DNA of 54,100 nt. Origin: an uncultured bacterium (lineage in GTDB: Bacteria; Muiribacteriota; UBA9980). Location of the stretch: assembly GCA_964421195.1 (NCBI GenBank), contig CAYQWL010000002.1, positions 16,801 through 70,900 of the forward strand. Direction: 5' to 3'. The translations under genes were made by a program, and so were the position numbers. The notes under the pieces are model-generated. The model was not told where the DNA came from. It ran no database searches and saw only the letters and a program-made list of their open reading frames with translations. Each line of letters starts with the position of its first letter. Within the stretch, counting starts at the first letter, position 1. This document shows, piece after piece, positions 1 to 54,100 of this stretch.

Positions 1-1
1 A

Positions 2-364
2 AATATTATAGCAACATTATGCATCCGGCTAAAAACATTTTTAAACGCCATTGAGGAATTATCATTAAATGAAGTATCCACGCGTTTAGCTAAATATCTT
101 ATACAGCTTGCAACCCCAAACAATACGGCACATAAAAACAATTTAGCAACCACGGCCTTAAAAAACGCCATCATTGATTCAAATACAGACACCGCCATGA
201 TCACTCTCAACATAAAAAAAAACATTCTGGCCGGCCAGCTTGGAACTATCCCTGAAACTCTTTCACGCACTTTCTCGAAATTAAAAAAGCAGGGCATTAT
301 TCAAATTAACGGTAAAACTATAACTATTTTAAGCCTGAAAAAACTCAGTTCGCTGTTCTTATGA
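2..364 (+). CDS. Crp/Fnr family transcriptional regulator, C-terminal HTH (5' truncated by window edge)
   Basis: Manual translation of frame 2 is open to TGA at 362-364 and gives ...LSLNEVSTRLAKYL...LAGQLGTIPETLSRTFSKLKKQGIIQINGKTITIL, a typical Crp-type HTH. Not in the ORF track. Confidence 0.85.
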   Translation, partial: NIIATLCIRLKTFLNAIEELSLNEVSTRLAKYLIQLATPNNTAHKNNLATTALKNAIIDSNTDTAMITLNIKKNILAGQLGTIPETLSRTFSKLKKQGIIQINGKTITILSLKKLSSLFL

Positions 365-680
365 ATATTACATAAAAAAACGATATTGATTATATCTATA
401 AATGCTTGACAAAATCCTGTCATTCTGTTATTTTAATTCCCGTCCGTTTCATCGAGCTATAAAACATTGCAGCTTTAATTTTTTAAAATCGCTTTGCCGT
501 AAACATTTTCAATAAACCGTCATTATCCGAATTTTATTGCGGCAGTTGTAATATACATTTTAACAATCACTAAATTATATAAGCAAACGTTAATTACATA
601 ATAATCGTCAGCACATCAATAATCATTTACAAAACAAATACAAAGCATAAAAACATTTTAATTAAAGAGAGGAAACATTT

Positions 681-2219
681 ATGAGTAAAAACCGGGCTAA
701 TTTTAAAATCACCTCAAAATTATTTTTTTTAATTTTATTCACCGCCGCAATTGTATTTACAGGCTGCTCAAGCGATAGCATCAACAACGCCACGCCCGCA
801 AAGGTAATTTATACCGACGCTAAAGCCATAGACGCTTCAGGCGGCTCCTTCAGTTCACCCGCGCATAAAATAGGCATAGAAATAACGCCTTCCACATTTT
901 ACCAGCAATCACAGGTAAGCCTGGAAGTGCTGGATATGCAACATTCAGACGTTCAAAAAGACGGATTTTTTTATTCACCAAACGGCGTCAATTTCACATT
1001 CGAGCCCGCTTCGCTTGACGGCATCGGCCGCGCAGCCAATTCTTCCGCTATACGTGAAATCAGGACGCGGCTGCCATATGCAGGCGTTTATAACGAAGAG
1101 CATCCTCCGCTTTTTATCGCCATGAATCAAAACGGCCTGTTTATCCCCGTGGATTATGTGACCGATACCGTTTCTGCCACATTGATCGGGCTCATCGACA
1201 CCATGGAAATAAATACGTTAATGGAAGACACTGCCGGAAAGCTCATTTTAAAATTATTCACCGCAAACCTTAACGCTACGCAAGACGCATCAGGCGCCAT
1301 ATCCGCATCAATCAAAATATTCAGCCGCGCGCACAATAAATTTGAGGCGGCGCCGATACCTTCGCTTGCCGGAAAACGAATAGCGCTCGTAGTTCACGGC
1401 ATAACCAGCAATTTAGACCAATCAAAAGCTATGGGCGAATTTTTGGCGACTTTCAAAAAAAACGGCGCCCTTTACTACGATCAGGTAATCGGTTTTGAAT
1501 ATTCATCTAACGCCCGCATTTCCGAACTCGGAGCCAGAATGGCTGCCACGGCTTATCCTCACGTCGCATCCTGCGCCCAGCTTGATATATTCGCCCACAG
1601 CATGGGCAATCTTGTAGCGCGTTACGCCATGACCACACAGAACGTCGAAAAAGTGCCAAACCGGTTAAACATGGTCAAACATTATGTGGCGCTCGGCGGG
1701 CCACACGAAGGCGTGCCGCTGGTAACTCTTTCCGGGTTTAAATTTTTCGATATGATGGCTTATATATTCGGAGTTGATACCATCTATTGCGTTTACGACT
1801 TACTTACCTATGTCGATCAGCTTGAGCCATACACCGCCTTTTTAAGAGATTTAAACGATTTTTCAAAAAACGGCGGCGTTGGCCCCGAATATAAAACCCT
1901 GCGCGTTTACTCAATGACCGGCCAGACTTATTCAAATTATAAAATGGCGGGAATCATTCCGGCCGGAAAAATATTTAATTACATGTATAAAAACGCCGTC
2001 GCAAACTCGAAAAAAACTCTGGTTTATAAAATAGATGGGATAGTCGCCGATTACAGCGCCGGCAGCACCACCCAGAAAAATCTCGAAAAGCTTTCCGAAT
2101 ACCACAAAAATACGCCGGCGGCGGCCATTATTTTCCCGGAGCTCAATCACGGCGAACTTTTCAGCAGTTTAAAATCTTTAAATCAGATAAGCGATTGGCT
2201 TAACAATTACTGGGATTAA
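681..2219 (+). CDS. Lipoprotein with C-terminal alpha/beta hydrolase (lipase/esterase-like) domain
   Basis: Lipobox-like IVFTG-C; oxyanion-type LVVHGI; nucleophile elbow AHSMG; ALGGPHEG; candidate catalytic D (DGIV) and H (NHGEL). SD-like GAGAGGA upstream. Confidence 0.8.
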   Translation: MSKNRANFKITSKLFFLILFTAAIVFTGCSSDSINNATPAKVIYTDAKAIDASGGSFSSPAHKIGIEITPSTFYQQSQVSLEVLDMQHSDVQKDGFFYSPNGVNFTFEPASLDGIGRAANSSAIREIRTRLPYAGVYNEEHPPLFIAMNQNGLFIPVDYVTDTVSATLIGLIDTMEINTLMEDTAGKLILKLFTANLNATQDASGAISASIKIFSRAHNKFEAAPIPSLAGKRIALVVHGITSNLDQSKAMGEFLATFKKNGALYYDQVIGFEYSSNARISELGARMAATAYPHVASCAQLDIFAHSMGNLVARYAMTTQNVEKVPNRLNMVKHYVALGGPHEGVPLVTLSGFKFFDMMAYIFGVDTIYCVYDLLTYVDQLEPYTAFLRDLNDFSKNGGVGPEYKTLRVYSMTGQTYSNYKMAGIIPAGKIFNYMYKNAVANSKKTLVYKIDGIVADYSAGSTTQKNLEKLSEYHKNTPAAAIIFPELNHGELFSSLKSLNQISDWLNNYWD

Positions 2220-2335
2220 AAAACATGGCGACTGCGTTTTTAATTCAAGCCGCCATATGGCTTCTTCCGACAATTAAACAATTATAGCAACCAAGCATAA
2301 AATATAAAAAATATTAAATATTAAAGGAACCCGCG

Positions 2336-3085
2336 ATGAACCGATATTTTTTTGAAATCCACAGCGGCAACGATCGTGAAGCGCCCGGCTGTGACAAATT
2401 CACGGCAAAAGCGCTTTCATATATAAAAACAAAATTAAAGCCAGGCGCGATTAACATATTAGATATAGGCTGCGGCCCCGGCGCCCAAACGCTGCAACTC
2501 GCATCGGAACTGCCAGACGCTTTTATTACGGCAATAGATACGCACCAGCCTTTCATAAACAGGCTTTCCATCACAGCTGAAAAGCGAGGATTCGCCGGCA
2601 GGATATCAGCCGTTAATATGTCGATGAACGCGATGAATTTTGCAAATGAAAATTTCGATTTAATATGGTCGGAAGGCGCCATATATAATCTGGGCTTTGA
2701 CGCCGGGCTTAAAGAATGCCGGCGGCTTTTAAAGCCGGGCGGCTTCGCTGCCATTTCAGAAGCCGCATGGCTTAAATCCAACGTCCCCGAAGAATGCAGA
2801 GAATTCTGGAGCGAATGTTATCCAGCGATGCGCACGGTAAATGAAAATATCGAGGCAATACAAAAAGCAGGATTCGAACTGATCGCTAATTTTACTCTTC
2901 CCGGCTACGCATGGCTCGACAACTACTACGCGCCGCTAAAATTGCGGGCAGCTGAAATGCTTAAAAATAACGCCGGCATCGCCGAAGCTAAAGCCGCATT
3001 CGACGCGGAAATGTATGAAATCGCCATATATGAAAAATACGGAAAATATTATGGATATGAATTTTTCGTAATACGCCGAAAATAA
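2336..3085 (+). CDS. Class I SAM-dependent methyltransferase
   Basis: ILDIGCGPG motif I, AID acidic motif, FDLIWSEGAIY, LLKPGG. Confidence 0.9.
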   Translation: MNRYFFEIHSGNDREAPGCDKFTAKALSYIKTKLKPGAINILDIGCGPGAQTLQLASELPDAFITAIDTHQPFINRLSITAEKRGFAGRISAVNMSMNAMNFANENFDLIWSEGAIYNLGFDAGLKECRRLLKPGGFAAISEAAWLKSNVPEECREFWSECYPAMRTVNENIEAIQKAGFELIANFTLPGYAWLDNYYAPLKLRAAEMLKNNAGIAEAKAAFDAEMYEIAIYEKYGKYYGYEFFVIRRK

Positions 3086-3118
3086 GCCGAAACAATGTTT
3101 CAAATTTATAATATAAAC

Positions 3119-4306
3119 TTATTCATATTTCCATACCATTATTTTATCGGAATTTTTTTTATCACGATAAGCTAAATAAGGCACTTTCTGACATACTGAA
3201 AGCGATAAATCGCAAACATCGTTCGAGCTAAAATCACGCCGTCCGATGACGCTCCAGTTTCCGGTTTCATTACTCATAACGGTTATGCGCTTTTCACTGG
3301 TATAATCACGGAACGCGACATATAAAACGCCGTTATAATCGGCAAGCGCGCAATCAGAAGCCGGTCCGTCAGAGACGCCTTCACCCGATATATTTTTCCA
3401 TACGGCGCCGTCATAAAGCATCACTTTAACACGAGAATTCGCCATACCGTCGCAATAAGCCATATACAGGCCGCCGTTAATCTGACGAAAATTAAGATAT
3501 GAAGCGTTTTCAGATGAAAATGCCTGCCCGCCTATATGTTCCCATATATCGAGAGTTTTGTTGAATTTAACGGCGCTTATTTTATTAGCGGCGGTTTTTT
3601 CAATATAAGCGGCATAAGGAACGCCGTCCAGAACGGCGAGTTTAATTTCTTTAACCTGCGAGCTGGATATGGCCGCCGCGCCAAGTTGCTTCCAATCGGC
3701 GCCATAGCGCATAAAAGCGTAAGGCCTATCAAAATTATCGCCATTACAATAAGCTACATAAAATTTATCATTGGTGTAATCAGAAATCTTAAAATCGAGA
3801 TAATTGGCTTTCTTATGCGTAAAACCGGCCGCTCCCACATATTGCCATGAACCGTTCACAAAACCGATTACGCTGATTTTATTTTCTAATGAAGACTCGG
3901 TATAAGCGCAATAAAGAACGTTTTTATATATTACAAATGAATGATATTCAGCGGCTGAAAAGCTCGCTCCGCCGTCATTCACGGTCTTCCACAAAAACCC
4001 GTCAAAACGTCCGACACTCACTTTTGAAGAATTCCCCTCATCGATAAAAGCGATATGCGGTACCAGATAATTAAAATATAAAACGGGAGCGCGGCCCGGT
4101 TTAAACATAAAATCGATATCGCCGGACATTTTCCATGAAGGCAAAGACGGTTTTTCTTCCGGCGAAGTACCGCCGCCGAAAAAATGATCGCTGGTACCGT
4201 CCGAACGGCAGCCGGCGGAACTAAATAAAAATAAAAGCAACGCCGGCAAATATATTAATAAGAAAAAAACCGCACGCATTTTAATTCTTTTTTTAAATAA
4301 AATCAT
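3119..4306 (-). CDS. Lipoprotein with about six ~48-aa repeats (probable beta-propeller)
   Basis: Hydrophobic N-terminus ending SSAG-C; repeats anchored on W-x-x-[VLI]-G ... S ... [LP]Y[VAM]A[YF]. Confidence 0.7.
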   Translation of the reverse strand: MILFKKRIKMRAVFFLLIYLPALLLFLFSSAGCRSDGTSDHFFGGGTSPEEKPSLPSWKMSGDIDFMFKPGRAPVLYFNYLVPHIAFIDEGNSSKVSVGRFDGFLWKTVNDGGASFSAAEYHSFVIYKNVLYCAYTESSLENKISVIGFVNGSWQYVGAAGFTHKKANYLDFKISDYTNDKFYVAYCNGDNFDRPYAFMRYGADWKQLGAAAISSSQVKEIKLAVLDGVPYAAYIEKTAANKISAVKFNKTLDIWEHIGGQAFSSENASYLNFRQINGGLYMAYCDGMANSRVKVMLYDGAVWKNISGEGVSDGPASDCALADYNGVLYVAFRDYTSEKRITVMSNETGNWSVIGRRDFSSNDVCDLSLSVCQKVPYLAYRDKKNSDKIMVWKYE

Positions 4307-4414
4307 ACGCAGCGCTCATTTTATTATTAGAGCCCGTCACTCCTCAATTAATCACCGAAAATTAACAACAATGGCAATATAAAGATAAAAGCATTTTACA
4401 ATATTATCATTTAA

Positions 4415-4444
4415 TTGACAAGCATTTATTATAATTATTATAAT
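4415..4444 (+). promoter_or_regulatory. Putative sigma-70 promoter for the 4726 gene
   Basis: TTGACA (4415-4420), 18-nt spacer, TATAAT (4439-4444). The region is very AT-rich, so a chance match is possible. Confidence 0.45.
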
Positions 4445-4725
4445 TTAATTATATTTTAACTATATTTTATTACAGCTTTGATTATAATTAATTTAAAAAT
4501 AAACTTTACAATTTTAACATTTTCGTTTATAATTAATTCATTAAATTAAAAATTTAATATAAGTTCCAGCCAATTTAAAGTAACAATAAACGATTAAATT
4601 AACCGGATTACATTAAAAAATAAGCTTTATTAAGCTTCATCAAGTTAAATAATCAAGTCAGGTAAATAATTAAAACAAAAATACTCATTAATTTAATCAT
4701 TATTTCAAATGGAGGTATTATCTCG

Positions 4726-5538
4726 ATGAAAAAAATTTTAATCGCCCTTGTTGTTCTATCCATGCTTTTTACCGTTAGTTCGGTTTTCGCGGCTTCAAAA
4801 GACGTAACGCAGCTTCAAAAAACGGCCGAACTCACCGCTCGCGCCGACGCGGCCGAAGACGAACCGCTTCCAGGCGATCAACTTCCGGGCGGCGAGCCTT
4901 CAGCTCCTTCGGTTCCGGTTCCTGACGATCCGTCGGCTCCTATCGATTCTAAAGTCAGCCAGTATTATTGCGTCATACCAAATGACCATGTCAAAAACTT
5001 AGAAGCTCTTTGCGCTAAATATAATGCGCCTATAAGCATTTACCGTTCATTCAACCAGCTTATAGTATTAAAAAGACTTGGCGTTCTCGTAAAAGTAGAT
5101 CCCACAAAAACATATTTCATCAAAAAACTTCGCGAAAATTATAATGCAAAACCATTAAGAAAATTATCGCTTAAAGTCAACGTATCGGTTAATTCGCTCA
5201 CCTACGGCATTAGCAAAGCGGCCGAAGCGTCGGTTAAAAACGAATTCGAACCTATCGAAGCGATACTCGAAGGCATGTTAAAAACCCCTTACGGCTATCA
5301 TAATACCATGTTTAAAACCATAGCTCTCAATTTTTCCGGCCTGCTCGATAAAGTAACCGTTAAAACCAATGATTACCTCGGCTTCGGCAAAAAACGCAAA
5401 ATATTATTCAATCCTGTCGTAACCATTGAGCTCACCGCTTTAAATATGAATGGAAAAAATAAACATGTAACCATGTTTTACAAACAATTCGCCTATAAAA
5501 CAATTAAACACGACGACAGCTATCAATGGGGCGAATAA
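4726..5538 (+). CDS. Secreted hypothetical protein with Pro/acidic linker
   Basis: GGAGG SD; Sec signal MKKILIALVVLSMLFTVSSVFA; EDEPLPGDQLPGGEPSAPSVPVPDDPSAP low-complexity segment. Confidence 0.8.
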   Translation: MKKILIALVVLSMLFTVSSVFAASKDVTQLQKTAELTARADAAEDEPLPGDQLPGGEPSAPSVPVPDDPSAPIDSKVSQYYCVIPNDHVKNLEALCAKYNAPISIYRSFNQLIVLKRLGVLVKVDPTKTYFIKKLRENYNAKPLRKLSLKVNVSVNSLTYGISKAAEASVKNEFEPIEAILEGMLKTPYGYHNTMFKTIALNFSGLLDKVTVKTNDYLGFGKKRKILFNPVVTIELTALNMNGKNKHVTMFYKQFAYKTIKHDDSYQWGE

Positions 5539-5585
5539 TAAAACCACATTTTCATAAAGAAAATCAATATAAACAATAAAATCAG

Positions 5586-5620
5586 CCGCGCATTCCGTGT
5601 TAGAATGCGCGGTTATTTAT
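5586..5620 (+). terminator. Intrinsic terminator-like hairpin after the 4726 gene
   Basis: 10-bp perfect stem CCGCGCATTC / GAATGCGCGG, 7-nt loop, followed by TTATTTAT. Confidence 0.7.
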
Positions 5621-5648
5621 AAATAAAATAAGTAATAAATAAAAAACT

Positions 5649-6548
5649 ATGAATGAAAATTACAAAATTAAATTTTTAACTCATATCCAGGCCGAAGATT
5701 TTAAAAATATGACTTACGGTCGTTATAAACCGTTTATCGCCTGGATGGATAATATTCTGGGAAAAATTTTCCCGGTGGGCCTTTATTACAAAAATCAGCC
5801 CGCGGGGTTTCTTCTGGCCCTGAATTCTTCATCTGAAAAAACGGCAGATATACTGTCGATATTCATAGAAAAACAACATCGCGGACAAAAAATAGCTATT
5901 GATATGATAAAATTTTTAATCGCCAGATGCCGCGAGGCCTCGATTAAAACTATCAGGACATTTTATTTTAGCAACCGCCCTTTCACGCCGATTATAAATA
6001 ACATTTTCAATAAATGCGAATTTTTTCCGGCCAGACCGGAAGTATTTTTCTGTAAATGCGATAAAAACATCACCAGAATGCCTTTAATAGAATATACCAA
6101 TCTGCCGGCCGGTTTTGAAACTTTTGACTGGAAAAGCATGAATTCAGAATTAAAAGAAAAGTTAAAATATGAATTGCAAAATAAAGATTGGTTCGATAAA
6201 AGGCTTTCGCCTTTTTCGCCGGAAGAAACCATAGTCGGCGGATTAAGCCTTGGACTTCGAAAAAAAAATAAAATAGCGGGATGGACTATATGCAATTATT
6301 TTAATGAAGACACGATATCATACACATCGATTTTTATAATGCCAGAATTTCAGGGCATGGCGCTCGGAATCGCCCTGCAAATGATTTCCATAAGAGCTCA
6401 TCTTCTCACGAACCTCGCCCAAAAATATCCATTCGGCATGTTCAATGTAAGATATGACAATCCAGCCCGGCTGAAAGCGGTTAAAAATAAAATAGCGAAA
6501 TACTCTATTGAACAATATGATCAGCTAATACGGGAAAAAAATCTTTAA
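5649..6548 (+). CDS. Tandem (two-domain) GNAT family acyltransferase
   Basis: Two acyl-CoA-binding motifs: SIFIEKQHRGQKIA and SIFIMPEFQGMALG. Lies directly upstream of lanM. Confidence 0.8.
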   Translation: MNENYKIKFLTHIQAEDFKNMTYGRYKPFIAWMDNILGKIFPVGLYYKNQPAGFLLALNSSSEKTADILSIFIEKQHRGQKIAIDMIKFLIARCREASIKTIRTFYFSNRPFTPIINNIFNKCEFFPARPEVFFCKCDKNITRMPLIEYTNLPAGFETFDWKSMNSELKEKLKYELQNKDWFDKRLSPFSPEETIVGGLSLGLRKKNKIAGWTICNYFNEDTISYTSIFIMPEFQGMALGIALQMISIRAHLLTNLAQKYPFGMFNVRYDNPARLKAVKNKIAKYSIEQYDQLIREKNL

Positions 6549-6589
6549 TGATAAAATGTAATTAAACATATATAATTTACAGGTCGAAC

Positions 6590-9500
6590 ATGAAAATAAG
6601 CGTTAACGACAAAAAAATGATAGCCGCAAAAGCCGCTTTTATAGAAGAACGCATATCCGGTTCCGTGATAGCGGCCGATTCAAACAATCACATAGAAAAC
6701 GTTTTGAACCGTGAAAATAACAAAAATAATATGCATTCAAAACTCATACGGCGATGGGCCGAATTAACTTCGGACGTTTTCGATGATAAAGGATTTGAAC
6801 GCCGCCTTAAATTAACATCAAAAAGCCTCGAAGCAATAAACGCCCTTACCGGCCCGGTCTTATGGAACGATGAAAAACCTTTACCAGAATGGATTTCAAC
6901 ATTAGAAGAATTTTTCAAAATTTTGCCCGCGTCTTATGATGAAATTATATCAGCGCTTCCTTCTAAATTAATGCCAGACGATTATTACGCTCCCTTTCAA
7001 CATGTCTGGGCGCCGTGGCTTTTAATATGTCGCCGGAAATTAAAACACTTCGCCGGCCGGGCTTTTAACCTTTTAAGCGTCAATGCTGAAATTTCATGGC
7101 TGCGGTATATATTAAATTCATTAAACACGGAATTCGCGCTCTGCCTCAATTCAGCCTTCGAACTTCTTAAATCTAATAATTTTATTTTTTTCAGCATGCC
7201 TCCGGCAGAATCATTTCCCGAAGGTTCTAAAACCCATTATAATAATTTTTCGAGGGTAATGCTCGAAGGCGGCTGGCTTGATTTTTTTAAAAAATACTCC
7301 GTAGCGGCCCGGCTTATATCCAATTTATGCGAATGCCAGGCGCTATATTTATCAGACGTTCTTAAAAATTACGAAAAAGACGCGGATAAAATCGAAAAAA
7401 CTTTCAACCAGAAAAGGAAGGCCGGCCGGATATCCGATTTAGAAGCCGGTCTTTCCGACTTTCACAACGGCGGAAAAAACGTCATTAAATTAAAATTTAA
7501 AAACGGACTCGCCGTTTATTACAAACCGCGCACCGGAAAAATCGACACTCTATGGGACGGAATTTTAAACTGGCTCGCGTCAAAAATAAAAAATATTAAA
7601 TTTAAAACGCCGGTTCGGCTGAATCGTCAAACGCATACCTGGGTTGAAAACATACAGGCAAACGATTTAATAAAAAAAGAAGAAACCGCGATTTTTTATT
7701 ATAAAGCCGGCGCCATATTAGCTTTAATATATGTTCTTGGCGGCACCGACTTTCATCAGGAAAATCTCATCGCCTGCGGCAGCGAACCCGTTTTAATAGA
7801 TCTTGAAACGCTATTAAGCCCGTCAGTCAAACCTTTTAATTACACAAACATGGACGATGAAGATAAAAAAAATTATCACGGCCTTGAAAGCGATTCCGTT
7901 TTAAGAACATGTATGCTGCCTCTCTGGACGGCTGTTTCAAAAAACATTTCAAGAGATTACGGCGCGCTCACGCCCGACGATGACTCTTTTTATTCGCGCA
8001 GAAAATGGCTGGATATAAACACCGATAAAATGAGACGCGGCTATATAGACCGAAAAAATACTTTTTCGCCCAACATCCCCCGGCTCAACGGAAAATATAT
8101 CGACACATTTAAATATAAAGAAAACATTATAAAAGGATTTAAAAACGCTTATAAAATAATTATGAATAACGGCGAAGAATTTTTAAACGAAACCGGACGG
8201 TTCGAAAAATTTAAAAACGCGCGCATACGTTATTTAACCAGACAATCGCAGGTATATGCCGATATGATCGACCGGCTGAGATCGCCGGCGTTAATGCGCG
8301 ACGGCGCGGCTTTTTCTATAGAATCCGAAGGTCTGGCAAAACCGTTTTTAAACTTCGCTTCCACTGAACGCATCGAAGCGCTCTGGAAATTATTCGAAGC
8401 CGAAAGAGGCGAAATTCTTTCTTTAAATATTCCATTATTCGAATTTACTTTAGACGGGCTTTCAATTTATGGGCCGTCTGGAAAAATACTGTCCGATTAT
8501 TTTTTGAAAACAGCTGTAGAACAGATTAAACGACGCACCATGAAATTGAGCGCAAAAGATCTCGAATTTCAATCAAATTTAATCGACGCTTCGTTTTTAT
8601 GCCGTTATCCAGATAAAATCAATAAAAATACTCCGGCTAAAAAGAAAAATAACAGATCCGCGATCGATCTTCCGTTGATTTCCGATAAAGAATATATTAA
8701 AACGGCTCGGTCCGCGGCCTATCAAATTGCTGAAAAAGCGGTTTATATCAAAGGAAAACCGCAATGGCTCACGCTTAAAACCGACCCGGAAAGCCGGAAA
8801 AATTTTATCGGCCCCATAGATTTAACTTTATATGAAGGCGCTTCAGGCATCGGCCTTTTTCTTTGCGCATACGAAAAACTGACGGGCGATCGAACCTATC
8901 GCACGCTCGCTATAGACTGCTTTTCAGAAATCGAAGAATTATTAAATGACCAATCAGCCGCAGTTGCGGCCGTAAAATCATCATGCGGTTACTGCGGAGG
9001 AATGCCCGGCATTTTCTGGGCGCTTTATAAATCGGGAAATTATATTCAGGACGAGCGGTTAATAGCAATGGCAAAAAAAGGCGAAAATTTATTAAACGCA
9101 AAAAACGTTAAAGATAGCGATGCGACGGATATAATCGGCGGCGCGGCAGGCGGCGCGCTTGCATTTTCAGCTTTATACGAAGCCCGCGGAAATGAACGGC
9201 TTATAGAGCTCGTTAAAATCCATGCTAAAAATTTAATTAACAAACGCTTTAAATACGATAAATGGAATTTATGGCCGTCAGACTACGCGTCAAAGCCTCT
9301 TACCGGATTCGCCCACGGCGCGGCAGGCTACGCTCTATCTTTAGCTAAAGCTTATGAACTGACCCGTATCGAAATTTTTAAAGAAGCCGCGCTCGAAGCC
9401 ATCGATTACGAAACTTCTAATTATATGCCCGAATATAATAACTGGCCGGATTTCAGACATAACCGGGCCTTAAAAACCGGAGAAACGGCTTTTATGGCCG

Positions 9501-9904
9501 GATGGTGTTCAGGAGCGCCTGGAATAGGGCTCGCGCGCATTAAAATGCCAAAATTTTTTCATGACCGAAAGATAAAAACCGATATCGAAAATGCTTTATC
9601 TTTTACTATAAATTTCAAGCATTTTTACAATTCACGCGATCACCTATGCTGCGGCGGCGCAGGCCGTATCGATTTTTTAATAGAAGCTTCCATAGCGCTT
9701 AATAGGCTCAATTTAATGGAAGACGCCAGAAAACAATTTTCATTTATAGTAAATAGAGCGGCTCTTAACGGCGGTTATACCCTGCCCGTCGAAGAATCAA
9801 AATCAATTTTTATGCCTGGACTTTTTACCGGCCTGTCGGGAATAGGATTAACCGCACTGAGACTTATCGATCCAAAAATAATTTCAAGCGCGTTAACCCC
9901 CTGA
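6590..9904 (+). CDS. lanM: Class II lanthipeptide synthetase LanM (dehydratase + LanC-like cyclase), CCG type
   Basis: Dehydratase motifs SDFHNGG, YYKPR, TDFHQENLIA, IDLETL, RYLTRQSQVY. Cyclase motifs LYEGASGI, GFAHGAAG, GWCSGAPG, HLCCGGAG, PGLFTGLSGIG. 1104 aa. Confidence 0.95.
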   Translation: MKISVNDKKMIAAKAAFIEERISGSVIAADSNNHIENVLNRENNKNNMHSKLIRRWAELTSDVFDDKGFERRLKLTSKSLEAINALTGPVLWNDEKPLPEWISTLEEFFKILPASYDEIISALPSKLMPDDYYAPFQHVWAPWLLICRRKLKHFAGRAFNLLSVNAEISWLRYILNSLNTEFALCLNSAFELLKSNNFIFFSMPPAESFPEGSKTHYNNFSRVMLEGGWLDFFKKYSVAARLISNLCECQALYLSDVLKNYEKDADKIEKTFNQKRKAGRISDLEAGLSDFHNGGKNVIKLKFKNGLAVYYKPRTGKIDTLWDGILNWLASKIKNIKFKTPVRLNRQTHTWVENIQANDLIKKEETAIFYYKAGAILALIYVLGGTDFHQENLIACGSEPVLIDLETLLSPSVKPFNYTNMDDEDKKNYHGLESDSVLRTCMLPLWTAVSKNISRDYGALTPDDDSFYSRRKWLDINTDKMRRGYIDRKNTFSPNIPRLNGKYIDTFKYKENIIKGFKNAYKIIMNNGEEFLNETGRFEKFKNARIRYLTRQSQVYADMIDRLRSPALMRDGAAFSIESEGLAKPFLNFASTERIEALWKLFEAERGEILSLNIPLFEFTLDGLSIYGPSGKILSDYFLKTAVEQIKRRTMKLSAKDLEFQSNLIDASFLCRYPDKINKNTPAKKKNNRSAIDLPLISDKEYIKTARSAAYQIAEKAVYIKGKPQWLTLKTDPESRKNFIGPIDLTLYEGASGIGLFLCAYEKLTGDRTYRTLAIDCFSEIEELLNDQSAAVAAVKSSCGYCGGMPGIFWALYKSGNYIQDERLIAMAKKGENLLNAKNVKDSDATDIIGGAAGGALAFSALYEARGNERLIELVKIHAKNLINKRFKYDKWNLWPSDYASKPLTGFAHGAAGYALSLAKAYELTRIEIFKEAALEAIDYETSNYMPEYNNWPDFRHNRALKTGETAFMAGWCSGAPGIGLARIKMPKFFHDRKIKTDIENALSFTINFKHFYNSRDHLCCGGAGRIDFLIEASIALNRLNLMEDARKQFSFIVNRAALNGGYTLPVEESKSIFMPGLFTGLSGIGLTALRLIDPKIISSALTP

Positions 9905-9910
9905 CACCCG

Positions 9911-9944
9911 AAAAAAAGAGACGCCTTTACTTTAAGCGTCTCTT
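9911..9944. terminator. Terminator hairpin between lanM and convergent small ORFs
   Basis: 9-bp stem AAGAGACGC (9916-9924) / GCGTCTCTT (9936-9944). The A-run at 9911-9915 gives a U-tract on the minus strand. Confidence 0.7.
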
Positions 9945-9976
9945 CTGGTTTTAATTATTAACCTGCTAATAATTAT

Positions 9977-10096
9977 TTATTTAAGCCTGTCGGCTTTTAT
10001 TTCCGCATTGTTCCACGATTCGCGCAGACGCGCTAAAAGAATATCGCGCATTACCTCGTGGGCCGTCTTCTTTTGTGCAGGGCGTTCGTTCAACAA
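9977..10096 (-). CDS. Putative 39-aa small protein (MLNERPAQKKTAHEVMRDILLARLRESWNNAEIKADRLK)
   Basis: Manual translation. TTG start preceded by AGGAG (10110-10106); follows the upstream sORF by 17 nt. Below the ORF-track length cutoff. Confidence 0.45.
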   Translation of the reverse strand: MLNERPAQKKTAHEVMRDILLARLRESWNNAEIKADRLK

Positions 10097-10113
10097 TCGA
10101 AACAACTCCTTTT

Positions 10114-10251
10114 TTAATTAGCCGAATGATACATTTCGCGTAAAACCGCTTTGATCAATAAATCTACTTTATCGCTCTGAATGCCTGTCATATTCATCTG
10201 TTTTGTATTATAAAGATTACCGAGAGCCAATACATAATTAGAATTTGTCAT
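10114..10251 (-). CDS. Putative 45-aa small protein (MTNSNYVLALGNLYNTKQMNMTGIQSDKVDLLIKAVLREMYHSAN)
   Basis: Manual translation. ATG with GGAGG SD 8 nt upstream. Below the ORF-track length cutoff. Confidence 0.6.
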   Translation of the reverse strand: MTNSNYVLALGNLYNTKQMNMTGIQSDKVDLLIKAVLREMYHSAN

Positions 10252-10357
10252 ATTACCATCCTCCATACATTTTAATTTTCATACTCTACGATGGTTAATT
10301 AAAAACTACGGCTTACTTAATAAGCGCTGCTACATACAAGTTTTACATACAAAACAT

Positions 10358-10384
10358 ATATCGGCGTAAATTTGATTTACCTTA
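10358..10384 (-). promoter_or_regulatory. Putative sigma-28 (FliA/SigD)-type promoter
   Basis: Minus strand reads TAAG-N15-GCCGATAT, matching the TAAA-N15-GCCGATAT consensus with one mismatch, about 100 nt upstream of the 45-aa sORF. Confidence 0.5.
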
Positions 10385-10397
10385 ATTATTTTTCTTC

Positions 10398-13300
10398 TTA
10401 ATATGGTATAAACTCCAATCCAGGGTTTGTGGCATGAACATCTTTAATTAAAGCTTCCCAGCCCGACATCGAACTTTTATAATAAATTTTTGACAGATAA
10501 ATATCTTTAATTCCATCATATACAGCCGGAGCATTACCTGTAAAATAATAATCCGCGACGGTTAAATTTGAAGAAAAAGCTTTCGCTGCTATATTAACTA
10601 TACTTGAGCCTATGGTAGCCTTTTTTAATTTACAACCTCCAAAAGCTTCACTTTCAATCATTTCAACGGAAGGAAGATTTATCTCAGTAAGGCCTGATTT
10701 ATAAAATACTTTCGACCTTATTATTTTAACGCTTTCCGGTATCACTATCGAAGAAAGATCAGGACATTCAGACAGGCATTCAGAAGGCAGAACCGTTATA
10801 TCGTTTGGAAGAACTACGGAACAAAGCTTATAGCAGCCCTTGCAGGAAAAAGTTTTGACACCGGAAGGCAAAGCCACTTTTTTAACGTAATCATTTTCGA
10901 CATAAACAGCCTCGATTCCCTGCGATATTCTTACGCCCTCGAACTTAGAGCCGACGCCCTGATATATGTAACAATCTCTCACTTTACGCACATTATTTAT
11001 ATACGGCTTAACAGGCCCCATAGAAGGAATGGTAAACGAAACCGTTTCAAGGCCGGGATATACTATAGCGGTTACCGCCGCCTCGCAAGTTTCCGGGCAA
11101 AGCTCACCGCCCCTGTGCACGGTACAGTAATACTCGATTTCATCTCCCGAAGGTTTCGCCGATGAAATAAAAACATCGCGAATAGCATAATCCGCGCTCG
11201 TTACGCTCGAAAAAACTTTTTCGCTCTTATATGCTATCGCTTTTACAGTCGCGCTCGAAGATAACTTGAACGGCGCCGAATAAATAACGCCGCCGGCCGG
11301 AGTTGGTTCGCTCGAATCAATAGTATAACGAATAGTCGCGCCTTCGCTTGAACAGGTTATGGTGATGGTCTGATCTTCGGCGAAACTTCCTCCGGGCGGC
11401 GTTATGATAGGAGTTGCCACGTAAAAATCCATACTGCGGCTATAAATTTCCCATGTAAGCGAAAACAGTTCGGCGTCAAATTCCGCGAGCGTCCACGACA
11501 TCACTTCCAGAACGAAAGCCACGCGCGCGGCGACGCCGGCGGAAACGCTTAAATCGACTTTATTGGCTACGCTCATTTCAGCCAGAAATGAAAGGAATAC
11601 GTCAAGATACACTTTAGGCCCCGCGAGCCCGACTATTTTTAAAGCGAGCCCGACGCTTATATAAGGCTTGATCTCCACGGCGCCGTTTAATTCATAATCG
11701 TCTTTCGCCGAAGAAGTCCGTTTTATATCATTTATTTTGTTCCACGACACGCCGTCGTATTCCGCCCCCACACGCACCGCGAAGGTCCAATCGTTAGAAT
11801 ATTTATAAGAGCCCGTAACGCTCGCGTACGCGTCTATTCCACAGGTAATATCCCATTCAAAGGAGAATGGGACCGGACCGACAGCGAATATATAAGGCAT
11901 CGAATGAAAAAGTTCAAGTTCCGATTTAAGCGGCAACGATGCAGCGAGCGTTACATCAACCTGAAATTCTATGCCGCATGCAAGGTTTCCACCAATAACG
12001 AACAAAAACCTTTTTAGCTTGAACCAGCCTATTTCGATATCGCATTCAATAATCGGATCGAAGGAAATATCAGCTTTCGTAAGTGAAACCGTTAAGCTCG
12101 CATGTTCTAATATATTTTTAAGCTTATCTTTAGACACTATGCTTCTATCAGGAGAAGGAGCCGGCATAACGCTTTTCGAACGCAAAAATTTCGCCACGGC
12201 CTTAGCTTCCGGGCTGCCCGGAGCGGTAGTGTCGGTAGCGTGCAGGGTTGAAAGTTTTCCTTTATATGAATAGTCGAGCTCTTCAAAGGCCGATTCGAGA
12301 CGTGATTGAGTGGTGGTTATATATACCCTGCCGTTTTGCGACGATACAGCCTCGACTCTTCTTAAATATCCATTTCCATGATAACCTATCAGGATATCGT
12401 TTTTTTCTGGAATATCAGACTGATTGAGCACGTTTAAAACAATCTGAGTATCAGACACCGATTCAGTCGTAATCGTTTCTTCGTCTATTATTTTAGCTTT
12501 GGCGGCGAGCTTATAGCTGCATCTATACGTCGTCGTTTGAACGGGGTCAGAGCCGGAATTCGCTACGGACAGAGTAAAATAACATTCCTTTGAAATTCCA
12601 GACGCAGTGTCGGTATATAAAATAGTTATAACAGCCGCTGTAGAGTATTTCGGGGCCGCATAAACCTTCCCTGAAATTTTTCCAACGCTGGCTGTAAAAG
12701 AAGAATTGGCGGTAACTTCTAAAGTTGATCCGTCTGAATAAACGGCATAAACTTTTATCTTATCAAGATCATACGTTCCCGACGCGGCAACGCTATCTGA
12801 TGACGGCAGACAGTAAAGTTCGGTTAATAATTTTTGAAATTTTATATCATCGTCATAATTTATTTTCGTGTCCTGCGATGTATTTACGAAATATGCCTCA
12901 CCCGGTTTAAGCGAAGGATCGCTTCCGTCAAGCGCGACAATATTTCCTTCGGAATCACGCACTACCTGAATAAAACTCCCGGCAACCTGGCTCCATTTAT
13001 ATATGCCTTTAACCGATAAGCTGGATTTCAATAAATTTGTAAAAGTTTTTGCCGATGACGAAGACGACAGCTTAGAAATGCCGAGAAGATTGAAACCCTG
13101 CTTCAGGACAATATCTCCTATAGAAGCCGCAGGAGGGCCGTTTATAGTTAAATTAAAATCGGCGTTCGATTTTATTATATAACCTTTGCCCGTTGAAAGA
13201 TTATTCAAAGTTCCGTCGCTGAAGCTTAAAAAATTTCCAGCCGCAGCGCTATATAAATAAATATCTTCTATGTTCAGATTTTTAGATTTTAGCTCTGATA

Positions 13301-13481
13301 CATTATCTGACGGGGTAACGGTAAAGCTGACGAAATTAAATCCTGTTTTTAAAGCAACTTTTTGTTCGACAACCGAAGTCTGCGCCATTCCAGTTAAAAC
13401 AGACGCATGTAAAAACAATAAAAATAAAAGTAAAAAAACGATAACAGCAAAACATTTTTTTTTATTAAACACTGTAACCAC
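10398..13481 (-). CDS. Large secreted mosaic surface protein (N-terminal repeats, Ig-like segment, chitobiase/Fn3-like domain, C-terminal BspA-type LRRs)
   Basis: Signal peptide; two GFN[FL][VL] repeats; VATPIITPPGGSF...EGATIRYTIDSSEPT (CHB_HEX_C/Fn3-assoc-like); IVIPESVKII, LPSVEMIESEAF, IGSSIVNIAAKAF (LRR_5-like). Confidence 0.8.
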   Translation of the reverse strand: MVTVFNKKKCFAVIVFLLLFLLFLHASVLTGMAQTSVVEQKVALKTGFNFVSFTVTPSDNVSELKSKNLNIEDIYLYSAAAGNFLSFSDGTLNNLSTGKGYIIKSNADFNLTINGPPAASIGDIVLKQGFNLLGISKLSSSSSAKTFTNLLKSSLSVKGIYKWSQVAGSFIQVVRDSEGNIVALDGSDPSLKPGEAYFVNTSQDTKINYDDDIKFQKLLTELYCLPSSDSVAASGTYDLDKIKVYAVYSDGSTLEVTANSSFTASVGKISGKVYAAPKYSTAAVITILYTDTASGISKECYFTLSVANSGSDPVQTTTYRCSYKLAAKAKIIDEETITTESVSDTQIVLNVLNQSDIPEKNDILIGYHGNGYLRRVEAVSSQNGRVYITTTQSRLESAFEELDYSYKGKLSTLHATDTTAPGSPEAKAVAKFLRSKSVMPAPSPDRSIVSKDKLKNILEHASLTVSLTKADISFDPIIECDIEIGWFKLKRFLFVIGGNLACGIEFQVDVTLAASLPLKSELELFHSMPYIFAVGPVPFSFEWDITCGIDAYASVTGSYKYSNDWTFAVRVGAEYDGVSWNKINDIKRTSSAKDDYELNGAVEIKPYISVGLALKIVGLAGPKVYLDVFLSFLAEMSVANKVDLSVSAGVAARVAFVLEVMSWTLAEFDAELFSLTWEIYSRSMDFYVATPIITPPGGSFAEDQTITITCSSEGATIRYTIDSSEPTPAGGVIYSAPFKLSSSATVKAIAYKSEKVFSSVTSADYAIRDVFISSAKPSGDEIEYYCTVHRGGELCPETCEAAVTAIVYPGLETVSFTIPSMGPVKPYINNVRKVRDCYIYQGVGSKFEGVRISQGIEAVYVENDYVKKVALPSGVKTFSCKGCYKLCSVVLPNDITVLPSECLSECPDLSSIVIPESVKIIRSKVFYKSGLTEINLPSVEMIESEAFGGCKLKKATIGSSIVNIAAKAFSSNLTVADYYFTGNAPAVYDGIKDIYLSKIYYKSSMSGWEALIKDVHATNPGLEFIPY

Positions 13482-13762
13482 ACTCCAGAAACACTTAACT
13501 ATATTAATTAAAAATTATACTTGTTTTCATTAAAAAATGTCAATTACTTTATACATATTTTATTTAAATATTCAGCCAAAGCATCAATATAAACTATTAT
13601 TCAATTATATTAAATTAAAATTAAATTATCAATTATTATTTAAGTTTATTAAGCTTGAATTAAAAAATATTAAAAATTTATTTAAGTTGAAACAAAAATA
13701 TTTATTTGATATAATATACTTTAAGTTCAAAGCATTTACATGAAATAAAATGGAGGGGTATC

Positions 13763-14578
13763 ATGAAGTCATTTATGACATTTTTTATAATTTTTTCGTT
13801 ATTTTTTAATTTATCAATTATATCAGCTTATGCGGCTGTAACTTCCGACGGCAGCGCGCCGGTTTATAAGCCTGAATTATTAAAAGAAATCCTTAAAGCG
13901 TGTGAAAAAGCAGTAGGTGAAAAGCAGCAACCTGTGGTAGTATTCGACCTTGATTCGACGCTTTATAACAACGCGCCGCGCAATCGCGCTATAATAGAAG
14001 AATTTGCGGCGGCAGTAACTGATAAATACCCGGAATTTTGCGCCGCCGTTAAAACCATGAAAGATGAACAACTCGCATATTCGCTTGACGACACGCTCAA
14101 AAATATAGGCATTAAAGATGAAAAAGTATTAAAAGATTTAAAAAAAGTATGGTACGATAAATTCTTTACCGATAAATACGTAATTTTAGATAAGCCTTAC
14201 GAAGGCGCGGTAGAATACGTTAAAACTCTACATTCCGCCGGCGTAAAAATAGTATATTTAACCGGCCGCGACACTCCCGATATGCGAAAAGGAACGTTGC
14301 AATCGCTTAAAAACGACGGTTTTCCAATTGACGATACCGCCAGCGTACTTTTAACCAAACCGGAAAAGAAAATTAAAGACGATGTATATAAAAGAAGCGC
14401 AGCGGCTGAAATACTAAAAATGGGAAAAATCATAGCCTCGTTCGACAACGAACCTAAAAACGTAAATCTTTTTAAAGAAGTATTTCCAGGCGCAATCGTC
14501 ATATTCATAGAAACAAACCATTCGCCAAAAGCCGTTCCCGTTGACGCTTCAATTCCCTGGATTAAATCCTGGAAATAA
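13763..14578 (+). CDS. Secreted HAD-superfamily phosphatase
   Basis: GGAGG SD; signal peptide; motif I FDLDSTL, motif II YLTGR, Lys in TKP, motif IV SFDNE. Confidence 0.85.
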   Translation: MKSFMTFFIIFSLFFNLSIISAYAAVTSDGSAPVYKPELLKEILKACEKAVGEKQQPVVVFDLDSTLYNNAPRNRAIIEEFAAAVTDKYPEFCAAVKTMKDEQLAYSLDDTLKNIGIKDEKVLKDLKKVWYDKFFTDKYVILDKPYEGAVEYVKTLHSAGVKIVYLTGRDTPDMRKGTLQSLKNDGFPIDDTASVLLTKPEKKIKDDVYKRSAAAEILKMGKIIASFDNEPKNVNLFKEVFPGAIVIFIETNHSPKAVPVDASIPWIKSWK

Positions 14579-14598
14579 AAAATAAAAATCCGGCTTAA

Positions 14599-15372
14599 TC
14601 ACGATAAACTTCTGAAAACCCGGTATAGTTTATACATAAATCCGGGCGGATGATTATTTCGCCTCACTATTATGCGCGGCATTTCAAGAAGACCGTCTTT
14701 TTTCGCATCATAAATCCGGTTGACTGTAGTAACCGCGCATCGAATATTATTTTTTTTTAATATTTCAAGGGTCTCCGCATTAAAATCGCGATAAGGGAAC
14801 GCGAAGATATCAACTTCGCGGCCCCTTATTTTTTTAGCGAAGTTAATAGACGATTCTATTTCAATTTCAGCGTCTTCACGCTTTAACGCCGATAATTTTT
14901 TATGATCCGCCGTATGAGGCGCTATAACTATATTGGAATCAGAGGCGAGCAAGCGAAGCTCATTTTCGCTCATTATATCAGATGTGCCGGTCAATTCGAT
15001 CCCTTCCCAATCGCCCTTCCTGCCGCACTGGCCTGTTACGCAAAAAACAGTGGCGGGAAACCCATATTTTTTAAGAACAGGATATGCGCAGGTATAAAAA
15101 TCGCGAAACCCGTCATCAAAAGTCAGTGCCACGCTATAAGGCGGGATTGGCCGGCCCTCCGCCGCCATTGCGCCTAATGCCTCTAATGATATGACATTAT
15201 ACCCTGCTTTTTTCAGGTACCACATTTGAAAAGCGAAATTAAGCCGCGATACGTATAACGCCCAGAGCTTAACGCCAGGAGGCGGATCGCCTATATGATG
15301 ATACATTAGAATCGCCGCGATATTTTTATTATCGCTTTCGCCGCCATTATTTCCGTTATTACTTACGCTCAT
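14599..15372 (-). CDS. Polysaccharide deacetylase (NodB/CE4 family)
   Basis: ILMYHH, LTFDDG, HTADH, FAFPY, MPRI motifs. Confidence 0.9.
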   Translation of the reverse strand: MSVSNNGNNGGESDNKNIAAILMYHHIGDPPPGVKLWALYVSRLNFAFQMWYLKKAGYNVISLEALGAMAAEGRPIPPYSVALTFDDGFRDFYTCAYPVLKKYGFPATVFCVTGQCGRKGDWEGIELTGTSDIMSENELRLLASDSNIVIAPHTADHKKLSALKREDAEIEIESSINFAKKIRGREVDIFAFPYRDFNAETLEILKKNNIRCAVTTVNRIYDAKKDGLLEMPRIIVRRNNHPPGFMYKLYRVFRSLS

Positions 15373-15558
15373 TTAACAACAACCAATCATATATTTTCGA
15401 TATAATTTTTATAAAATCCAGTTAATCCTCAACATTCCAGCATTCCGGCCTTTGTCTTTTACTTTCAAATAAAAATTTTTACATATATTAAAAATATAGG
15501 CTCTTTTCCACACGGAATGAAAAAGAACCAAAACATAAAAAAGGCTTAATGTTAAAAA

Positions 15559-18216
15559 TTATCTAAGTTTGCCAAATTTAATCTCGACCGATGAAAAATC
15601 ATCTCTTTTATTGCGCTCATAATCTTTAACAAACTGCTTTCCATCGATATTTTTTTTATTTTTATCGCGGCCGGCGCCGCTTTCTCCTGCGCTTCCGGCA
15701 TTTCTTACCGCAAACGGGTCTTTTTTTAAAGACAGAGAAACACGGCCGCGCTCAATATCTATAGCTATAACGGTAAATTCAAAAACATCGCCTATTTTAA
15801 GAACTTCGAGCGGATGTTTTATAAACTTATCTGCGCAATGTGAAAGATGACATAGCGCGTCATTTTTAATTCCGATATCCACAAAAACGCCAAAATCTAC
15901 TACATTACGAACGGTACCCGCTAATTTCATCCCGATTTTAATATCGCTGATCGAAAGCACATCTGATTTAAGCAAAATCGGCGGCATCTCATCACGTGGA
16001 TCGAGTCCGGGCTTTTTGAGCGCCGCCGTTATATCAAACGCTAATTGTGAAGAAATCGAAAGTTTTTCAGCTATTTCCAGCACCTTTTTATCATCTATAT
16101 TCAAAAATGCGCCGCGCACCTCCGCCAGCCCCTGCCGTCCTTTTAACCCGGCCGGGTCAAGCCCGAAAAGCTCTATCATTTTAAGCGCGGCATCATAAGA
16201 TTCAGGATGTACCCATGTATTATCAAGTATATTCGCAGATTCAGGCACCTTTAAAAAACCCGCGGCCTGTTCAAAAGCTTTATCGCCTATTTTCGGCACT
16301 TTTTTAAGCGCCCTGCGGCTCATAAATTGGCCATTCGCCTCCCTGTATTTAACTATTGATGACGCCTGCGTTTCATTCAAGCCTGAAATATGCTTCAAAA
16401 GCATCGACGATGCTGTATTTAAATTAACGCCGACGCGGTTAACGCAGGAAGCCACCACGTACTCAAGAGATTCATTGAGCCGTTTCTGGTTGACGTCATG
16501 CTGATATTCACCGACGCCGATGGCTTTCGGCTCTATTTTAACAAGCTCCGAAAGGGGATCCTGTACGCGCCGGGCGATCGAAATCGCGCCGCGCGCCAGA
16601 ACATCAAGATCAGGAAATTCCGCTGTAGCAACTTTACTCGCCGAATATACGGAAGCGCCCGCTTCAGACACAATGGCAAATTTTACGCTTAAATTTTCCT
16701 CTTTTATAGTCTGCGCAATAAAAGCTTCGGTTTCACGGGAAGCGGTTCCATTTCCAATAGCAATAAGCTCTACGCCATGCTTTTTAACAAGCGCCGACAC
16801 TATTTTTTTCGCGCGCGCCGAATCATTTTGAGGCGGATGCGGATAAATAGTCATATAATCAAGATATTTGCCGTTCTGATCCACTACAGATATTTTAGTC
16901 CCCGCACGATAACCGGGATCCACGCCCATAACCACACGATTAAAAAGCGGCGGCTGCAAAAGAAGGGCCTCAAGATTTTTAGAAAATATCTTAATAGCAT
17001 GCAATTCCGCATTAACGGTAAGATCGTTTCTTATTTCGTTAGTAATCGAAGGAATTACGAGCCGCTTTAAACCATCTGCAATAGCCTCTATATAATCGTT
17101 TGTAAATATCGAACGGCAATTTTTAATAAAAGCGCGTTCGGCTATTTCAGTTAATTTTAACTCGTTATCAAATTCAAGCGCTACTTTAACGGTAAGTATA
17201 TCTTCGTTTTCACCGCGATTAATAGCCAGAACCCTGTGCGGCGGTATTTTAGAAACCGCTTCTTTATAATCGAAATAATTTTGAAAATCAAGCGGATCAG
17301 CCTTGCGGCTTTTAATAAAATCGAAGTCGCGCCCCCGGACGTCTTCGGCGGAATTACCGCCGGCGGCATCCGCGGCCGTGCTTTTCTTCTGTTTTTTTTC
17401 TTTGCGAAGCGAATGTATAATTCCGTTCGCCTTATAAAATTCACGCACAGCGCTTCTAAATTCCGCATTATCAGATACATTTTCGGCTATTATATCGAGA
17501 GCGTACTTAAGGGCGTCGGCCGCCGAATTAATTCCTTTAGAAGCATCGATATAACATGCGGCATAATCATCAAGCGTTCCCGATTCGGTTTTTTGCTCTT
17601 CGATAATAAGCGCGAGCGGCTCCAATCCAAGTTCGCGCGCAATAGTGCCACGGGTGCGCTTTTTAGGTTTATAAGGAAGATAAAGATCTTCAAGCGTCTG
17701 CATTTTATCGCAGGCTATTATTTTAGCAAAAAGCTCATCAGTCATACGTTGCTGCTCAGTAATCGAGCGGACCACTTCATCTTTACGAGCCATCAATTTA
17801 AGCAAATATTCATAACGATCGAAAACATCTTTTAATACAGTTTCATCCAGGTTGCCGGTCTGTTCCTTACGATAACGCGCTATAAAAGGTATTGTATTTC
17901 CATCCCTTATAAGTTCAAGCGCAGCCCCGGCCTGCTTACTGCTTATGCCAAGCTCGGATGAAATTTTTTGGGCATAATCATAATCTTTAATAATTTCGCT
18001 TACAACCAGCTGGCCGGCTTCTTCGCCATTGCCATTGACGGAGGAGGCGGCGGCAGCGGCCAATGATTTTGACTTTGCCCTGGATTTCACGACGGTCCCC
18101 GTGGAAACCTTAACGTTATCTTCCCCTTTAATTTTTAAGCTAACATTTTTATTATTTGCTTCTACTTCCATATTTTCATTTATACCGTTATTTATATCAA
18201 TCACATCGCTATTCAT
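15559..18216 (-). CDS. tex: Tex family RNA-binding transcriptional accessory protein
   Basis: TIPFIARYRKEQTGNLDE, LEDLYLPYKPKKRTRG, GVDPGYRAGTK, IAIGNGTASRET, SEAGASVYSAS, RRVQDPLSELVKI, HhH motifs and C-terminal S1 (GTVRNVVDFGVFVDIG). Confidence 0.97.
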   Translation of the reverse strand: MNSDVIDINNGINENMEVEANNKNVSLKIKGEDNVKVSTGTVVKSRAKSKSLAAAAASSVNGNGEEAGQLVVSEIIKDYDYAQKISSELGISSKQAGAALELIRDGNTIPFIARYRKEQTGNLDETVLKDVFDRYEYLLKLMARKDEVVRSITEQQRMTDELFAKIIACDKMQTLEDLYLPYKPKKRTRGTIARELGLEPLALIIEEQKTESGTLDDYAACYIDASKGINSAADALKYALDIIAENVSDNAEFRSAVREFYKANGIIHSLRKEKKQKKSTAADAAGGNSAEDVRGRDFDFIKSRKADPLDFQNYFDYKEAVSKIPPHRVLAINRGENEDILTVKVALEFDNELKLTEIAERAFIKNCRSIFTNDYIEAIADGLKRLVIPSITNEIRNDLTVNAELHAIKIFSKNLEALLLQPPLFNRVVMGVDPGYRAGTKISVVDQNGKYLDYMTIYPHPPQNDSARAKKIVSALVKKHGVELIAIGNGTASRETEAFIAQTIKEENLSVKFAIVSEAGASVYSASKVATAEFPDLDVLARGAISIARRVQDPLSELVKIEPKAIGVGEYQHDVNQKRLNESLEYVVASCVNRVGVNLNTASSMLLKHISGLNETQASSIVKYREANGQFMSRRALKKVPKIGDKAFEQAAGFLKVPESANILDNTWVHPESYDAALKMIELFGLDPAGLKGRQGLAEVRGAFLNIDDKKVLEIAEKLSISSQLAFDITAALKKPGLDPRDEMPPILLKSDVLSISDIKIGMKLAGTVRNVVDFGVFVDIGIKNDALCHLSHCADKFIKHPLEVLKIGDVFEFTVIAIDIERGRVSLSLKKDPFAVRNAGSAGESGAGRDKNKKNIDGKQFVKDYERNKRDDFSSVEIKFGKLR

Positions 18217-18658
18217 ATATTATTACCTCATCTCCCGTTTTAACCGCGCCGCCCTTTATTACTCTGGCAAATATTCCTTCAGTCGGCATTACGCAATAAC
18301 CGACCTTCTTTTTAATTTCACACGAATCATGACATTGCTTTCCGAGCTGCGTAATTTCAAGAAGCGTTTCGCCGTTTATCATCATCTTCTGCCCGACTCT
18401 TACACCTTTAAAATCTATTCCAAACGTCGTTATATTCTCAGCGAAATCGCCTGGACCTATATCGGGCGCTATGGCACGCATTCTTTCCGCCGATTCGTCG
18501 GCAAGAAAAGAAATCTGCCGATGCCAGGCTCCCGCATGAGCGTCAGTAACTATGCCTTCTTCATTAATTTCAACTTTATCGACCGGCGTTTTTTTTACGC
18601 CTTTTTTCAAACTTATATTTATCGAGCGGATGCTTCCTCTCTGAATTATATTCAGCAT
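18209..18658 (-). CDS. MOSC domain-containing protein (YiiM-like)
   Basis: DAHAGAWHRQIS, PGDFAENITT, LEITQLGKQCH, CVMPTEGIFARVIKGG. Confidence 0.92.
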   Translation of the reverse strand: MLNIIQRGSIRSINISLKKGVKKTPVDKVEINEEGIVTDAHAGAWHRQISFLADESAERMRAIAPDIGPGDFAENITTFGIDFKGVRVGQKMMINGETLLEITQLGKQCHDSCEIKKKVGYCVMPTEGIFARVIKGGAVKTGDEVIIYE

Positions 18659-18744
18659 TACTTTATTTTTACCTTTCCATCGCTATTTTTATCCATACAT
18701 TTTTCATTGATCGCCATATAATATATTAATAAATTATATATCGC

Positions 18745-18784
18745 CTAAAACACGGGGCCGTCCGAAACTTTCCAGACGGCCCCG
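18745..18784 (-). terminator. Intrinsic terminator after the DUF3352-like genes
   Basis: 10-bp GC stem CGGGGCCGTC (18753-18762) / GACGGCCCCG (18775-18784), followed on the minus strand by TGTTTT. Confidence 0.75.
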
Positions 18785-18814
18785 CTAAAATATAGCGTAT
18801 GCTTACGCCTATTT

Positions 18815-20467
18815 TTAATGAGTAACTTTTATTTTAATATGCTGTCCGCCGCCTGTAATATAATTCGATACTCCCATATTTTTAAGTTTTAATTTAGACA
18901 GGTCGATATTATTAATATTTAATATGCCGCTGAAATAAGGAAGTATTTCAGAAAGCACGAGTTCGGTTTTAAACCATGACAATATCTTATATTTATTACC
19001 GGCGCGATAATCGCACGCTTCGATAAAACCCGGCGAAACGCGGACGGACGGTAAAAGATCATGGTATGTGTCTATTATGACTTTCGCCATTTCGGGCCGT
19101 GAAGTCATTACTATATAATCTCCGATTACAAAATAAGAGTTTACTATCTTTTTTTCGCCTTTTTTAACGCGCCTGGAAGCGGTTTTCACTTTAACGTCTT
19201 TATATTTATAACATTCGTTCAAACGATAATTAGTTGAATATAATTTATTTTCAACTTTTTTAAGAGCTTTTTCAAACGCCTTCATATCGTAGATCCTGGC
19301 GCCGGCCATAAAACCTTCGCCTTTCTGGAACTGCGCCGCGAAATATTCGTCGGCGGCCCACGGATATACTAAAACATCGAGGCCGGCTTTAAACTTTTTA
19401 ACGAGCCTGTCATTGAATTGTTTAATATCGAAATGTGCAATTTTAGAATTAGCGGCCTGCATTAATTCTTCAAAAGGCGGAAGTACTATATGCGCAGCGG
19501 CTACCGCATCGCACGCTTCGGGAACAAGCTTTAACGATTCAAGCTCGATGCCTTCATAATGAAGCTTTTTTAAACCCTTTGAAAAATTGATTTTCGATTT
19601 TATAACCTTCGCAACGGTTTCATTAAGTGAAATAAAAATATCGCTTTCAGCGCCGGATTCATTTAAGCTTTTTTTCATACCGATAAATTCCAGACCGTCA
19701 ATAAAATTATTAAATATTCTCATAACGGCTTCGCCTTTATTCATAAGCATAGCCGAATTCGCCGCGCCGAAAAGTTTAAGATAATCTGAAATAACGCGGC
19801 CTGAAATCCATACATAAAGGTTAGAATCTATATCGTATTTTCTTTTAATCTGCTGATAATAATATGATTTATAAAAATTTTTAGCGAAATCACGTTTAAT
19901 ATCGAGCGCCTTTGACAGGCCTTCGAGTTTATTAGACGAAATAACGATATTAGAAGTTATAAGATAAAAAAGCGGTGTTTTTATATCAGGCGAAGCCACT
20001 GAAAAAACATCGTGACCGGCTATTGAAGTTATTTTAAATCTTTTCGCCTGATAAGCATCAACGCCGCGGTCTATCAGATTTTTATACTTAGAAATATCTT
20101 TAACGGATAAAACGGTAATAAATTCGAAATCAAGCGCCACAGGATTTATTTCGCTTAAAGCAAGAAGATAGCAATTGGTTTCTTCAAATTCTTCAAATAA
20201 AGGAATACCCGATTTTTTTTCATAATTAAATATAAGCGCGCGTATATCGGGAAAAGCTTCTAAAAATCCATATCTTAAATAATTATCATAAGCTCGGGCG
20301 CCGTCCTGAGAAGCTACAAAAAACACGGACGAAGAAGGCACATACTGAAGGCAGTCTTCGATGGGAGTAAGAGCATGGGCCGATACAGCGAACGATAGCA
20401 TAAAAATAAGAACCAGAACAGTAACGGGAACTTTCATTTTAAACATTGGTAAACCATTCCTTTTCAT
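18815..20467 (-). CDS. Secreted DUF3352-like protein (paralog 2)
   Basis: Signal peptide ...AVSAHA; QYVPSSSVFF; internal LKLVPEACDA and PWAADEYFA motifs shared with the adjacent gene. The family name is from recalled motif resemblance. Confidence 0.6.
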   Translation of the reverse strand: MKRNGLPMFKMKVPVTVLVLIFMLSFAVSAHALTPIEDCLQYVPSSSVFFVASQDGARAYDNYLRYGFLEAFPDIRALIFNYEKKSGIPLFEEFEETNCYLLALSEINPVALDFEFITVLSVKDISKYKNLIDRGVDAYQAKRFKITSIAGHDVFSVASPDIKTPLFYLITSNIVISSNKLEGLSKALDIKRDFAKNFYKSYYYQQIKRKYDIDSNLYVWISGRVISDYLKLFGAANSAMLMNKGEAVMRIFNNFIDGLEFIGMKKSLNESGAESDIFISLNETVAKVIKSKINFSKGLKKLHYEGIELESLKLVPEACDAVAAAHIVLPPFEELMQAANSKIAHFDIKQFNDRLVKKFKAGLDVLVYPWAADEYFAAQFQKGEGFMAGARIYDMKAFEKALKKVENKLYSTNYRLNECYKYKDVKVKTASRRVKKGEKKIVNSYFVIGDYIVMTSRPEMAKVIIDTYHDLLPSVRVSPGFIEACDYRAGNKYKILSWFKTELVLSEILPYFSGILNINNIDLSKLKLKNMGVSNYITGGGQHIKIKVTH

Positions 20468-20602
20468 TTATTTTAACCGACATTCGAAGTTATAATTTTA
20501 CTCCGGCATCGGATAATATTATTTACCTGTAAAAACACCGGCAAAACGAGTTAAATAAAGACATAACGCATGCGCGGCCATAAAAAAAGTAAAACCTTTT
20601 AT

Positions 20603-22279
20603 TTATTTTTCATTTTTTTGAGCTTTTTCAACCCATTCGGGACTAAAAATTTTATCAATTATCGTATTATCTAAGTTTAAATTAAACCTGAACCGGAGCG
20701 CCGCGTCTTTAAAGGTAAAACCACCCGTAAAAGTTTTAACCGCCTTTAATAAATCGATCTCCTGATCTTTCAGCTTATATTCAGGTGAAATAGAAAACAT
20801 GCTCAAAATAAATTCAGACAGCAAAGCATTATTGCAATAAACCGTAAATAAAGCGGATTTAAGCAACGCCCCGCAGCCGGAAACAAAATTTTCCGCCGCG
20901 GCAAGCGATTTTTCATTTTTAGTAACGGAAGCAATCAAAGGCATAAGCGCATCTTTTGATGAAGCGAATATTAAAAAATCATTTACATAAGCTATGGTGA
21001 GGCCAAATTCAGGCATAATATTATTCGGAGTCGGAACCGGCGAAAAGAAATAATTAACCCCCGCAATCGAATCTTTCCGGAGCTCTTCGAGTTTAAACGC
21101 AGGAAGCATCCGCTGCATACATTTTTCGCAGGCCGCTTTATCTCTGGATTTTATACCGAAATAAATACGAGGCGCGGGAAGCACCGGAAGCGGCAGCGCT
21201 TTATAATTGGAAAAAGCCACAAAAAACTCTTCAGCAAGCCAGGGCATAATATCTTTTTCAAAATCAACGCCGAGATTTTCATTAATTTGTTTTTTAACTT
21301 CTTTAAGGCCGTCGTCTTCGGCGATCAATTTCGGATCCAGATGAAACCTTCCGCCCGAATAAAGCATCGTATCGCCATCAAGCATGGCGGGCGCCTTCAA
21401 TTCATCGCCTTCAAAGGTAAAATATTTCGTGAATGCGTTATTTTTATTATTTTTATCGGTAATAATCGCGCCGGCAAGCGTAACTCCGGCGGTATCGAAA
21501 TTAAGTGAAAAACATACGCTTTTAACGTAATCGAGATCGGGCAGAAGGCTTTCTTCGGCCGCGTATTTTTGAACGAACGGCCCCGCCGTATAAAAATAAA
21601 ACGGTACGCCGGGGGATAAAACCGCAAGCGCATTTTTGTAATCCGGCATATCACCCAGCGCTTTTTTTTCATCTTTTAATACTTCGAGCGTCTTCAATAT
21701 ATTACGTAAAGCGGCATCCGCGCCAAAAGCGCCTATCAAAAGATCGTCCCTGACTATAAAAGCAAAATATTCCGACTTATCTTTTTTTTCGACTATTTCA
21801 ATCTCTATGGAACCTTTACGAGCCAGAAGGCGATACTCGTTATCCGCCGAATTCTTCGATACAGCTGCTTTAAAATTCTGCAAATTAATCATAAAAGCGT
21901 TTTTATCCGCCATTTTTATAATTAATGCGACCGACGGCCCGCCCGCCTGCTTCGCCGCGCCCGCGTCAGCGTCGTAAAAAACGGCGGCAACACCGGCTAT
22001 GGTAGCAAGAAATTTAGGATCGCTAAATTCAAAACCCATTTTCTCGCTGAGCGCGGCGGTCATTTTTTTATCGTCGAGCGACGCGATACGATTAAAAAAA
22101 TTAACGCATTTTAAATAAAAATCATCTTTAACGTAATCGATAAACAAAACCGCCGAAGCATCTGACGGCACGGCTTTTTCAAGCTCATACGCGAAAACTG
22201 AACCGTAATATAAGAATAAACCCGCCGCCATCACGGCGAACAAAAATAAAAAGAACGCCGATTTTCTTTTAATATTCAT
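20603..22279 (-). CDS. Secreted/membrane-anchored DUF3352-like protein (paralog 1)
   Basis: N-terminal hydrophobic segment; KAVPSDASAVLF; IMPWLAEEFFVA; DFLIFASS. Confidence 0.65.
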   Translation of the reverse strand: MNIKRKSAFFLFLFAVMAAGLFLYYGSVFAYELEKAVPSDASAVLFIDYVKDDFYLKCVNFFNRIASLDDKKMTAALSEKMGFEFSDPKFLATIAGVAAVFYDADAGAAKQAGGPSVALIIKMADKNAFMINLQNFKAAVSKNSADNEYRLLARKGSIEIEIVEKKDKSEYFAFIVRDDLLIGAFGADAALRNILKTLEVLKDEKKALGDMPDYKNALAVLSPGVPFYFYTAGPFVQKYAAEESLLPDLDYVKSVCFSLNFDTAGVTLAGAIITDKNNKNNAFTKYFTFEGDELKAPAMLDGDTMLYSGGRFHLDPKLIAEDDGLKEVKKQINENLGVDFEKDIMPWLAEEFFVAFSNYKALPLPVLPAPRIYFGIKSRDKAACEKCMQRMLPAFKLEELRKDSIAGVNYFFSPVPTPNNIMPEFGLTIAYVNDFLIFASSKDALMPLIASVTKNEKSLAAAENFVSGCGALLKSALFTVYCNNALLSEFILSMFSISPEYKLKDQEIDLLKAVKTFTGGFTFKDAALRFRFNLNLDNTIIDKIFSPEWVEKAQKNEK

Positions 22280-22315
22280 TTTTCACCCATCCCTTAAACC
22301 CGCCGCCCGCAATGA

Positions 22316-23428
22316 TTACACTATGGTATTTTCATCTTCGGTATCACATTCAAATAAATGCAGCTTATCGGTAATAACGCGGACCTTTATCTTATCGCCT
22401 TCCTGCACTCCGCAGCCCGATTCGAATTTAGCCACGGCATTATCGTCGCCGATCTTAAAATGAACGCAGCGTTCACTGCCAAGCAATTCTACAAGCTCGG
22501 CATTGATCTCTATTAAATTATCCGCAGCTGAAGAATCTTTATAAAGTTCAAAACATTCCGGACGGACACCGAGCGTCATTTTTTTATCGTTATATTTAGA
22601 TAATTTAGAGCCTTTATCGTTATATTTAATTTTAAATTCTCCATTAAGGCCGCATATATCAAAATTTTGACCGCCAGCGTTTTTAATCGTGCATTTAATA
22701 AAATTCATGGCGGGCGAACCAATAAAACCGGCGACAAATTTATTGGCCGGATGATCATAAACTTTTTGCGGCTCATCGGCCTGCTGAACGCGGCCTTTAT
22801 TGAATATAGCTATGCGGTCGCCCATCGTCATAGCCTCGGTCTGATCATGAGTTACATATATCGTTGTAGAATCGAGACGTTTATGCAATTTTCGAATCTC
22901 GGCCCGCATCGATACGCGCAATTTAGCGTCAAGGTTCGAAAGCGGTTCGTCCATTAAAAACACCTTGGGATCACGCACTATAGCTCGTCCAAGGGCCACG
23001 CGCTGACGCTGGCCGCCGGAAAGCTGCTTGGGCTTTTTTTCGAGATACGAAGTCAAATCGAGTATTTTCGCGGCATTTTCAACGCGTTTTTTAATTTCAT
23101 CTTTAGCGAAATTCCTGAGAGTAAGGCCGAAAGCCATGTTATCGAATATATTCATGTGCGGATACAGCGCGTAATTTTGAAACACCATCGCTATGTCGCG
23201 GTCCTTCGGTTGAAGATCATTCACGAGAGTTTCGCCGATAAATATTTTTCCTTCAGTTATTTCCTCGAGTCCGGCGATCATTCTTAAAGTGGTGGTTTTA
23301 CCGCAGCCCGACGGGCCTACCATTACTAAAAACTCTTTGTCCTTAATATGCAGATCGGTGGGAAATATAGTATATTCGGCATTACCTTCATACTTTTTAG
23401 TCACCTGCTGCAATATAACTTGAGCCAT
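22316..23428 (-). CDS. ugpC: CUT1 sugar/glycerol-3-phosphate ABC ATPase (MalK/UgpC/MsmX family)
   Basis: Walker A GPSGCGKT, signature LSGGQ, Walker B FLMDEP, YVTHDQ, C-terminal TOBE-like region. Start set at ATG 23428 (AAGGGTG upstream); the track gives 23437. Confidence 0.93.
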   Translation of the reverse strand: MAQVILQQVTKKYEGNAEYTIFPTDLHIKDKEFLVMVGPSGCGKTTTLRMIAGLEEITEGKIFIGETLVNDLQPKDRDIAMVFQNYALYPHMNIFDNMAFGLTLRNFAKDEIKKRVENAAKILDLTSYLEKKPKQLSGGQRQRVALGRAIVRDPKVFLMDEPLSNLDAKLRVSMRAEIRKLHKRLDSTTIYVTHDQTEAMTMGDRIAIFNKGRVQQADEPQKVYDHPANKFVAGFIGSPAMNFIKCTIKNAGGQNFDICGLNGEFKIKYNDKGSKLSKYNDKKMTLGVRPECFELYKDSSAADNLIEINAELVELLGSERCVHFKIGDDNAVAKFESGCGVQEGDKIKVRVITDKLHLFECDTEDENTIV

Positions 23429-23487
23429 GCAATTCACCCTTTCGTCATGCTTTATTTATTAACGCGTACTTTTAAATTTTATGGTTG

Positions 23488-23516
23488 ATTATATATCATT
23501 TTTTTCGATATGTCAA
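23488..23516 (-). promoter_or_regulatory. Consensus sigma-70 promoter for the ABC ATPase operon
   Basis: Minus strand TTGACA-N17-TATAAT, a perfect match. Confidence 0.75.
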
Positions 23517-23695
23517 ATTTAATTCAACCAATTAATCACGAATTATTTTATTTTTCTAAAATTTATTCTCCAGTTGTTTATTATCATAAAAAAAAATGAT
23601 AAAATATAGCCGATAATAAAAACTTAAAAATTATAATCATCGAATAGACTATCAAAAATCTTTTATACAGATATAAATATAATAACCGCAACGGA

Positions 23696-24424
23696 GTGAT
23701 AAATTTAGTCATGAAAATTAAATTCAAAGGATTTTCGACGAAAGCATTCAAATTTTTAAATGAACTTAAAAATAATAATAATAAAGAATGGTTTGAAAAC
23801 AACCGTGAAACTTATCAGGCGGAATTAGTAACGCCGATGCGTTCTTTAGTATGTGATATTAGCGAATTCATGCTGGCGCTTGATTATAATCTCGATGTTA
23901 CCCCGGCCATAGGTAAAACTATATCGAGAATTTACAAAGACGCAAGACGCCTGCGGGGCGGACCCCCATATAAAAAAAGTATGTGGATCGCCTTCAAGAG
24001 GCCATTCGAAGAATGGAAAGAATCGCCGGCTTTTTATATAGAATTAAACGCCGGTTACTATGAATATGGCATGGGATTTTACAGCGCGCCGCGCGACATG
24101 ATGGATCTTATGCGGCGCGACATAATAAACGGCGCGCCTGATTTTTTCGAAGCAATCGACTTTTATAAAACCGAAAAAAAATTCAAACTCAACGGTGATT
24201 ATTATAAAAAAATAAAAGCGGATAAAATTCCAGATTATATTTTTGAATGGTACCGTAAAAAAAGTTTTTATCTTTCAATCGAAAGGCCCGTGGATAAAAT
24301 TATAACCTCGCCCGGATTTACCGATGCACTGATGAACGATTTCGCTCGATTAGCGCCGCTTTATCATTACTTATGGAAGTTAAAATTAAAAGCGCGTAAC
24401 CCGGAAAAAAGCAGCAATCAATAA
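23696..24424 (+). CDS. DUF2461 family protein
   Basis: FKFLNELKNNNNKEWFENNRETY, SRIYKDARR...PYK, YGMGFY. Confidence 0.85.
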   Translation: MINLVMKIKFKGFSTKAFKFLNELKNNNNKEWFENNRETYQAELVTPMRSLVCDISEFMLALDYNLDVTPAIGKTISRIYKDARRLRGGPPYKKSMWIAFKRPFEEWKESPAFYIELNAGYYEYGMGFYSAPRDMMDLMRRDIINGAPDFFEAIDFYKTEKKFKLNGDYYKKIKADKIPDYIFEWYRKKSFYLSIERPVDKIITSPGFTDALMNDFARLAPLYHYLWKLKLKARNPEKSSNQ

Positions 24425-24533
24425 AAACATAAAAATTGAATTAAGACATAATCCGGATAAATAAAATAAATAAGAATAATACTTAACTAAACTAAATTAT
24501 AAAACACAAAGCCGGACCGGCAAAAAATCAATA

Positions 24534-25964
24534 TTAATGCTGAGTTTTATGCATTTTCCCGCGGGCAAGCGAACAAAATATTCCCGCCGCGCAAAGCCCC
24601 GCGAAAATAATAAAAGCGGCCTTCATACCGCATAAAAAATCTCCGTAATTAGACGACGTTATTTTTTGCCGTCCGACATATAAAGCTATAATCATGCTCG
24701 AAATACCCATGCTCAAAGCCTGCCCGACAATTCTCATGGTTGACAGCACGCCGGACGCCACTCCATAATACCGGCTTTCGACCGAACTCATAACCGCATT
24801 TATATTAGGCGACGAAAATAAAGCAAAACCGAATCCTATCATCAATAAATTTGCTATTATATAAACCGTCGGCGTAGAAGCCGTCAGAGGAATAAAAAAA
24901 ACAAGCCCCACGCCCGTAAGCGCCATTCCGGACGAAGCAAGAACGGCAGGCTCTATTTTTTCAGAAAGCCTTCCCACTAAAGGCGAAAAAACCGCCATCA
25001 TCAAAGGCTGCGCTATAAGCACCGCTCCGGCTTCCCGCGGAGTCATTCCTTTATTATATTGAAGATAAAGGCTTAAAAGAAAAGTAAGTCCGAAAGTGGC
25101 GCTATAATGAATAAGCGCCGCAAGATTGGAGAGCGTAAAAGCCCTGCTCGTTTTAAATAAATTTACGTTCAGCAGAGGGGCCGCGCTGATAGATTCGTGC
25201 CTGAAAAAAAATATAAAAAACGCAAATGAAATCAGAACCATATAAATACCCGCGGCCTCCGGAAAACGAATAAAACCGTATAATGCGAATGCGGATGCGC
25301 ATATATAAGCGCCGGAGCCGAAATAATCGTACTTTTCGTTGCAATGACAGCCGGCGGCGGAATCCGGCCGAACCCGGAAATAAGTCAATAACGCGGCATA
25401 AACGCTTACCGCCGCTGAAAACCAGAATATAACCCGCCAGCCTGAATATTGCGTAATAATTCCGCCGATAAACGGCCCTGCCGAAAGTCCGGTATAAGTA
25501 GAAGCCACGGTCAAACCGAGCGCGCGGCCGCGGCCTTTTCCGGGATAAGCCGAAACGAGAATAGCCATCGAAGTCGAAAAAATCATAGCCGATCCGGCTC
25601 CCTGCAAAGCTCTGGCGACTATAAGCATAAACGCGGAAGAACTTATAGCGCATAATAAACTTGCGGCGGAAAATATGCTCATACCGATTAAGTATAATTT
25701 TCTACGGCCGTACACGTCCGCAAAACCGCCAGAAGGAAGCGTGAACACGGCGGAAACCAGCAGATAAGAAGCCGCGACCCAGCTTATCAGGACGGCATCC
25801 GCGGAAAATTCCGAAGCTATAACTGGAAGCGCTACGTTTACCGCCGACGCTACAAACGGATTGATGAAAGCCGTCGAAACGGCCATTAAAAGAACGGCGC
25901 GTCCATAACTTTCATCGCAAAAACTATCCGCGTCCGTTTGAACACAGCCATCCGTAACGTTCAT
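24534..25964 (-). CDS. MFS transporter, DHA2 (EmrB/QacA-like, 14 TMS)
   Basis: VNVALPVIA, motif A GFADVYGRR, ARALQGAG, antiporter motif GPFIGG, many TM helices. Confidence 0.93.
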   Translation of the reverse strand: MNVTDGCVQTDADSFCDESYGRAVLLMAVSTAFINPFVASAVNVALPVIASEFSADAVLISWVAASYLLVSAVFTLPSGGFADVYGRRKLYLIGMSIFSAASLLCAISSSAFMLIVARALQGAGSAMIFSTSMAILVSAYPGKGRGRALGLTVASTYTGLSAGPFIGGIITQYSGWRVIFWFSAAVSVYAALLTYFRVRPDSAAGCHCNEKYDYFGSGAYICASAFALYGFIRFPEAAGIYMVLISFAFFIFFFRHESISAAPLLNVNLFKTSRAFTLSNLAALIHYSATFGLTFLLSLYLQYNKGMTPREAGAVLIAQPLMMAVFSPLVGRLSEKIEPAVLASSGMALTGVGLVFFIPLTASTPTVYIIANLLMIGFGFALFSSPNINAVMSSVESRYYGVASGVLSTMRIVGQALSMGISSMIIALYVGRQKITSSNYGDFLCGMKAAFIIFAGLCAAGIFCSLARGKMHKTQH

Positions 25965-26119
25965 AATCGTAAACCTTTCTATTAAAAGCCATTAATCTAT
26001 AATCTATACAAGAGGTCGGGGTAAAGTATTTTATCAAAAATTAAAAGAAAAAAAAAGATTTTTTTATAAATAGTTTTATGTTATAATTAGATAACTTTAA
26101 TAAACTACGGAGGCTGACA

Positions 26120-26602
26120 ATGGCATCATCATTAAATAAAGTACAATTAATCGGGCGTCTCGGCAAAGACCCCGAAGTGCGTTCCACGCCGACCGGGCGT
26201 ACTGTAACCACCATAACGCTCGCCACTTCTGAAACTTTCGGTAAAGACGCGGATCGAAAAGAAAAAACCGAATGGCATAAAATAATTTTATGGGATAAAT
26301 TAGGGCAGATTGCCGGCAATTATCTGCGCAAGGGCAGGCAGGTATATATCGAAGGGCGCATAACCTACCGCGACTATATGGATCGCGACAATAACAAACG
26401 CTACGTAACGGAAATCGTCGCAACCACGATGGTATTCCTCGGCTCTAAAGACGAATCGGCCGGCGGCAAAAGCAACGCTTACGGCGCCGACCCCGGCTCC
26501 GAATACGCCGCCGAACCAGCCGCCGATTTTTCAATGCAGGATATCGATAAATATGCCGCATCCATGCAGGTCCCCGGCGGCGATGACGAGGTGCCGTTTT
26601 AA
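26120..26602 (+). CDS. ssb: Single-stranded DNA-binding protein
   Basis: NKVQLIGRLGKDPE, TEWH, KGRQVYIEGRI, acidic tip DDEVPF; GGAGG SD. Confidence 0.98.
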   Translation: MASSLNKVQLIGRLGKDPEVRSTPTGRTVTTITLATSETFGKDADRKEKTEWHKIILWDKLGQIAGNYLRKGRQVYIEGRITYRDYMDRDNNKRYVTEIVATTMVFLGSKDESAGGKSNAYGADPGSEYAAEPAADFSMQDIDKYAASMQVPGGDDEVPF

Positions 26603-26604
26603 AA

Positions 26605-27066
26605 ATGCCCCTGCGTTCGATCGAAGACATAGAAAATCAAATAGAGCAGGAAATAATCTCCGGCGCAAACGAACGATATAAAGACGAAGACGACCGCGAA
26701 TACATACTGGTTTTTGACGCTAAAAATTCGATAGCCGCTGAAATGGCGGCGGGCCTTCTTGCCGATAATCATATCGAAACTCTTAAAAAATCGAACGACG
26801 CGCGCGGCGTTTTCGGCGTCGCCATGTTTCCGCCCGCATTATATGTTCCCGCCGAAGATTTTGAACGCGCCTTCGATATACTTTCCGAATGCGGATTCTT
26901 CGACGAACCGGGCGCGGACGAAAACGAACCGGGCGGCGGCGAAGCCGGATCTTTCGAAAGCAATCCCAATAACGGCCCTGACGCGAACGAACAGGATGAT
27001 AACGGCGAAACCGTTATCGAAGAAACCGGAACCGGCGGTGATAATAACGATTCCGATAAGATATAA
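26605..27066 (+). CDS. DUF2007-like (putative signal-transducing) protein with acidic tail
   Basis: A..AAGLLADNHIET...LYVPAEDFERAFDIL pattern followed by a D/E/G/N-rich tail; 2 nt after the ssb stop. Confidence 0.65.
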   Translation: MPLRSIEDIENQIEQEIISGANERYKDEDDREYILVFDAKNSIAAEMAAGLLADNHIETLKKSNDARGVFGVAMFPPALYVPAEDFERAFDILSECGFFDEPGADENEPGGGEAGSFESNPNNGPDANEQDDNGETVIEETGTGGDNNDSDKI

Positions 27067-29275
27067 AATAATCATCCCGCATGTCCGGGCATATTCAAAC
27101 GTTGCCGCCTTCAATCATTACGACAGGGCTCGCATAATAAAAAAACAGCCGTTTAAAACAGCCGTTTCTTTTTTTATTTTCATTTTATTTTTTATGCCGG
27201 CATCGATTCTATTCACTTTAACGTCCGGCGGAATATCGGGATTCAGCCCCGCCCGCCGGGCCTTAGCCTCGCCGTTAACTGAAAATACCCGTACGCTCGA
27301 AGTAAAACTCAAATATAAAACGATTAACGAAATAAACGTTTCCTCGGCTTTCGGTGAACAGGATTCGAGACAGCGCGATGCATCGCTATTTAGCATTCAT
27401 AGAAATAACCACATCATAAACGATTTTTTAATTCATTCCAGCGCGGCGGTTATAGCGGGCGACTTCGGCGTACGGCTTTTATACGGCCCCGATACCGGAT
27501 CATACGGCGAATGGCCCGATCAGAATGACGCAAACCACAAAACTAAAACCGAAATGATTAAATACCTTAATTCATTTAAAGCGCTTTCCGATAATTCCTT
27601 TTTCGGCGCCGAAGCAAATGCGGTAGAATTTGACGGAGAACATTTTTATTTCGGCACGAAAGGCGGCGATATTATAGAAGCCGGCCCGATATCGGTCAGG
27701 CATATTTCTATAATCAGCGCGGCGGGACGTTACCGTATTAATAAATTAAAGTACCGCCGTAAAATCTTATTAATTCTTACCGAAGGCGGCGGCGTTTATA
27801 CTTTTTATAAAAATAGATTTTTTAAAATCAGCAGCCGTTCTCACCGGCTTACATCGGACGACATAAACGACATCGAAATATTCGATATTCACGGAATAAC
27901 ATATGCCGCCATAGCCGCTTCTAACGGCGCCACAATACTCAGGGTGAATGGATTCCACGATAACGACTTCGAATACGTTTATTCGTATAAAACGCCGTCG
28001 CCCATAGAAACGATCGCCTTCGCGAACGGCGTTTTATATACAGGCGGCGCTTTTGGAATAGACAGAATCGAACCCGACCGGTCAACTTTTATTAAAAGCT
28101 CTGTTTTAAAAGATGTTTACATTACCTCGATCGTCAGAAACCTAAATAATAGCGACGCTTTAACAGCGTCTTCTTATTCATCCGGAATTTACCGGTTCAG
28201 CCGCTCGATCGCCCCCATTAAAATTATTCCACAATCCAGATTACAACCGGCCGGAATCGAAAGCGGAATAAAAAAAATTATACCCGCCGCCGAAAGTATT
28301 TTCATACTTTCGAATAAAAATCTTTATGAATATAAAAACGGCCGTCTATTAGCCGCCGCCGAAAGTTCAAACGGATTTTCAGATAAAATCACGGCGGTTT
28401 GCGAATATCAAAATTATTTGTTCTGCGCTACGTTCAATGGCGGCGTTTTCATTTACGACGAAGGCCGTATAAACGGTTTTGAAGCTTTTTATAACCAGAA
28501 ACTCAGCGGAGCGCGAGTCAACGCGCTCGAGGCTTTTAATAATTATTTACTTATTGGATCTACTAATGGTTTAGACATACTGGATGGCGCGCGCCGTACG
28601 CTTATAAATTTAAAAAAACCGCTTTCAAACGACAGAATTAATGCCATACACGTTAAAAACGGCAGAGCCTTCATCGGCACTTCTTCGGGAATATCGGTCC
28701 TGCATGACGATTTAAGCGTTGAAAACATCGATTTAAATCCTGAAACAATCGATAAAAGAGTTTATTGTCTTTATTATGACGAACCTTCATCGACGATATA
28801 TTTTGGCACTTACCGCGGCTTCGGCGAAATGCATTATCCATCGAGACGTTTAAAAACTTATTTTACAATAAATTCCGCAATCGCCGATAACTGGATAACA
28901 TCGATCGCCGATTACGGCCCGGACCGCCTGCTTGTCGCCACTTATGACCGCGCCATTTCTATTTTCGATAAACACGAAAAAAAATTCGGGCCATTCGGGA
29001 CGCGAAACACGCTGCCGTCAAAAATGATAAACGCCAACGCCTTATTCGATTATAAAAATTATATCTTCGCCGGAACCTATAACGGCGGATTGGCTTTAAT
29101 AAATAAAACACTCGCCAATAAAGGTAAAAGCGGCTCGCTCCATTTCAATACGCGCAATGGGCTTTGCTCAAACATGGTAACTTCGTTCGCTTCTTACAAA
29201 GATCGAATCGCAATAGCCACTTTTGGCGGATTAGCTTTTATAAAAATAAAAGATATCATTCGCGCTTTCGAATAA
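26996..29275 (+). CDS. Large secreted beta-propeller protein (two-component regulator propeller-like repeats); start uncertain
   Basis: Repeats such as SDDINDI, NDRINAI, DNWITSI, SNMVTSF, each followed by hydrophobic-[AG]T-x-x-G. The track start at 26759 overlaps the upstream gene by about 300 nt; in-frame ATGs are at 26996 and 27194. Confidence 0.7.
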   Translation: MITAKPLSKKPEPAVIITIPIRYKIIIPHVRAYSNVAAFNHYDRARIIKKQPFKTAVSFFIFILFFMPASILFTLTSGGISGFSPARRALASPLTENTRTLEVKLKYKTINEINVSSAFGEQDSRQRDASLFSIHRNNHIINDFLIHSSAAVIAGDFGVRLLYGPDTGSYGEWPDQNDANHKTKTEMIKYLNSFKALSDNSFFGAEANAVEFDGEHFYFGTKGGDIIEAGPISVRHISIISAAGRYRINKLKYRRKILLILTEGGGVYTFYKNRFFKISSRSHRLTSDDINDIEIFDIHGITYAAIAASNGATILRVNGFHDNDFEYVYSYKTPSPIETIAFANGVLYTGGAFGIDRIEPDRSTFIKSSVLKDVYITSIVRNLNNSDALTASSYSSGIYRFSRSIAPIKIIPQSRLQPAGIESGIKKIIPAAESIFILSNKNLYEYKNGRLLAAAESSNGFSDKITAVCEYQNYLFCATFNGGVFIYDEGRINGFEAFYNQKLSGARVNALEAFNNYLLIGSTNGLDILDGARRTLINLKKPLSNDRINAIHVKNGRAFIGTSSGISVLHDDLSVENIDLNPETIDKRVYCLYYDEPSSTIYFGTYRGFGEMHYPSRRLKTYFTINSAIADNWITSIADYGPDRLLVATYDRAISIFDKHEKKFGPFGTRNTLPSKMINANALFDYKNYIFAGTYNGGLALINKTLANKGKSGSLHFNTRNGLCSNMVTSFASYKDRIAIATFGGLAFIKIKDIIRAFE

Positions 29276-29343
29276 ATTATTAAACGGTTTCAACAAAAAA
29301 TAATTTATAATATAACAAAAATTAATTAAAATTTAAAAACAAT

Positions 29344-29372
29344 TTGACTATAAAAAATTAAACTGGTATAAT
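29344..29372 (+). promoter_or_regulatory. Sigma-70 promoter of the riboswitch-pruA operon
   Basis: TTGACT-N17-TATAAT with extended -10 TG (29364-29365). Confidence 0.75.
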
Positions 29373-29423
29373 ACATTAAAAAAAAGCGGATGCTTCCGGC
29401 TTCCGCTGCATATTTTCTTCGAC

Positions 29424-29530
29424 CCTTTCATTCTAAAGCATAAGCCATGAATAAAGGGCGATTTCGGAAAAATTTCCGTAATAAGGGTATGAATGGAAAC
29501 GCTCATGCCTCCCGTGTTTGGAAAGAAGAA
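29424..29530 (+). ncRNA. Moco (molybdenum/tungsten cofactor) riboswitch aptamer
   Basis: Contains the Moco-RNA 3' signature GCCTCCCGTGTTTGGAAAG (29507-29525) and a P4 stem GGGTATGA/TCATGCCT (29485-29492/29503-29510) enclosing GGAAAC. Two upstream hairpins; tupA lies downstream in the operon. Confidence 0.8.
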
Positions 29531-29643
29531 AAAGCGCGCGACCGTGTTTTTTCGACTTATGTTTTTATTCAAACTAAAAACGTTTTGTTTTGTTGCGCCT
29601 TCTTACTTTAAACACGAAAAAAATAAGAAGGGATGGTAATGTA

Positions 29644-31275
29644 ATGTTCGGATTGTTTGAAATACCAAAACCGGTCAATGAACCAATTCTCGATTATTCT
29701 AAAGGCGGAAGCGCCGTCGTGGAACTTAAAAGCAGAATCACCGAATTAAAATCAGAAACTATCGAAATACCGCTTATAATAAACGGTAAAGAAGTGCGCA
29801 CCGGAAACTTCGGCTACTGCGTATCGCCGCACGATCACGGCCGCACTCTCGCTAAATTTCACAAAGCCGGCGAAAAAGAAATAGAAGCCGCTATTTCAGC
29901 CGCTATGAACGCGAAAAAAATATGGGACACTTTTACTTATGCTGAAAGGGCCGCGATATTTATGAGAGCGGCCCATCTTCTCTCAACCTCATGGCGCGCG
30001 ACCATTAACGGCGCGACCATGCTCGGTCAGAGTAAAAATGTTTTCCAGGCCGAAATCGATGCCGCATGCGAATCTATAGATTTTTTTAATTTCAACGCTT
30101 ATAACATGGCGTGCATTTATAAAAATCAACTTGATTCGACTAAAGGCGTCTGGAATTATACGGAATACAGGCCGCTCGATGGTTTTGTATTCGCGGTAAC
30201 GCCGTTTAATTTTACGGCCATCGCGTCAAATCTAATTTCAGCCCCGGCGGTAATGGGAAATACGATTGTCTGGAAACCGGCCGTTACAGGCATTTATTCA
30301 TCTTATTTCATAATGAAACTCTTCCAGCAGGCTGGATTGCCGGACGGCGTCGTAAATATGATACCGGGTCCGGGAGCGCTCATCGGTCCCATGGTTATGA
30401 AAAATGAAAACATGGCCGGCATTCATTTTACCGGCAGTACCACGGTGTTTAACGATATGTATAAAACGGTCGGAACGAATATAGCCGGCTATAAATCTTA
30501 TCCGCGCTTAGTCGGCGAAACCGGCGGTAAAGATTTCATATTCGCCCATCCAAGCGCCGATAGAAAAGCCCTCTGTACCGCGCTTATCAGAGGCGCATTC
30601 GAATATCAGGGCCAGAAATGCTCCGCGGCTTCGAGAGCATATATCGCCGAATCGATATGGAAAGAATTAAAAGACATGCTCATATCTGAAGTTAAAACCA
30701 TAAAAATGGGCGATGTGGAAGATTTTTCAGTATTTATGGGCGCCGTCATCGATAAAAGCTCATTCGAAAATATTAAATCATATATCGAGTTCGCCAGAAA
30801 TTCTTCGGACGCCGAAATAATAGCCGGCGGCGGATGCGATATGAGCAAAGGATATTTCGTCGAACCTACCGTCATACTTACTACGAATCCAGAATTTAAA
30901 ACCATGGAAGAGGAAATATTCGGGCCTGTTTTAACCATATATGTTTATAAAGACAATGAATTCGAGAAAACTTTAAAGCTTTGCGACGAAACTTCACCTT
31001 ATGCCCTGACCGGCGCGATATTCGCCGAAGACCGCATCGCGGTCAAAAAAGCTTATGACGCTTTAAGATACAGCGCCGGCAATTTTTATATAAACGACAA
31101 ATGCAGCGGAGCGGTAGTAGGGCAGCAGCCATTCGGCGGAGCGAGAAAATCAGGTACAAATGATAAAGCCGGATCATGGCTTAATTTAGTAAGATGGACA
31201 TCGGCGCGCACCGTAAAAGAAACTTTCTGCCCGCCGCAAAATTATACTTACGATTATATGAACACATGGAGGTAA
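29644..31275 (+). CDS. pruA: Delta-1-pyrroline-5-carboxylate dehydrogenase (L-glutamate gamma-semialdehyde dehydrogenase)
   Basis: NEPILDY, QAEIDAACE, PFNFTAI, HFTGST, ETGGKDF (catalytic E), FEYQGQKCSA (catalytic C), EEIFGP, SGTNDKAG. Start set at ATG 29644; the track gives 29590. Confidence 0.95.
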   Translation: MFGLFEIPKPVNEPILDYSKGGSAVVELKSRITELKSETIEIPLIINGKEVRTGNFGYCVSPHDHGRTLAKFHKAGEKEIEAAISAAMNAKKIWDTFTYAERAAIFMRAAHLLSTSWRATINGATMLGQSKNVFQAEIDAACESIDFFNFNAYNMACIYKNQLDSTKGVWNYTEYRPLDGFVFAVTPFNFTAIASNLISAPAVMGNTIVWKPAVTGIYSSYFIMKLFQQAGLPDGVVNMIPGPGALIGPMVMKNENMAGIHFTGSTTVFNDMYKTVGTNIAGYKSYPRLVGETGGKDFIFAHPSADRKALCTALIRGAFEYQGQKCSAASRAYIAESIWKELKDMLISEVKTIKMGDVEDFSVFMGAVIDKSSFENIKSYIEFARNSSDAEIIAGGGCDMSKGYFVEPTVILTTNPEFKTMEEEIFGPVLTIYVYKDNEFEKTLKLCDETSPYALTGAIFAEDRIAVKKAYDALRYSAGNFYINDKCSGAVVGQQPFGGARKSGTNDKAGSWLNLVRWTSARTVKETFCPPQNYTYDYMNTWR

Positions 31276-31281
31276 TATAAA

Positions 31282-32394
31282 ATGCTCAATAAGTTGATTT
31301 TAATTTCAGGCGCGCTTTTACTGACAATTTCATTATATCTGATTTCCGTTACAAACACGGACAACGGTCATAGCGGAATAATAAAAATAAAAGGCGCGGT
31401 TAAAAACGAAATCAACTTAAGCTTTAATGACCTCGAAGGCATTAAATCCGCTGCAAGGCGGATAAAAATATACGACGATAAAAACGAATATCTCGGTAAT
31501 TACGAATTAGACGGCGTAGCGCTCGGCGAATTACTTTCGCTTGCGGGCGTCGCTAAAAAAACGGACGACGGCTTCGACCGCGAACTCGACATGTACGTCG
31601 TTGTGCGCGGCCGAAGCGGCCGTTCCGCGCTTTTTTCTTACGGCGAAATATTTCTCGACGCAAATTTTAATTCCGTTATTTTAACGAAAAACGCCCGTTT
31701 CATTCTTCCGGACAAACACGAAGATTTAAAGCCGTTTAATTTCAACGACCGCCTCTGGCACAAAGCGCCCGGCGCCCATAACATCGATCTTAAAAATTGC
31801 GCCGCGTGCCATAACGCAAAAGATGAAAGAAAACTTTACTTTCCTCGCGGCTACTGCGTTTATCCCACCTCCGATTCGAGCTCCGAGCGCTTTATCGAAG
31901 ACGCATACGAAATCGAAATTTGCCAGATTGCGCCGCGTGCCATAAAAATGGAAAAGCATAAGGAAAATATGTGGAGCGAATCGATAATTATTAATATTTG
32001 CGGTAAAAACAGCATGGAAATATGGACCGGCTCATTATCCACTTTCTATAAAACCCGATTCATTGAAAATACCATAGGATTGGGAAAAGGATTTCATGGT
32101 AAAAGTGAATTCGAAGGTTATAACATGGCATGCGTTTTAAATCAATTTTGCCCTCCAGCGGATTACGCCATGTCTTATTACGTCATAACCGCAGACGACG
32201 GTTACAGAAGCCTTTTTTCGGCGGCCGAAATTTTTAATTCATCAAAAGGCGCTAATTTATTTCTGGTAGATATCGAAAACGGAGCGGCTCTTAAAAAAGG
32301 CAGCGGCCGTTTTAGAGCATTCATCCGGGAAGACTTTTTTATAGATCGCTGTGTACGGGCGGTAAAAGAAATTCATTATAACCATGCGCAATAA
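31282..32394 (+). CDS. Exported protein with two molybdopterin-oxidoreductase-like domains and one CxxCH motif
   Basis: N-terminal TM/signal; GVALGELLSLAGV and ALFSYGEI in the first half; ADDGYRSLFSAAEI and DRCVRAVKEI in the second; central CAACH. The domain call is by motif resemblance only. Confidence 0.55.
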   Translation: MLNKLILISGALLLTISLYLISVTNTDNGHSGIIKIKGAVKNEINLSFNDLEGIKSAARRIKIYDDKNEYLGNYELDGVALGELLSLAGVAKKTDDGFDRELDMYVVVRGRSGRSALFSYGEIFLDANFNSVILTKNARFILPDKHEDLKPFNFNDRLWHKAPGAHNIDLKNCAACHNAKDERKLYFPRGYCVYPTSDSSSERFIEDAYEIEICQIAPRAIKMEKHKENMWSESIIINICGKNSMEIWTGSLSTFYKTRFIENTIGLGKGFHGKSEFEGYNMACVLNQFCPPADYAMSYYVITADDGYRSLFSAAEIFNSSKGANLFLVDIENGAALKKGSGRFRAFIREDFFIDRCVRAVKEIHYNHAQ

Positions 32395-32423
32395 TACATA
32401 CAATAAAATAAGGAGATAATATA

Positions 32424-33272
32424 ATGAAAAAAAAGAACGCCATACTTTCAATACTATTTTTATCCATGTTAATCCTGTTTTTTTGCCCGAACCGCTTTAT
32501 CGCCGCGCAGGCCGCCGGCGGCGGACTGACTGATGAAACCATAATATTAGCCACGACATACAGCGTTTTCGATACCGGTCTGTTAGACGAACTATTAAAA
32601 GAATTTAAAAGCAAAACCGGCATTTCCGTAAAACCTATCGTCGCAGGATCCGGCGAATCATTAAAACTCGGCGAACGCGGAGAATGCGATATAATTCTCG
32701 CTCATTCTCCGGCGCTCGAAGAAAAATTCATGGAAGAAAAATACGGTAAAGACCGCAAATCATTCGCCCGGAACGAATTTTATATAATAGGCCCGGAATC
32801 CGATCCGGCGGGCGTTAAAAACGCAGCCGATGTTTTTGCGGCTTTTGCCAGACTTGACAGCGCCGGCGTATTTATTTCACGCGGCGATAATTCTGGAACG
32901 CATAATCGTGAAATGTCTATATGGAAGAAAACTGGCGTTTCGAAAAAAGCAGGCTCAAATTACATAATAACGGGGCAGGGAATGGCTGAAACACTTAAAA
33001 TAGCGGATGAAAAACAGGCGTACACGCTCTGTGATTCAGCCACGTTTACCTATATGAATGAAAAGCTGACATTAAAAAAAATATACTCCGATATTAAAAA
33101 TTTATCAAATATTTACAGCGTTATTACAATAAATCCCGAAAAAAACAAACACGCAAAATACGAGCCCGCTAAAAAGTTATACGATTACATACTTTCGGCC
33201 GAAACGCTAAAATTCATAGGTGAATTTGGAAAAGAAAAATTCAATAAACCGCTTTTTAATTTAATGGAGTAA
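32424..33272 (+). CDS. tupA: Tungstate ABC transporter substrate-binding protein TupA (variant TTYS)
   Basis: LATTYSVFDTGLL, GSGESLKLGERGECD, FISRGDNSGTH, GQGM, YTLCD, NIYSVI; signal peptide; AGGAG SD. Confidence 0.88.
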   Translation: MKKKNAILSILFLSMLILFFCPNRFIAAQAAGGGLTDETIILATTYSVFDTGLLDELLKEFKSKTGISVKPIVAGSGESLKLGERGECDIILAHSPALEEKFMEEKYGKDRKSFARNEFYIIGPESDPAGVKNAADVFAAFARLDSAGVFISRGDNSGTHNREMSIWKKTGVSKKAGSNYIITGQGMAETLKIADEKQAYTLCDSATFTYMNEKLTLKKIYSDIKNLSNIYSVITINPEKNKHAKYEPAKKLYDYILSAETLKFIGEFGKEKFNKPLFNLME

Positions 33273-33306
33273 TTAACTGACGGTTTTATTTATCTAATAA
33301 TAAGGC

Positions 33307-33346
33307 TAAAATAAAAAGACGGGTTATAACCCGTCTTTTTATTTTA
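33307..33346. terminator. Bidirectional terminator (perfect 40-bp palindrome)
   Basis: TAAAATAAAAAGACGGGTTA / TAACCCGTCTTTTTATTTTA between convergent tupA and the 33801 gene. Confidence 0.85.
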
Positions 33347-33360
33347 ATTATTCAATTGTT

Positions 33361-33801
33361 TTATTTTTTATCGCCGGCCGCTTCTTTTGCAGGAGGAGTA
33401 TAACTCGAAAGTTTTTCATAAACTCCTTTAGCTTTATCTCTGGTTTCTTCGGCTATTTTAATATTAGATTCGAGCATTTTAATTGTTTCTTTCATTTCAT
33501 CGAGAAGCATCTGTGAATTATCGAGTCTTTTTTTCATATTTTCAAGCATTTTTGCTTTCCGTTTTTCATTAATTTTATTTTCGGAAATAGCGGCTTCGAT
33601 TTTAGTAATCATTTCAGTAATATTAGCGATTCTTTTTTTAAACTGCTCATCTCTTTTGGCCTGCATTTTATCGATTTTTTCTTTTTTTTCTTCAATCGAT
33701 TTTTTTTCTCCGCCCGTCGCCGGCGCCGCATCCTGAGCTAACGCCGCCGTGGAAAAAGACAATAAAAGAGCCGCCGCGATTAATAACCTGAAAAATTTCA
33801 T
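33361..33801 (-). CDS. Secreted coiled-coil hypothetical protein
   Basis: GGAGTGG SD; signal MKFFRLLIAAALLLSFSTAALA; K/E-rich heptads. Confidence 0.8.
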   Translation of the reverse strand: MKFFRLLIAAALLLSFSTAALAQDAAPATGGEKKSIEEKKEKIDKMQAKRDEQFKKRIANITEMITKIEAAISENKINEKRKAKMLENMKKRLDNSQMLLDEMKETIKMLESNIKIAEETRDKAKGVYEKLSSYTPPAKEAAGDKK

Positions 33802-33872
33802 TAAAAAACCACTCCTTTTATATTTTACGCCAGCTTCATTATAAAAATGAAACCCTGCATTTTATAAAAATA

Positions 33873-33902
33873 ATTTTAGCACATAATTTTCTTAATTGTC
33901 AA
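33873..33902 (-). promoter_or_regulatory. Putative sigma-70 promoter for the 33801 gene
   Basis: Minus strand TTGACA-N18-TAAAAT with TG extended -10. Confidence 0.5.
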
Positions 33903-33968
33903 TAAATTTACATATAAAATAAAAAAATCAATGAAAATACGAATTATATCGAAATCTTTTTCTTTATT

Positions 33969-34145
33969 TCAAGACGGCTGTTCTTTTTTTCCAAAAAAAA
34001 TACCGCTTATATCGTCTTTATCGATAAATTCAACCATAAGCTCCCTGAATTTATCCATTATGCCGCATTCGTCAATATCCTGAAAATAAATTGTCGGCTC
34101 TATTTTATCTTTAAAAACCACTTTACAATAAAATTTTTTTTTCAT
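33969..34145 (-). CDS. 58-aa small protein (MKKKFYCKVVFKDKIEPTIYFQDIDECGIMDKFRELMVEFIDKDDISGIFFGKKEQPS)
   Basis: Manual translation. ATGA 4-nt overlap with the stop of the upstream oxidoreductase; protein-like composition; absent from the track (<60 aa). Confidence 0.65.
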   Translation of the reverse strand: MKKKFYCKVVFKDKIEPTIYFQDIDECGIMDKFRELMVEFIDKDDISGIFFGKKEQPS

Positions 34146-35239
34146 GGCCGATACCTCGCCAGCGCGTCACGAATTTCAAACGCAAACTTTTCACATTCAT
34201 CTATGCCTAAACTTTCCGGATAATTTATGTGAAAAACATTTTTCATTTTATCTATTACATCACCGGTAAAATAAATACGACCGGCGGCTATTTTTCGAAT
34301 ACCGTCAAATTCAAGGCTCCGACAATTAATATCTATCGCGCTTTCTAACGTAACTTCCGGCGGCAGTTCTATAGACGCGCCCGAAGCGGAAACGCGCGCG
34401 GGATATCCACCGCACAGGCCAAGTAATCCGGGTATATGCATAAAATAATTTTCATTAAAAATCATAGCCTGTATTATTTTAACTATATCGGAAGCGATCA
34501 TCATATTACGCGGCGGGCCGGACGCGGTTTCGATACGCGACAGATCGAATATTTTCTCATCGCTTAATTCATCGAATTTAGAGCCGTTGACTGTTATACG
34601 CATAAAATAAGGCGAACCTTTAGCCGAAGCTTCGCGCGAAACATAGGTATTTAAAAAATGGCTGCCTATCATTTCCACTTTTACGCTCTCCACCGATATT
34701 TTTTTATAACGCGCAACCGCGGCCTGAATACGCGGAACAAGATGATTAAGATTTCCCGCGCCGCAATGAGGCGCCAACCCGGCGCTCGCAAGAAGCGGAC
34801 ACACTCCGTCGGGAAAGCTCGAATTAATAACTTTAGTTTTAACGCCCGAAATTTTAACGGCGCGCATTAATTTATATATCAGCGGCAGCGAAAGCGCTAT
34901 CCATGCGCCGTAACCGATTCCATTGGGATAGGAATAACCTCCATATTTAACGCCCTTAATAAAACGCGCCGTATAAGCTATTATATCGGGACGATGCGCC
35001 GCAATAATTTCAGCGGTTGAATCGATATCGTTTAAATCCATTTTAATTAAATTTATATCAGGATAAAAACCCATTATAGCGGCCGAAATTTTAATGGTGT
35101 TAACTACGGGCGCGGCGGCTTCTATCGAACGGGTGCCTATAATTATTTTATGGCAGCCGATGCCAGGCACGCGCGACAGATATTCAGTAACGAAAGCGCC
35201 GGCGCTTCCAAAACCAGCGATCAATATTTTTTTATCCAT
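34142..35239 (-). CDS. NAD(P)-binding Rossmann-fold oxidoreductase of uncertain family
   Basis: ILIAGFGSAG dinucleotide-binding motif; VINSSFPD and GAGNLNH loosely resemble LDH/MDH or saccharopine-dehydrogenase-like folds. Confidence 0.65.
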   Translation of the reverse strand: MDKKILIAGFGSAGAFVTEYLSRVPGIGCHKIIIGTRSIEAAAPVVNTIKISAAIMGFYPDINLIKMDLNDIDSTAEIIAAHRPDIIAYTARFIKGVKYGGYSYPNGIGYGAWIALSLPLIYKLMRAVKISGVKTKVINSSFPDGVCPLLASAGLAPHCGAGNLNHLVPRIQAAVARYKKISVESVKVEMIGSHFLNTYVSREASAKGSPYFMRITVNGSKFDELSDEKIFDLSRIETASGPPRNMMIASDIVKIIQAMIFNENYFMHIPGLLGLCGGYPARVSASGASIELPPEVTLESAIDINCRSLEFDGIRKIAAGRIYFTGDVIDKMKNVFHINYPESLGIDECEKFAFEIRDALARYRP

Positions 35240-36009
35240 TCGCAGCTGTTTCCTTTCGCTATATCGTCAATAGTATTTAAATTGATCCATCGGTCATCAT
35301 CGATAAATACCGGAGTAAGCGGATAACGGGCGGCGGCCCTGTTAATCGAAAAAAGACCGTTACGTTTATCCGGCGTTAAACAATTATTGCCTATAACATT
35401 ATACATATAATCATCGAACATTTCAATTAAATACTTCAGGGCGGCGCCGCCGAATTTCCATACCTGCAGGCTTTCGCCCGCGACGTCAAAACCGGGCCGC
35501 ACGAATTTAAAAGCGTCTATATGCGCCTCATCGTATGCGAATTCCCGGATAAAACCTTCGGCGCCGCAGGCAACGACGCTTCGCGCGGGATCGATCGGCG
35601 CGTTTTTACGTACAAGAACGCAGCTATCCGAAGGATGATCGGTTATAAGCCTGAAATTTTCATACGGCATCAATAAATCGGCCTCTACGATCAAAACGGA
35701 ATCAGCATCCACAAGCGATTTTGCAGATAAAGCCATCGAATACTCACAACCGTGAAAATTATAATAACGATTGTAAACGGTGGTAATTTTCATACCATAA
35801 TCTTTCGGCCGGACGAATTTTTCAATAGCATCGCCAAAATGACCGGTAATAATAATTGTTTCTGAAATTAAACGACGCGAAAGACAGTTTAATATATAAT
35901 CAAGAGAATTAGCGCCGCCTACATTTATAAGACATTTAGGCGACATATCCGTAAGCTCGCCCATGCGGCTTCCGACACCCGCCGCAAGAATTAAAGCCTT
36001 TTTATTCAA
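35221..36009 (-). CDS. Nucleotidyltransferase (LicC/phosphocholine cytidylyltransferase-like)
   Basis: LILAAGVGSRMGELTDMSPKCL signature, VEADL, WININTIDD. Confidence 0.85.
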   Translation of the reverse strand: MNKKALILAAGVGSRMGELTDMSPKCLINVGGANSLDYILNCLSRRLISETIIITGHFGDAIEKFVRPKDYGMKITTVYNRYYNFHGCEYSMALSAKSLVDADSVLIVEADLLMPYENFRLITDHPSDSCVLVRKNAPIDPARSVVACGAEGFIREFAYDEAHIDAFKFVRPGFDVAGESLQVWKFGGAALKYLIEMFDDYMYNVIGNNCLTPDKRNGLFSINRAAARYPLTPVFIDDDRWINLNTIDDIAKGNSCEWIKKY

Positions 36010-37355
36010 TCATACCACCCCGCTTTTTCCACTATAGAAATAAATTTTCCGCCGCGCGCGATAAATTTAGCGCAGGAATTCATTATCTCATCGGCATATC
36101 CCGTGGCAAATATTATAATAGTATTTATTTCACGATAATTTTCAAGAATTTCGGGAGCTTTTATAACGATATCAGAACCGGGAATGAATTTATCGTTATA
36201 AAAAGGATTCACGTCGATTACAAATTTTATATCGCCGGAGTCGAAATTGCATGCATTAATAAGTGAAACGCCCCGCTGCCCGGCGCCCCAACCGCATATC
36301 ACGGCGCCTTCACGTCTGGCGCCGGATATAAATTTCTTTAAATTATCATAATATGATTTCATTTCCGAAGCAAAAATCTTTAGCCTGTCAGGGCTTAGCA
36401 ATTCCGGCTCACAGGAAAATACGGGCGCGATATTAAAAACGGCATTTCGAGCGTAAATACTATCGTTAAAAACCGCGTATATTAAAACGGAACCGCCTTC
36501 GAGATTGTTTTTTACGGCTTCGATAACCTGTAAACCATGTTTTTCGAGAAGAAATTTAAGGTTCGTCAGGGAAAAATATGAAAGATGTTCATGAAAAAAA
36601 GCATAAAACTGTTTTTGCGCTATAATATCGCCGGCCCATGGGACTTCAAGCGCGAAAACCCCGTAAGAGCGATTAAGCAAACATTTAACGCCCCGCATAA
36701 CGGAATCGAAATCGTTTAAATGTTCGAGAACATGACGCATTATAATCACATCCGCGCACGCGCGGCCGGGAGATGATATTCCGCTTTCTTTAGAAGAAAC
36801 AGCGTACTTTAAAAATAATCGCGAAAGTTTCCGTACGGAGTCTTTAGTAAAATAATCATTTATTATATGCACATTCTCGCCGGCGGCGGCGCTCAATCCT
36901 GAAGAAGGCTCGAAACCCGAAGCGAAAACGCCGCGCGAGGCGAAACATTCAAGCAACGCGCCTTCACCGCAGCCAATTTCAACGGCCGAACAGGGTGAAA
37001 ATTTATTAATTATATCCGCGCAAAGCCATTCGGCGTATTTTTTAAAACCGCCGGCATAGGCCGGAGTATAAATATATTTTTTATAAATATCGGGAGGCAC
37101 TATATCTACGAGCTGGATCAACCCGCAGCGGCGGCAATAATAAACATCGAGCGGAAAGCATCTGCCGCCGGCGTCTTCATCTGATGCCGCCGGGGAATTT
37201 AAAAAAATACCGGCACGCCGGCCGTTTTCAATTTTAAGCGCGCGCGCGGGTTTATCAACCGGTTCACCCGCCAGCGCAGCCGCGGGAAGAGAAAGAAACA
37301 GCGATAAACTTTTTCCGCCGCAAAGACGGCATTTTTCATTTTTATCAAATATCAC
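36006..37355 (-). CDS. NDP-sugar C-methyltransferase-like SAM methyltransferase (Zn-binding N-terminus)
   Basis: CRLCG and CRRCGLIQL Zn sites, EIGCGEG, HVLEH, HEHLSYFS, C-terminal GWGAGQRG. Confidence 0.85.
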   Translation of the reverse strand: MIFDKNEKCRLCGGKSLSLFLSLPAAALAGEPVDKPARALKIENGRRAGIFLNSPAASDEDAGGRCFPLDVYYCRRCGLIQLVDIVPPDIYKKYIYTPAYAGGFKKYAEWLCADIINKFSPCSAVEIGCGEGALLECFASRGVFASGFEPSSGLSAAAGENVHIINDYFTKDSVRKLSRLFLKYAVSSKESGISSPGRACADVIIMRHVLEHLNDFDSVMRGVKCLLNRSYGVFALEVPWAGDIIAQKQFYAFFHEHLSYFSLTNLKFLLEKHGLQVIEAVKNNLEGGSVLIYAVFNDSIYARNAVFNIAPVFSCEPELLSPDRLKIFASEMKSYYDNLKKFISGARREGAVICGWGAGQRGVSLINACNFDSGDIKFVIDVNPFYNDKFIPGSDIVIKAPEILENYREINTIIIFATGYADEIMNSCAKFIARGGKFISIVEKAGWYD

Positions 37356-38568
37356 AACCGCCTCCGTCGGACATACGTTTTATAATATATTTCGATGCCT
37401 CGCACGATGAATTCATAAAATTATAAAGATAAATTTTCCGCAAGCGTTCAAACTCAGTTCGATATTCATTACGCCGCAGCATCAATTCTTCGATAGAAGA
37501 CAAAAGTAAGGAACGAACTTCGCCGGGTTTTATTATCTTTCCGCATAGCGGCCTTAATAAAAGCTCTACGGGCTCTAATTCGAGTTTTTCATATTCCTTA
37601 TTATCCACGCGGCATGGAGTGTCGATGAAAAGCGCCGGCCTTGAAGTACCGAAAGTATATTCCAGATATATTCCGGACCAATCGGTAATTAAAACATCTG
37701 CTTTATGAAGATTTTCATCTTTAAGCATATCGAGTTCAAGCGATATGTTTGAAATTGTCTCAATATAACGCGCTATTCGAGCAACGGCTCCGGGAAAACG
37801 TTTTATAAATTCAGGATGCGGCCTTATTACCGCATTAATATCAGGCGCATTCCTTAAACTTTCAATCATGTCGAATACCGCCGAATCGAGTATATTTCCA
37901 TCCGTCCAGGTAGGCGCTATCATTACCGAAATTTTTCTTCCGGCCGCGTCGCCGCCCGATACGCTTTGCATCCGTTCAAACTCGATATGATCTGAAAAAA
38001 TCTTTTCTATTCTATGATAACCGCATTCGACAAGTGTTTTGGATTTAAGGCCGTATATTTCTTCAGACCGGCGCAATTCGTTTTTTTGATGAGATCCGGT
38101 GCATAAAACGGCGTCATAATGATCGAACGCATTTTTACGATATTGAAGATGAGTGCTGCCGGCGGAATGAAAAACATATATATAATGAACCGGATTTATC
38201 GAACGTTTAATATAAAAATTATCAAGATCCGGCATTGTCATTAAAAAAACTTTAGAATCGAGATAAACCATAATAAAAGCAAGCAAATAATTTATATAAA
38301 ATGTCTTTATACCGCTTCCCGGATTTTTACGGGATTCAGAAATTTTCGCCGCCCGCGCGAATATGGAATCATTTATATCAGACGTAATATAAGCTATTTC
38401 AATATCATTATCAGCACGCAATAATTCGTTTATTATGCCTTCATAATACTGGTAATAAATATCGCTTTCCGAATAAAAAACGATGCGTCTGGCCTTCGCG
38501 GACGCCGCCGAAAAAAGCCTGACGCAATCTTTTATTTCTTTAATTAAATTAAAGAAACCTTTAAACAT
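37345..38568 (-). CDS. CDP-glycerol/polyol phosphotransferase family (TagB/TagF-like)
   Basis: YVFHS, ECGY, IAPTW, IRPHP, ADVLITDWSGIYLEY. Start set at ATG 38568 because the track start (38700) lies inside hydG. Confidence 0.8.
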   Translation of the reverse strand: MFKGFFNLIKEIKDCVRLFSAASAKARRIVFYSESDIYYQYYEGIINELLRADNDIEIAYITSDINDSIFARAAKISESRKNPGSGIKTFYINYLLAFIMVYLDSKVFLMTMPDLDNFYIKRSINPVHYIYVFHSAGSTHLQYRKNAFDHYDAVLCTGSHQKNELRRSEEIYGLKSKTLVECGYHRIEKIFSDHIEFERMQSVSGGDAAGRKISVMIAPTWTDGNILDSAVFDMIESLRNAPDINAVIRPHPEFIKRFPGAVARIARYIETISNISLELDMLKDENLHKADVLITDWSGIYLEYTFGTSRPALFIDTPCRVDNKEYEKLELEPVELLLRPLCGKIIKPGEVRSLLLSSIEELMLRRNEYRTEFERLRKIYLYNFMNSSCEASKYIIKRMSDGGGCDI

Positions 38569-39937
38569 AAATATCCCGTTCGCCCTTATCAAAGCGTTCG
38601 ATATATCCCGCAAAACGCTTCCGCTCTTCTTCTTCGAGCAATTCGTTTTTAAGTTTATCGATAAGCGCCATACCGATTTTTTTAGTATCAGGCGAAGCAA
38701 AATCTATTAAATACTCATAAAAAGTCAAAAGCCCATTTATATTACAGAATTCATGTATATGTCCCGTTTTAGAAAGCGCCATAAACGATTCTCCGGTTCG
38801 AAGACTGCGGTAACACGAAGTGCAAAACGACGGCAGAAAACCTTTAAAAGCAAGCGCCGATATTACCTCGTCGAGAGAACGCTCATCGGAAACGACGAAC
38901 TGCCCGGCGGCTTCTTTCGGATTGGAATAACCGCCGGGTTCAGTTTTAGAACCGGCGGAAAGCTGCGAAACGCCGAGAGTAACCAGTTCATCACGCAGTT
39001 CCGGAGCTTCACGCGTGGATAAAATCATTCCCGTATAAGGCACCGCAAGACGCAAAACGGCCACCGCTAATTTAAATTGTTCATCGGTAAGCCTGTATTT
39101 ATTCATATCGTTTATATCAAAACCGGCGGCCGGTTCAAGACGGGGAATCGAAATGGTATGCGGTCCGACGCCATACTTATCATCGAGATATTTAGCCTGG
39201 CTCAAAAGTGCGAGCGTTTCAAACTTATAATCATAAAGACCGTATAAAACACCTATTCCCACGTCATCAATGCCGGCCTGATAACATTTATCGAATATGC
39301 TTATACGCCTGTCATAATCTCTTTTAGGGCCGGATGGATGCATCTTCATATACGTTTCCCGGTGAAAAACCTCGTGAAATAGTTGATAAGTACCGATATT
39401 CGCATTTTTTATCTTTACGAGATCATCATGTTCGACCGGCGCTAAATTAACGTTAACGCGTCTGATTTTATTGCCTTTATAATCGACTTTATATATAGTT
39501 TCAATAGCGGCGGTAATATGATCCACGCCGCATTTATTTAAATCTTCGCCGGCGACGAGCAAAATACGTTTATGCCCGCTTTTTAATATATTTAAAGTCT
39601 CTTCCGCCACTTCTTCGAGGGAAAGAGTCTTACGGGCGATATCTTGATTGGATTTTTTAAAACCGCAATAAACGCAATTATTGATACAATAATTTGAAAT
39701 ATATAACGGCGCGAATAAAACCATACGCCTGCCGTATATTTTTTCTTTAACCGCCCGCGCGGCTTTTTTTATAGCGGCGATCATTTCAGAATCTTCACAA
39801 TTTAAAAGAACTGCCGCTTCTGATATTTTAAGCGGCTTCATTTCCATGCTCTTTTCTATTATGTTTAAAATCTCTGACCGGGCTGTATTTTTAGTCATTT
39901 CGATCGATTCGTTAATTTTATTTTCATCAATAACCAT
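38561..39937 (-). CDS. hydG: [FeFe]-hydrogenase H-cluster radical SAM maturase HydG
   Basis: FAPLYISNYCINNCVYCGF (CxxxCxxC), GTYQLFHE, DDVGIGVLYGL, GPHTISIPR, SAGSKT, C-terminal SFCTSCYR...FC auxiliary cluster. Start is 39937 or 39955. Confidence 0.97.
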   Translation of the reverse strand: MVIDENKINESIEMTKNTARSEILNIIEKSMEMKPLKISEAAVLLNCEDSEMIAAIKKAARAVKEKIYGRRMVLFAPLYISNYCINNCVYCGFKKSNQDIARKTLSLEEVAEETLNILKSGHKRILLVAGEDLNKCGVDHITAAIETIYKVDYKGNKIRRVNVNLAPVEHDDLVKIKNANIGTYQLFHEVFHRETYMKMHPSGPKRDYDRRISIFDKCYQAGIDDVGIGVLYGLYDYKFETLALLSQAKYLDDKYGVGPHTISIPRLEPAAGFDINDMNKYRLTDEQFKLAVAVLRLAVPYTGMILSTREAPELRDELVTLGVSQLSAGSKTEPGGYSNPKEAAGQFVVSDERSLDEVISALAFKGFLPSFCTSCYRSLRTGESFMALSKTGHIHEFCNINGLLTFYEYLIDFASPDTKKIGMALIDKLKNELLEEEERKRFAGYIERFDKGERDIYV

Positions 39938-39969
39938 AAAAACCCACCATTCCATTTCTAAGTGCGATA

Positions 39970-41481
39970 TTATTTATAAAGCGGCAGCCGGACTGTAAAC
40001 ACGCTTCCTTTCTGGTATTCACTATCAACGGTTACAGTTCCTTTCTGGGCCGTCACCAATTTTTTTACGACCGATAATCCAAGGCCGGTGCCGGATATTT
40101 TTGAAGTTTCTTTAGTCTTACACCTGAAAAACTCCGTAAACAATTTCGGCAGGTCTTCTTTTCTGATGCCGTAGCCTGTATCTTTAACGGATATTACGCC
40201 ATAACCGCCTTCACCGAAATAACTCACGCGTATTAAACCGCCTTCAGGCGTATATTTGATGGCGTTAGATATTAAATTATTAAGTATCATTTCCAGAGAT
40301 TTTCCATCGGCTAATATTTGATTATCAACCATTTTCAAATCTTTTTCCAGAATTATTTTTTTCTTTTTCATTTCCTGCGCAAAAAATTCAAGCACGTTTT
40401 CAAGTTTTTCAGTAATATCGACGGGTTTAATTTCAAGATTAAGACGATTGGTCTGATGCCGCGATATTTGAAGCAGATCGTTAACCATTTCAAGCAAAGT
40501 CTCCGAACGTTCTTTACAGCGGCCAAGTTTTTCAATGATTTTATCGCGGTCGGTTATATAACCGTCAAGTATCAAATAAATATATCCAAGCGAAGCGGAT
40601 ATCGGGGCTTTTATTTCATGCGCCACCATTGAAACAAACTGATTTTTAAGATTTTCTATTTCTTTAAGTTTGGTTATATCATTTAAAACAACGCAATAAC
40701 CTTCAATTTCATGATCGGTAACGACGGCCGCGCAGGTTGCCTGATAAAACATCTCGTTTATCCTTATTTCTTTTTGAATCATCGTAAGAGATTTATTTTC
40801 AATCATGGAATTAACGAGGGCCTTAATCTGATTAATAAATTCAGAATCGTAATCGGAAATTTTAGTATATAATTTTATTCTAACGTTTAAATCAATATTT
40901 TCAAAGCAAGGATTATAAAGCACTATTTCAAGCTTACTGTTTAATACTATAAGCGGATTGGCCATGCACTGAACTACGGTATGCATTTTTGACTTTTCCT
41001 GGCCGAGAATTTTAAGCGAACTTTCAGCTTCTTCTTTTAACTTTTTATTCTGTACAAGAAGCGTGCGGCGCGTCATAGATTTTTGAACCGCGTATAATAT
41101 TTGTTCAGGGCTGAAAGGTTTGGAAATAAAATCGAAAGCGCCGTGTTTAATGGAATTAACGGCGGTATCTATAGAAGAGTAAGCCGTAACCATAATAGGA
41201 ACGATAGTCGGATATAATTCATTTATGCGGGTAATAAATTCGATGCCGTCCATACCGTCCATTTTCATATCGACAACCGTTATATCGACGCCGGCATGAT
41301 TTTTTTCGAGATAATCGAGCGCTTCAAAGGCCGACGGAAAAGGAATCGCGTCATAGCCGTTTTTTCTGATAACTTTCGTAAGAGCGATTCTAAACTGATC
41401 TTCATCGTCTATTACCAGAATTCTACCTGAAAAATTTTGCGTATCCATGAGTGCTCCTTTTAAATCCGGTTTTATTTTCAA
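39970..41481 (-). CDS. Hybrid response regulator-histidine kinase (REC, PAS-like, HisKA, HATPase)
   Basis: ILVIDDE, VDMKMDGMDG, VAHEIKAP, NLISNAIKY, DTGYGI, GTGLGL. Confidence 0.93.
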   Translation of the reverse strand: MKIKPDLKGALMDTQNFSGRILVIDDEDQFRIALTKVIRKNGYDAIPFPSAFEALDYLEKNHAGVDITVVDMKMDGMDGIEFITRINELYPTIVPIMVTAYSSIDTAVNSIKHGAFDFISKPFSPEQILYAVQKSMTRRTLLVQNKKLKEEAESSLKILGQEKSKMHTVVQCMANPLIVLNSKLEIVLYNPCFENIDLNVRIKLYTKISDYDSEFINQIKALVNSMIENKSLTMIQKEIRINEMFYQATCAAVVTDHEIEGYCVVLNDITKLKEIENLKNQFVSMVAHEIKAPISASLGYIYLILDGYITDRDKIIEKLGRCKERSETLLEMVNDLLQISRHQTNRLNLEIKPVDITEKLENVLEFFAQEMKKKKIILEKDLKMVDNQILADGKSLEMILNNLISNAIKYTPEGGLIRVSYFGEGGYGVISVKDTGYGIRKEDLPKLFTEFFRCKTKETSKISGTGLGLSVVKKLVTAQKGTVTVDSEYQKGSVFTVRLPLYK

Positions 41482-41602
41482 AAATTTATAACTTTCGCTT
41501 TATCGCTTTTATTTATTTTATATCATATCCGCGATATATTCAAGTAAAAAAAACGATAATTATATAAAACCGGAAATACGTAAAACCGCCGCATTAAATG
41601 AA

Positions 41603-43606
41603 CTATCCGAGAAGCCCTGCGCTCAAATTAGATTTAACGGGTAAAGTTATCTTAAAAGTAGTGGATTCGCCATAAACACTATCGACGGTAATTTTACCTC
41701 GATGCATTTTTATTATCCCATAAACGACGGGCAATCCAAGTCCCGTTCCCTTGCCATAACCTTTAGTAGTAAAAAATGGAGTAAACAATTTCGGCATTTT
41801 ATCTTTAGGAATGCCGATACCGTTATCATTAAAAGATATTATGACTTCTTCATCATGTTTTACCACGTGCACATTAATAATTCCCGGAGAACGTTTAGCC
41901 TCGATCAAAGCGTCTTTCGAATTAGAAATCAAGTTAGTAAAAACCTGAAGCAGCGCCGTTTGATCGGCTTCGATAACAAGCGAATCAGGGCAATCGACTT
42001 TAATAGAAATATTAATGCCGATAGAAACATAATCATTTCTTATTTTAGTGCATAAGTCTTTTATAAAAGCGGAAAAATCAAATTCAATTATAGTAAGTTT
42101 ATTTTCTCTGGAAAAATTAAGCATTCCGGTTATAATTTCTTTAGTACGGTTAATTTCGCTAATAATAGTTTTAACGTCATCTTTCAGTTCGTCGTTTTCG
42201 ATCTGCTCGTTCAGCATGTGCGCATACAGCAGAACCGTGCCGAGAGGATTATTTATTTCATGCGCGACTCCGGCAGCCATCTGACCGAGCGAAACTAATT
42301 TTTCTTTCTGTATAAGCTCATTTTGCGTAGATTTAAGCATTTGATTCGACTGTTGTAACAAATTAAGATTTTCTTCAAGTTTTTCTATAACATAAGGCAG
42401 GCACATTTCTTTTTCGGCGAGGCCGGCTATTATAGCGCGCGCCTTGGCGCGGCACGAAGGATAACCGCATGCGCCGCAATTTAGTTCATCTTTAGGCTGG
42501 GTTTTTCCCATTTCTATAAGCACTTTTTTTATTTCCGCCGAATCGGCTTCTTTAATTTCCGATACTTCTTCCGATTCAAATACCACGCTTAAATCAATAT
42601 TTTTATATTTTTCAATTTCTATTTTCCAGCGTTGCTGATTACTTTGAGACATACGGCTTTTAATATATTCAGACATTTGAGATTTTTTTTCAAAATAATT
42701 AAGCTCGGAACATATTTTAGGACCGTCGATGCAGCCGAGGCAAAAGAGCATATCAATAAATTTACCGTCAAGCGAACCTTTTTTAATCGAATCGAGCACC
42801 ATTAAAACACGGTCTTTGCCCTCTGTAACTATAGTTTCGTTATCTACTATATCCTCAGTTTTTTCGGCGCATTTTAACAGCCCTCCGGTAACCGGGTAAA
42901 TAGCTCCAAGATTGGCGTGCGGCGGATCAAAATCGATTTTATTGAGCTTTTCTATATCAATTTTATTTTCAATAATCCATAACTTTAATTCTTCAAATGT
43001 AATAACGTAATCAATGTCACGGATATAATTGCTTCTTTCATCTATTTTCGCTATGCACGGCCCGATAAACGCGGTTCGGCGGCCGGGGTTTTTCAATCTG
43101 GCCACGCGCGCGGAAGCCACCATAGGGCTGACTATCGGCGCTAAATATTTGATCAATTCGGGCTCGTATTTTTGAACGTATTTAACTATGGCAGGGCATG
43201 GAGTTGCAATTACGGTTTTTCCTTTATTTTCGGAAAGATATTTTTTATAAGCCAGAGTTACGAGATCGGCGCCAAAACCCACTTCATAAACATTTTTAAA
43301 GCCAAGCGCCTTTAAAACGCTGACGAGTTTAACGCCCACGTCCATAAAACTTACGACAAAAGACGGCGCAACCAATGCGTCTATATCTTTAAACGCGATA
43401 TCATTTTTAAGTTCGTTAAAATATGAAAGCACCACTTTAGCGTTTTGCGAACAAACCGTAGTGCAATGGCCGCATGAAATACAACGGAAGCTGATAACGC
43501 TCGCCTTGCCGTCTTTAACTTTAATGGCATGCGCCGGGCAGCTTTTTATACATGCATAACATTTTTTACATTTCTCTCCGATAGTGGATACTACTGACAC
43601 GCTCAT
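41603..43606 (-). CDS. Sensory group C [FeFe]-hydrogenase-like domain fused to histidine kinase (HydS-HK)
   Basis: 2x[4Fe-4S] CKKCYACIKSC and CISCGHC; variant H-cluster motifs TPCP, GPCIAKIDE, MLFCLGCIDG; FeS domain NCGACGYPSC; AHEINNPL, NLISNS, DNGIGI, GTGLGL. Confidence 0.9.
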   Translation of the reverse strand: MSVSVVSTIGEKCKKCYACIKSCPAHAIKVKDGKASVISFRCISCGHCTTVCSQNAKVVLSYFNELKNDIAFKDIDALVAPSFVVSFMDVGVKLVSVLKALGFKNVYEVGFGADLVTLAYKKYLSENKGKTVIATPCPAIVKYVQKYEPELIKYLAPIVSPMVASARVARLKNPGRRTAFIGPCIAKIDERSNYIRDIDYVITFEELKLWIIENKIDIEKLNKIDFDPPHANLGAIYPVTGGLLKCAEKTEDIVDNETIVTEGKDRVLMVLDSIKKGSLDGKFIDMLFCLGCIDGPKICSELNYFEKKSQMSEYIKSRMSQSNQQRWKIEIEKYKNIDLSVVFESEEVSEIKEADSAEIKKVLIEMGKTQPKDELNCGACGYPSCRAKARAIIAGLAEKEMCLPYVIEKLEENLNLLQQSNQMLKSTQNELIQKEKLVSLGQMAAGVAHEINNPLGTVLLYAHMLNEQIENDELKDDVKTIISEINRTKEIITGMLNFSRENKLTIIEFDFSAFIKDLCTKIRNDYVSIGINISIKVDCPDSLVIEADQTALLQVFTNLISNSKDALIEAKRSPGIINVHVVKHDEEVIISFNDNGIGIPKDKMPKLFTPFFTTKGYGKGTGLGLPVVYGIIKMHRGKITVDSVYGESTTFKITLPVKSNLSAGLLG

Positions 43607-43699
43607 CCCGCCCCGTCATATAAAAAATGATCAGGCTCAAAGCGGGACGGCATATAACCGGCGCGCTTCGAGGCCTGATATATCAGGTGTTCGTTATTT

Positions 43700-44107
43700 T
43701 TAATGACCGTGAGAATTATTGACCGCGGTATTTAATATACCGTTGACCTTTTCAAGTAAAATACCGGGATTAATCGGTTTATCAAGAAACATATCCGCTT
43801 TGATCCATTGCCGTTCCTTGGCTTCGTTCAAATCGAACTGGATTTCAGATTCCTGATTAACCGAAGTAGCGAGTATAACCGGAACGTCGGGACGCGCTTT
43901 TTTAATTTTATAAGCGAGTATAAAACCGGCATCGTAAGTTTCCATAATTAAATCGAGTATTACGAGATCGGGGGTGAATTTTTCGAATTTTTCCCAGCCT
44001 TCCTCGCCGGTTTCAGCGGTTTCTATTGAATATCCATTAGATGATAATGTTTCCGTAATTATTTCCCTTACATCGGAATCGTCGTCAACTATCAATATTT
44101 TCTTCAT
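43700..44107 (-). CDS. Single-domain response regulator (REC)
   Basis: ILIVDDD, LVILDLIM, ILATS, LDKP. Confidence 0.93.
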   Translation of the reverse strand: MKKILIVDDDSDVREIITETLSSNGYSIETAETGEEGWEKFEKFTPDLVILDLIMETYDAGFILAYKIKKARPDVPVILATSVNQESEIQFDLNEAKERQWIKADMFLDKPINPGILLEKVNGILNTAVNNSHGH

Positions 44108-44109
44108 GA

Positions 44110-45831
44110 TTATTTATCCCCCTTATACCTTGTGTGTAATAGCTCGTGCGCGTCATGTTCGTTTATATGCTTTTCATAAAGTTCTTTAACGTCGGGATTT
44201 TCATGTGAACGGCGGATGACGGAATTTTCATCGACTTTATAAGTGGTTTTAGTTCGCGATTTCAAAAGATCGGCATCGGTGTTAAACGGCTGACCGGCGC
44301 CTCCAACGCAACCCGCGGGGCAGCTCATAATTTCGACGAAATGAAGATCGGATTTTCCGGCGGAAATATCTTCTAATATCTCTACGGCGTTTCCAAGCCC
44401 ATTCACGACGCCTACGTTAATCTTTGTTCCATCTATATCGACCGTGGCGCGTTTAATTCCGGCCATACCACGAACCGGCTTGCAATCGATATTTTCAAGT
44501 TCTTTTCCCGTAACCATATTATACGCGGTTCTGATAGCGGCTTCCATAACGCCGCCCGTCGCGCCGAATATTTTACCCGCGCCTGAGGCATGAGCGAAAG
44601 GCCTGTCAAAATCAGAACTCTGTATTTTTTCATATTGTATGCCGAATTCATCGAGCAGCGAAAACAGTTCACGCGTGGTTAAAACGGCATCCACATTGGC
44701 CATGCCTTCATTTTGAAGCTGAGGCCGAACTATTTCAGATTTTTTAGCGACGCAGGGCATTACCGATACCACAAAAAGATCTTTCGCTTTAACTTTCAAC
44801 AGTTTTTCACTGAGATGTTTAAGCAGCGCGCCCTTCATTATATGGGGCGATTTGCAGCTCGACAGATGTTTTGTATGCTTCGGATAAAACGTTTCAATAA
44901 AATTAATCCATGCGGGACAGCACGAAGTAAACATCGGAAGCGGCTTATGTTTTTTAGTCAGCCGTTCGACGAGTTCTTTAGCTTCTTCCATAATAGTTAT
45001 ATCCGCCGCCGTACAGGTGTCAAAAACAAAATCAACGCCTATGCCGCGCAACGCGCCGATTATTTTACCGACAGCCTCTTCGACCGGTATCGATTTTTTA
45101 AAATATTCTGGAAATGTTACATGACATGCGGGCGCGAATTGAAAAGCCACCTTTTTTCCAGGATTGATTATCGCATCGATAACCGTTTTTTTATGAGGAA
45201 TTTCACGTAAAGCGCCGACGGGGCAAGCCATAATACACTGTCCGCAGGAAACGCAATTACCTTCAGCGAGAGATTTATAACTTCCCGGCGCTACATGCGT
45301 GCTGAAGCCGCGATTAGCGAAATCAATAGCCGACACTCTTTGCTTTTCGGCGCATACGGTAACGCAGCGGCCGCAAAGTATGCATTTCGCCATATCGCGT
45401 TCAACGGCGGGCGACGCTTTATCGATAACCATTTTCTTTTTAGCTCCGCCCTTAAAGGCGACTTCGTCAACGCCGTATTGTTTTGAAAGATCCTGCAACA
45501 GGCAATTTCCGCTTTTTGAACATGTAAGGCAGTCCTGTGGATGGTTAGAAAGTAAAAGTTCGATTATTTTCTTACGCGACATTCTAACCTGCGGCGAATC
45601 GGTGCGCACCTGCATTCCAGCTTCGGCCGGATACGAACAGGAAGCTATAAGGCGGCCGGTTTTAACGTCTTCGACCACGCAGATCCGGCATGCGCCTGAA
45701 GGCTTATAGCCTTCCATATAACAGAGTGTTGGAATAAACAGGCCGGCTTTTTTAGCAACCTGATAGATAGTTTCGCCTTTAATAAACTCGACTTCTTTAT
45801 TATTTATTGTCATTTTCAATTTCGTCTTCAC
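44110..45831 (-). CDS. hydA: [FeFe]-hydrogenase catalytic subunit HydA (group A, multimeric/bifurcating type)
   Basis: [2Fe-2S] C..GACRIC, His-ligated HPQDCLTC, 2x[4Fe-4S], canonical L1 TSCCPAW, L2 MPCVAKKSE, L3 EIMSCPAGCVGG; small-subunit RRSHENP...LLHT. Confidence 0.97.
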   Translation of the reverse strand: MKTKLKMTINNKEVEFIKGETIYQVAKKAGLFIPTLCYMEGYKPSGACRICVVEDVKTGRLIASCSYPAEAGMQVRTDSPQVRMSRKKIIELLLSNHPQDCLTCSKSGNCLLQDLSKQYGVDEVAFKGGAKKKMVIDKASPAVERDMAKCILCGRCVTVCAEKQRVSAIDFANRGFSTHVAPGSYKSLAEGNCVSCGQCIMACPVGALREIPHKKTVIDAIINPGKKVAFQFAPACHVTFPEYFKKSIPVEEAVGKIIGALRGIGVDFVFDTCTAADITIMEEAKELVERLTKKHKPLPMFTSCCPAWINFIETFYPKHTKHLSSCKSPHIMKGALLKHLSEKLLKVKAKDLFVVSVMPCVAKKSEIVRPQLQNEGMANVDAVLTTRELFSLLDEFGIQYEKIQSSDFDRPFAHASGAGKIFGATGGVMEAAIRTAYNMVTGKELENIDCKPVRGMAGIKRATVDIDGTKINVGVVNGLGNAVEILEDISAGKSDLHFVEIMSCPAGCVGGAGQPFNTDADLLKSRTKTTYKVDENSVIRRSHENPDVKELYEKHINEHDAHELLHTRYKGDK

Positions 45832-45837
45832 GCTAAA

Positions 45838-47658
45838 TCACTCCTTCACGATAGCTGAGAATTTACATGTGCTCAGGCAGAGCAGACAGCCTGTGCATTT
45901 ATCGGCCGCGATAACATAAGGCGTGCCGGGCTTTCCGTAAATCGCGCCCTGCGGGCATTTACGAGCGCAAAGACTGCATCCTCTACATTTTTCGGTAACT
46001 ATAACGCATTTAACCATCGATGAGCAAACGTGAGTGGGGCATTTTTTTTCAAAAATATGAGCTTCATATTCGTCACGAAAATGTTTGAGCGTGGATAAAA
46101 CCGGGTTGCTCGCGGTCTGTCCGAGGCCGCAGAGCGAACTATTTTTAATAACTGAACATAGTTCTTCGAGTTCGAGAACGCCTTTAAATCTAAGAAGCTC
46201 ATCGGAAGATTTTTTCTGATTCGACACATTGAGCACTATTCTATCGAGTATTTCATAAAGCCTTTTCGTGCCTTCACGGCAGGGGATACATTTACCGCAG
46301 GATTCGTTCTGGATAAAATTCATGAAAAAACGAGCCACATCGACCATACAGGTGGTATCGTCCATTACGACCATACCGCCGGAGCCCATTATTGCGCCGT
46401 TTTCTTTAAGAGATTCATAAGTTATTTTAGTATCCATAAGTTTTTCCGGCATACATGCGCCGGAAGGGCCGCCGATCTGTACGGCTTTAAATTTACGGCC
46501 TTCAGGAACGCCGCCGGCTATATCGTTAATCAGGGTCCTCAATGTAATTCCCATCGGCACTTCTATAAGGCCGGAATATTTAACGCGGCCCGTTACGGCA
46601 AAAACTTTCGTGCCGAGCGATTTTCCTTCGCCGAACGCCGCGAATTTAGAGGAGCCTTCACGCAATATCCAGGGAACGTTAGCAAAAGTTTCGACGTTAT
46701 TAATAACGGTCGGCTTACCAAAAAGGCCTTTTTCGGCAGGATATGGCGGGCGCGGAGTCGGCATTCCACGTTTACCTTCTATAGAAGCGAGAAGCGCGGT
46801 TTCTTCACCGCATACAAAAGCTCCTGCGCCCTTTTTAACTTTAAGTTCAAAGCAAAACTTAGAATTAAGAATATTTTTACCGAGCACGCCTTTTTCTTTA
46901 CACTGCTTGATAGCGTTTTCGAGGCGTTCGATAGCGAGCGGATATTCGGCCCTCGCATAAATATATCCGAAAGAAGCGCCGATAGCGTAAGCGCCGATAA
47001 TTATACCTTCTATAACTCTGAACGGATCGCTTTCGAGCACGGCGCGATCCATAAACGCGCCGGGATCGCCTTCGTCGGCGTTCATAACTATATATTTTTT
47101 ATTACCAGGCTGTTTATACGCCAGGTCCCATTTAATGGAAGTCGGAAACCCGCCGCCGCCGCGGCCCCTTAATCCGGATTTTTTTATCTCGTCTATAACA
47201 TCCTCCGGTTTCATAGCTGAAAGCACTTTCTTTAAAGCCACGAATCCAAGAGCTTTTGAATAATCATCAAACGAATAAGGGTTTATTATACCGCAATTTT
47301 CAAGCGCCACTCTTTTTTGACGGGCAAAATAAGGCGTTTCATAAACGCATGGCATATTCGGAGTTTTTTTATAAGTGCCGAGAAGCCATTTATTGGAATA
47401 ATTTTTATTATCGATCATTTCGATTAAAAACTCGGTAACGTTTTGAGGAGTTATTTCGCAATAAGCCATACGCGGCATGGAAGAAAATTCGAAATCGACC
47501 ATAACCTCGCGCGAGCAATAACCGATACAACCGACCGGTATCATTTCAAAAGCCATTTTACGAACATCGAGAAAATCTTCGATTGTTTTTTTTATTTCGA
47601 GCGCTCCCTGCGCAAGACCGCAGGTACCCATCCCGATATATACCTTTAACTTATCCAT
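45838..47658 (-). CDS. hydB: NADH-binding flavin subunit HydB (NuoF-like)
   Basis: N-terminal thioredoxin-like FeS, SGLRGRGGGGFPT, NADEGDPGAFMDR, GAFVCGEET, ESCGKCIPCREG, C-terminal 2x[4Fe-4S]; GGAGG SD. Confidence 0.96.
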   Translation of the reverse strand: MDKLKVYIGMGTCGLAQGALEIKKTIEDFLDVRKMAFEMIPVGCIGYCSREVMVDFEFSSMPRMAYCEITPQNVTEFLIEMIDNKNYSNKWLLGTYKKTPNMPCVYETPYFARQKRVALENCGIINPYSFDDYSKALGFVALKKVLSAMKPEDVIDEIKKSGLRGRGGGGFPTSIKWDLAYKQPGNKKYIVMNADEGDPGAFMDRAVLESDPFRVIEGIIIGAYAIGASFGYIYARAEYPLAIERLENAIKQCKEKGVLGKNILNSKFCFELKVKKGAGAFVCGEETALLASIEGKRGMPTPRPPYPAEKGLFGKPTVINNVETFANVPWILREGSSKFAAFGEGKSLGTKVFAVTGRVKYSGLIEVPMGITLRTLINDIAGGVPEGRKFKAVQIGGPSGACMPEKLMDTKITYESLKENGAIMGSGGMVVMDDTTCMVDVARFFMNFIQNESCGKCIPCREGTKRLYEILDRIVLNVSNQKKSSDELLRFKGVLELEELCSVIKNSSLCGLGQTASNPVLSTLKHFRDEYEAHIFEKKCPTHVCSSMVKCVIVTEKCRGCSLCARKCPQGAIYGKPGTPYVIAADKCTGCLLCLSTCKFSAIVKE

Positions 47659-47808
47659 AAAATTTTTCCTCCAGGATTATATTTATGATATATTTTTATT
47701 TATTCATAACTTCATGCTTTATATTTTACATTATGTTTTATATCTTACATTTTATAAAAACAATAAAGCATTAGATGTTTTTCAATCATCCGAAATTCGG
47801 AATTTAAA

Positions 47809-48969
47809 TTAATGCGCCGCGGCCTGACTTTTATTAGAATCTTTTTCATTAAGATAATCGACTTTAAGCTTATCTACTATTGCAAGAGTCTTTGCGACGT
47901 CGAGATGCCCGTAAAATTTATCATTAATCATAATAACCGGCGCGATAGAGCACGCGCCAAGGCAGGCGACCTGCTGAAGTGAAAATATTTTATCGCGGGT
48001 AGTCTGACCGACCTCTATCTTTAAATGCTCTTTAAGCGCATTTAATATATTAAGAGAGCCTTTAACGTGACATGCGGTGCCGCGGCATACGGCTATTTGA
48101 AAATGCCCCGGCGGAGTGAGTTTAAATTGATTATAAAAAGTCGCCACTCCATATACTTTAGAATCGGCTATACCGAGATATTCCGAAATTTTGATTATAT
48201 CGTCTTTCGAGATATAACCTCTTATATCCTGAACATCCTGCAATATTGGAATTAAGTTATCCCTTGATTTAGCGTATTTATTAAACGCCTCATAAATTCG
48301 TTTTTCGATGTCACCGTTAACCATTTCAATTTTCCCTCCATTGTTTCTATAGTTGTTCAGATTAATTTGATATGACAGGAACATATAACTTGCGGCCAGA
48401 TTCTCGTTTTTAACGATCGCGTCGTCCGGCAGTTTTAAATGAACCGGCGCGAAATTCCAGAAATAACGAACACCAAGTTCATATAATTTAGCCGCTACTT
48501 TAGCCGCGCCATTCGCGGGCAATGTCAAAACGGCAAGCTTAACGCCAAGCGTACTGATTACTTCTGAAAGATTGTCAAGCGGTAATATTTTAAAAGTTTC
48601 AACCGTAGTGCCGATAACCTGTGGTGAATGATCGAATATCGCGACTATTTTCAAACCGTAATTAAAAAAATTCGAATAATTACTCACGGCCCTGCCAAGG
48701 TTGCCGGCCCCGATGACTATCGCTTTATTAACGGTAGTCGTACCAAGAACCATTTTAATCGCCGAAATAAATTCATTTATTTCATAGCCCTTATTAGGCT
48801 TTCCATTCAAATTAAGAAATGAAAGGTCTTTTTTTATATTATTCTGGTCTATAAAAAAATGTTTTGAAAGAATCGACGAGCTTATAAATTCATGGCCCTG
48901 CTCTTTTAAATGACACGCTAACTGAAGATACCTGGGCAATCTTTCAACGATTCTAAGACTGAAATCCAT
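47809..48969 (-). CDS. rex-hydC: In-frame fusion of redox-sensing repressor Rex (aa ~1-205) and HydC/NuoE-like [2Fe-2S] subunit (aa 216-386)
   Basis: Rex: ERLPRY, IKKDLS, GKPNKGY, GAGNLGRA, NFAP. HydC: LIPILQDVQ, VATFYNQF, VCRGTACHVKG, CLGACSIAPV. No stop codon between the two parts. Confidence 0.9.
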   Translation of the reverse strand: MDFSLRIVERLPRYLQLACHLKEQGHEFISSSILSKHFFIDQNNIKKDLSFLNLNGKPNKGYEINEFISAIKMVLGTTTVNKAIVIGAGNLGRAVSNYSNFFNYGLKIVAIFDHSPQVIGTTVETFKILPLDNLSEVISTLGVKLAVLTLPANGAAKVAAKLYELGVRYFWNFAPVHLKLPDDAIVKNENLAASYMFLSYQINLNNYRNNGGKIEMVNGDIEKRIYEAFNKYAKSRDNLIPILQDVQDIRGYISKDDIIKISEYLGIADSKVYGVATFYNQFKLTPPGHFQIAVCRGTACHVKGSLNILNALKEHLKIEVGQTTRDKIFSLQQVACLGACSIAPVIMINDKFYGHLDVAKTLAIVDKLKVDYLNEKDSNKSQAAAH

Positions 48970-48992
48970 ATATCGTTCGCCCCATTAAAGAT

Positions 48993-49010
48993 TAGTTATT
49001 TTTTTCACTA
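48993..49010. promoter_or_regulatory. Putative Rex operator
   Basis: The 18-bp site reads TAGTGAA-AAAA-ATAACTA on the minus strand, an imperfect palindrome resembling TTGTGAA-N4-TTCACAA / TTGTTAA-N4-TTAACAA. It lies just downstream of the -10 box. Confidence 0.6.
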
Positions 49011-49015
49011 TCAAA

Positions 49016-49044
49016 ATGATACACTTTTTTCAAATTAATGTCAA
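49016..49044 (-). promoter_or_regulatory. Sigma-70 promoter of the rex-hydC operon
   Basis: Minus strand TTGACA (49044-49039), N17, TATCAT (49021-49016). Confidence 0.7.
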
Positions 49045-49495
49045 GTTAATTTCGAGCATTTTTTGGTATTTTTTAGTTTTTTTTACAAAAAAGAGAAAAA
49101 AAATATCCAATTTATTTTATAACATTATTAATACAATATTTTTGAAAAAATATGTATTTTTTCACGCTAATCATTTAAATAAACTTAATATAACAACTAT
49201 AAAAACTTCTGGAACCGATTACGAATTTCCCTGTAAACACATTATTTTTTTTAAAAAAAATCAGCCTTTTTTTAATTAAGCTTATTTTTAGATTAATTAT
49301 ATTCATGTATATAATTTTAAAAATTATATTTTTATACATTTTTTTGATTTTTTTCTTGATTTTTTTATTTTATATGGTATAATTAATTTAACCTGAGTTA
49401 TGTTACTTTTTTCAACTCATTCGGAAACAGTGCAAGGGTTCGTTATTCTTTGAAAATTTGGGCTGGCCATTATAGCGGTCCGGGGATGGTGCAGT

Positions 49496-49942
49496 ATGTT
49501 AGAAAAAGTGAAAATCCTGCTTGCCGAAGACGATTTGAAAACAGCTTCATTAATTTACGAGCTGCTTTCTTCGAACTCCATCTACGAAATAAAGTGGGTA
49601 GAAAACGGGGCTGTAGCGGTAGAATCCGCTCTCAAAGAGAAGTTCGATATTATTTTCATGGACATTCAAATGCCGGTAATGGACGGCATCGAAGCCGTTA
49701 AAAAGCTTCGTTCTTCGGGCTATTCAGGCTTAATAGTCGCCCTGACAGCTTATTTTGAAAAAGAAAGATGCATGGCCGCCGGAATGAACGATTATATTCA
49801 AAAACCCTTTTCCATAAAAGATTTCATAAAAAAAATGAATGAAATAAATTATAAAAAAGGCGCAAACGAAGAACTGCGCCCCGCCTCGCCGCTTGAGCAG
49901 AGCGAAGCGCCCGTCGATCTTGAAAAATTTTTAAATCAATAA
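49496..49942 (+). CDS. Single-domain response regulator (REC)
   Basis: ILLAEDD, IIFMDIQMPVMDG, ALTA, YIQKP. Confidence 0.93.
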   Translation: MLEKVKILLAEDDLKTASLIYELLSSNSIYEIKWVENGAVAVESALKEKFDIIFMDIQMPVMDGIEAVKKLRSSGYSGLIVALTAYFEKERCMAAGMNDYIQKPFSIKDFIKKMNEINYKKGANEELRPASPLEQSEAPVDLEKFLNQ

Positions 49943-49969
49943 TATCAACGGTAATGGAACCGGGCGGCA

Positions 49970-50791
49970 ATGAACGAAAGATTCAATTTTGACAATTATG
50001 TTGACAGGGCATACGTAACCGGCAATATGCTCTTAGAAGCCGGCGAGCATGACCGCGCGCTCGAATGTTTCAATAAAGCTCTTGAATTAGACGAAGGATT
50101 TACCTGCGCCATGTTTCATAAAGGATTAGCTTTAGTGAACCTCAAGCGTTATGACGAAGCTATATGCTGCTACAATATGCTTCTTGACATAGACCCGAAA
50201 GACACAGGAGTGCTCGAACACAAGGGCGTCGCGCTCATTGAAATAAATCATTACGAAGAAGCCGCGAAATGCTATAAAAAACTTCTCGAATTAGAGCCTG
50301 ACAATTCCCGCGCATATCTAAAAATGGGGCATATTTATCAAATATATGGCAATTACAAAGAAGCCTTATCATATTTTGACAAATCGCTCGAATTAAATTA
50401 CGGCGACAGGCGGGCCTGGTATCTTAAAGGCATCGTTCTTGCCGAGCAGGGTTTACTTTCCTCGATAAAACATAAATTCAACGAAGCGCTTAAATGTTTT
50501 GAAAAAGCTTTAGAATGCGCCCCACGCGATACGGACGTATTAAAGGACAAAGCTAAGGTTCTGACTTATCTCGGCGACAACGAACGCGCTCTTATAATCT
50601 ATCATAAAATCAGCGATATAATTCCCGGCGATCCTATCGCCATTACCGCTCTTGCAAAACTTTACAAAAAAATGAACCGTCTCGAAGATTCGTTAGCATA
50701 TTACAAAAAACTTCTCGAAATAAATACGGATACAACCATAACCGCCGAAATAGAATATCTTACCAACCGCCTCAAAAACAAACATTATTAA
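49970..50791 (+). CDS. Tetratricopeptide repeat protein
   Basis: Repeated A..C[FY].KALEL.P/ KG.AL motifs at about 34-aa spacing. Confidence 0.92.
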   Translation: MNERFNFDNYVDRAYVTGNMLLEAGEHDRALECFNKALELDEGFTCAMFHKGLALVNLKRYDEAICCYNMLLDIDPKDTGVLEHKGVALIEINHYEEAAKCYKKLLELEPDNSRAYLKMGHIYQIYGNYKEALSYFDKSLELNYGDRRAWYLKGIVLAEQGLLSSIKHKFNEALKCFEKALECAPRDTDVLKDKAKVLTYLGDNERALIIYHKISDIIPGDPIAITALAKLYKKMNRLEDSLAYYKKLLEINTDTTITAEIEYLTNRLKNKHY

Positions 50792-51007
50792 TATGTATTT
50801 TTAATATTCATAACGCGGCTTATCTAACATACAATCCCGGCCACGCCGTCCGGCCGCATTATCTTATCCGGCCTTTAAAATTTTTCACACCTCAAAATTT
50901 CAATCACAAACAATTCTATAAGCTTATTAAACTTATTTATAAGCTTAAATTATAAACTTAATTAACAAGTTTTTAATAAGCCCATTACTAAAATTCAAAA
51001 TTTTTCA

Positions 51008-51036
51008 TTGACAAAAGGCCCGCGATTATCTATAAT
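51008..51036 (+). promoter_or_regulatory. Consensus sigma-70 promoter
   Basis: TTGACA-N17-TATAAT perfect match upstream of the 51134 gene. Confidence 0.75.
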
Positions 51037-51133
51037 ACATTATGTATATGTATCGAAAATATTACAGCATTCGTACCGAATGATTTAATATTAATAACAT
51101 GCAAACAAGCAACATCTCATTCAGGAGGAACAA

Positions 51134-51919
51134 ATGTATTTATTTAATTCTAAAAAAATCAAACTCTCCCTGTTAACCGCCGCGGTATTCATTTTTACGC
51201 TTGCATTAACCACCGGCGCATACGCCGCCGAAAAAATAAGCCTTGAATATAAATATAAGCCAGGCGATAAGTTTAAATACGACATTACAATGGACGGCAA
51301 AACCATTATGGAAACCGCCGGCAATAAAGGCGAAGCTCCGGTGGACGTTAAAATGCAAATAGAACAGAATGTTTTATTCGTAAACAAAAAAAACGGCAAT
51401 ATTGATATACAGACGAAAATACTGTCAGGAAAAGCCAGAAACGCCGAAGGCGCATTCGAAGACCTTAAAAATGTCGGCAATACTGTTTATATGACCATAA
51501 CGAAACGCGGAGAACTGCTCGGAGCCACTTCTTATGATTCAAATTACGATCCCATATCGGTATCGATCAGTTTTCCTGAAGGCCCGATAGAAGTCGGAAA
51601 AAAATGGTCCACCGAAGTAAAGCAGCCTATTCCAATGAAAATCAACTATCAACTTAAAGAATTAAGAACGATTAAAGGCCGTAAATGCGCCGTTATAGAA
51701 CAAAATATAGAAGTCGAAGCCGGCGTTAAAAATATCGCCGCGAAAGGCAGCGGCAAAATATTTTTTGACATCGAAAAGGGCCAGATGGTAATGGTAGAAA
51801 CTACGAACGACATGAAGATGGACCAGCAAATAGAAAACGACTCACCAAACCTCGGACCGGCCGTAAAAAAAGTTAAAACAACCGTAAATCTTAAAACAAA
51901 GATGGAACTAATCAAATAA
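51134..51919 (+). CDS. Secreted beta-rich hypothetical protein (DUF6263-like)
   Basis: AGGAGG SD; signal ...TGAYA; LEYKYKPGDKFKY, FPEGPIEVGKKW, IFFDIEKG. The family name is tentative. Confidence 0.65.
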   Translation: MYLFNSKKIKLSLLTAAVFIFTLALTTGAYAAEKISLEYKYKPGDKFKYDITMDGKTIMETAGNKGEAPVDVKMQIEQNVLFVNKKNGNIDIQTKILSGKARNAEGAFEDLKNVGNTVYMTITKRGELLGATSYDSNYDPISVSISFPEGPIEVGKKWSTEVKQPIPMKINYQLKELRTIKGRKCAVIEQNIEVEAGVKNIAAKGSGKIFFDIEKGQMVMVETTNDMKMDQQIENDSPNLGPAVKKVKTTVNLKTKMELIK

Positions 51920-51931
51920 ATATGGAATAAA

Positions 51932-53941
51932 ATGTCAATCGATTTCGATAAATTAGAAAAAAACATCGCCGCGGGTTCCGGCGAAGCTTCGAAGCGCGCC
52001 GTACTGGCGGAGCTTTCTGATTCAAACGACCCGCGGGCGAAAAAAATATTAGAAAACCTCGCGCGCGATAAGAGCATGGCTATTAAGCTGCTCGCCTCTT
52101 CGTATATAAAAAAAAATTTTTCGGAAGGCGCCCAACCCGAAAACTCTTCCACGGCAACTTATAACGCCGCGAGCGGTTCGAGCGCAAGGCAGGCGGCACC
52201 GTCCGTTTCATCCGCCGTATCCTCGCAGGCGGCGGGCGGCGATCTTTTGCAAAACCTTTTTAACGCCGATTTCGTTAAATTCGTCGCCGCGCCGCTCGGA
52301 ATAATAGCCATTTTGGGTTTGTTTTCACCCGCGATACCGGCTTTTTTCTTTTTCGGCGCATACCTTTTACTGGTAATCACCGTTTCTTTATTTTATGATA
52401 AACAAATAGCTATTCCATCGGTTTTAGTAATATGTATGATAGCCATGCTTTTTTATGCCGCTGGCCTCATCGTAAATTTCAAGCCGACCTTTCTTTTAAT
52501 GGCCGTTTTTACAATCGCGGGAACGTATATATCTTTCGTTACGACCGAACTGCGAGAAAAAAACATCAACTCGCGCTCAACGGTAGAAGATTTAAAATCA
52601 CAGGTCATGCAGCTCAAAAGGCTTCTTGACAAACGTAAAGATTTTAATGAAGCGCAAAAAGACATGGATATTATCACTAAAATGAAAAACGATCTTAACG
52701 TTAAATCGCGGCGTCTCGGCGAAACGATGATTCAGATACACGAGCTTATTTCCAGCCAGAAAACCGATGAAATTATAGAACGAGTGACCAAACTGCTTAC
52801 AAGGCAGCTCGGCGCCCGATCGGTATCCGTCTGGATAGCCAACTCAAAATTTCATTCAATATACCCGCTCGGCTGTTCCGAAAAGCATATAGATCCACAA
52901 AGCTACATGAACATGAACATCTCCCTCGACGAAGAGACTATCATTACCAAAGTATCGCGTGAAGGCGGATTTTATACGGGGGAAGAACTGAAAAAAATAT
53001 CCGAATACGAACCATTTTCGACGGAATACGACATCAAAAGTGAATTCAGCGTATCGATGGATGCCGGTAATAAAATAATCGGGGTAATTAACTGTGAAGA
53101 AATCACCGACATGTTCGAATTAAACGATGAAAATAAGAAATTAATAAAATTAATCGCCGACGTTGCGGCATGGGCGTTAAAAAATGCGGGTGATCTGGAG
53201 TTATCGAAACGCGATCTACAAAACATCAAACAGCTTTCAGACAGAGAGCGGGAAGAAAAAAAGAAAATTAGAAGCATATTCGATAAATTCGTATCGCCGA
53301 AGGTAATCGAAGAAATTATGAATAACCCGGCAAGTCTTTCTCTCGGCGGCAAGCGGCGCGCCATAACTATGTTTTTCGCCGACATACGCGGTTTTACTTC
53401 GATGAGTGAAACCCTCGCCGGCAATCCTGAAGTAGTTTTAGATGTGGTCAACCGTTTTCATTCCTCGATGACCGATATAATAATCGACCACGGCGGAACT
53501 ATCGATAAATATATAGGCGATGCTTTAATGGCGCTTTTCGGGGCCCCGATGAGCAGCTCTAAAATGGAAGACGACGCTTTTAATACCATTGCGGCCGCGC
53601 TATCCATTAAAAGCGAGTGCGTAAAAATACGTGAAAAACTTATTCATGAAGGAAAAACCCCCGTTAATGTCGGAATTGGCATTAACACCGGTGAAGTGGT
53701 AGTCGGCATGGTCGGCTCTACAAAAATGATGAACTATACGGCTATTGGCGACGCCGTAAACACGGCGGCGCGTATCGAGGCCAATGCAGGCGGCGGACAG
53801 GTTTTAATATCACGCGCCACTTACGAGCTCGTTAAAGACCGCATAGAAGCCAACGCACTTGAAGCCATAACGGTAAAAGGAAAACGCGAGCCCGTCGAAA
53901 TATTTGAAGTTATCAGCTTAAAACAATCGACGGATATGTAA
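51932..53941 (+). CDS. Membrane class III adenylate cyclase (HEAT-like N-terminus, TM helices, coiled coil, GAF, cyclase)
   Basis: FFADIRGFT, TIDKYIGDALMA, NYTAIGDAVNTAARIE, VKGKREPV; hydrophobic block at aa ~115-200; GAF-like IIGVINCE. Confidence 0.92.
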   Translation: MSIDFDKLEKNIAAGSGEASKRAVLAELSDSNDPRAKKILENLARDKSMAIKLLASSYIKKNFSEGAQPENSSTATYNAASGSSARQAAPSVSSAVSSQAAGGDLLQNLFNADFVKFVAAPLGIIAILGLFSPAIPAFFFFGAYLLLVITVSLFYDKQIAIPSVLVICMIAMLFYAAGLIVNFKPTFLLMAVFTIAGTYISFVTTELREKNINSRSTVEDLKSQVMQLKRLLDKRKDFNEAQKDMDIITKMKNDLNVKSRRLGETMIQIHELISSQKTDEIIERVTKLLTRQLGARSVSVWIANSKFHSIYPLGCSEKHIDPQSYMNMNISLDEETIITKVSREGGFYTGEELKKISEYEPFSTEYDIKSEFSVSMDAGNKIIGVINCEEITDMFELNDENKKLIKLIADVAAWALKNAGDLELSKRDLQNIKQLSDREREEKKKIRSIFDKFVSPKVIEEIMNNPASLSLGGKRRAITMFFADIRGFTSMSETLAGNPEVVLDVVNRFHSSMTDIIIDHGGTIDKYIGDALMALFGAPMSSSKMEDDAFNTIAAALSIKSECVKIREKLIHEGKTPVNVGIGINTGEVVVGMVGSTKMMNYTAIGDAVNTAARIEANAGGGQVLISRATYELVKDRIEANALEAITVKGKREPVEIFEVISLKQSTDM

Positions 53942-53975
53942 AACATATAACCAGATATATGAAATAACAAAGAAT

Positions 53976-54100
53976 ATGATAATTTTTTATAAAAACGGCA
54001 GAAAAAACGATAAAGGTTTTTTTATAAGCGGCGCCGAGATTGTCTGTTTTATTATTATAAATGTTTTAATGCTCGCCTCATTCGGCCTCGGTTCATCCAT
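53976..54100 (+). CDS. Possible N-terminus of a membrane/exported protein (3' truncated)
   Basis: Open frame MIIFYKNGRKNDKGFFISGAEIVCFIIINVLMLASFGLGSS... with a basic stretch followed by a hydrophobic one; no clear SD. Confidence 0.4.
   Translation, partial: MIIFYKNGRKNDKGFFISGAEIVCFIIINVLMLASFGLGSS

Follow-up and report, generated by a model that had tools for sequence, protein, structure and literature searches.

A hydrogenase-like sensor kinase and two signalling partners encoded within an [FeFe]-hydrogenase operon: a candidate hydrogen-responsive phosphorelay

Sensory [FeFe]-hydrogenases – represented by TmHydS (group C / M2f) and TamHydS (group D / M2e) – have been characterised as proteins, and a kinase-fused type is known from sequence. 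TmHydS and TamHydS lack the proton-relay residues of the catalytic enzymes, yet bind the H-cluster and react with H2 (PMC8163306), and a C-terminal Cx2Cx4Cx16C motif has been described for the M2e/M2f sensory enzymes (PMC8163306). The C-terminal cluster of TamHydS stays unreduced under 1 atm H2 (PMC13104023). A related protein with a His-kinase domain, ‘BfuT’, was reported in sub-type V BfuABC clusters of Hydrogenedentota and Caldithrix abyssi, and was placed in HydDB group C3 (PMC11406978). Sensor-kinase fusions beside bifurcating hydrogenases have thus already been noted in the literature, and the locus described here is a further member.

Here, we analyse a window (the whole stretch of DNA studied, 54,100 nucleotides) in which a hydrogenase-like iron-sulfur sensor kinase and two signalling partners are encoded within an operon for an H2-producing enzyme. 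The set, comprising HydS-HK, REC_s and REC-PAS-HK, is conserved over many phyla and offers a good handle on bacterial hydrogen sensing. The genes of the predicted operon, in minus-strand order, are:

47809-48969, minus strand: rex-hydC fusion, the first gene of the operon (Pfam Put_DNA-bind_N, CoA_binding and 2Fe-2S_thioredx)
45838-47658, minus strand: hydB, NuoF-like flavoprotein with a C-terminal 2x[4Fe-4S] (Complex1_51K 4.7e-46, NADH_4Fe-4S 6.4e-31, Fer4)
44110-45831, minus strand: hydA, catalytic group A [FeFe]-hydrogenase (Fe_hyd_lg_C 3.4e-85, Fe_hyd_SSU, Fer2_4, NADH-G)
43700-44107, minus strand: REC_s, single-domain receiver of 135 aa (Response_reg 1.5e-20)
41603-43606, minus strand: HydS-HK, sensor kinase of 667 aa (Fer4, Fe_hyd_lg_C, PF04060 FeS, HisKA, HATPase_c)
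39970-41448 (ORF to 41481), minus strand: REC-PAS-HK, second kinase (Response_reg 7.2e-26, HisKA, HATPase_c)
38561-39955, minus strand: hydG, H-cluster radical-SAM maturase (TIGR03955 HydG equivalog, 505 bits; cutoff 312)

The open reading frames and Pfam matches confirm the order hydA, REC, hydrogenase-like kinase, REC-PAS-like kinase and hydG that had been read from the sequence alone. The intergenic gaps from rex-hydC to hydG are 150, 6, 2, 93, 121 and 14 nt, with no convincing internal terminator within the operon and a single strong predicted promoter, located 5′ of rex-hydC. HydA scores 454 bits against NCBIfam TIGR02512 (cutoff 406), and its L1-L3 motifs are canonical (TSCCPAW / MPCVAKKSE / EIMSCPAGC). 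The placement of hydG differs among relatives, and hydE and hydF are absent from the 54-kb window.

The first gene encodes a complete Rex (residues about 4-206; NCBIfam NF003994 195 bits, cutoff 130; PDB Rex 3wg9 6.3e-34) followed by a complete NuoE-like HydC (about 220-370; NuoE NF005722 151 bits, cutoff 141; TmHydC 7p5h_C 2.5e-39). This fusion was found in only about 20 protein clusters and two distant ones; a separate rex gene lies immediately 5′ of hydC in 13 other loci, and in other lineages a standalone Rex, or else an NtrC-type sigma54 activator, is located 5′ of hydC. The earlier statement that no DNA-binding regulator is present holds for 39970-44107, but fails operon-wide because the operon begins with the Rex-HydC fusion. 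Upstream of the fusion lies:

48995-49044, minus strand: promoter and conserved element (promoter scan; block conservation)

The promoter (TTGACA-17-TATCAT, 49044-49016) is the best sigma70-like candidate of the region, scoring 11/12. Located 3′ of it, ATAGTGAAAAAAATAAC at 49011-48995 occurs once in the window and is kept as a block in four relatives, between flanks that diverge. No canonical Rex site was found at up to three mismatches, and the element is possibly a degenerate Rex operator.

HydS-HK, of which the database copy is 665 aa with a start two residues downstream, comprises the following parts:

43439-43579, minus strand: N-terminal 2x[4Fe-4S] ferredoxin domain (Fer4 families)
42719-43378, minus strand: H-domain (alignment to the window HydA; invariants in 64 sequences; Foldseek)
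42395-42484, minus strand: C-terminal [4Fe-4S] motif Cx2Cx4Cx16C (PF04060 3.8e-10)
42203-42400, minus strand: continuous predicted helix 403-468, signalling helix plus DHp alpha1 (AF2 model)
41633-42289, minus strand: transmitter of NtrB/AtoS/ZraS type (HisKA 440-501, HATPase_c 548-658)

The remaining Pfam scores are 5.8e-42 for Fe_hyd_lg_C, 5.2e-14 for HisKA and 4.3e-24 for HATPase_c. Eight cysteines of the ferredoxin domain (13, 16, 19, 23, 42, 45, 48 and 52) are invariant, and across 64 HydS-HK sequences of about 45% identity so are the H-cluster residues Cys137, Cys184, Cys289 and Cys292 with Lys187 and Glu190, the A-P-S and S-P motifs, the C-terminal cluster ligands Cys377, 380, 385 and 402, and the H, N, G1 and G2 boxes of the transmitter. 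The sensor motifs described previously are present, as AT-P-C137-P, G-P-C184-IAK187-IDE190 and DML-F-C289-LG-C292, and align to L1-L3 of hydA. In the alignment with the window HydA, Pro136 stands at the position of the proton-relay Cys, Gly at that of M353 and Leu at that of M497; the glutamates are likewise missing. An AF2 model (mean pLDDT 87) superposes on CbA5H, DdH and CpI – also the best Foldseek matches of the H-domain, with E about 1e-19 to 1e-20 – and on ZraS, and the transmitter matches PDB ZraS (4.9e-31) and NCBIfam AtoS (6.6e-53) and ZraS (1.7e-47). As anticipated, there is no PAS match and no membrane segment in HydS-HK, the maximum KD(19) of 1.73 falling within a globular beta-strand. 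These features support the view that HydS-HK is an intact non-catalytic-type H-cluster pocket fused to a complete histidine kinase. Its earlier assignment to group C1 is doubtful, because HydDB runs put kinase-fused homologues with the same synteny in C3, and C1 was reported in the same 2024 study for another type with an N-terminal HATPase_c (PMC11406978).

In the AF2 model, helix 403-468 runs uninterrupted from the C-terminal cluster domain through the phospho-acceptor His449. Of 120 homologues, 77 show a Cys402-to-His449 spacing of 47 residues and the remaining 43 one of 40; no third value occurs. The two spacings differ by one heptad, and the predicted helix is thus quantised in heptads.

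The second kinase, REC-PAS-HK, probably starts at Met12 (41448), which is preceded by an AAAGGAG ribosome-binding site; its relatives are 490 aa long. Its domains are:

41086-41421, minus strand: receiver (REC_n), phospho-acceptor Asp71
40666-41049, minus strand: divergent PAS (homology to orthologue regions)
40450-40647, minus strand: HisKA, His288
39976-40308, minus strand: HATPase (Pfam)

The PAS-like middle region of the window copy scores below the Pfam threshold. It nonetheless aligns to the corresponding orthologue regions (hhalign 99.2%, E 2.4e-19), and 49 of 71 orthologues match PAS models there, which bears out the PAS-like label given by the sequence-only reading. D26, D71, K121, H288, N406 and the G-boxes are invariant in these 71 orthologues. 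REC_n resembles the DctD, NtrC and HupR receivers (HupR 1.2e-14), and the kinase resembles WalK, SrrB, VicK, PnpS and PhoR in two libraries. REC_s has the phospho-acceptor Asp52 with Thr81 and Lys110, no Pfam output domain, and a subfamily signature (D-L-x-M-E..D.GF ... W101 ... D105) conserved in 87 orthologues; its closest library matches are OmpR-family receivers and RR468/TrrA, and also YycF and RpaB. All phospho-chemistry residues are invariant in the 71 REC-HK and 87 REC_s orthologues. REC_s begins 2 nt past hydA in the window, the gap being -1 to 2 nt in 4/4 loci of this lineage, and a paralogous REC′ lies 5′ of a second hydC (median 2 nt) in 36/37 loci. The REC at 49496, previously counted as a possible relay member, belongs to a cyclase module instead: it is a canonical DxxMPxMDG receiver, first in an operon that also encodes a TPR protein and a class III cyclase, and is not conserved with the hydrogenase module.

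A synteny survey covered 85 loci with more than 12 phylum-level labels. HydA lies immediately 5′ of HydS-HK in 62/75 loci, REC-HK lies 3′ of it in 68/71, REC_s adjoins it in 63/71, and REC-HK and REC_s are both present in 60/71. Eight loci have REC-HK directly after HydS-HK without the small receiver, and three have HydS-HK and REC_s without REC-HK. In most genomes the genes run HydS-HK, REC_s, REC-HK, and a stop codon often overlaps the next start; the median gap from HydS-HK to REC_s is 13 nt with frequent overlaps, whereas the two are 93 nt apart in the window lineage. Precomputed Pfam annotation bears out the layout in Ignavibacteriales, Sedimentisphaerales and one more lineage, and hydG or hydEFG often adjoin the module in relatives. 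Because this synteny recurs in 60/71 informative loci from many phyla, the gene arrangement is far beyond chance, and the trio of signalling genes is co-inherited with hydCBA across phyla.

Taken together, the pocket-kinase fusion, the kept catalytic residues and the co-inheritance are most economically read as a multi-step relay linked to the hydrogenase. We therefore favour, with a probability of roughly 0.55, a soluble cytoplasmic two-kinase phosphorelay that would report H2 or the H2/H+ redox couple to the adjacent HydABC machinery. The multi-step relay proposed earlier stands to this extent: every catalytic residue of both receivers and both kinases is kept in about 70 orthologues, the pocket appears intact, and the genes travel together. 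H2 would be bound and oxidised at a slow sensor-type H-cluster, which would alter the H-domain and the C-terminal cluster domain in redox state or conformation; a simple redox switch at the latter cluster is unlikely because that of TamHydS is not reduced under 1 atm H2. A register or rotation shift along the coiled coil would then move the autokinase/phosphatase balance of HydS-HK in either direction. Class matching in two libraries pairs the ZraS/AtoS-like kinase of HydS-HK with the NtrC-class REC_n, and the WalK/PhoR-like second kinase with the OmpR-class REC_s, which suggests that HydS-HK phosphorylates Asp71 of REC_n, thereby gating the second kinase, which in turn would phosphorylate Asp52 of REC_s. 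The eight loci that pair HydS-HK with REC-HK alone mark the kinase-to-kinase link as the core. A covariation test of the four possible kinase-receiver pairings gave top-10 MIp sums of 3.06-3.30 throughout and did not tell them apart. Since REC_s has no output domain and its translation is coupled to that of hydrogenase structural genes, its output would most likely be protein contact, on HydABC, the Rex-HydC subunit or one of the kinases. Operon transcription would be tied separately to NADH/NAD+ through the Rex domain.

A branched pathway, in which HydS-HK phosphorylates REC_s directly and REC-PAS-HK is either a PAS-gated second input converging on REC_s or mainly its phosphatase, is the less improbable of the other wirings, and we hold it as a tentative alternative. 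The commonest gene order makes HydS-HK and REC_s the more conventional pairing, with the short gaps and overlaps between them and the three loci without REC-HK pointing the same way, and the HydS-HK kinase is also a good match to ThkA and HK853, whose partners are TrrA and RR468. However, class matching prefers the crossed pairs, eight loci keep REC-HK without REC_s, and in the window lineage REC_s is distant from HydS-HK and coupled to hydA instead. It is unlikely that REC_s is a phosphate sink or connector in the LovR/CheY-sink style, with either kinase phosphorylating an orphan DNA-binding response regulator elsewhere, a candidate being an NtrC-type sigma54 activator as in [NiFe] HoxJ-HoxA. 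REC_s has no effector domain, AtoS/ZraS-class kinases have NtrC-type regulators as natural partners, and NtrC-type REC-AAA-HTH_8 regulators lie immediately 5′ of hydCBA in KSB1-type, Planctomycetaceae and Bdellovibrionales loci; but most loci have none within 10 kb, neither such a regulator nor a sigma54 promoter occurs in the 54-kb window, and REC_s is more distinct, conserved and tightly coupled to hydrogenase genes than a generic sink needs.

We regard as similarly unlikely that HydS-HK senses redox state or electron flux rather than H2, reporting reduction of the ferredoxin/NADH pool or enzyme turnover by docking on HydABC (the ‘BfuT subunit’ view) or by electron exchange with ferredoxin through its N-terminal clusters, the H-domain being a structural relic or mere reference electrode. 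Its three accessory [4Fe-4S] sites, its position right after hydA, the naming of its counterpart as the T subunit of BfuABC (PMC11406978), the unresponsive TamHydS C-terminal cluster (PMC13104023) and the attachment of Rex, an NADH sensor, to the same operon are consistent with such a role. A relic is nevertheless hard to reconcile with H-cluster ligands and a CN-binding Lys that are all invariant despite divergence, maturase genes are frequently next door, and the PAS-type relatives that have been characterised do bind an H-cluster in active form (PMC8163306). That HydS-HK is instead a slow catalytic hydrogenase, its kinase genes being mere neighbours with an unrelated target, is highly improbable: TmHydS and TamHydS do retain low catalytic activity (PMC8163306), but here the kinase is covalently fused via a length-quantised helix, and the whole set keeps its synteny with hydCBA across phyla.

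Comparison with described systems places the H2-relay reading in context. HydS-HK shares with TmHydS and TamHydS the N-terminal 2x[4Fe-4S] domain, the C-terminal cluster, all H-cluster ligands, the absence of the Cys299 proton relay, the replacement of Met353/Met497, and a position beside a HydABC operon. TmHydS carries a C-terminal PAS domain and TamHydS stops after the cluster, whereas the cluster domain of HydS-HK continues into a DHp-CA histidine kinase; its active-site substitutions are mixed, in that the Gly matches TmHydS, the Leu matches TamHydS, and the relay position has Pro rather than Ala/Ser. The HoxBC-HoxJ-HoxA and HupUV-HupT-HupR systems (HydDB group 2b) also link a low-turnover H2-sensing hydrogenase through a histidine kinase to hydrogenase genes, as would the locus here, and the likeness extends to the HupR-like REC_n and the NtrC-type regulators flanking some relatives' loci. 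These [NiFe] systems, however, have an unrelated metal site, a separate sensor and kinase communicating via a PAS-like domain, and an NtrC-type DNA-binding output, whereas the present locus joins sensor and kinase in one protein, inserts a second kinase and has no DNA-binding response regulator. A proven precedent for a kinase acting on the receiver of a REC-PAS-HK, which alone phosphorylates a single-domain response regulator, is the CheA3, CheS3 and CheY3 cascade of Rhodospirillum centenum (PMC3868531). Its component architecture matches the window relay, a resemblance in wiring only that is measured in Che3 and predicted here, and Che3 differs in its chemoreceptor/CheA kinase input and cyst development output. 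As in Rex regulons of hydrogenase genes a complete Rex domain is present, although here it is covalently fused to HydC and accompanied by a conserved degenerate element rather than a canonical operator. BfuT shares with HydS-HK its architecture and its position right after the catalytic subunit gene; the proteins of two Hydrogenedentota loci, L070 and L072, have about 41% identity to the window HydS-HK. In that study BfuT counted as one more subunit gene, and response regulators went unmentioned (PMC11406978); what goes beyond it here are the two partners, REC_s and REC-PAS-HK, together with the quantised linker and the fused Rex.

The hydrogenase operon lies on the minus strand, with intergenic gaps of 150, 6, 2, 93, 121 and 14 nt from rex-hydC to hydG.

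Genes of the hydrogenase operon
48969-47809, minus strand: Rex-HydC, 386 aa; Put_DNA-bind_N and CoA_binding, then a NuoE-type 2Fe-2S thioredoxin-like domain (Pfam)
47658-45838, minus strand: HydB, NuoF-like (Pfam)
45831-44110, minus strand: HydA, with canonical motifs TSCCPAW, MPCVAKKSE and EIMSCPAGC
44107-43700, minus strand: REC_s, a 135-aa receiver (Pfam)
43606-41603, minus strand: HydS-HK, the 667-aa sensor kinase; Fer4, Fe_hyd_lg_C (5.8e-42), PF04060 FeS, HisKA and HATPase_c
41481-39970, minus strand: REC-PAS-HK, the second kinase; REC, a middle region, HisKA and HATPase_c
39955-38561, minus strand: HydG (NCBIfam equivalog)

ORF calls, Pfam and NCBIfam bear out the order and positions of hydA, receiver, H-domain kinase, receiver-kinase and hydG that the sequence-only reading had given. 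The sole strong promoter-like site found by promoter scanning (TTGACA-17-TATCAT, 49044-49016) is upstream of rex-hydC, and terminator and promoter scans within the operon gave matches at shuffle level. A run search for evidence of co-transcription recovered the window sequence in wastewater DNA runs only, and in no RNA run. By gene content – a canonical HydA, a NuoF-like HydB with extra FeS clusters and a NuoE-like HydC in one operon – HydABC is a putative electron-bifurcating group A3 enzyme. The organism comes from a wastewater metagenome and is placed near ‘bacterium ADurb.Bin243’ and Candidatus Wallbacteria. Downstream, the longest ORF of a glycerophosphotransferase-like gene (37345-38700, minus strand) overlaps hydG by 140 nt; its true start is probably just after hydG, because relatives are annotated at 445 aa. 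Elsewhere in the window, both on the plus strand, are a LanM-like class II lanthipeptide synthetase (6590-9904; DUF4135 1.7e-96, LANC_like 2.6e-59) and, at 29405-33272, a Moco/tungsten riboswitch (76.7 bits) with three genes behind it: one of the aldehyde-dehydrogenase family, one for a 370-aa product and one for a PBP_like_2 solute-binding protein. The relatives L001 and L004 carry these three genes close to their hyd clusters.

The locus is a real and, for its family, ordinary instance of a widespread putative H2-sensing kinase module, one known from sequence alone. The HydS-HK architecture is common: database proteins number in the thousands, and of the species-representative genomes that were scanned no fewer than 588 encode a relative. 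We annotated 85 HydS-HK loci by ORF calling and phmmer, using the window domains as queries. The gene immediately upstream of HydS-HK is hydA in 62 of the 75 loci with enough flank, a receiver-kinase (REC-HK) is located downstream within 2.5 kb in 68/71, and a small receiver is adjacent in 63/71, with both present in 60/71; three distant contigs share the layout in precomputed Pfam annotation. Submitter labels of the carriers include Ignavibacteria/Bacteroidota, KSB1, Calditrichia, Planctomycetota, Nitrospirota, Hydrogenedentota, Acidobacteriota, Spirochaetota, Verrucomicrobia, Lentisphaerae, Caldisericia, Armatimonadota, Myxococcota and others. The small receiver usually follows HydS-HK, and in the window lineage (relatives L001, L004 and L007; 76-85% identical) it precedes HydS-HK and abuts hydA. 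Whether hydG is adjacent varies among relatives. Ignavibacteria/Melioribacter-type loci (L008-L010, L015-L017, L019, L020, L023-L025 and others; e.g. L009:13909-19428) have a second set after the trio, comprising a small receiver (a DVMMD..D.GF paralogue), hydC' 1-2 nt after it, HydB', which is short at ~400 aa and has no extra FeS clusters, HydA' of ~638 aa, and another histidine kinase of ~480 aa.

Alignment of HydS-HK to the window HydA shows that Cys137, Cys184, Cys289 and Cys292, together with Lys187 and Glu190, match the H-cluster motifs L1-L3 of HydA, and these are invariant in 64 homologues. L1 reads AT-P-C137-P, with Pro136 replacing the proton-relay Cys, L2 is G-P-C184-IAK187-IDE190, and L3 is DML-F-C289-LG-C292; the motifs of non-catalytic type noted from sequence are present. 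HydS-HK lacks the group A proton-pathway glutamates Glu279/Glu282, having ‘TLAYKKYL’ where HydA has ‘TIMEEAKEL’, and has Gly and Leu at the Met353/Met497 positions; these positions, and Cys299 for the relay Cys, are in CpI numbering. A C-terminal cluster motif (C377-x2-C380-x4-C385-x16-C402) matches PF04060, and the eight Fer4 Cys of an N-terminal 2x[4Fe-4S] domain, the four C-terminal Cys and the kinase H, N, G1 and G2 boxes are invariant across the 64 homologues (~45% identity). The N-terminal 400 residues are hydrogenase-like in an AlphaFold2 model (mean pLDDT 87, pTM 0.68), and Foldseek matches this part to CbA5H, DdH, CpI and HydA (E ~1e-19 to 1e-20). Loss of the relay Cys and Glu with replacement of Met are criteria for sensory [FeFe]-hydrogenases, and the same Cx2Cx4Cx16C motif has been reported for M2e and M2f sensory enzymes (PMC8163306). 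By ligands, relay loss and FeS sites, HydS-HK is thus classed as a putative HydS-type (group C/D) sensory [FeFe]-hydrogenase. The PAS domain that follows the C-terminal cluster and defines M2f and classical group C is absent from HydS-HK in both Pfam and the AlphaFold2 model, and membrane anchoring was rejected for want of a membrane segment, as the earlier description of a sensor with neither feature had it.

The kinase half of HydS-HK has invariant class I HisKA features (H449, N562, D594xGxG and G620xGxG) and a predicted DHp hairpin of helices 403-468 and 472-501. Its transmitter matches ZraS (4.9e-31 in PDB; Foldseek TM 0.76 on target) and AtoS (6.6e-53 in NCBIfam), and we assign it by boxes and hairpin to the class I HisKA kinases of NtrB/AtoS/ZraS type, with predicted activity. 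In the AlphaFold2 model the first of these helices is a single one that begins directly behind the last ligand of the cluster and includes the phospho-acceptor His449. The distance from the last cluster Cys to the phospho-His is 47 residues in 77 of 120 homologues and 40 in the other 43, with no other value. A rigid coiled-coil signalling helix requires a length quantum of one heptad. We regard this spacing as the strongest indication from sequence of a mechanical coupling between cluster domain and kinase.

The two partner proteins are similarly well-conserved. REC_s retains Asp8/9/10, Asp52, Thr81 and Lys110-Pro111, and belongs to a subfamily sharply defined by D-L-x-M-E..D.GF, Trp101 and Asp105 among 87 neighbours of HydS-HK genes. 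In the second kinase, Asp26, Asp71, Lys121, His288, Asn406 and the G-boxes are kept in 71 orthologues; translation probably starts at Met12, with an AAAGGAG ribosome-binding site. Its middle region has no Pfam match in the window copy, and a profile of the window-lineage domain found no significant match in PDB. The description ‘PAS-like’ is nonetheless justified through transitive homology, because the region aligns to that of the orthologues (hhalign probability 99.2%), PAS models match 49/71 of these (best E 3.4e-15), and NCBIfam PnpS spans residues 134-500, PAS region included. The receiver at 49496, which had been put forward as a third relay member, was rejected: it begins a divergent plus-strand operon (49496-53941) encoding a canonical 148-aa receiver, a 273-aa TPR protein, a 261-aa protein and a 669-aa class III adenylate/guanylate cyclase-domain protein, a separate signalling module that is not conserved with the hydrogenase relay in L004.

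The idea of a multi-kinase relay, corrected as to the 49496 receiver, Rex and the hydrogenase group, is the best reading of the locus, the H2-sensing role being putative. The HydS-HK transmitter is closest to ZraS in PDB and to AtoS and ZraS in NCBIfam – kinases of a type serving NtrC-type regulators – and the nearest matches of REC_n, the N-terminal receiver of the second kinase, are the DctD, NtrC and HupR receivers. For HK2, the transmitter of that kinase, they are WalK, SrrB, VicK and HK853 in PDB and PnpS, WalK and PhoR in NCBIfam; for REC_s they are TrrA, RR468 and YycF, together with the RpaB, MtrA, OmpR and PhoB receivers. This class matching is consistent in two independent libraries and argues, with moderate strength, for a linear wiring in which HydS-HK would phosphorylate REC_n, and HK2 would then phosphorylate REC_s. 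Such relay logic has been demonstrated experimentally for CheA3, CheS3 and CheY3 (PMC3868531), and the second kinase and REC_s fit the CheS3/CheY3 component set of a receiver with intact Asp, PAS, HisKA-HATPase and a single-domain regulator. In eight loci HydS-HK and a REC-HK occur without a small receiver. The usual gene order, in which HydS-HK is directly followed by REC_s, often with overlapping codons, argues against linear wiring and for the alternative pairing. Covariation of each DHp with each receiver (weighted MI with APC; 68 loci, Neff 56) gives similar values of 3.06-3.30 for all four pairings. Between HydS-HK and REC_n the top covarying residues are His463 and Gly494, each paired with Phe30; they coincide with canonical contact positions and are not counted as evidence.

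The trio includes no DNA-binding response regulator in any annotated locus. In the window lineage REC_s starts -1 to 2 nt after hydA in 4/4 loci, and in Ignavibacteria-type loci the paralogous receiver begins a median of 2 nt before hydC of the second hydrogenase operon (a gap of ≤15 nt in 36/37 loci), with a further kinase following that operon. This coupling ties the small receivers to hydrogenase proteins rather than to DNA, and favours an output in which REC_s would act by protein contact on HydABC, Rex-HydC or the kinases. Transcription through an unlinked DNA-binding regulator stays a serious rival, since several lineages – KSB1-type, Planctomycetaceae and Bdellovibrionales – have an NtrC-type sigma54 activator just upstream of hydC, and these are candidates for a transcriptional output there; the window, however, contains neither an NtrC-type regulator gene nor a sigma54 promoter, a search of it yielding nothing upstream of the operon and fewer matches than chance.

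NtrC-type activators (REC-AAA+-HTH_8) immediately upstream of hydCBA, by locus and position
L074:3723-5090
L059:1997-3316
L061:3684-5060
L081:222-1619
L068:3-1139

Protein contact can be extended to a fuller scheme, to which we give only about one chance in seven: the small DLxME...W...D...KP receivers and the pre-hydC paralogues would be phosphorylation-dependent regulatory partners of the bifurcating hydrogenase or its Rex-HydC subunit, and H2 sensed at the H-cluster would throttle the enzyme post-translationally via a two-kinase cascade, the signal passing mechanically from a [4Fe-4S] ligand down the heptad-locked coiled coil to the phospho-His.

The statement that no DNA-binding regulator is present holds for 39970-44107 and fails at the level of the operon, because the first gene encodes a full Rex fused in frame to a full HydC. 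The Rex part has a winged-helix N-domain and a Rossmann NAD(H) domain and scores 195, 189 and 174 bits with NCBIfam equivalogs (cutoffs 130, 138 and 126), and the NuoE part 151 bits (cutoff 141); PDB matches are Rex over residues 4-205 (6.3e-34) and TmHydC over 224-370 (2.5e-39). Rex is encoded upstream of hydC in 16/67 loci, fused in the window lineage only and otherwise as a separate gene directly upstream. Among 5.8 billion proteins the fusion is represented by only ~20 clusters with 67-100% identity, a number of them carrying the label Candidatus Wallbacteria, and two further distant proteins at ~33% identity; it is a rare, lineage-specific addition. The canonical Rex operator TTGTGAAnnnnTTCACAA has no match near the promoter at ≤3 mismatches, and its three matches in the window are at chance level. 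A 17-nt element, (T/A)TAGTGAAAAAAATAAC (48995-49011, minus strand), directly follows the -10 of the operon promoter and occurs only once in the window. Four relatives – including L001, L004 and L007, upstream of rex-hydC – have it in identical form, save for its first base in the window, between flanks that have diverged. Its half-sites resemble degenerate Rex half-sites, and it may be a degenerate Rex operator.

HydDB describes group C1 as ‘histidine kinase-linked (putative)’ and C3 as ‘phosphatase-linked’ (PMC5037454). A HydDB run in a 2024 survey of Hydrogenedentota placed the same architecture and position in group C3 as ‘BfuT’, in sub-type V clusters shared with Caldithrix abyssi (PMC11406978), and the fusion and its synteny are thus already known from comparative genomics. 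The survey does not mention response regulators, and its C1 proteins have an N-terminal HATPase_c without recognisable H-cluster motifs (PMC11406978). Proteins probably of this C1 type, with an N-terminal RsbW-like HATPase_c_2, Fer4, a degenerate H-domain (L2 Lys lost) and a C-terminal FeS motif, are encoded upstream of hydC in two loci that also have HydS-HK (L064:789-2537 and L085:998-2572). The Ignavibacterium album genome paper covers two hydrogenase clusters and not regulators, and literature searches, including group C1 with response regulator and HydS with two-component, found no description of the REC and REC-HK partners. The conserved three-protein relay, its class-matched wiring and the heptad-locked linker therefore appear to be undescribed so far.

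How sensory [FeFe]-hydrogenases relay their signal is a question still standing: reviews and a 2026 study of TamHydS still describe the sensory role as putative and the partners in signalling as unknown, and the latter closes by urging identification of interaction partners (PMC13104023). The kinase-fused form spares the search for a partner, its read-out (autophosphorylation) being part of the same polypeptide, and the two proteins predicted to act next are encoded alongside it in several hundred species at least. The module is of value as a way into experiments rather than as a new kind of system. If the reading is true, it would explain how fermenters and syntrophs living in digesters, sediments and wastewater adjust a confurcating hydrogenase to the partial pressure of H2, and a self-contained module that converts H2 into phosphorylation would be useful as a part for biosensors. 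The relation to the [NiFe] HoxBCJ-HoxA system is one of functional analogy only: that system combines NiFe sensor subunits with a PAS-kinase that is a protein of its own and with a DNA-binding regulator of NtrC type, whereas the window encodes no NiFe subunits, has its kinase fused to the sensor, and contains no NtrC-type regulator.

Follow-up and report, generated by a model that had tools for sequence, protein, structure and literature searches.

A Rex repressor joined in one frame to a HydC-type hydrogenase subunit at the head of a hydB-hydA operon in Candidatus Wallbacteria

The window analysed here is a stretch of 54,100 nucleotides from an uncultured bacterium (contig CAYQWL010000002.1), and every feature given with coordinates below lies on its minus strand. 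The gene at positions 47809..48969 is a single frame of 386 aa that runs from ATG to stop, with no in-frame stop codon, and its product consists of a full Rex (aa 1-209) and a full HydC/NuoE, with a linker of 8 aa between them. The Rex part consists of the winged-helix (wHTH) DNA-binding domain (48736..48969, aa 1-78; Pfam PF06971), and of the NAD(H)-binding Rossmann domain with the putative C-terminal dimer-swap helix (48343..48735, aa 79-190 and aa 191-209, respectively). Beyond the linker lies the thioredoxin-like [2Fe-2S] module of the HydC/NuoE type (47860..48318, aa 218-370). When the protein was analyzed with Pfam, Put_DNA-bind_N (PF06971) was found at aa 6-50 (36.4 bits vs a cutoff of 27), the CoA_binding/Rossmann domain at aa 81-176, and 2Fe-2S_thioredx (PF01257) at aa 227-369 (E 2.8e-50), covering positions 3-145 of the 145 in the profile. 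With NCBIfam, the Rex equivalog NF003994 spanned aa 6-206 (195 bits vs a cutoff of 130) and the NuoE equivalog NF005722 spanned aa 220-367 (151 bits vs a cutoff of 141). The Rossmann site residues GAGNLG (87-92), A94, Y98 and F112-D113 were invariant in an alignment of the fusions, as were the four cysteines of the HydC part (Cys295, 300, 336 and 340). An earlier, sequence-only reading of this DNA had described one frame with a full Rex and a full NuoE/HydC with its four Cys ligands, and these results confirmed that description; the Rex part appears to keep every hallmark of its family.

The AlphaFold2 monomer model of the fusion protein had a mean pLDDT of 88, with the relative orientation of the two halves being uncertain (pTM 0.54). 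The helix formed by residues 191-209 was predicted with good confidence and aligned with the C-terminal helix of solved Rex proteins, and the linker, which is short, had a low pLDDT and is predicted to be flexible. In Foldseek searches the N-terminal half retrieved Rex structures and the C-terminal half HydC-like subunits. The Rex half gave TM-scores of 0.84-0.91 (normalised to the target) with the RSP and T-Rex crystal structures, and it superposed on Rex structures that included the DNA-bound RSP (3WGI). The PDB sequence matches of the HydC module included NfnC (2.2e-41), T. maritima HydC (7P5H, 2.5e-39) and the HydC of 8A6T, and its identity to unfused HydC proteins was 50-60%. The slowest-evolving parts of the protein were the wHTH and HydC regions, with dN values of 0.04-0.18 vs 0.17-0.37 for the Rossmann domain; since dS was saturated, dN/dS could not be estimated per domain and the dN values alone are usable. 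By family scores, NAD-site residues, low wHTH dN and superposition of the model, the Rex part is intact, and by the same kind of sequence evidence the HydC part is intact as well.

The fusion gene is followed by hydB (45838..47658), which encodes a NuoF-like FMN/NADH subunit of 606 aa whose C-terminal part is a 2x[4Fe-4S] domain; the gene's Shine-Dalgarno (SD) sequence, GGAGG, lies 9 nt before the ATG, and no terminator was found between the fusion gene and hydB. The next gene, hydA (44110..45831), encodes the 573-aa catalytic subunit of an [FeFe]-hydrogenase of group A, HydABC type, that scored 454 bits with TIGR02512 (cutoff 406) and had as its best model NF040763, the NADH-dependent group A6, with 727 bits, which is below the cutoff of 765. 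The last conserved gene of the operon encodes a receiver-only response regulator (43700..44107, 135 aa), and its position after hydA is conserved in Wallbacteria and in distant relatives. In addition, the HydG maturase is encoded nearby. The order hydC-hydB-hydA is thus present here, as it is in relatives, and so is the three-subunit set of the HydABC type: HydA with the H-cluster domain, HydB with the FMN/NADH site and ferredoxin-like clusters, and HydC. The earlier statement that the fusion is the first gene before hydB and hydA and the only hydC of the window was confirmed by the list of open reading frames, a domain search and tblastn, which detected neither another rex nor another hydC there.

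A fused frame of this kind could be a sequencing or assembly artefact, with a stop codon or a frameshift missed between separate rex and hydC genes, all the more as the wider family usually has two separate genes, often in the same frame. However, 17 further protein clusters from Candidatus Wallbacteria, with 67-90% identity, carried all three domains in the same frame and were 382-389 aa long; in all, the 18 clusters (67-100% identity) were drawn from JGI, ENA, NCBI and Logan assemblies. The frame was also found in the DNA of nine independent Wallbacteria assemblies, where the indels in the linker, which differs in length, were multiples of three. The TAT codon (Y207) and the whole linker were open in every relative, so that the miscalled stop suspected earlier at this codon (AAC-TAT-AGA) was present in none of them. 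The artefact reading is effectively refuted and keeps a negligible probability; judged from these sequences, the fusion is genuine, evolutionarily maintained and fixed in the whole clade. All the organisms that carry it are uncultured.

The arrangement from which the fusion derives could be recognized in metagenomes, where 74 adjacent rex-hydC pairs were detected. Only 2-3 of the 74 were fused, and in the others rex ended with a stop codon, after which an SD sequence and an ATG followed; these unfused pairs are aligned by tblastn across the stop codon. The pairs were followed by hydB and, where the contig permitted, by hydA, REC and hydS-HK. A Rex box (≤2 mismatches) was present within 250 nt upstream of rex in 41/62 related operons, and these 41 boxes made up the bulk of the 46 found in 472 kb. 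Judging from these boxes, the homologous operons are clearly Rex-box controlled. In two related operons (L193 and L203) an extra rex adjoins the operon, an observation counted against an autorepressor model, because the regulation might be due to a free-standing rex. At the promoter of two fused relatives (P0021 and P0022) lies a perfect box, TTGTGAATTGTTTCACAA; the two relatives were considered as a small second fusion lineage, which was rejected as their relatives in the metagenome scan were overwhelmingly unfused rex-hydC pairs. The same logic is known from characterized genomes. In Caldithrix abyssi, rex is the first gene of the hydABC cluster (Cabys_3675-3679), with a Rex box 38 bp upstream (PMC5317091), i.e., the order Rex box, rex, hydC, hydB, hydA is shared along with the regulatory logic, and Rex control of a bifurcating [FeFe] hydrogenase, which it represses, has also been described in Caldicellulosiruptor (PMC8579813). 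In such unfused clusters a stop codon closes rex, and hydC is translated on its own, whereas the Wallbacteria gene lacks that stop. The comparison indicates that the fusion arose by loss of the rex stop codon between normally adjacent genes, and that it is a stop-loss variant of a widespread and already published gene order.

The linker (48319..48342, aa 210-217) retains traces of this origin. It contains a GGAGG ribosome-binding site (48339-48335), which encodes Gly211-Gly212, and a hydC start codon, ATG (48324-48322), which encodes Met216. Exactly at the position of the linker, unfused relatives have the stop codon of rex, the SD sequence and the ATG of hydC, and the unfused hydC of one of them (L016), which starts at AAGGAG-8 nt-ATG, aligns with the linker Met. 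By this alignment, the former intergenic spacer is now the linker and has kept the hydC SD and start. GGA GGK was found 7 or 10 nt before the linker ATG in all seven Wallbacteria sequences examined, although GGA accounts for only 21% of the Gly codons in the three hyd genes, and the signal GGAGG-N4-11-ATG occurred nine times in the window, six of which were true gene starts. The linker SD and ATG are conserved at the nucleotide level across Wallbacteria, as these sequences attest. Hence, translation from the internal start probably still yields free HydC; the structural subunit need not be the fused protein, and the enzyme might be made without the fusion.

Carried further, this argument would make the fusion a mere passenger, with a full-length protein that acts as an ordinary Rex, an inert HydC tail, functional HydC derived entirely from the internal start, and a neutral loss of the stop codon. 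The nucleotide-level conservation of a signal that marks true gene starts in this window fits this view, and so does the fact that separate genes suffice in 71-72 of the 74 related operons. However, a neutral fusion should have regained a stop in the linker. The codons TAT, AGA, GGA, AAA and GAA in the linker are each one mutation away from a stop, and no reversion was found in Wallbacteria, neither in the 18 clusters nor in the nine assemblies, whose indels are all in frame, in spite of saturated synonymous sites; we count this as evidence of selection for the fused state. Furthermore, as described below, fusions of Rex to a [2Fe-2S] domain recur in other settings, one large family of them being far from hydrogenase genes. 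We therefore consider the passenger view unlikely, and favor a fusion that is kept by selection.

A sigma-70-type promoter for the operon was located at 49016..49044, with a -35 TTGACA (49044-49039), a 17-nt spacer and a -10 TATCAT (49021-49016). It was the best match in the region 43500-49600 (11/12 positions), and both elements were conserved in the eight Wallbacteria upstream regions that reach the -35; a ninth (L091) begins just before the -10. The 18-mer TAGTGAAAAAAATAACTA (48993..49010), a candidate Rex operator present as a single copy in the window, starts 5 nt past the -10 box, and hence overlaps the expected transcription start. It was recognized by comparing the upstream regions of the relatives: its core T.G.GAAA.AAATAAC.A was invariant in nine assemblies with diverged flanking DNA, and its position relative to the -10 box was identical in all of them. 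The 18-mer matches the Rex consensus TTGTGAANNNNTTCACAA at 10/14 positions (11/14 with the degenerate consensus), a similarity that, taken alone, does not exceed chance in DNA this rich in AT; its right half is degenerate, with ATAACTA instead of TTCACAA. It closely resembles boxes of homologous operons, such as TTGTTAAAAAAATAACAA (L199) and TAGTGAATTTAATCACGA (L136). The assignment as a Rex-type operator thus relies on conservation, position and analogy with the homologous operons. A scan for the operator over whole genomes gave mostly chance matches, and among the matches listed each Wallbacteria genome had one site, in every case at this promoter. An RNA element was rejected as an explanation of the 18-mer (MFE -1.6 kcal/mol, z = +0.8, no Rfam match), and a compensatory change in the operator (TAGT..ACTA vs TGGT..ACCA) was inconsistent across lineages, so it was not used as evidence.

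It might be argued that the Rex half does not bind DNA at all, and that it serves the hydrogenase only as an NAD(H)-binding attachment with a regulatory or structural role. The motif in its recognition helix is IKKDLS, compared with mostly (I/V)R(K/R)D in the aligned solved Rex structures, and the wHTH score in Pfam is modest (36 bits), being graded as weak in some relatives. Furthermore, a search for canonical Rex boxes (TTGTGAANNNNTTCACAA or the clostridial TTGTTAANNNNTTAACAA) that allowed up to 3 mismatches found none in the window, and specifically none close to the operon, and the number of matches with an N4 spacer was at chance level. However, the structurally characterized Rex-family repressor RSP (3WG9) also deviates in this motif, with IRQDL, and few parts of the protein are as conserved as the wHTH. 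The conserved candidate operator at the transcription start and the Rex boxes of the homologous operons likewise argue for DNA binding, and we regard loss of this activity as quite improbable. Since the conserved candidate operator overlaps the expected transcription start, the repressor very probably controls the enzyme to which it is joined. The earlier suggestion that this Rex regulates its own hydrogenase operon is thereby supported as very probable.

Fusions of Rex to a [2Fe-2S] domain recur in at least three settings besides Wallbacteria. In Spirochaetia, more than 120 clusters combine Rex with a NuoE-like domain that keeps all four Cys (the P0121 family); the neighbours of these genes have cell-wall and housekeeping functions and include neither hydB nor hydA, and, unlike in Wallbacteria, the linker of the fusions carries no relic of an SD and ATG. 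In Omnitrophota (P0133/P0387) Rex is joined only to the cluster-binding, thioredoxin-like half, again with four Cys, and the fusion gene lies behind hydA, in an operon where hydC is present as a gene apart. In both cases, as in the Wallbacteria protein, Rex precedes a thioredoxin-like [2Fe-2S] domain with four Cys. Neither lineage grouped with the Wallbacteria fusion in neighbor-joining distance trees, which carry no bootstrap support and are to be read, as regards separate origins, only together with the metagenome scan. Matches of 390-440 aa with Rex in the C-terminal half were considered as reversed HydC-Rex fusions, and were shown by Pfam to be tandem Rex-Rex proteins; the N-terminal extensions of matches with HydC only, considered as extra domains, were mostly over-called ORF starts. 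The Rex-[2Fe-2S] architecture is therefore not rare, and is present in public databases under either 'Rex' or 'NuoE'. A literature search found no paper that describes a Rex-HydC fusion, in line with the earlier reading, which knew of none. Taken as a whole, that reading holds for the genuine fusion and the sole hydC and, very probably, for control of the enzyme by the joined repressor, and is qualified by the published unfused gene order, by the internal start and by an architecture that is not rare.

These families raise the question of whether the [2Fe-2S] module might not be an enzyme subunit in Wallbacteria either, but a second sensor (of the ferredoxin pool, of the redox state of the cluster or of O2) that modulates the DNA-binding switch of Rex. 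The operon would then answer to each of the two electron donors that a confurcating hydrogenase uses. The cluster-binding fold is the common denominator of all Rex-[2Fe-2S] fusions, the Spirochaetia proteins keep it away from hydB and hydA, and the Omnitrophota proteins have the cluster-binding half beside a separate hydC. Against this, the Wallbacteria module is a full-length HydC, 50-60% identical to real ones and located in the position of hydC, and the linker between it and Rex, although short, is predicted to be flexible. We assign a low probability to a module that serves as sensor instead of subunit. Physical tethering by sequestration into HydABC, or Fe-S sensing, as the earlier reading had suggested, may occur, and the Spirochaetia and Omnitrophota fusions make it plausible by analogy.

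The protein joins features of several known systems. With Rex repressors (T. aquaticus T-Rex, B. subtilis Rex, Thermoanaerobacter RSP and T. maritima Rex) it shares the winged helix, the GxGxxG Rossmann domain with the FD motif, the C-terminal helix, and a palindromic operator (here a candidate) at the promoter of an operon for an NADH-consuming enzyme, and it differs from them by an extra complete domain, a HydC of 170 aa, after the putative dimer-swap helix. With HydC/NuoE/Nqo2/HoxE subunits it shares the full-length PF01257, the four Cys ligands and the location directly before a NuoF-like hydB and hydA, with 44-49% identity to the solved HydC/NfnC-type subunits in Foldseek alignments; free-standing HydC proteins have about 150-190 aa, whereas here a transcription factor precedes the subunit in the same polypeptide. 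PutA is a trigger enzyme in which a DNA-binding domain on a redox enzyme represses its own operon. Like such trigger enzymes, Rex-HydC unites an operator-binding domain with a component of the very enzyme that it would control, but the folds are unrelated and the DNA-binding half here has its own ligand sensor (for NADH). Both halves look functional, although the conserved internal start may give a separate enzyme half as well and so uncouple the two roles. Shuttling of Rex-HydC between operator and enzyme would be hypothetical.

We propose, as a fairly likely reading of these comparisons, that the gene is a selectively maintained stop-loss fusion that encodes an NADH-responsive autorepressor with a hydrogenase subunit as its C-terminus, free HydC probably being made too. 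From what is known of the Rex family and from the candidate operator, the protein would repress the operon, and a rise in NADH would release Rex so that the operon is transcribed. HydB, HydA and a HydC module, whose domains are all present, would together form an [FeFe] hydrogenase that is NADH-linked, probably with ferredoxin confurcation, and gets rid of excess reductant as H2, which would close a feedback loop. Because the internal start is conserved at the nucleotide level, the mRNA would, more likely than not, give two products: a modest amount of full-length Rex-HydC, from a weaker first ribosome-binding site, and a free HydC of 171 aa, from the strong internal GGAGG-ATG. Two products would resolve the mismatch between the amounts needed of a repressor and of an enzyme subunit. 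The open frame is kept in the entire clade, and the HydC module may therefore have a role as part of the full-length protein. The simplest one, which we put forward tentatively, is that it docks the repressor onto HydB or HydABC, so that, as with a trigger enzyme, the amount of available repressor would also depend on what state the enzyme is in. HydC is found in the peripheral lobes of T. maritima HydABC (PMC9499530), and therefore an N-terminal appendage on it is sterically conceivable.

Rex control of fermentative hydrogenases and a rex-first hydABC cluster have already been described, with regulator and enzyme treated as separate entities that are linked only via the NADH pool. The fusion is a clean natural example of a gene born by the loss of a stop codon, in which the ribosome-binding site and start of the downstream gene would have stayed in use, and it also bears on annotation, since such proteins bear the name 'Rex' or 'NuoE', either of which conceals one half. 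A long-kept, clade-wide fusion, together with the recurrent Rex-[2Fe-2S] fusions, amounts to 'Rosetta-stone' evidence that Rex and a HydC-type domain may work in physical contact. A more speculative and rather improbable extension is that Rex-[2Fe-2S] fusions are undescribed two-input redox regulators, in which the Rossmann domain would read NADH/NAD+ and the cluster domain would read the ferredoxin or Fe-S state or dock on HydB. If this were true, a confurcating hydrogenase would be expressed under the control of its two electron donors or of its own state of assembly and, as a corollary, Rex and HydC may interact physically even when they are encoded by separate adjacent genes.

The region 47809..48969 (-) is a single ORF from ATG to stop, encoding 386 aa, in which Pfam places the DNA-binding domain of Rex at aa 6-50, a Rossmann/CoA_binding domain at aa 81-176 and, at aa 227-369, a thioredoxin-like [2Fe-2S] domain in full (E 2.8e-50). 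The NCBIfam equivalogs for full-length Rex (aa 6-206, 195 bits vs. a cutoff of 130) and NuoE (aa 220-367, 151 bits vs. a cutoff of 141) were also matched. In sequence searches, Rex crystal structures matched the N-terminal half, and solved HydC-type subunits the C-terminal half (NfnC, 2.2e-41; T. maritima HydC 7P5H, 2.5e-39; HydC 8A6T). The AlphaFold2 model (mean pLDDT 88, pTM 0.54) consists of two confident domains with a low-confidence joint at about aa 210-217, right behind the Rex C-terminal helix (aa 191-209); by Foldseek, its N-terminal half resembled Rex/RSP structures (target-normalised TM 0.84-0.91) and its C-terminal half HydC, NfnC and Nqo2-like chains (target-normalised TM 0.69-0.77). 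With hydB (45838..47658, -) and hydA (44110..45831, -) following on the same strand, the description of a Rex-HydC fusion in the sequence-only reading was exact. A receiver-only response regulator gene (43700..44107, -) ends the operon, and no terminator was found between these four genes in the 43700-48969 stretch. By tblastn neither rex nor hydC occurs elsewhere in the window, as had been claimed for hydC.

A miscalled stop codon, expected to reappear in close relatives, had been raised as a way in which this frame could be spurious. Among 5.8 billion proteins searched, 17 further clusters (67-90% identity) were found in JGI, ENA, NCBI and Logan assemblies, all of 382-389 aa with all three domains, and assigned to Candidatus Wallbacteria wherever an organism is named. 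The same operon lies downstream in those relatives whose contigs extend far enough. The linker is free of stops in nine independent assemblies, among which it varies in length by multiples of three; judged from these sequences, the fusion is no sequencing or assembly artefact. The dN values were 0.04-0.18 for the wHTH domain, 0.09-0.17 for the HydC domain, 0.17-0.37 for the Rossmann domain, 0.08-0.58 for the linker and 0.44-1.11 for the C-terminal tail, dN/dS ratios being unreliable because dS is saturated.

A metagenome scan with a distant fused relative (P0021) as the query yielded hundreds of loci, the longer contigs among them showing the order rex, hydC, hydB (often enlarged), hydA, REC and a HydS-like hydrogenase-histidine kinase. 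Only 2-3 of 74 adjacent rex-hydC pairs were fused; 32 pairs were in the same frame and 40 in different frames. In unfused pairs a Shine-Dalgarno sequence and the ATG of hydC come within a few nt after the rex stop codon, exactly the arrangement reported for Caldithrix abyssi, where a Rex box lies 38 bp upstream of rex (PMC5317091). The linker in the window reads ...AAC AAT GGA GGG AAA ATT GAA ATG..., with GGAGG (48339-48335) 10 nt ahead of the ATG of Met216 (48324-48322). Because both elements align with the native Shine-Dalgarno sequence and start of unfused hydC, the comparison identifies the fusion as the product of loss of the rex stop codon, with the old intergenic spacer as the linker.

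The former start may still be in use. The Gly-Gly pair is encoded by GGA GGK in all seven Wallbacteria sequences examined, which keeps GGAGG 7 or 10 nt ahead of the conserved ATG, while the remainder of the linker varies; across the three hyd genes only 21% of Gly codons are GGA. The motif GGAGG-N4-11-ATG occurs nine times in the window, six times at the start of a long ORF (hydB included) and once at this internal site, which is stronger than the GGGG ribosome-binding site of the fusion gene itself. Hence, a free 171-aa HydC is somewhat likely to be translated beside the 386-aa protein.

No canonical Rex box was found in the window at up to 3 mismatches. Comparison of the upstream regions revealed a footprint of TTGACA, 17 nt, TATCAT (the top-ranking promoter of the region), 5 nt and then TAGTGAAAAAAATAACTA (49010-48993), an 18-mer that occurs once in the window and whose core is invariant in nine assemblies with diverged flanking DNA. 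It matches TTGTGAANNNNTTCACAA at 10 of 14 positions, which is not significant taken alone. Its assignment as a Rex operator is credible because P0021 and a second fused relative, P0022, carry a perfect TTGTGAATTGTTTCACAA at the equivalent position; because in 41 of 62 related operons a box (≤2 mismatches) precedes rex by no more than 250 nt, and these make up 41 of the 46 boxes in the 472 kb scanned; and because the boxes of a related locus, L199 (TTGTTAAAAAAATAACAA), and of an Omnitrophota-like one, L136 (TAGTGAATTTAATCACGA, directly behind a -10 box), differ little from the Wallbacteria sequence. For clostridia, the consensus TTGTTAANNNNTTAACAA has been documented (PMC5367854), and repression of bifurcating [FeFe] hydrogenases by Rex has experimental precedent (PMC8579813). 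No support was found for an RNA-structure explanation of the 18-mer. The earlier proposal that the repressor controls the enzyme to which it is joined, i.e., autoregulation, is well supported on comparative grounds. A weaker operator-like copy, AGTTGAAAAAAGTAACAT (49400-49417, -), lies ~390 nt upstream of the fusion gene and ~80-95 nt ahead of a divergently transcribed receiver-only gene (49496-49942); in the relative L004 a second near-copy (7860-7877, -) lies ~100 nt upstream.

Beyond the operon, one protein (41603-43606, -) combines a HydS-like sensory [FeFe]-hydrogenase domain with a histidine kinase (Fer4, Fe_hyd_lg_C, FeS, HisKA, HATPase_c). It adjoins a hybrid receiver-kinase (39970-41481, -) and the receiver-only gene 43700-44107 (-), and together they look like an H2-sensing phosphorelay; this set is kept beside rex-hydCBA in Wallbacteria and many distant relatives. 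Just past it lies the [FeFe]-hydrogenase maturase HydG (38561-39955, -; TIGR03955, 505 bits vs. a cutoff of 312), whose place is occupied by HydF in the related locus L001. Past the divergent receiver gene lie genes for a TPR protein and a protein of 669 aa whose C-terminal domain is an adenylate/guanylate cyclase (49970-50791 and 51932-53941, +).

Other fusions were also detected. In Spirochaetia, more than 120 clusters (90% identity) of ~384 aa join Rex to a diverged NuoE-like [2Fe-2S] domain that keeps the four Cys (e.g., L010 8001-9140 and L012 8001-9155, on MAG contigs of 3.2 and 1.56 Mb). Their neighbours are UPF0164, mazG, rodA, pbp2 and mreDCB, with no hydrogenase genes nearby, no SD-ATG relic in the linker and, in L010 and L012, no Rex box within 8 kb. 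In Omnitrophota, proteins of ~300 aa carry Rex and only the cluster-binding half, encoded directly after hydA in an operon with its own hydC. At L136 (3618-8900) the order is hydC, hydB, hydA (which has a [2Fe-2S] domain at its C-terminus), a 299-aa Rex bearing only the thioredoxin-like half of the [2Fe-2S] domain, and then PAS and SpoIIE-phosphatase genes, with the Rex-like box lying upstream of hydC. In distance trees these fusion lineages do not cluster together and lie nearest to unfused proteins.

The exhaustive search also returned unusual Rex or HydC architectures (P0122, P0125, P0126, P0127, P0182 and P0028), among them tandem Rex-Rex proteins of 394-443 aa (possibly single-chain dimers), a 377-aa protein of Rex and a response-regulator receiver domain, and a fragment in which HydC is preceded by a receiver-like N-terminus. 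In many GC-rich relatives (L016 8665-11937; many loci in L138-L217) hydB is ~1.4 kb longer, the L016 product (1090 aa) having a GltD-like Pyr_redox_2/Fer4_20 module, which suggests that the hydrogenase has another nucleotide specificity, or an extra one. Some genomes have two Rex proteins at the locus, since in L193 (6168-6767, -) and L203 (3727-4302, -) a second, free-standing rex adjoins the rex-hydC operon divergently, followed by a hydS-histidine kinase gene.

Whether the fused state itself matters can be argued both ways. Function would be favoured by the frame that the clade has kept open, even with several linker codons a single change away from a stop and with reversion merely restoring the common ancestral arrangement, and by the recurrence of Rex-[2Fe-2S] fusions in Spirochaetia and Omnitrophota. 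T. maritima HydABC offers a further argument in favour: its HydB/HydC lobes lie at the periphery, and HydA has a mobile 'bridge' domain homologous to the last 82 residues of HydC (PMC9499530), so that a Rex-borne copy of this fold could plausibly dock there. Against function, the enzyme could be built without the fusion if HydC is made from the internal start. Sequestration of the repressor into HydABC and Fe-S sensing by the fusion are hypotheses.

The impression that no Rex-HydC fusion had been described holds for the literature searched, in which no such paper was found, but not for the databases, where the proteins are already deposited as 'Rex' or 'NuoE'. The system is a variation on the known autoregulated rex-hydABC arrangement and not a new kind of system, and the origin of the fusion is ordinary; its long retention, together with the related fusions, makes a physical connection between Rex and HydC a concrete and readily testable idea.
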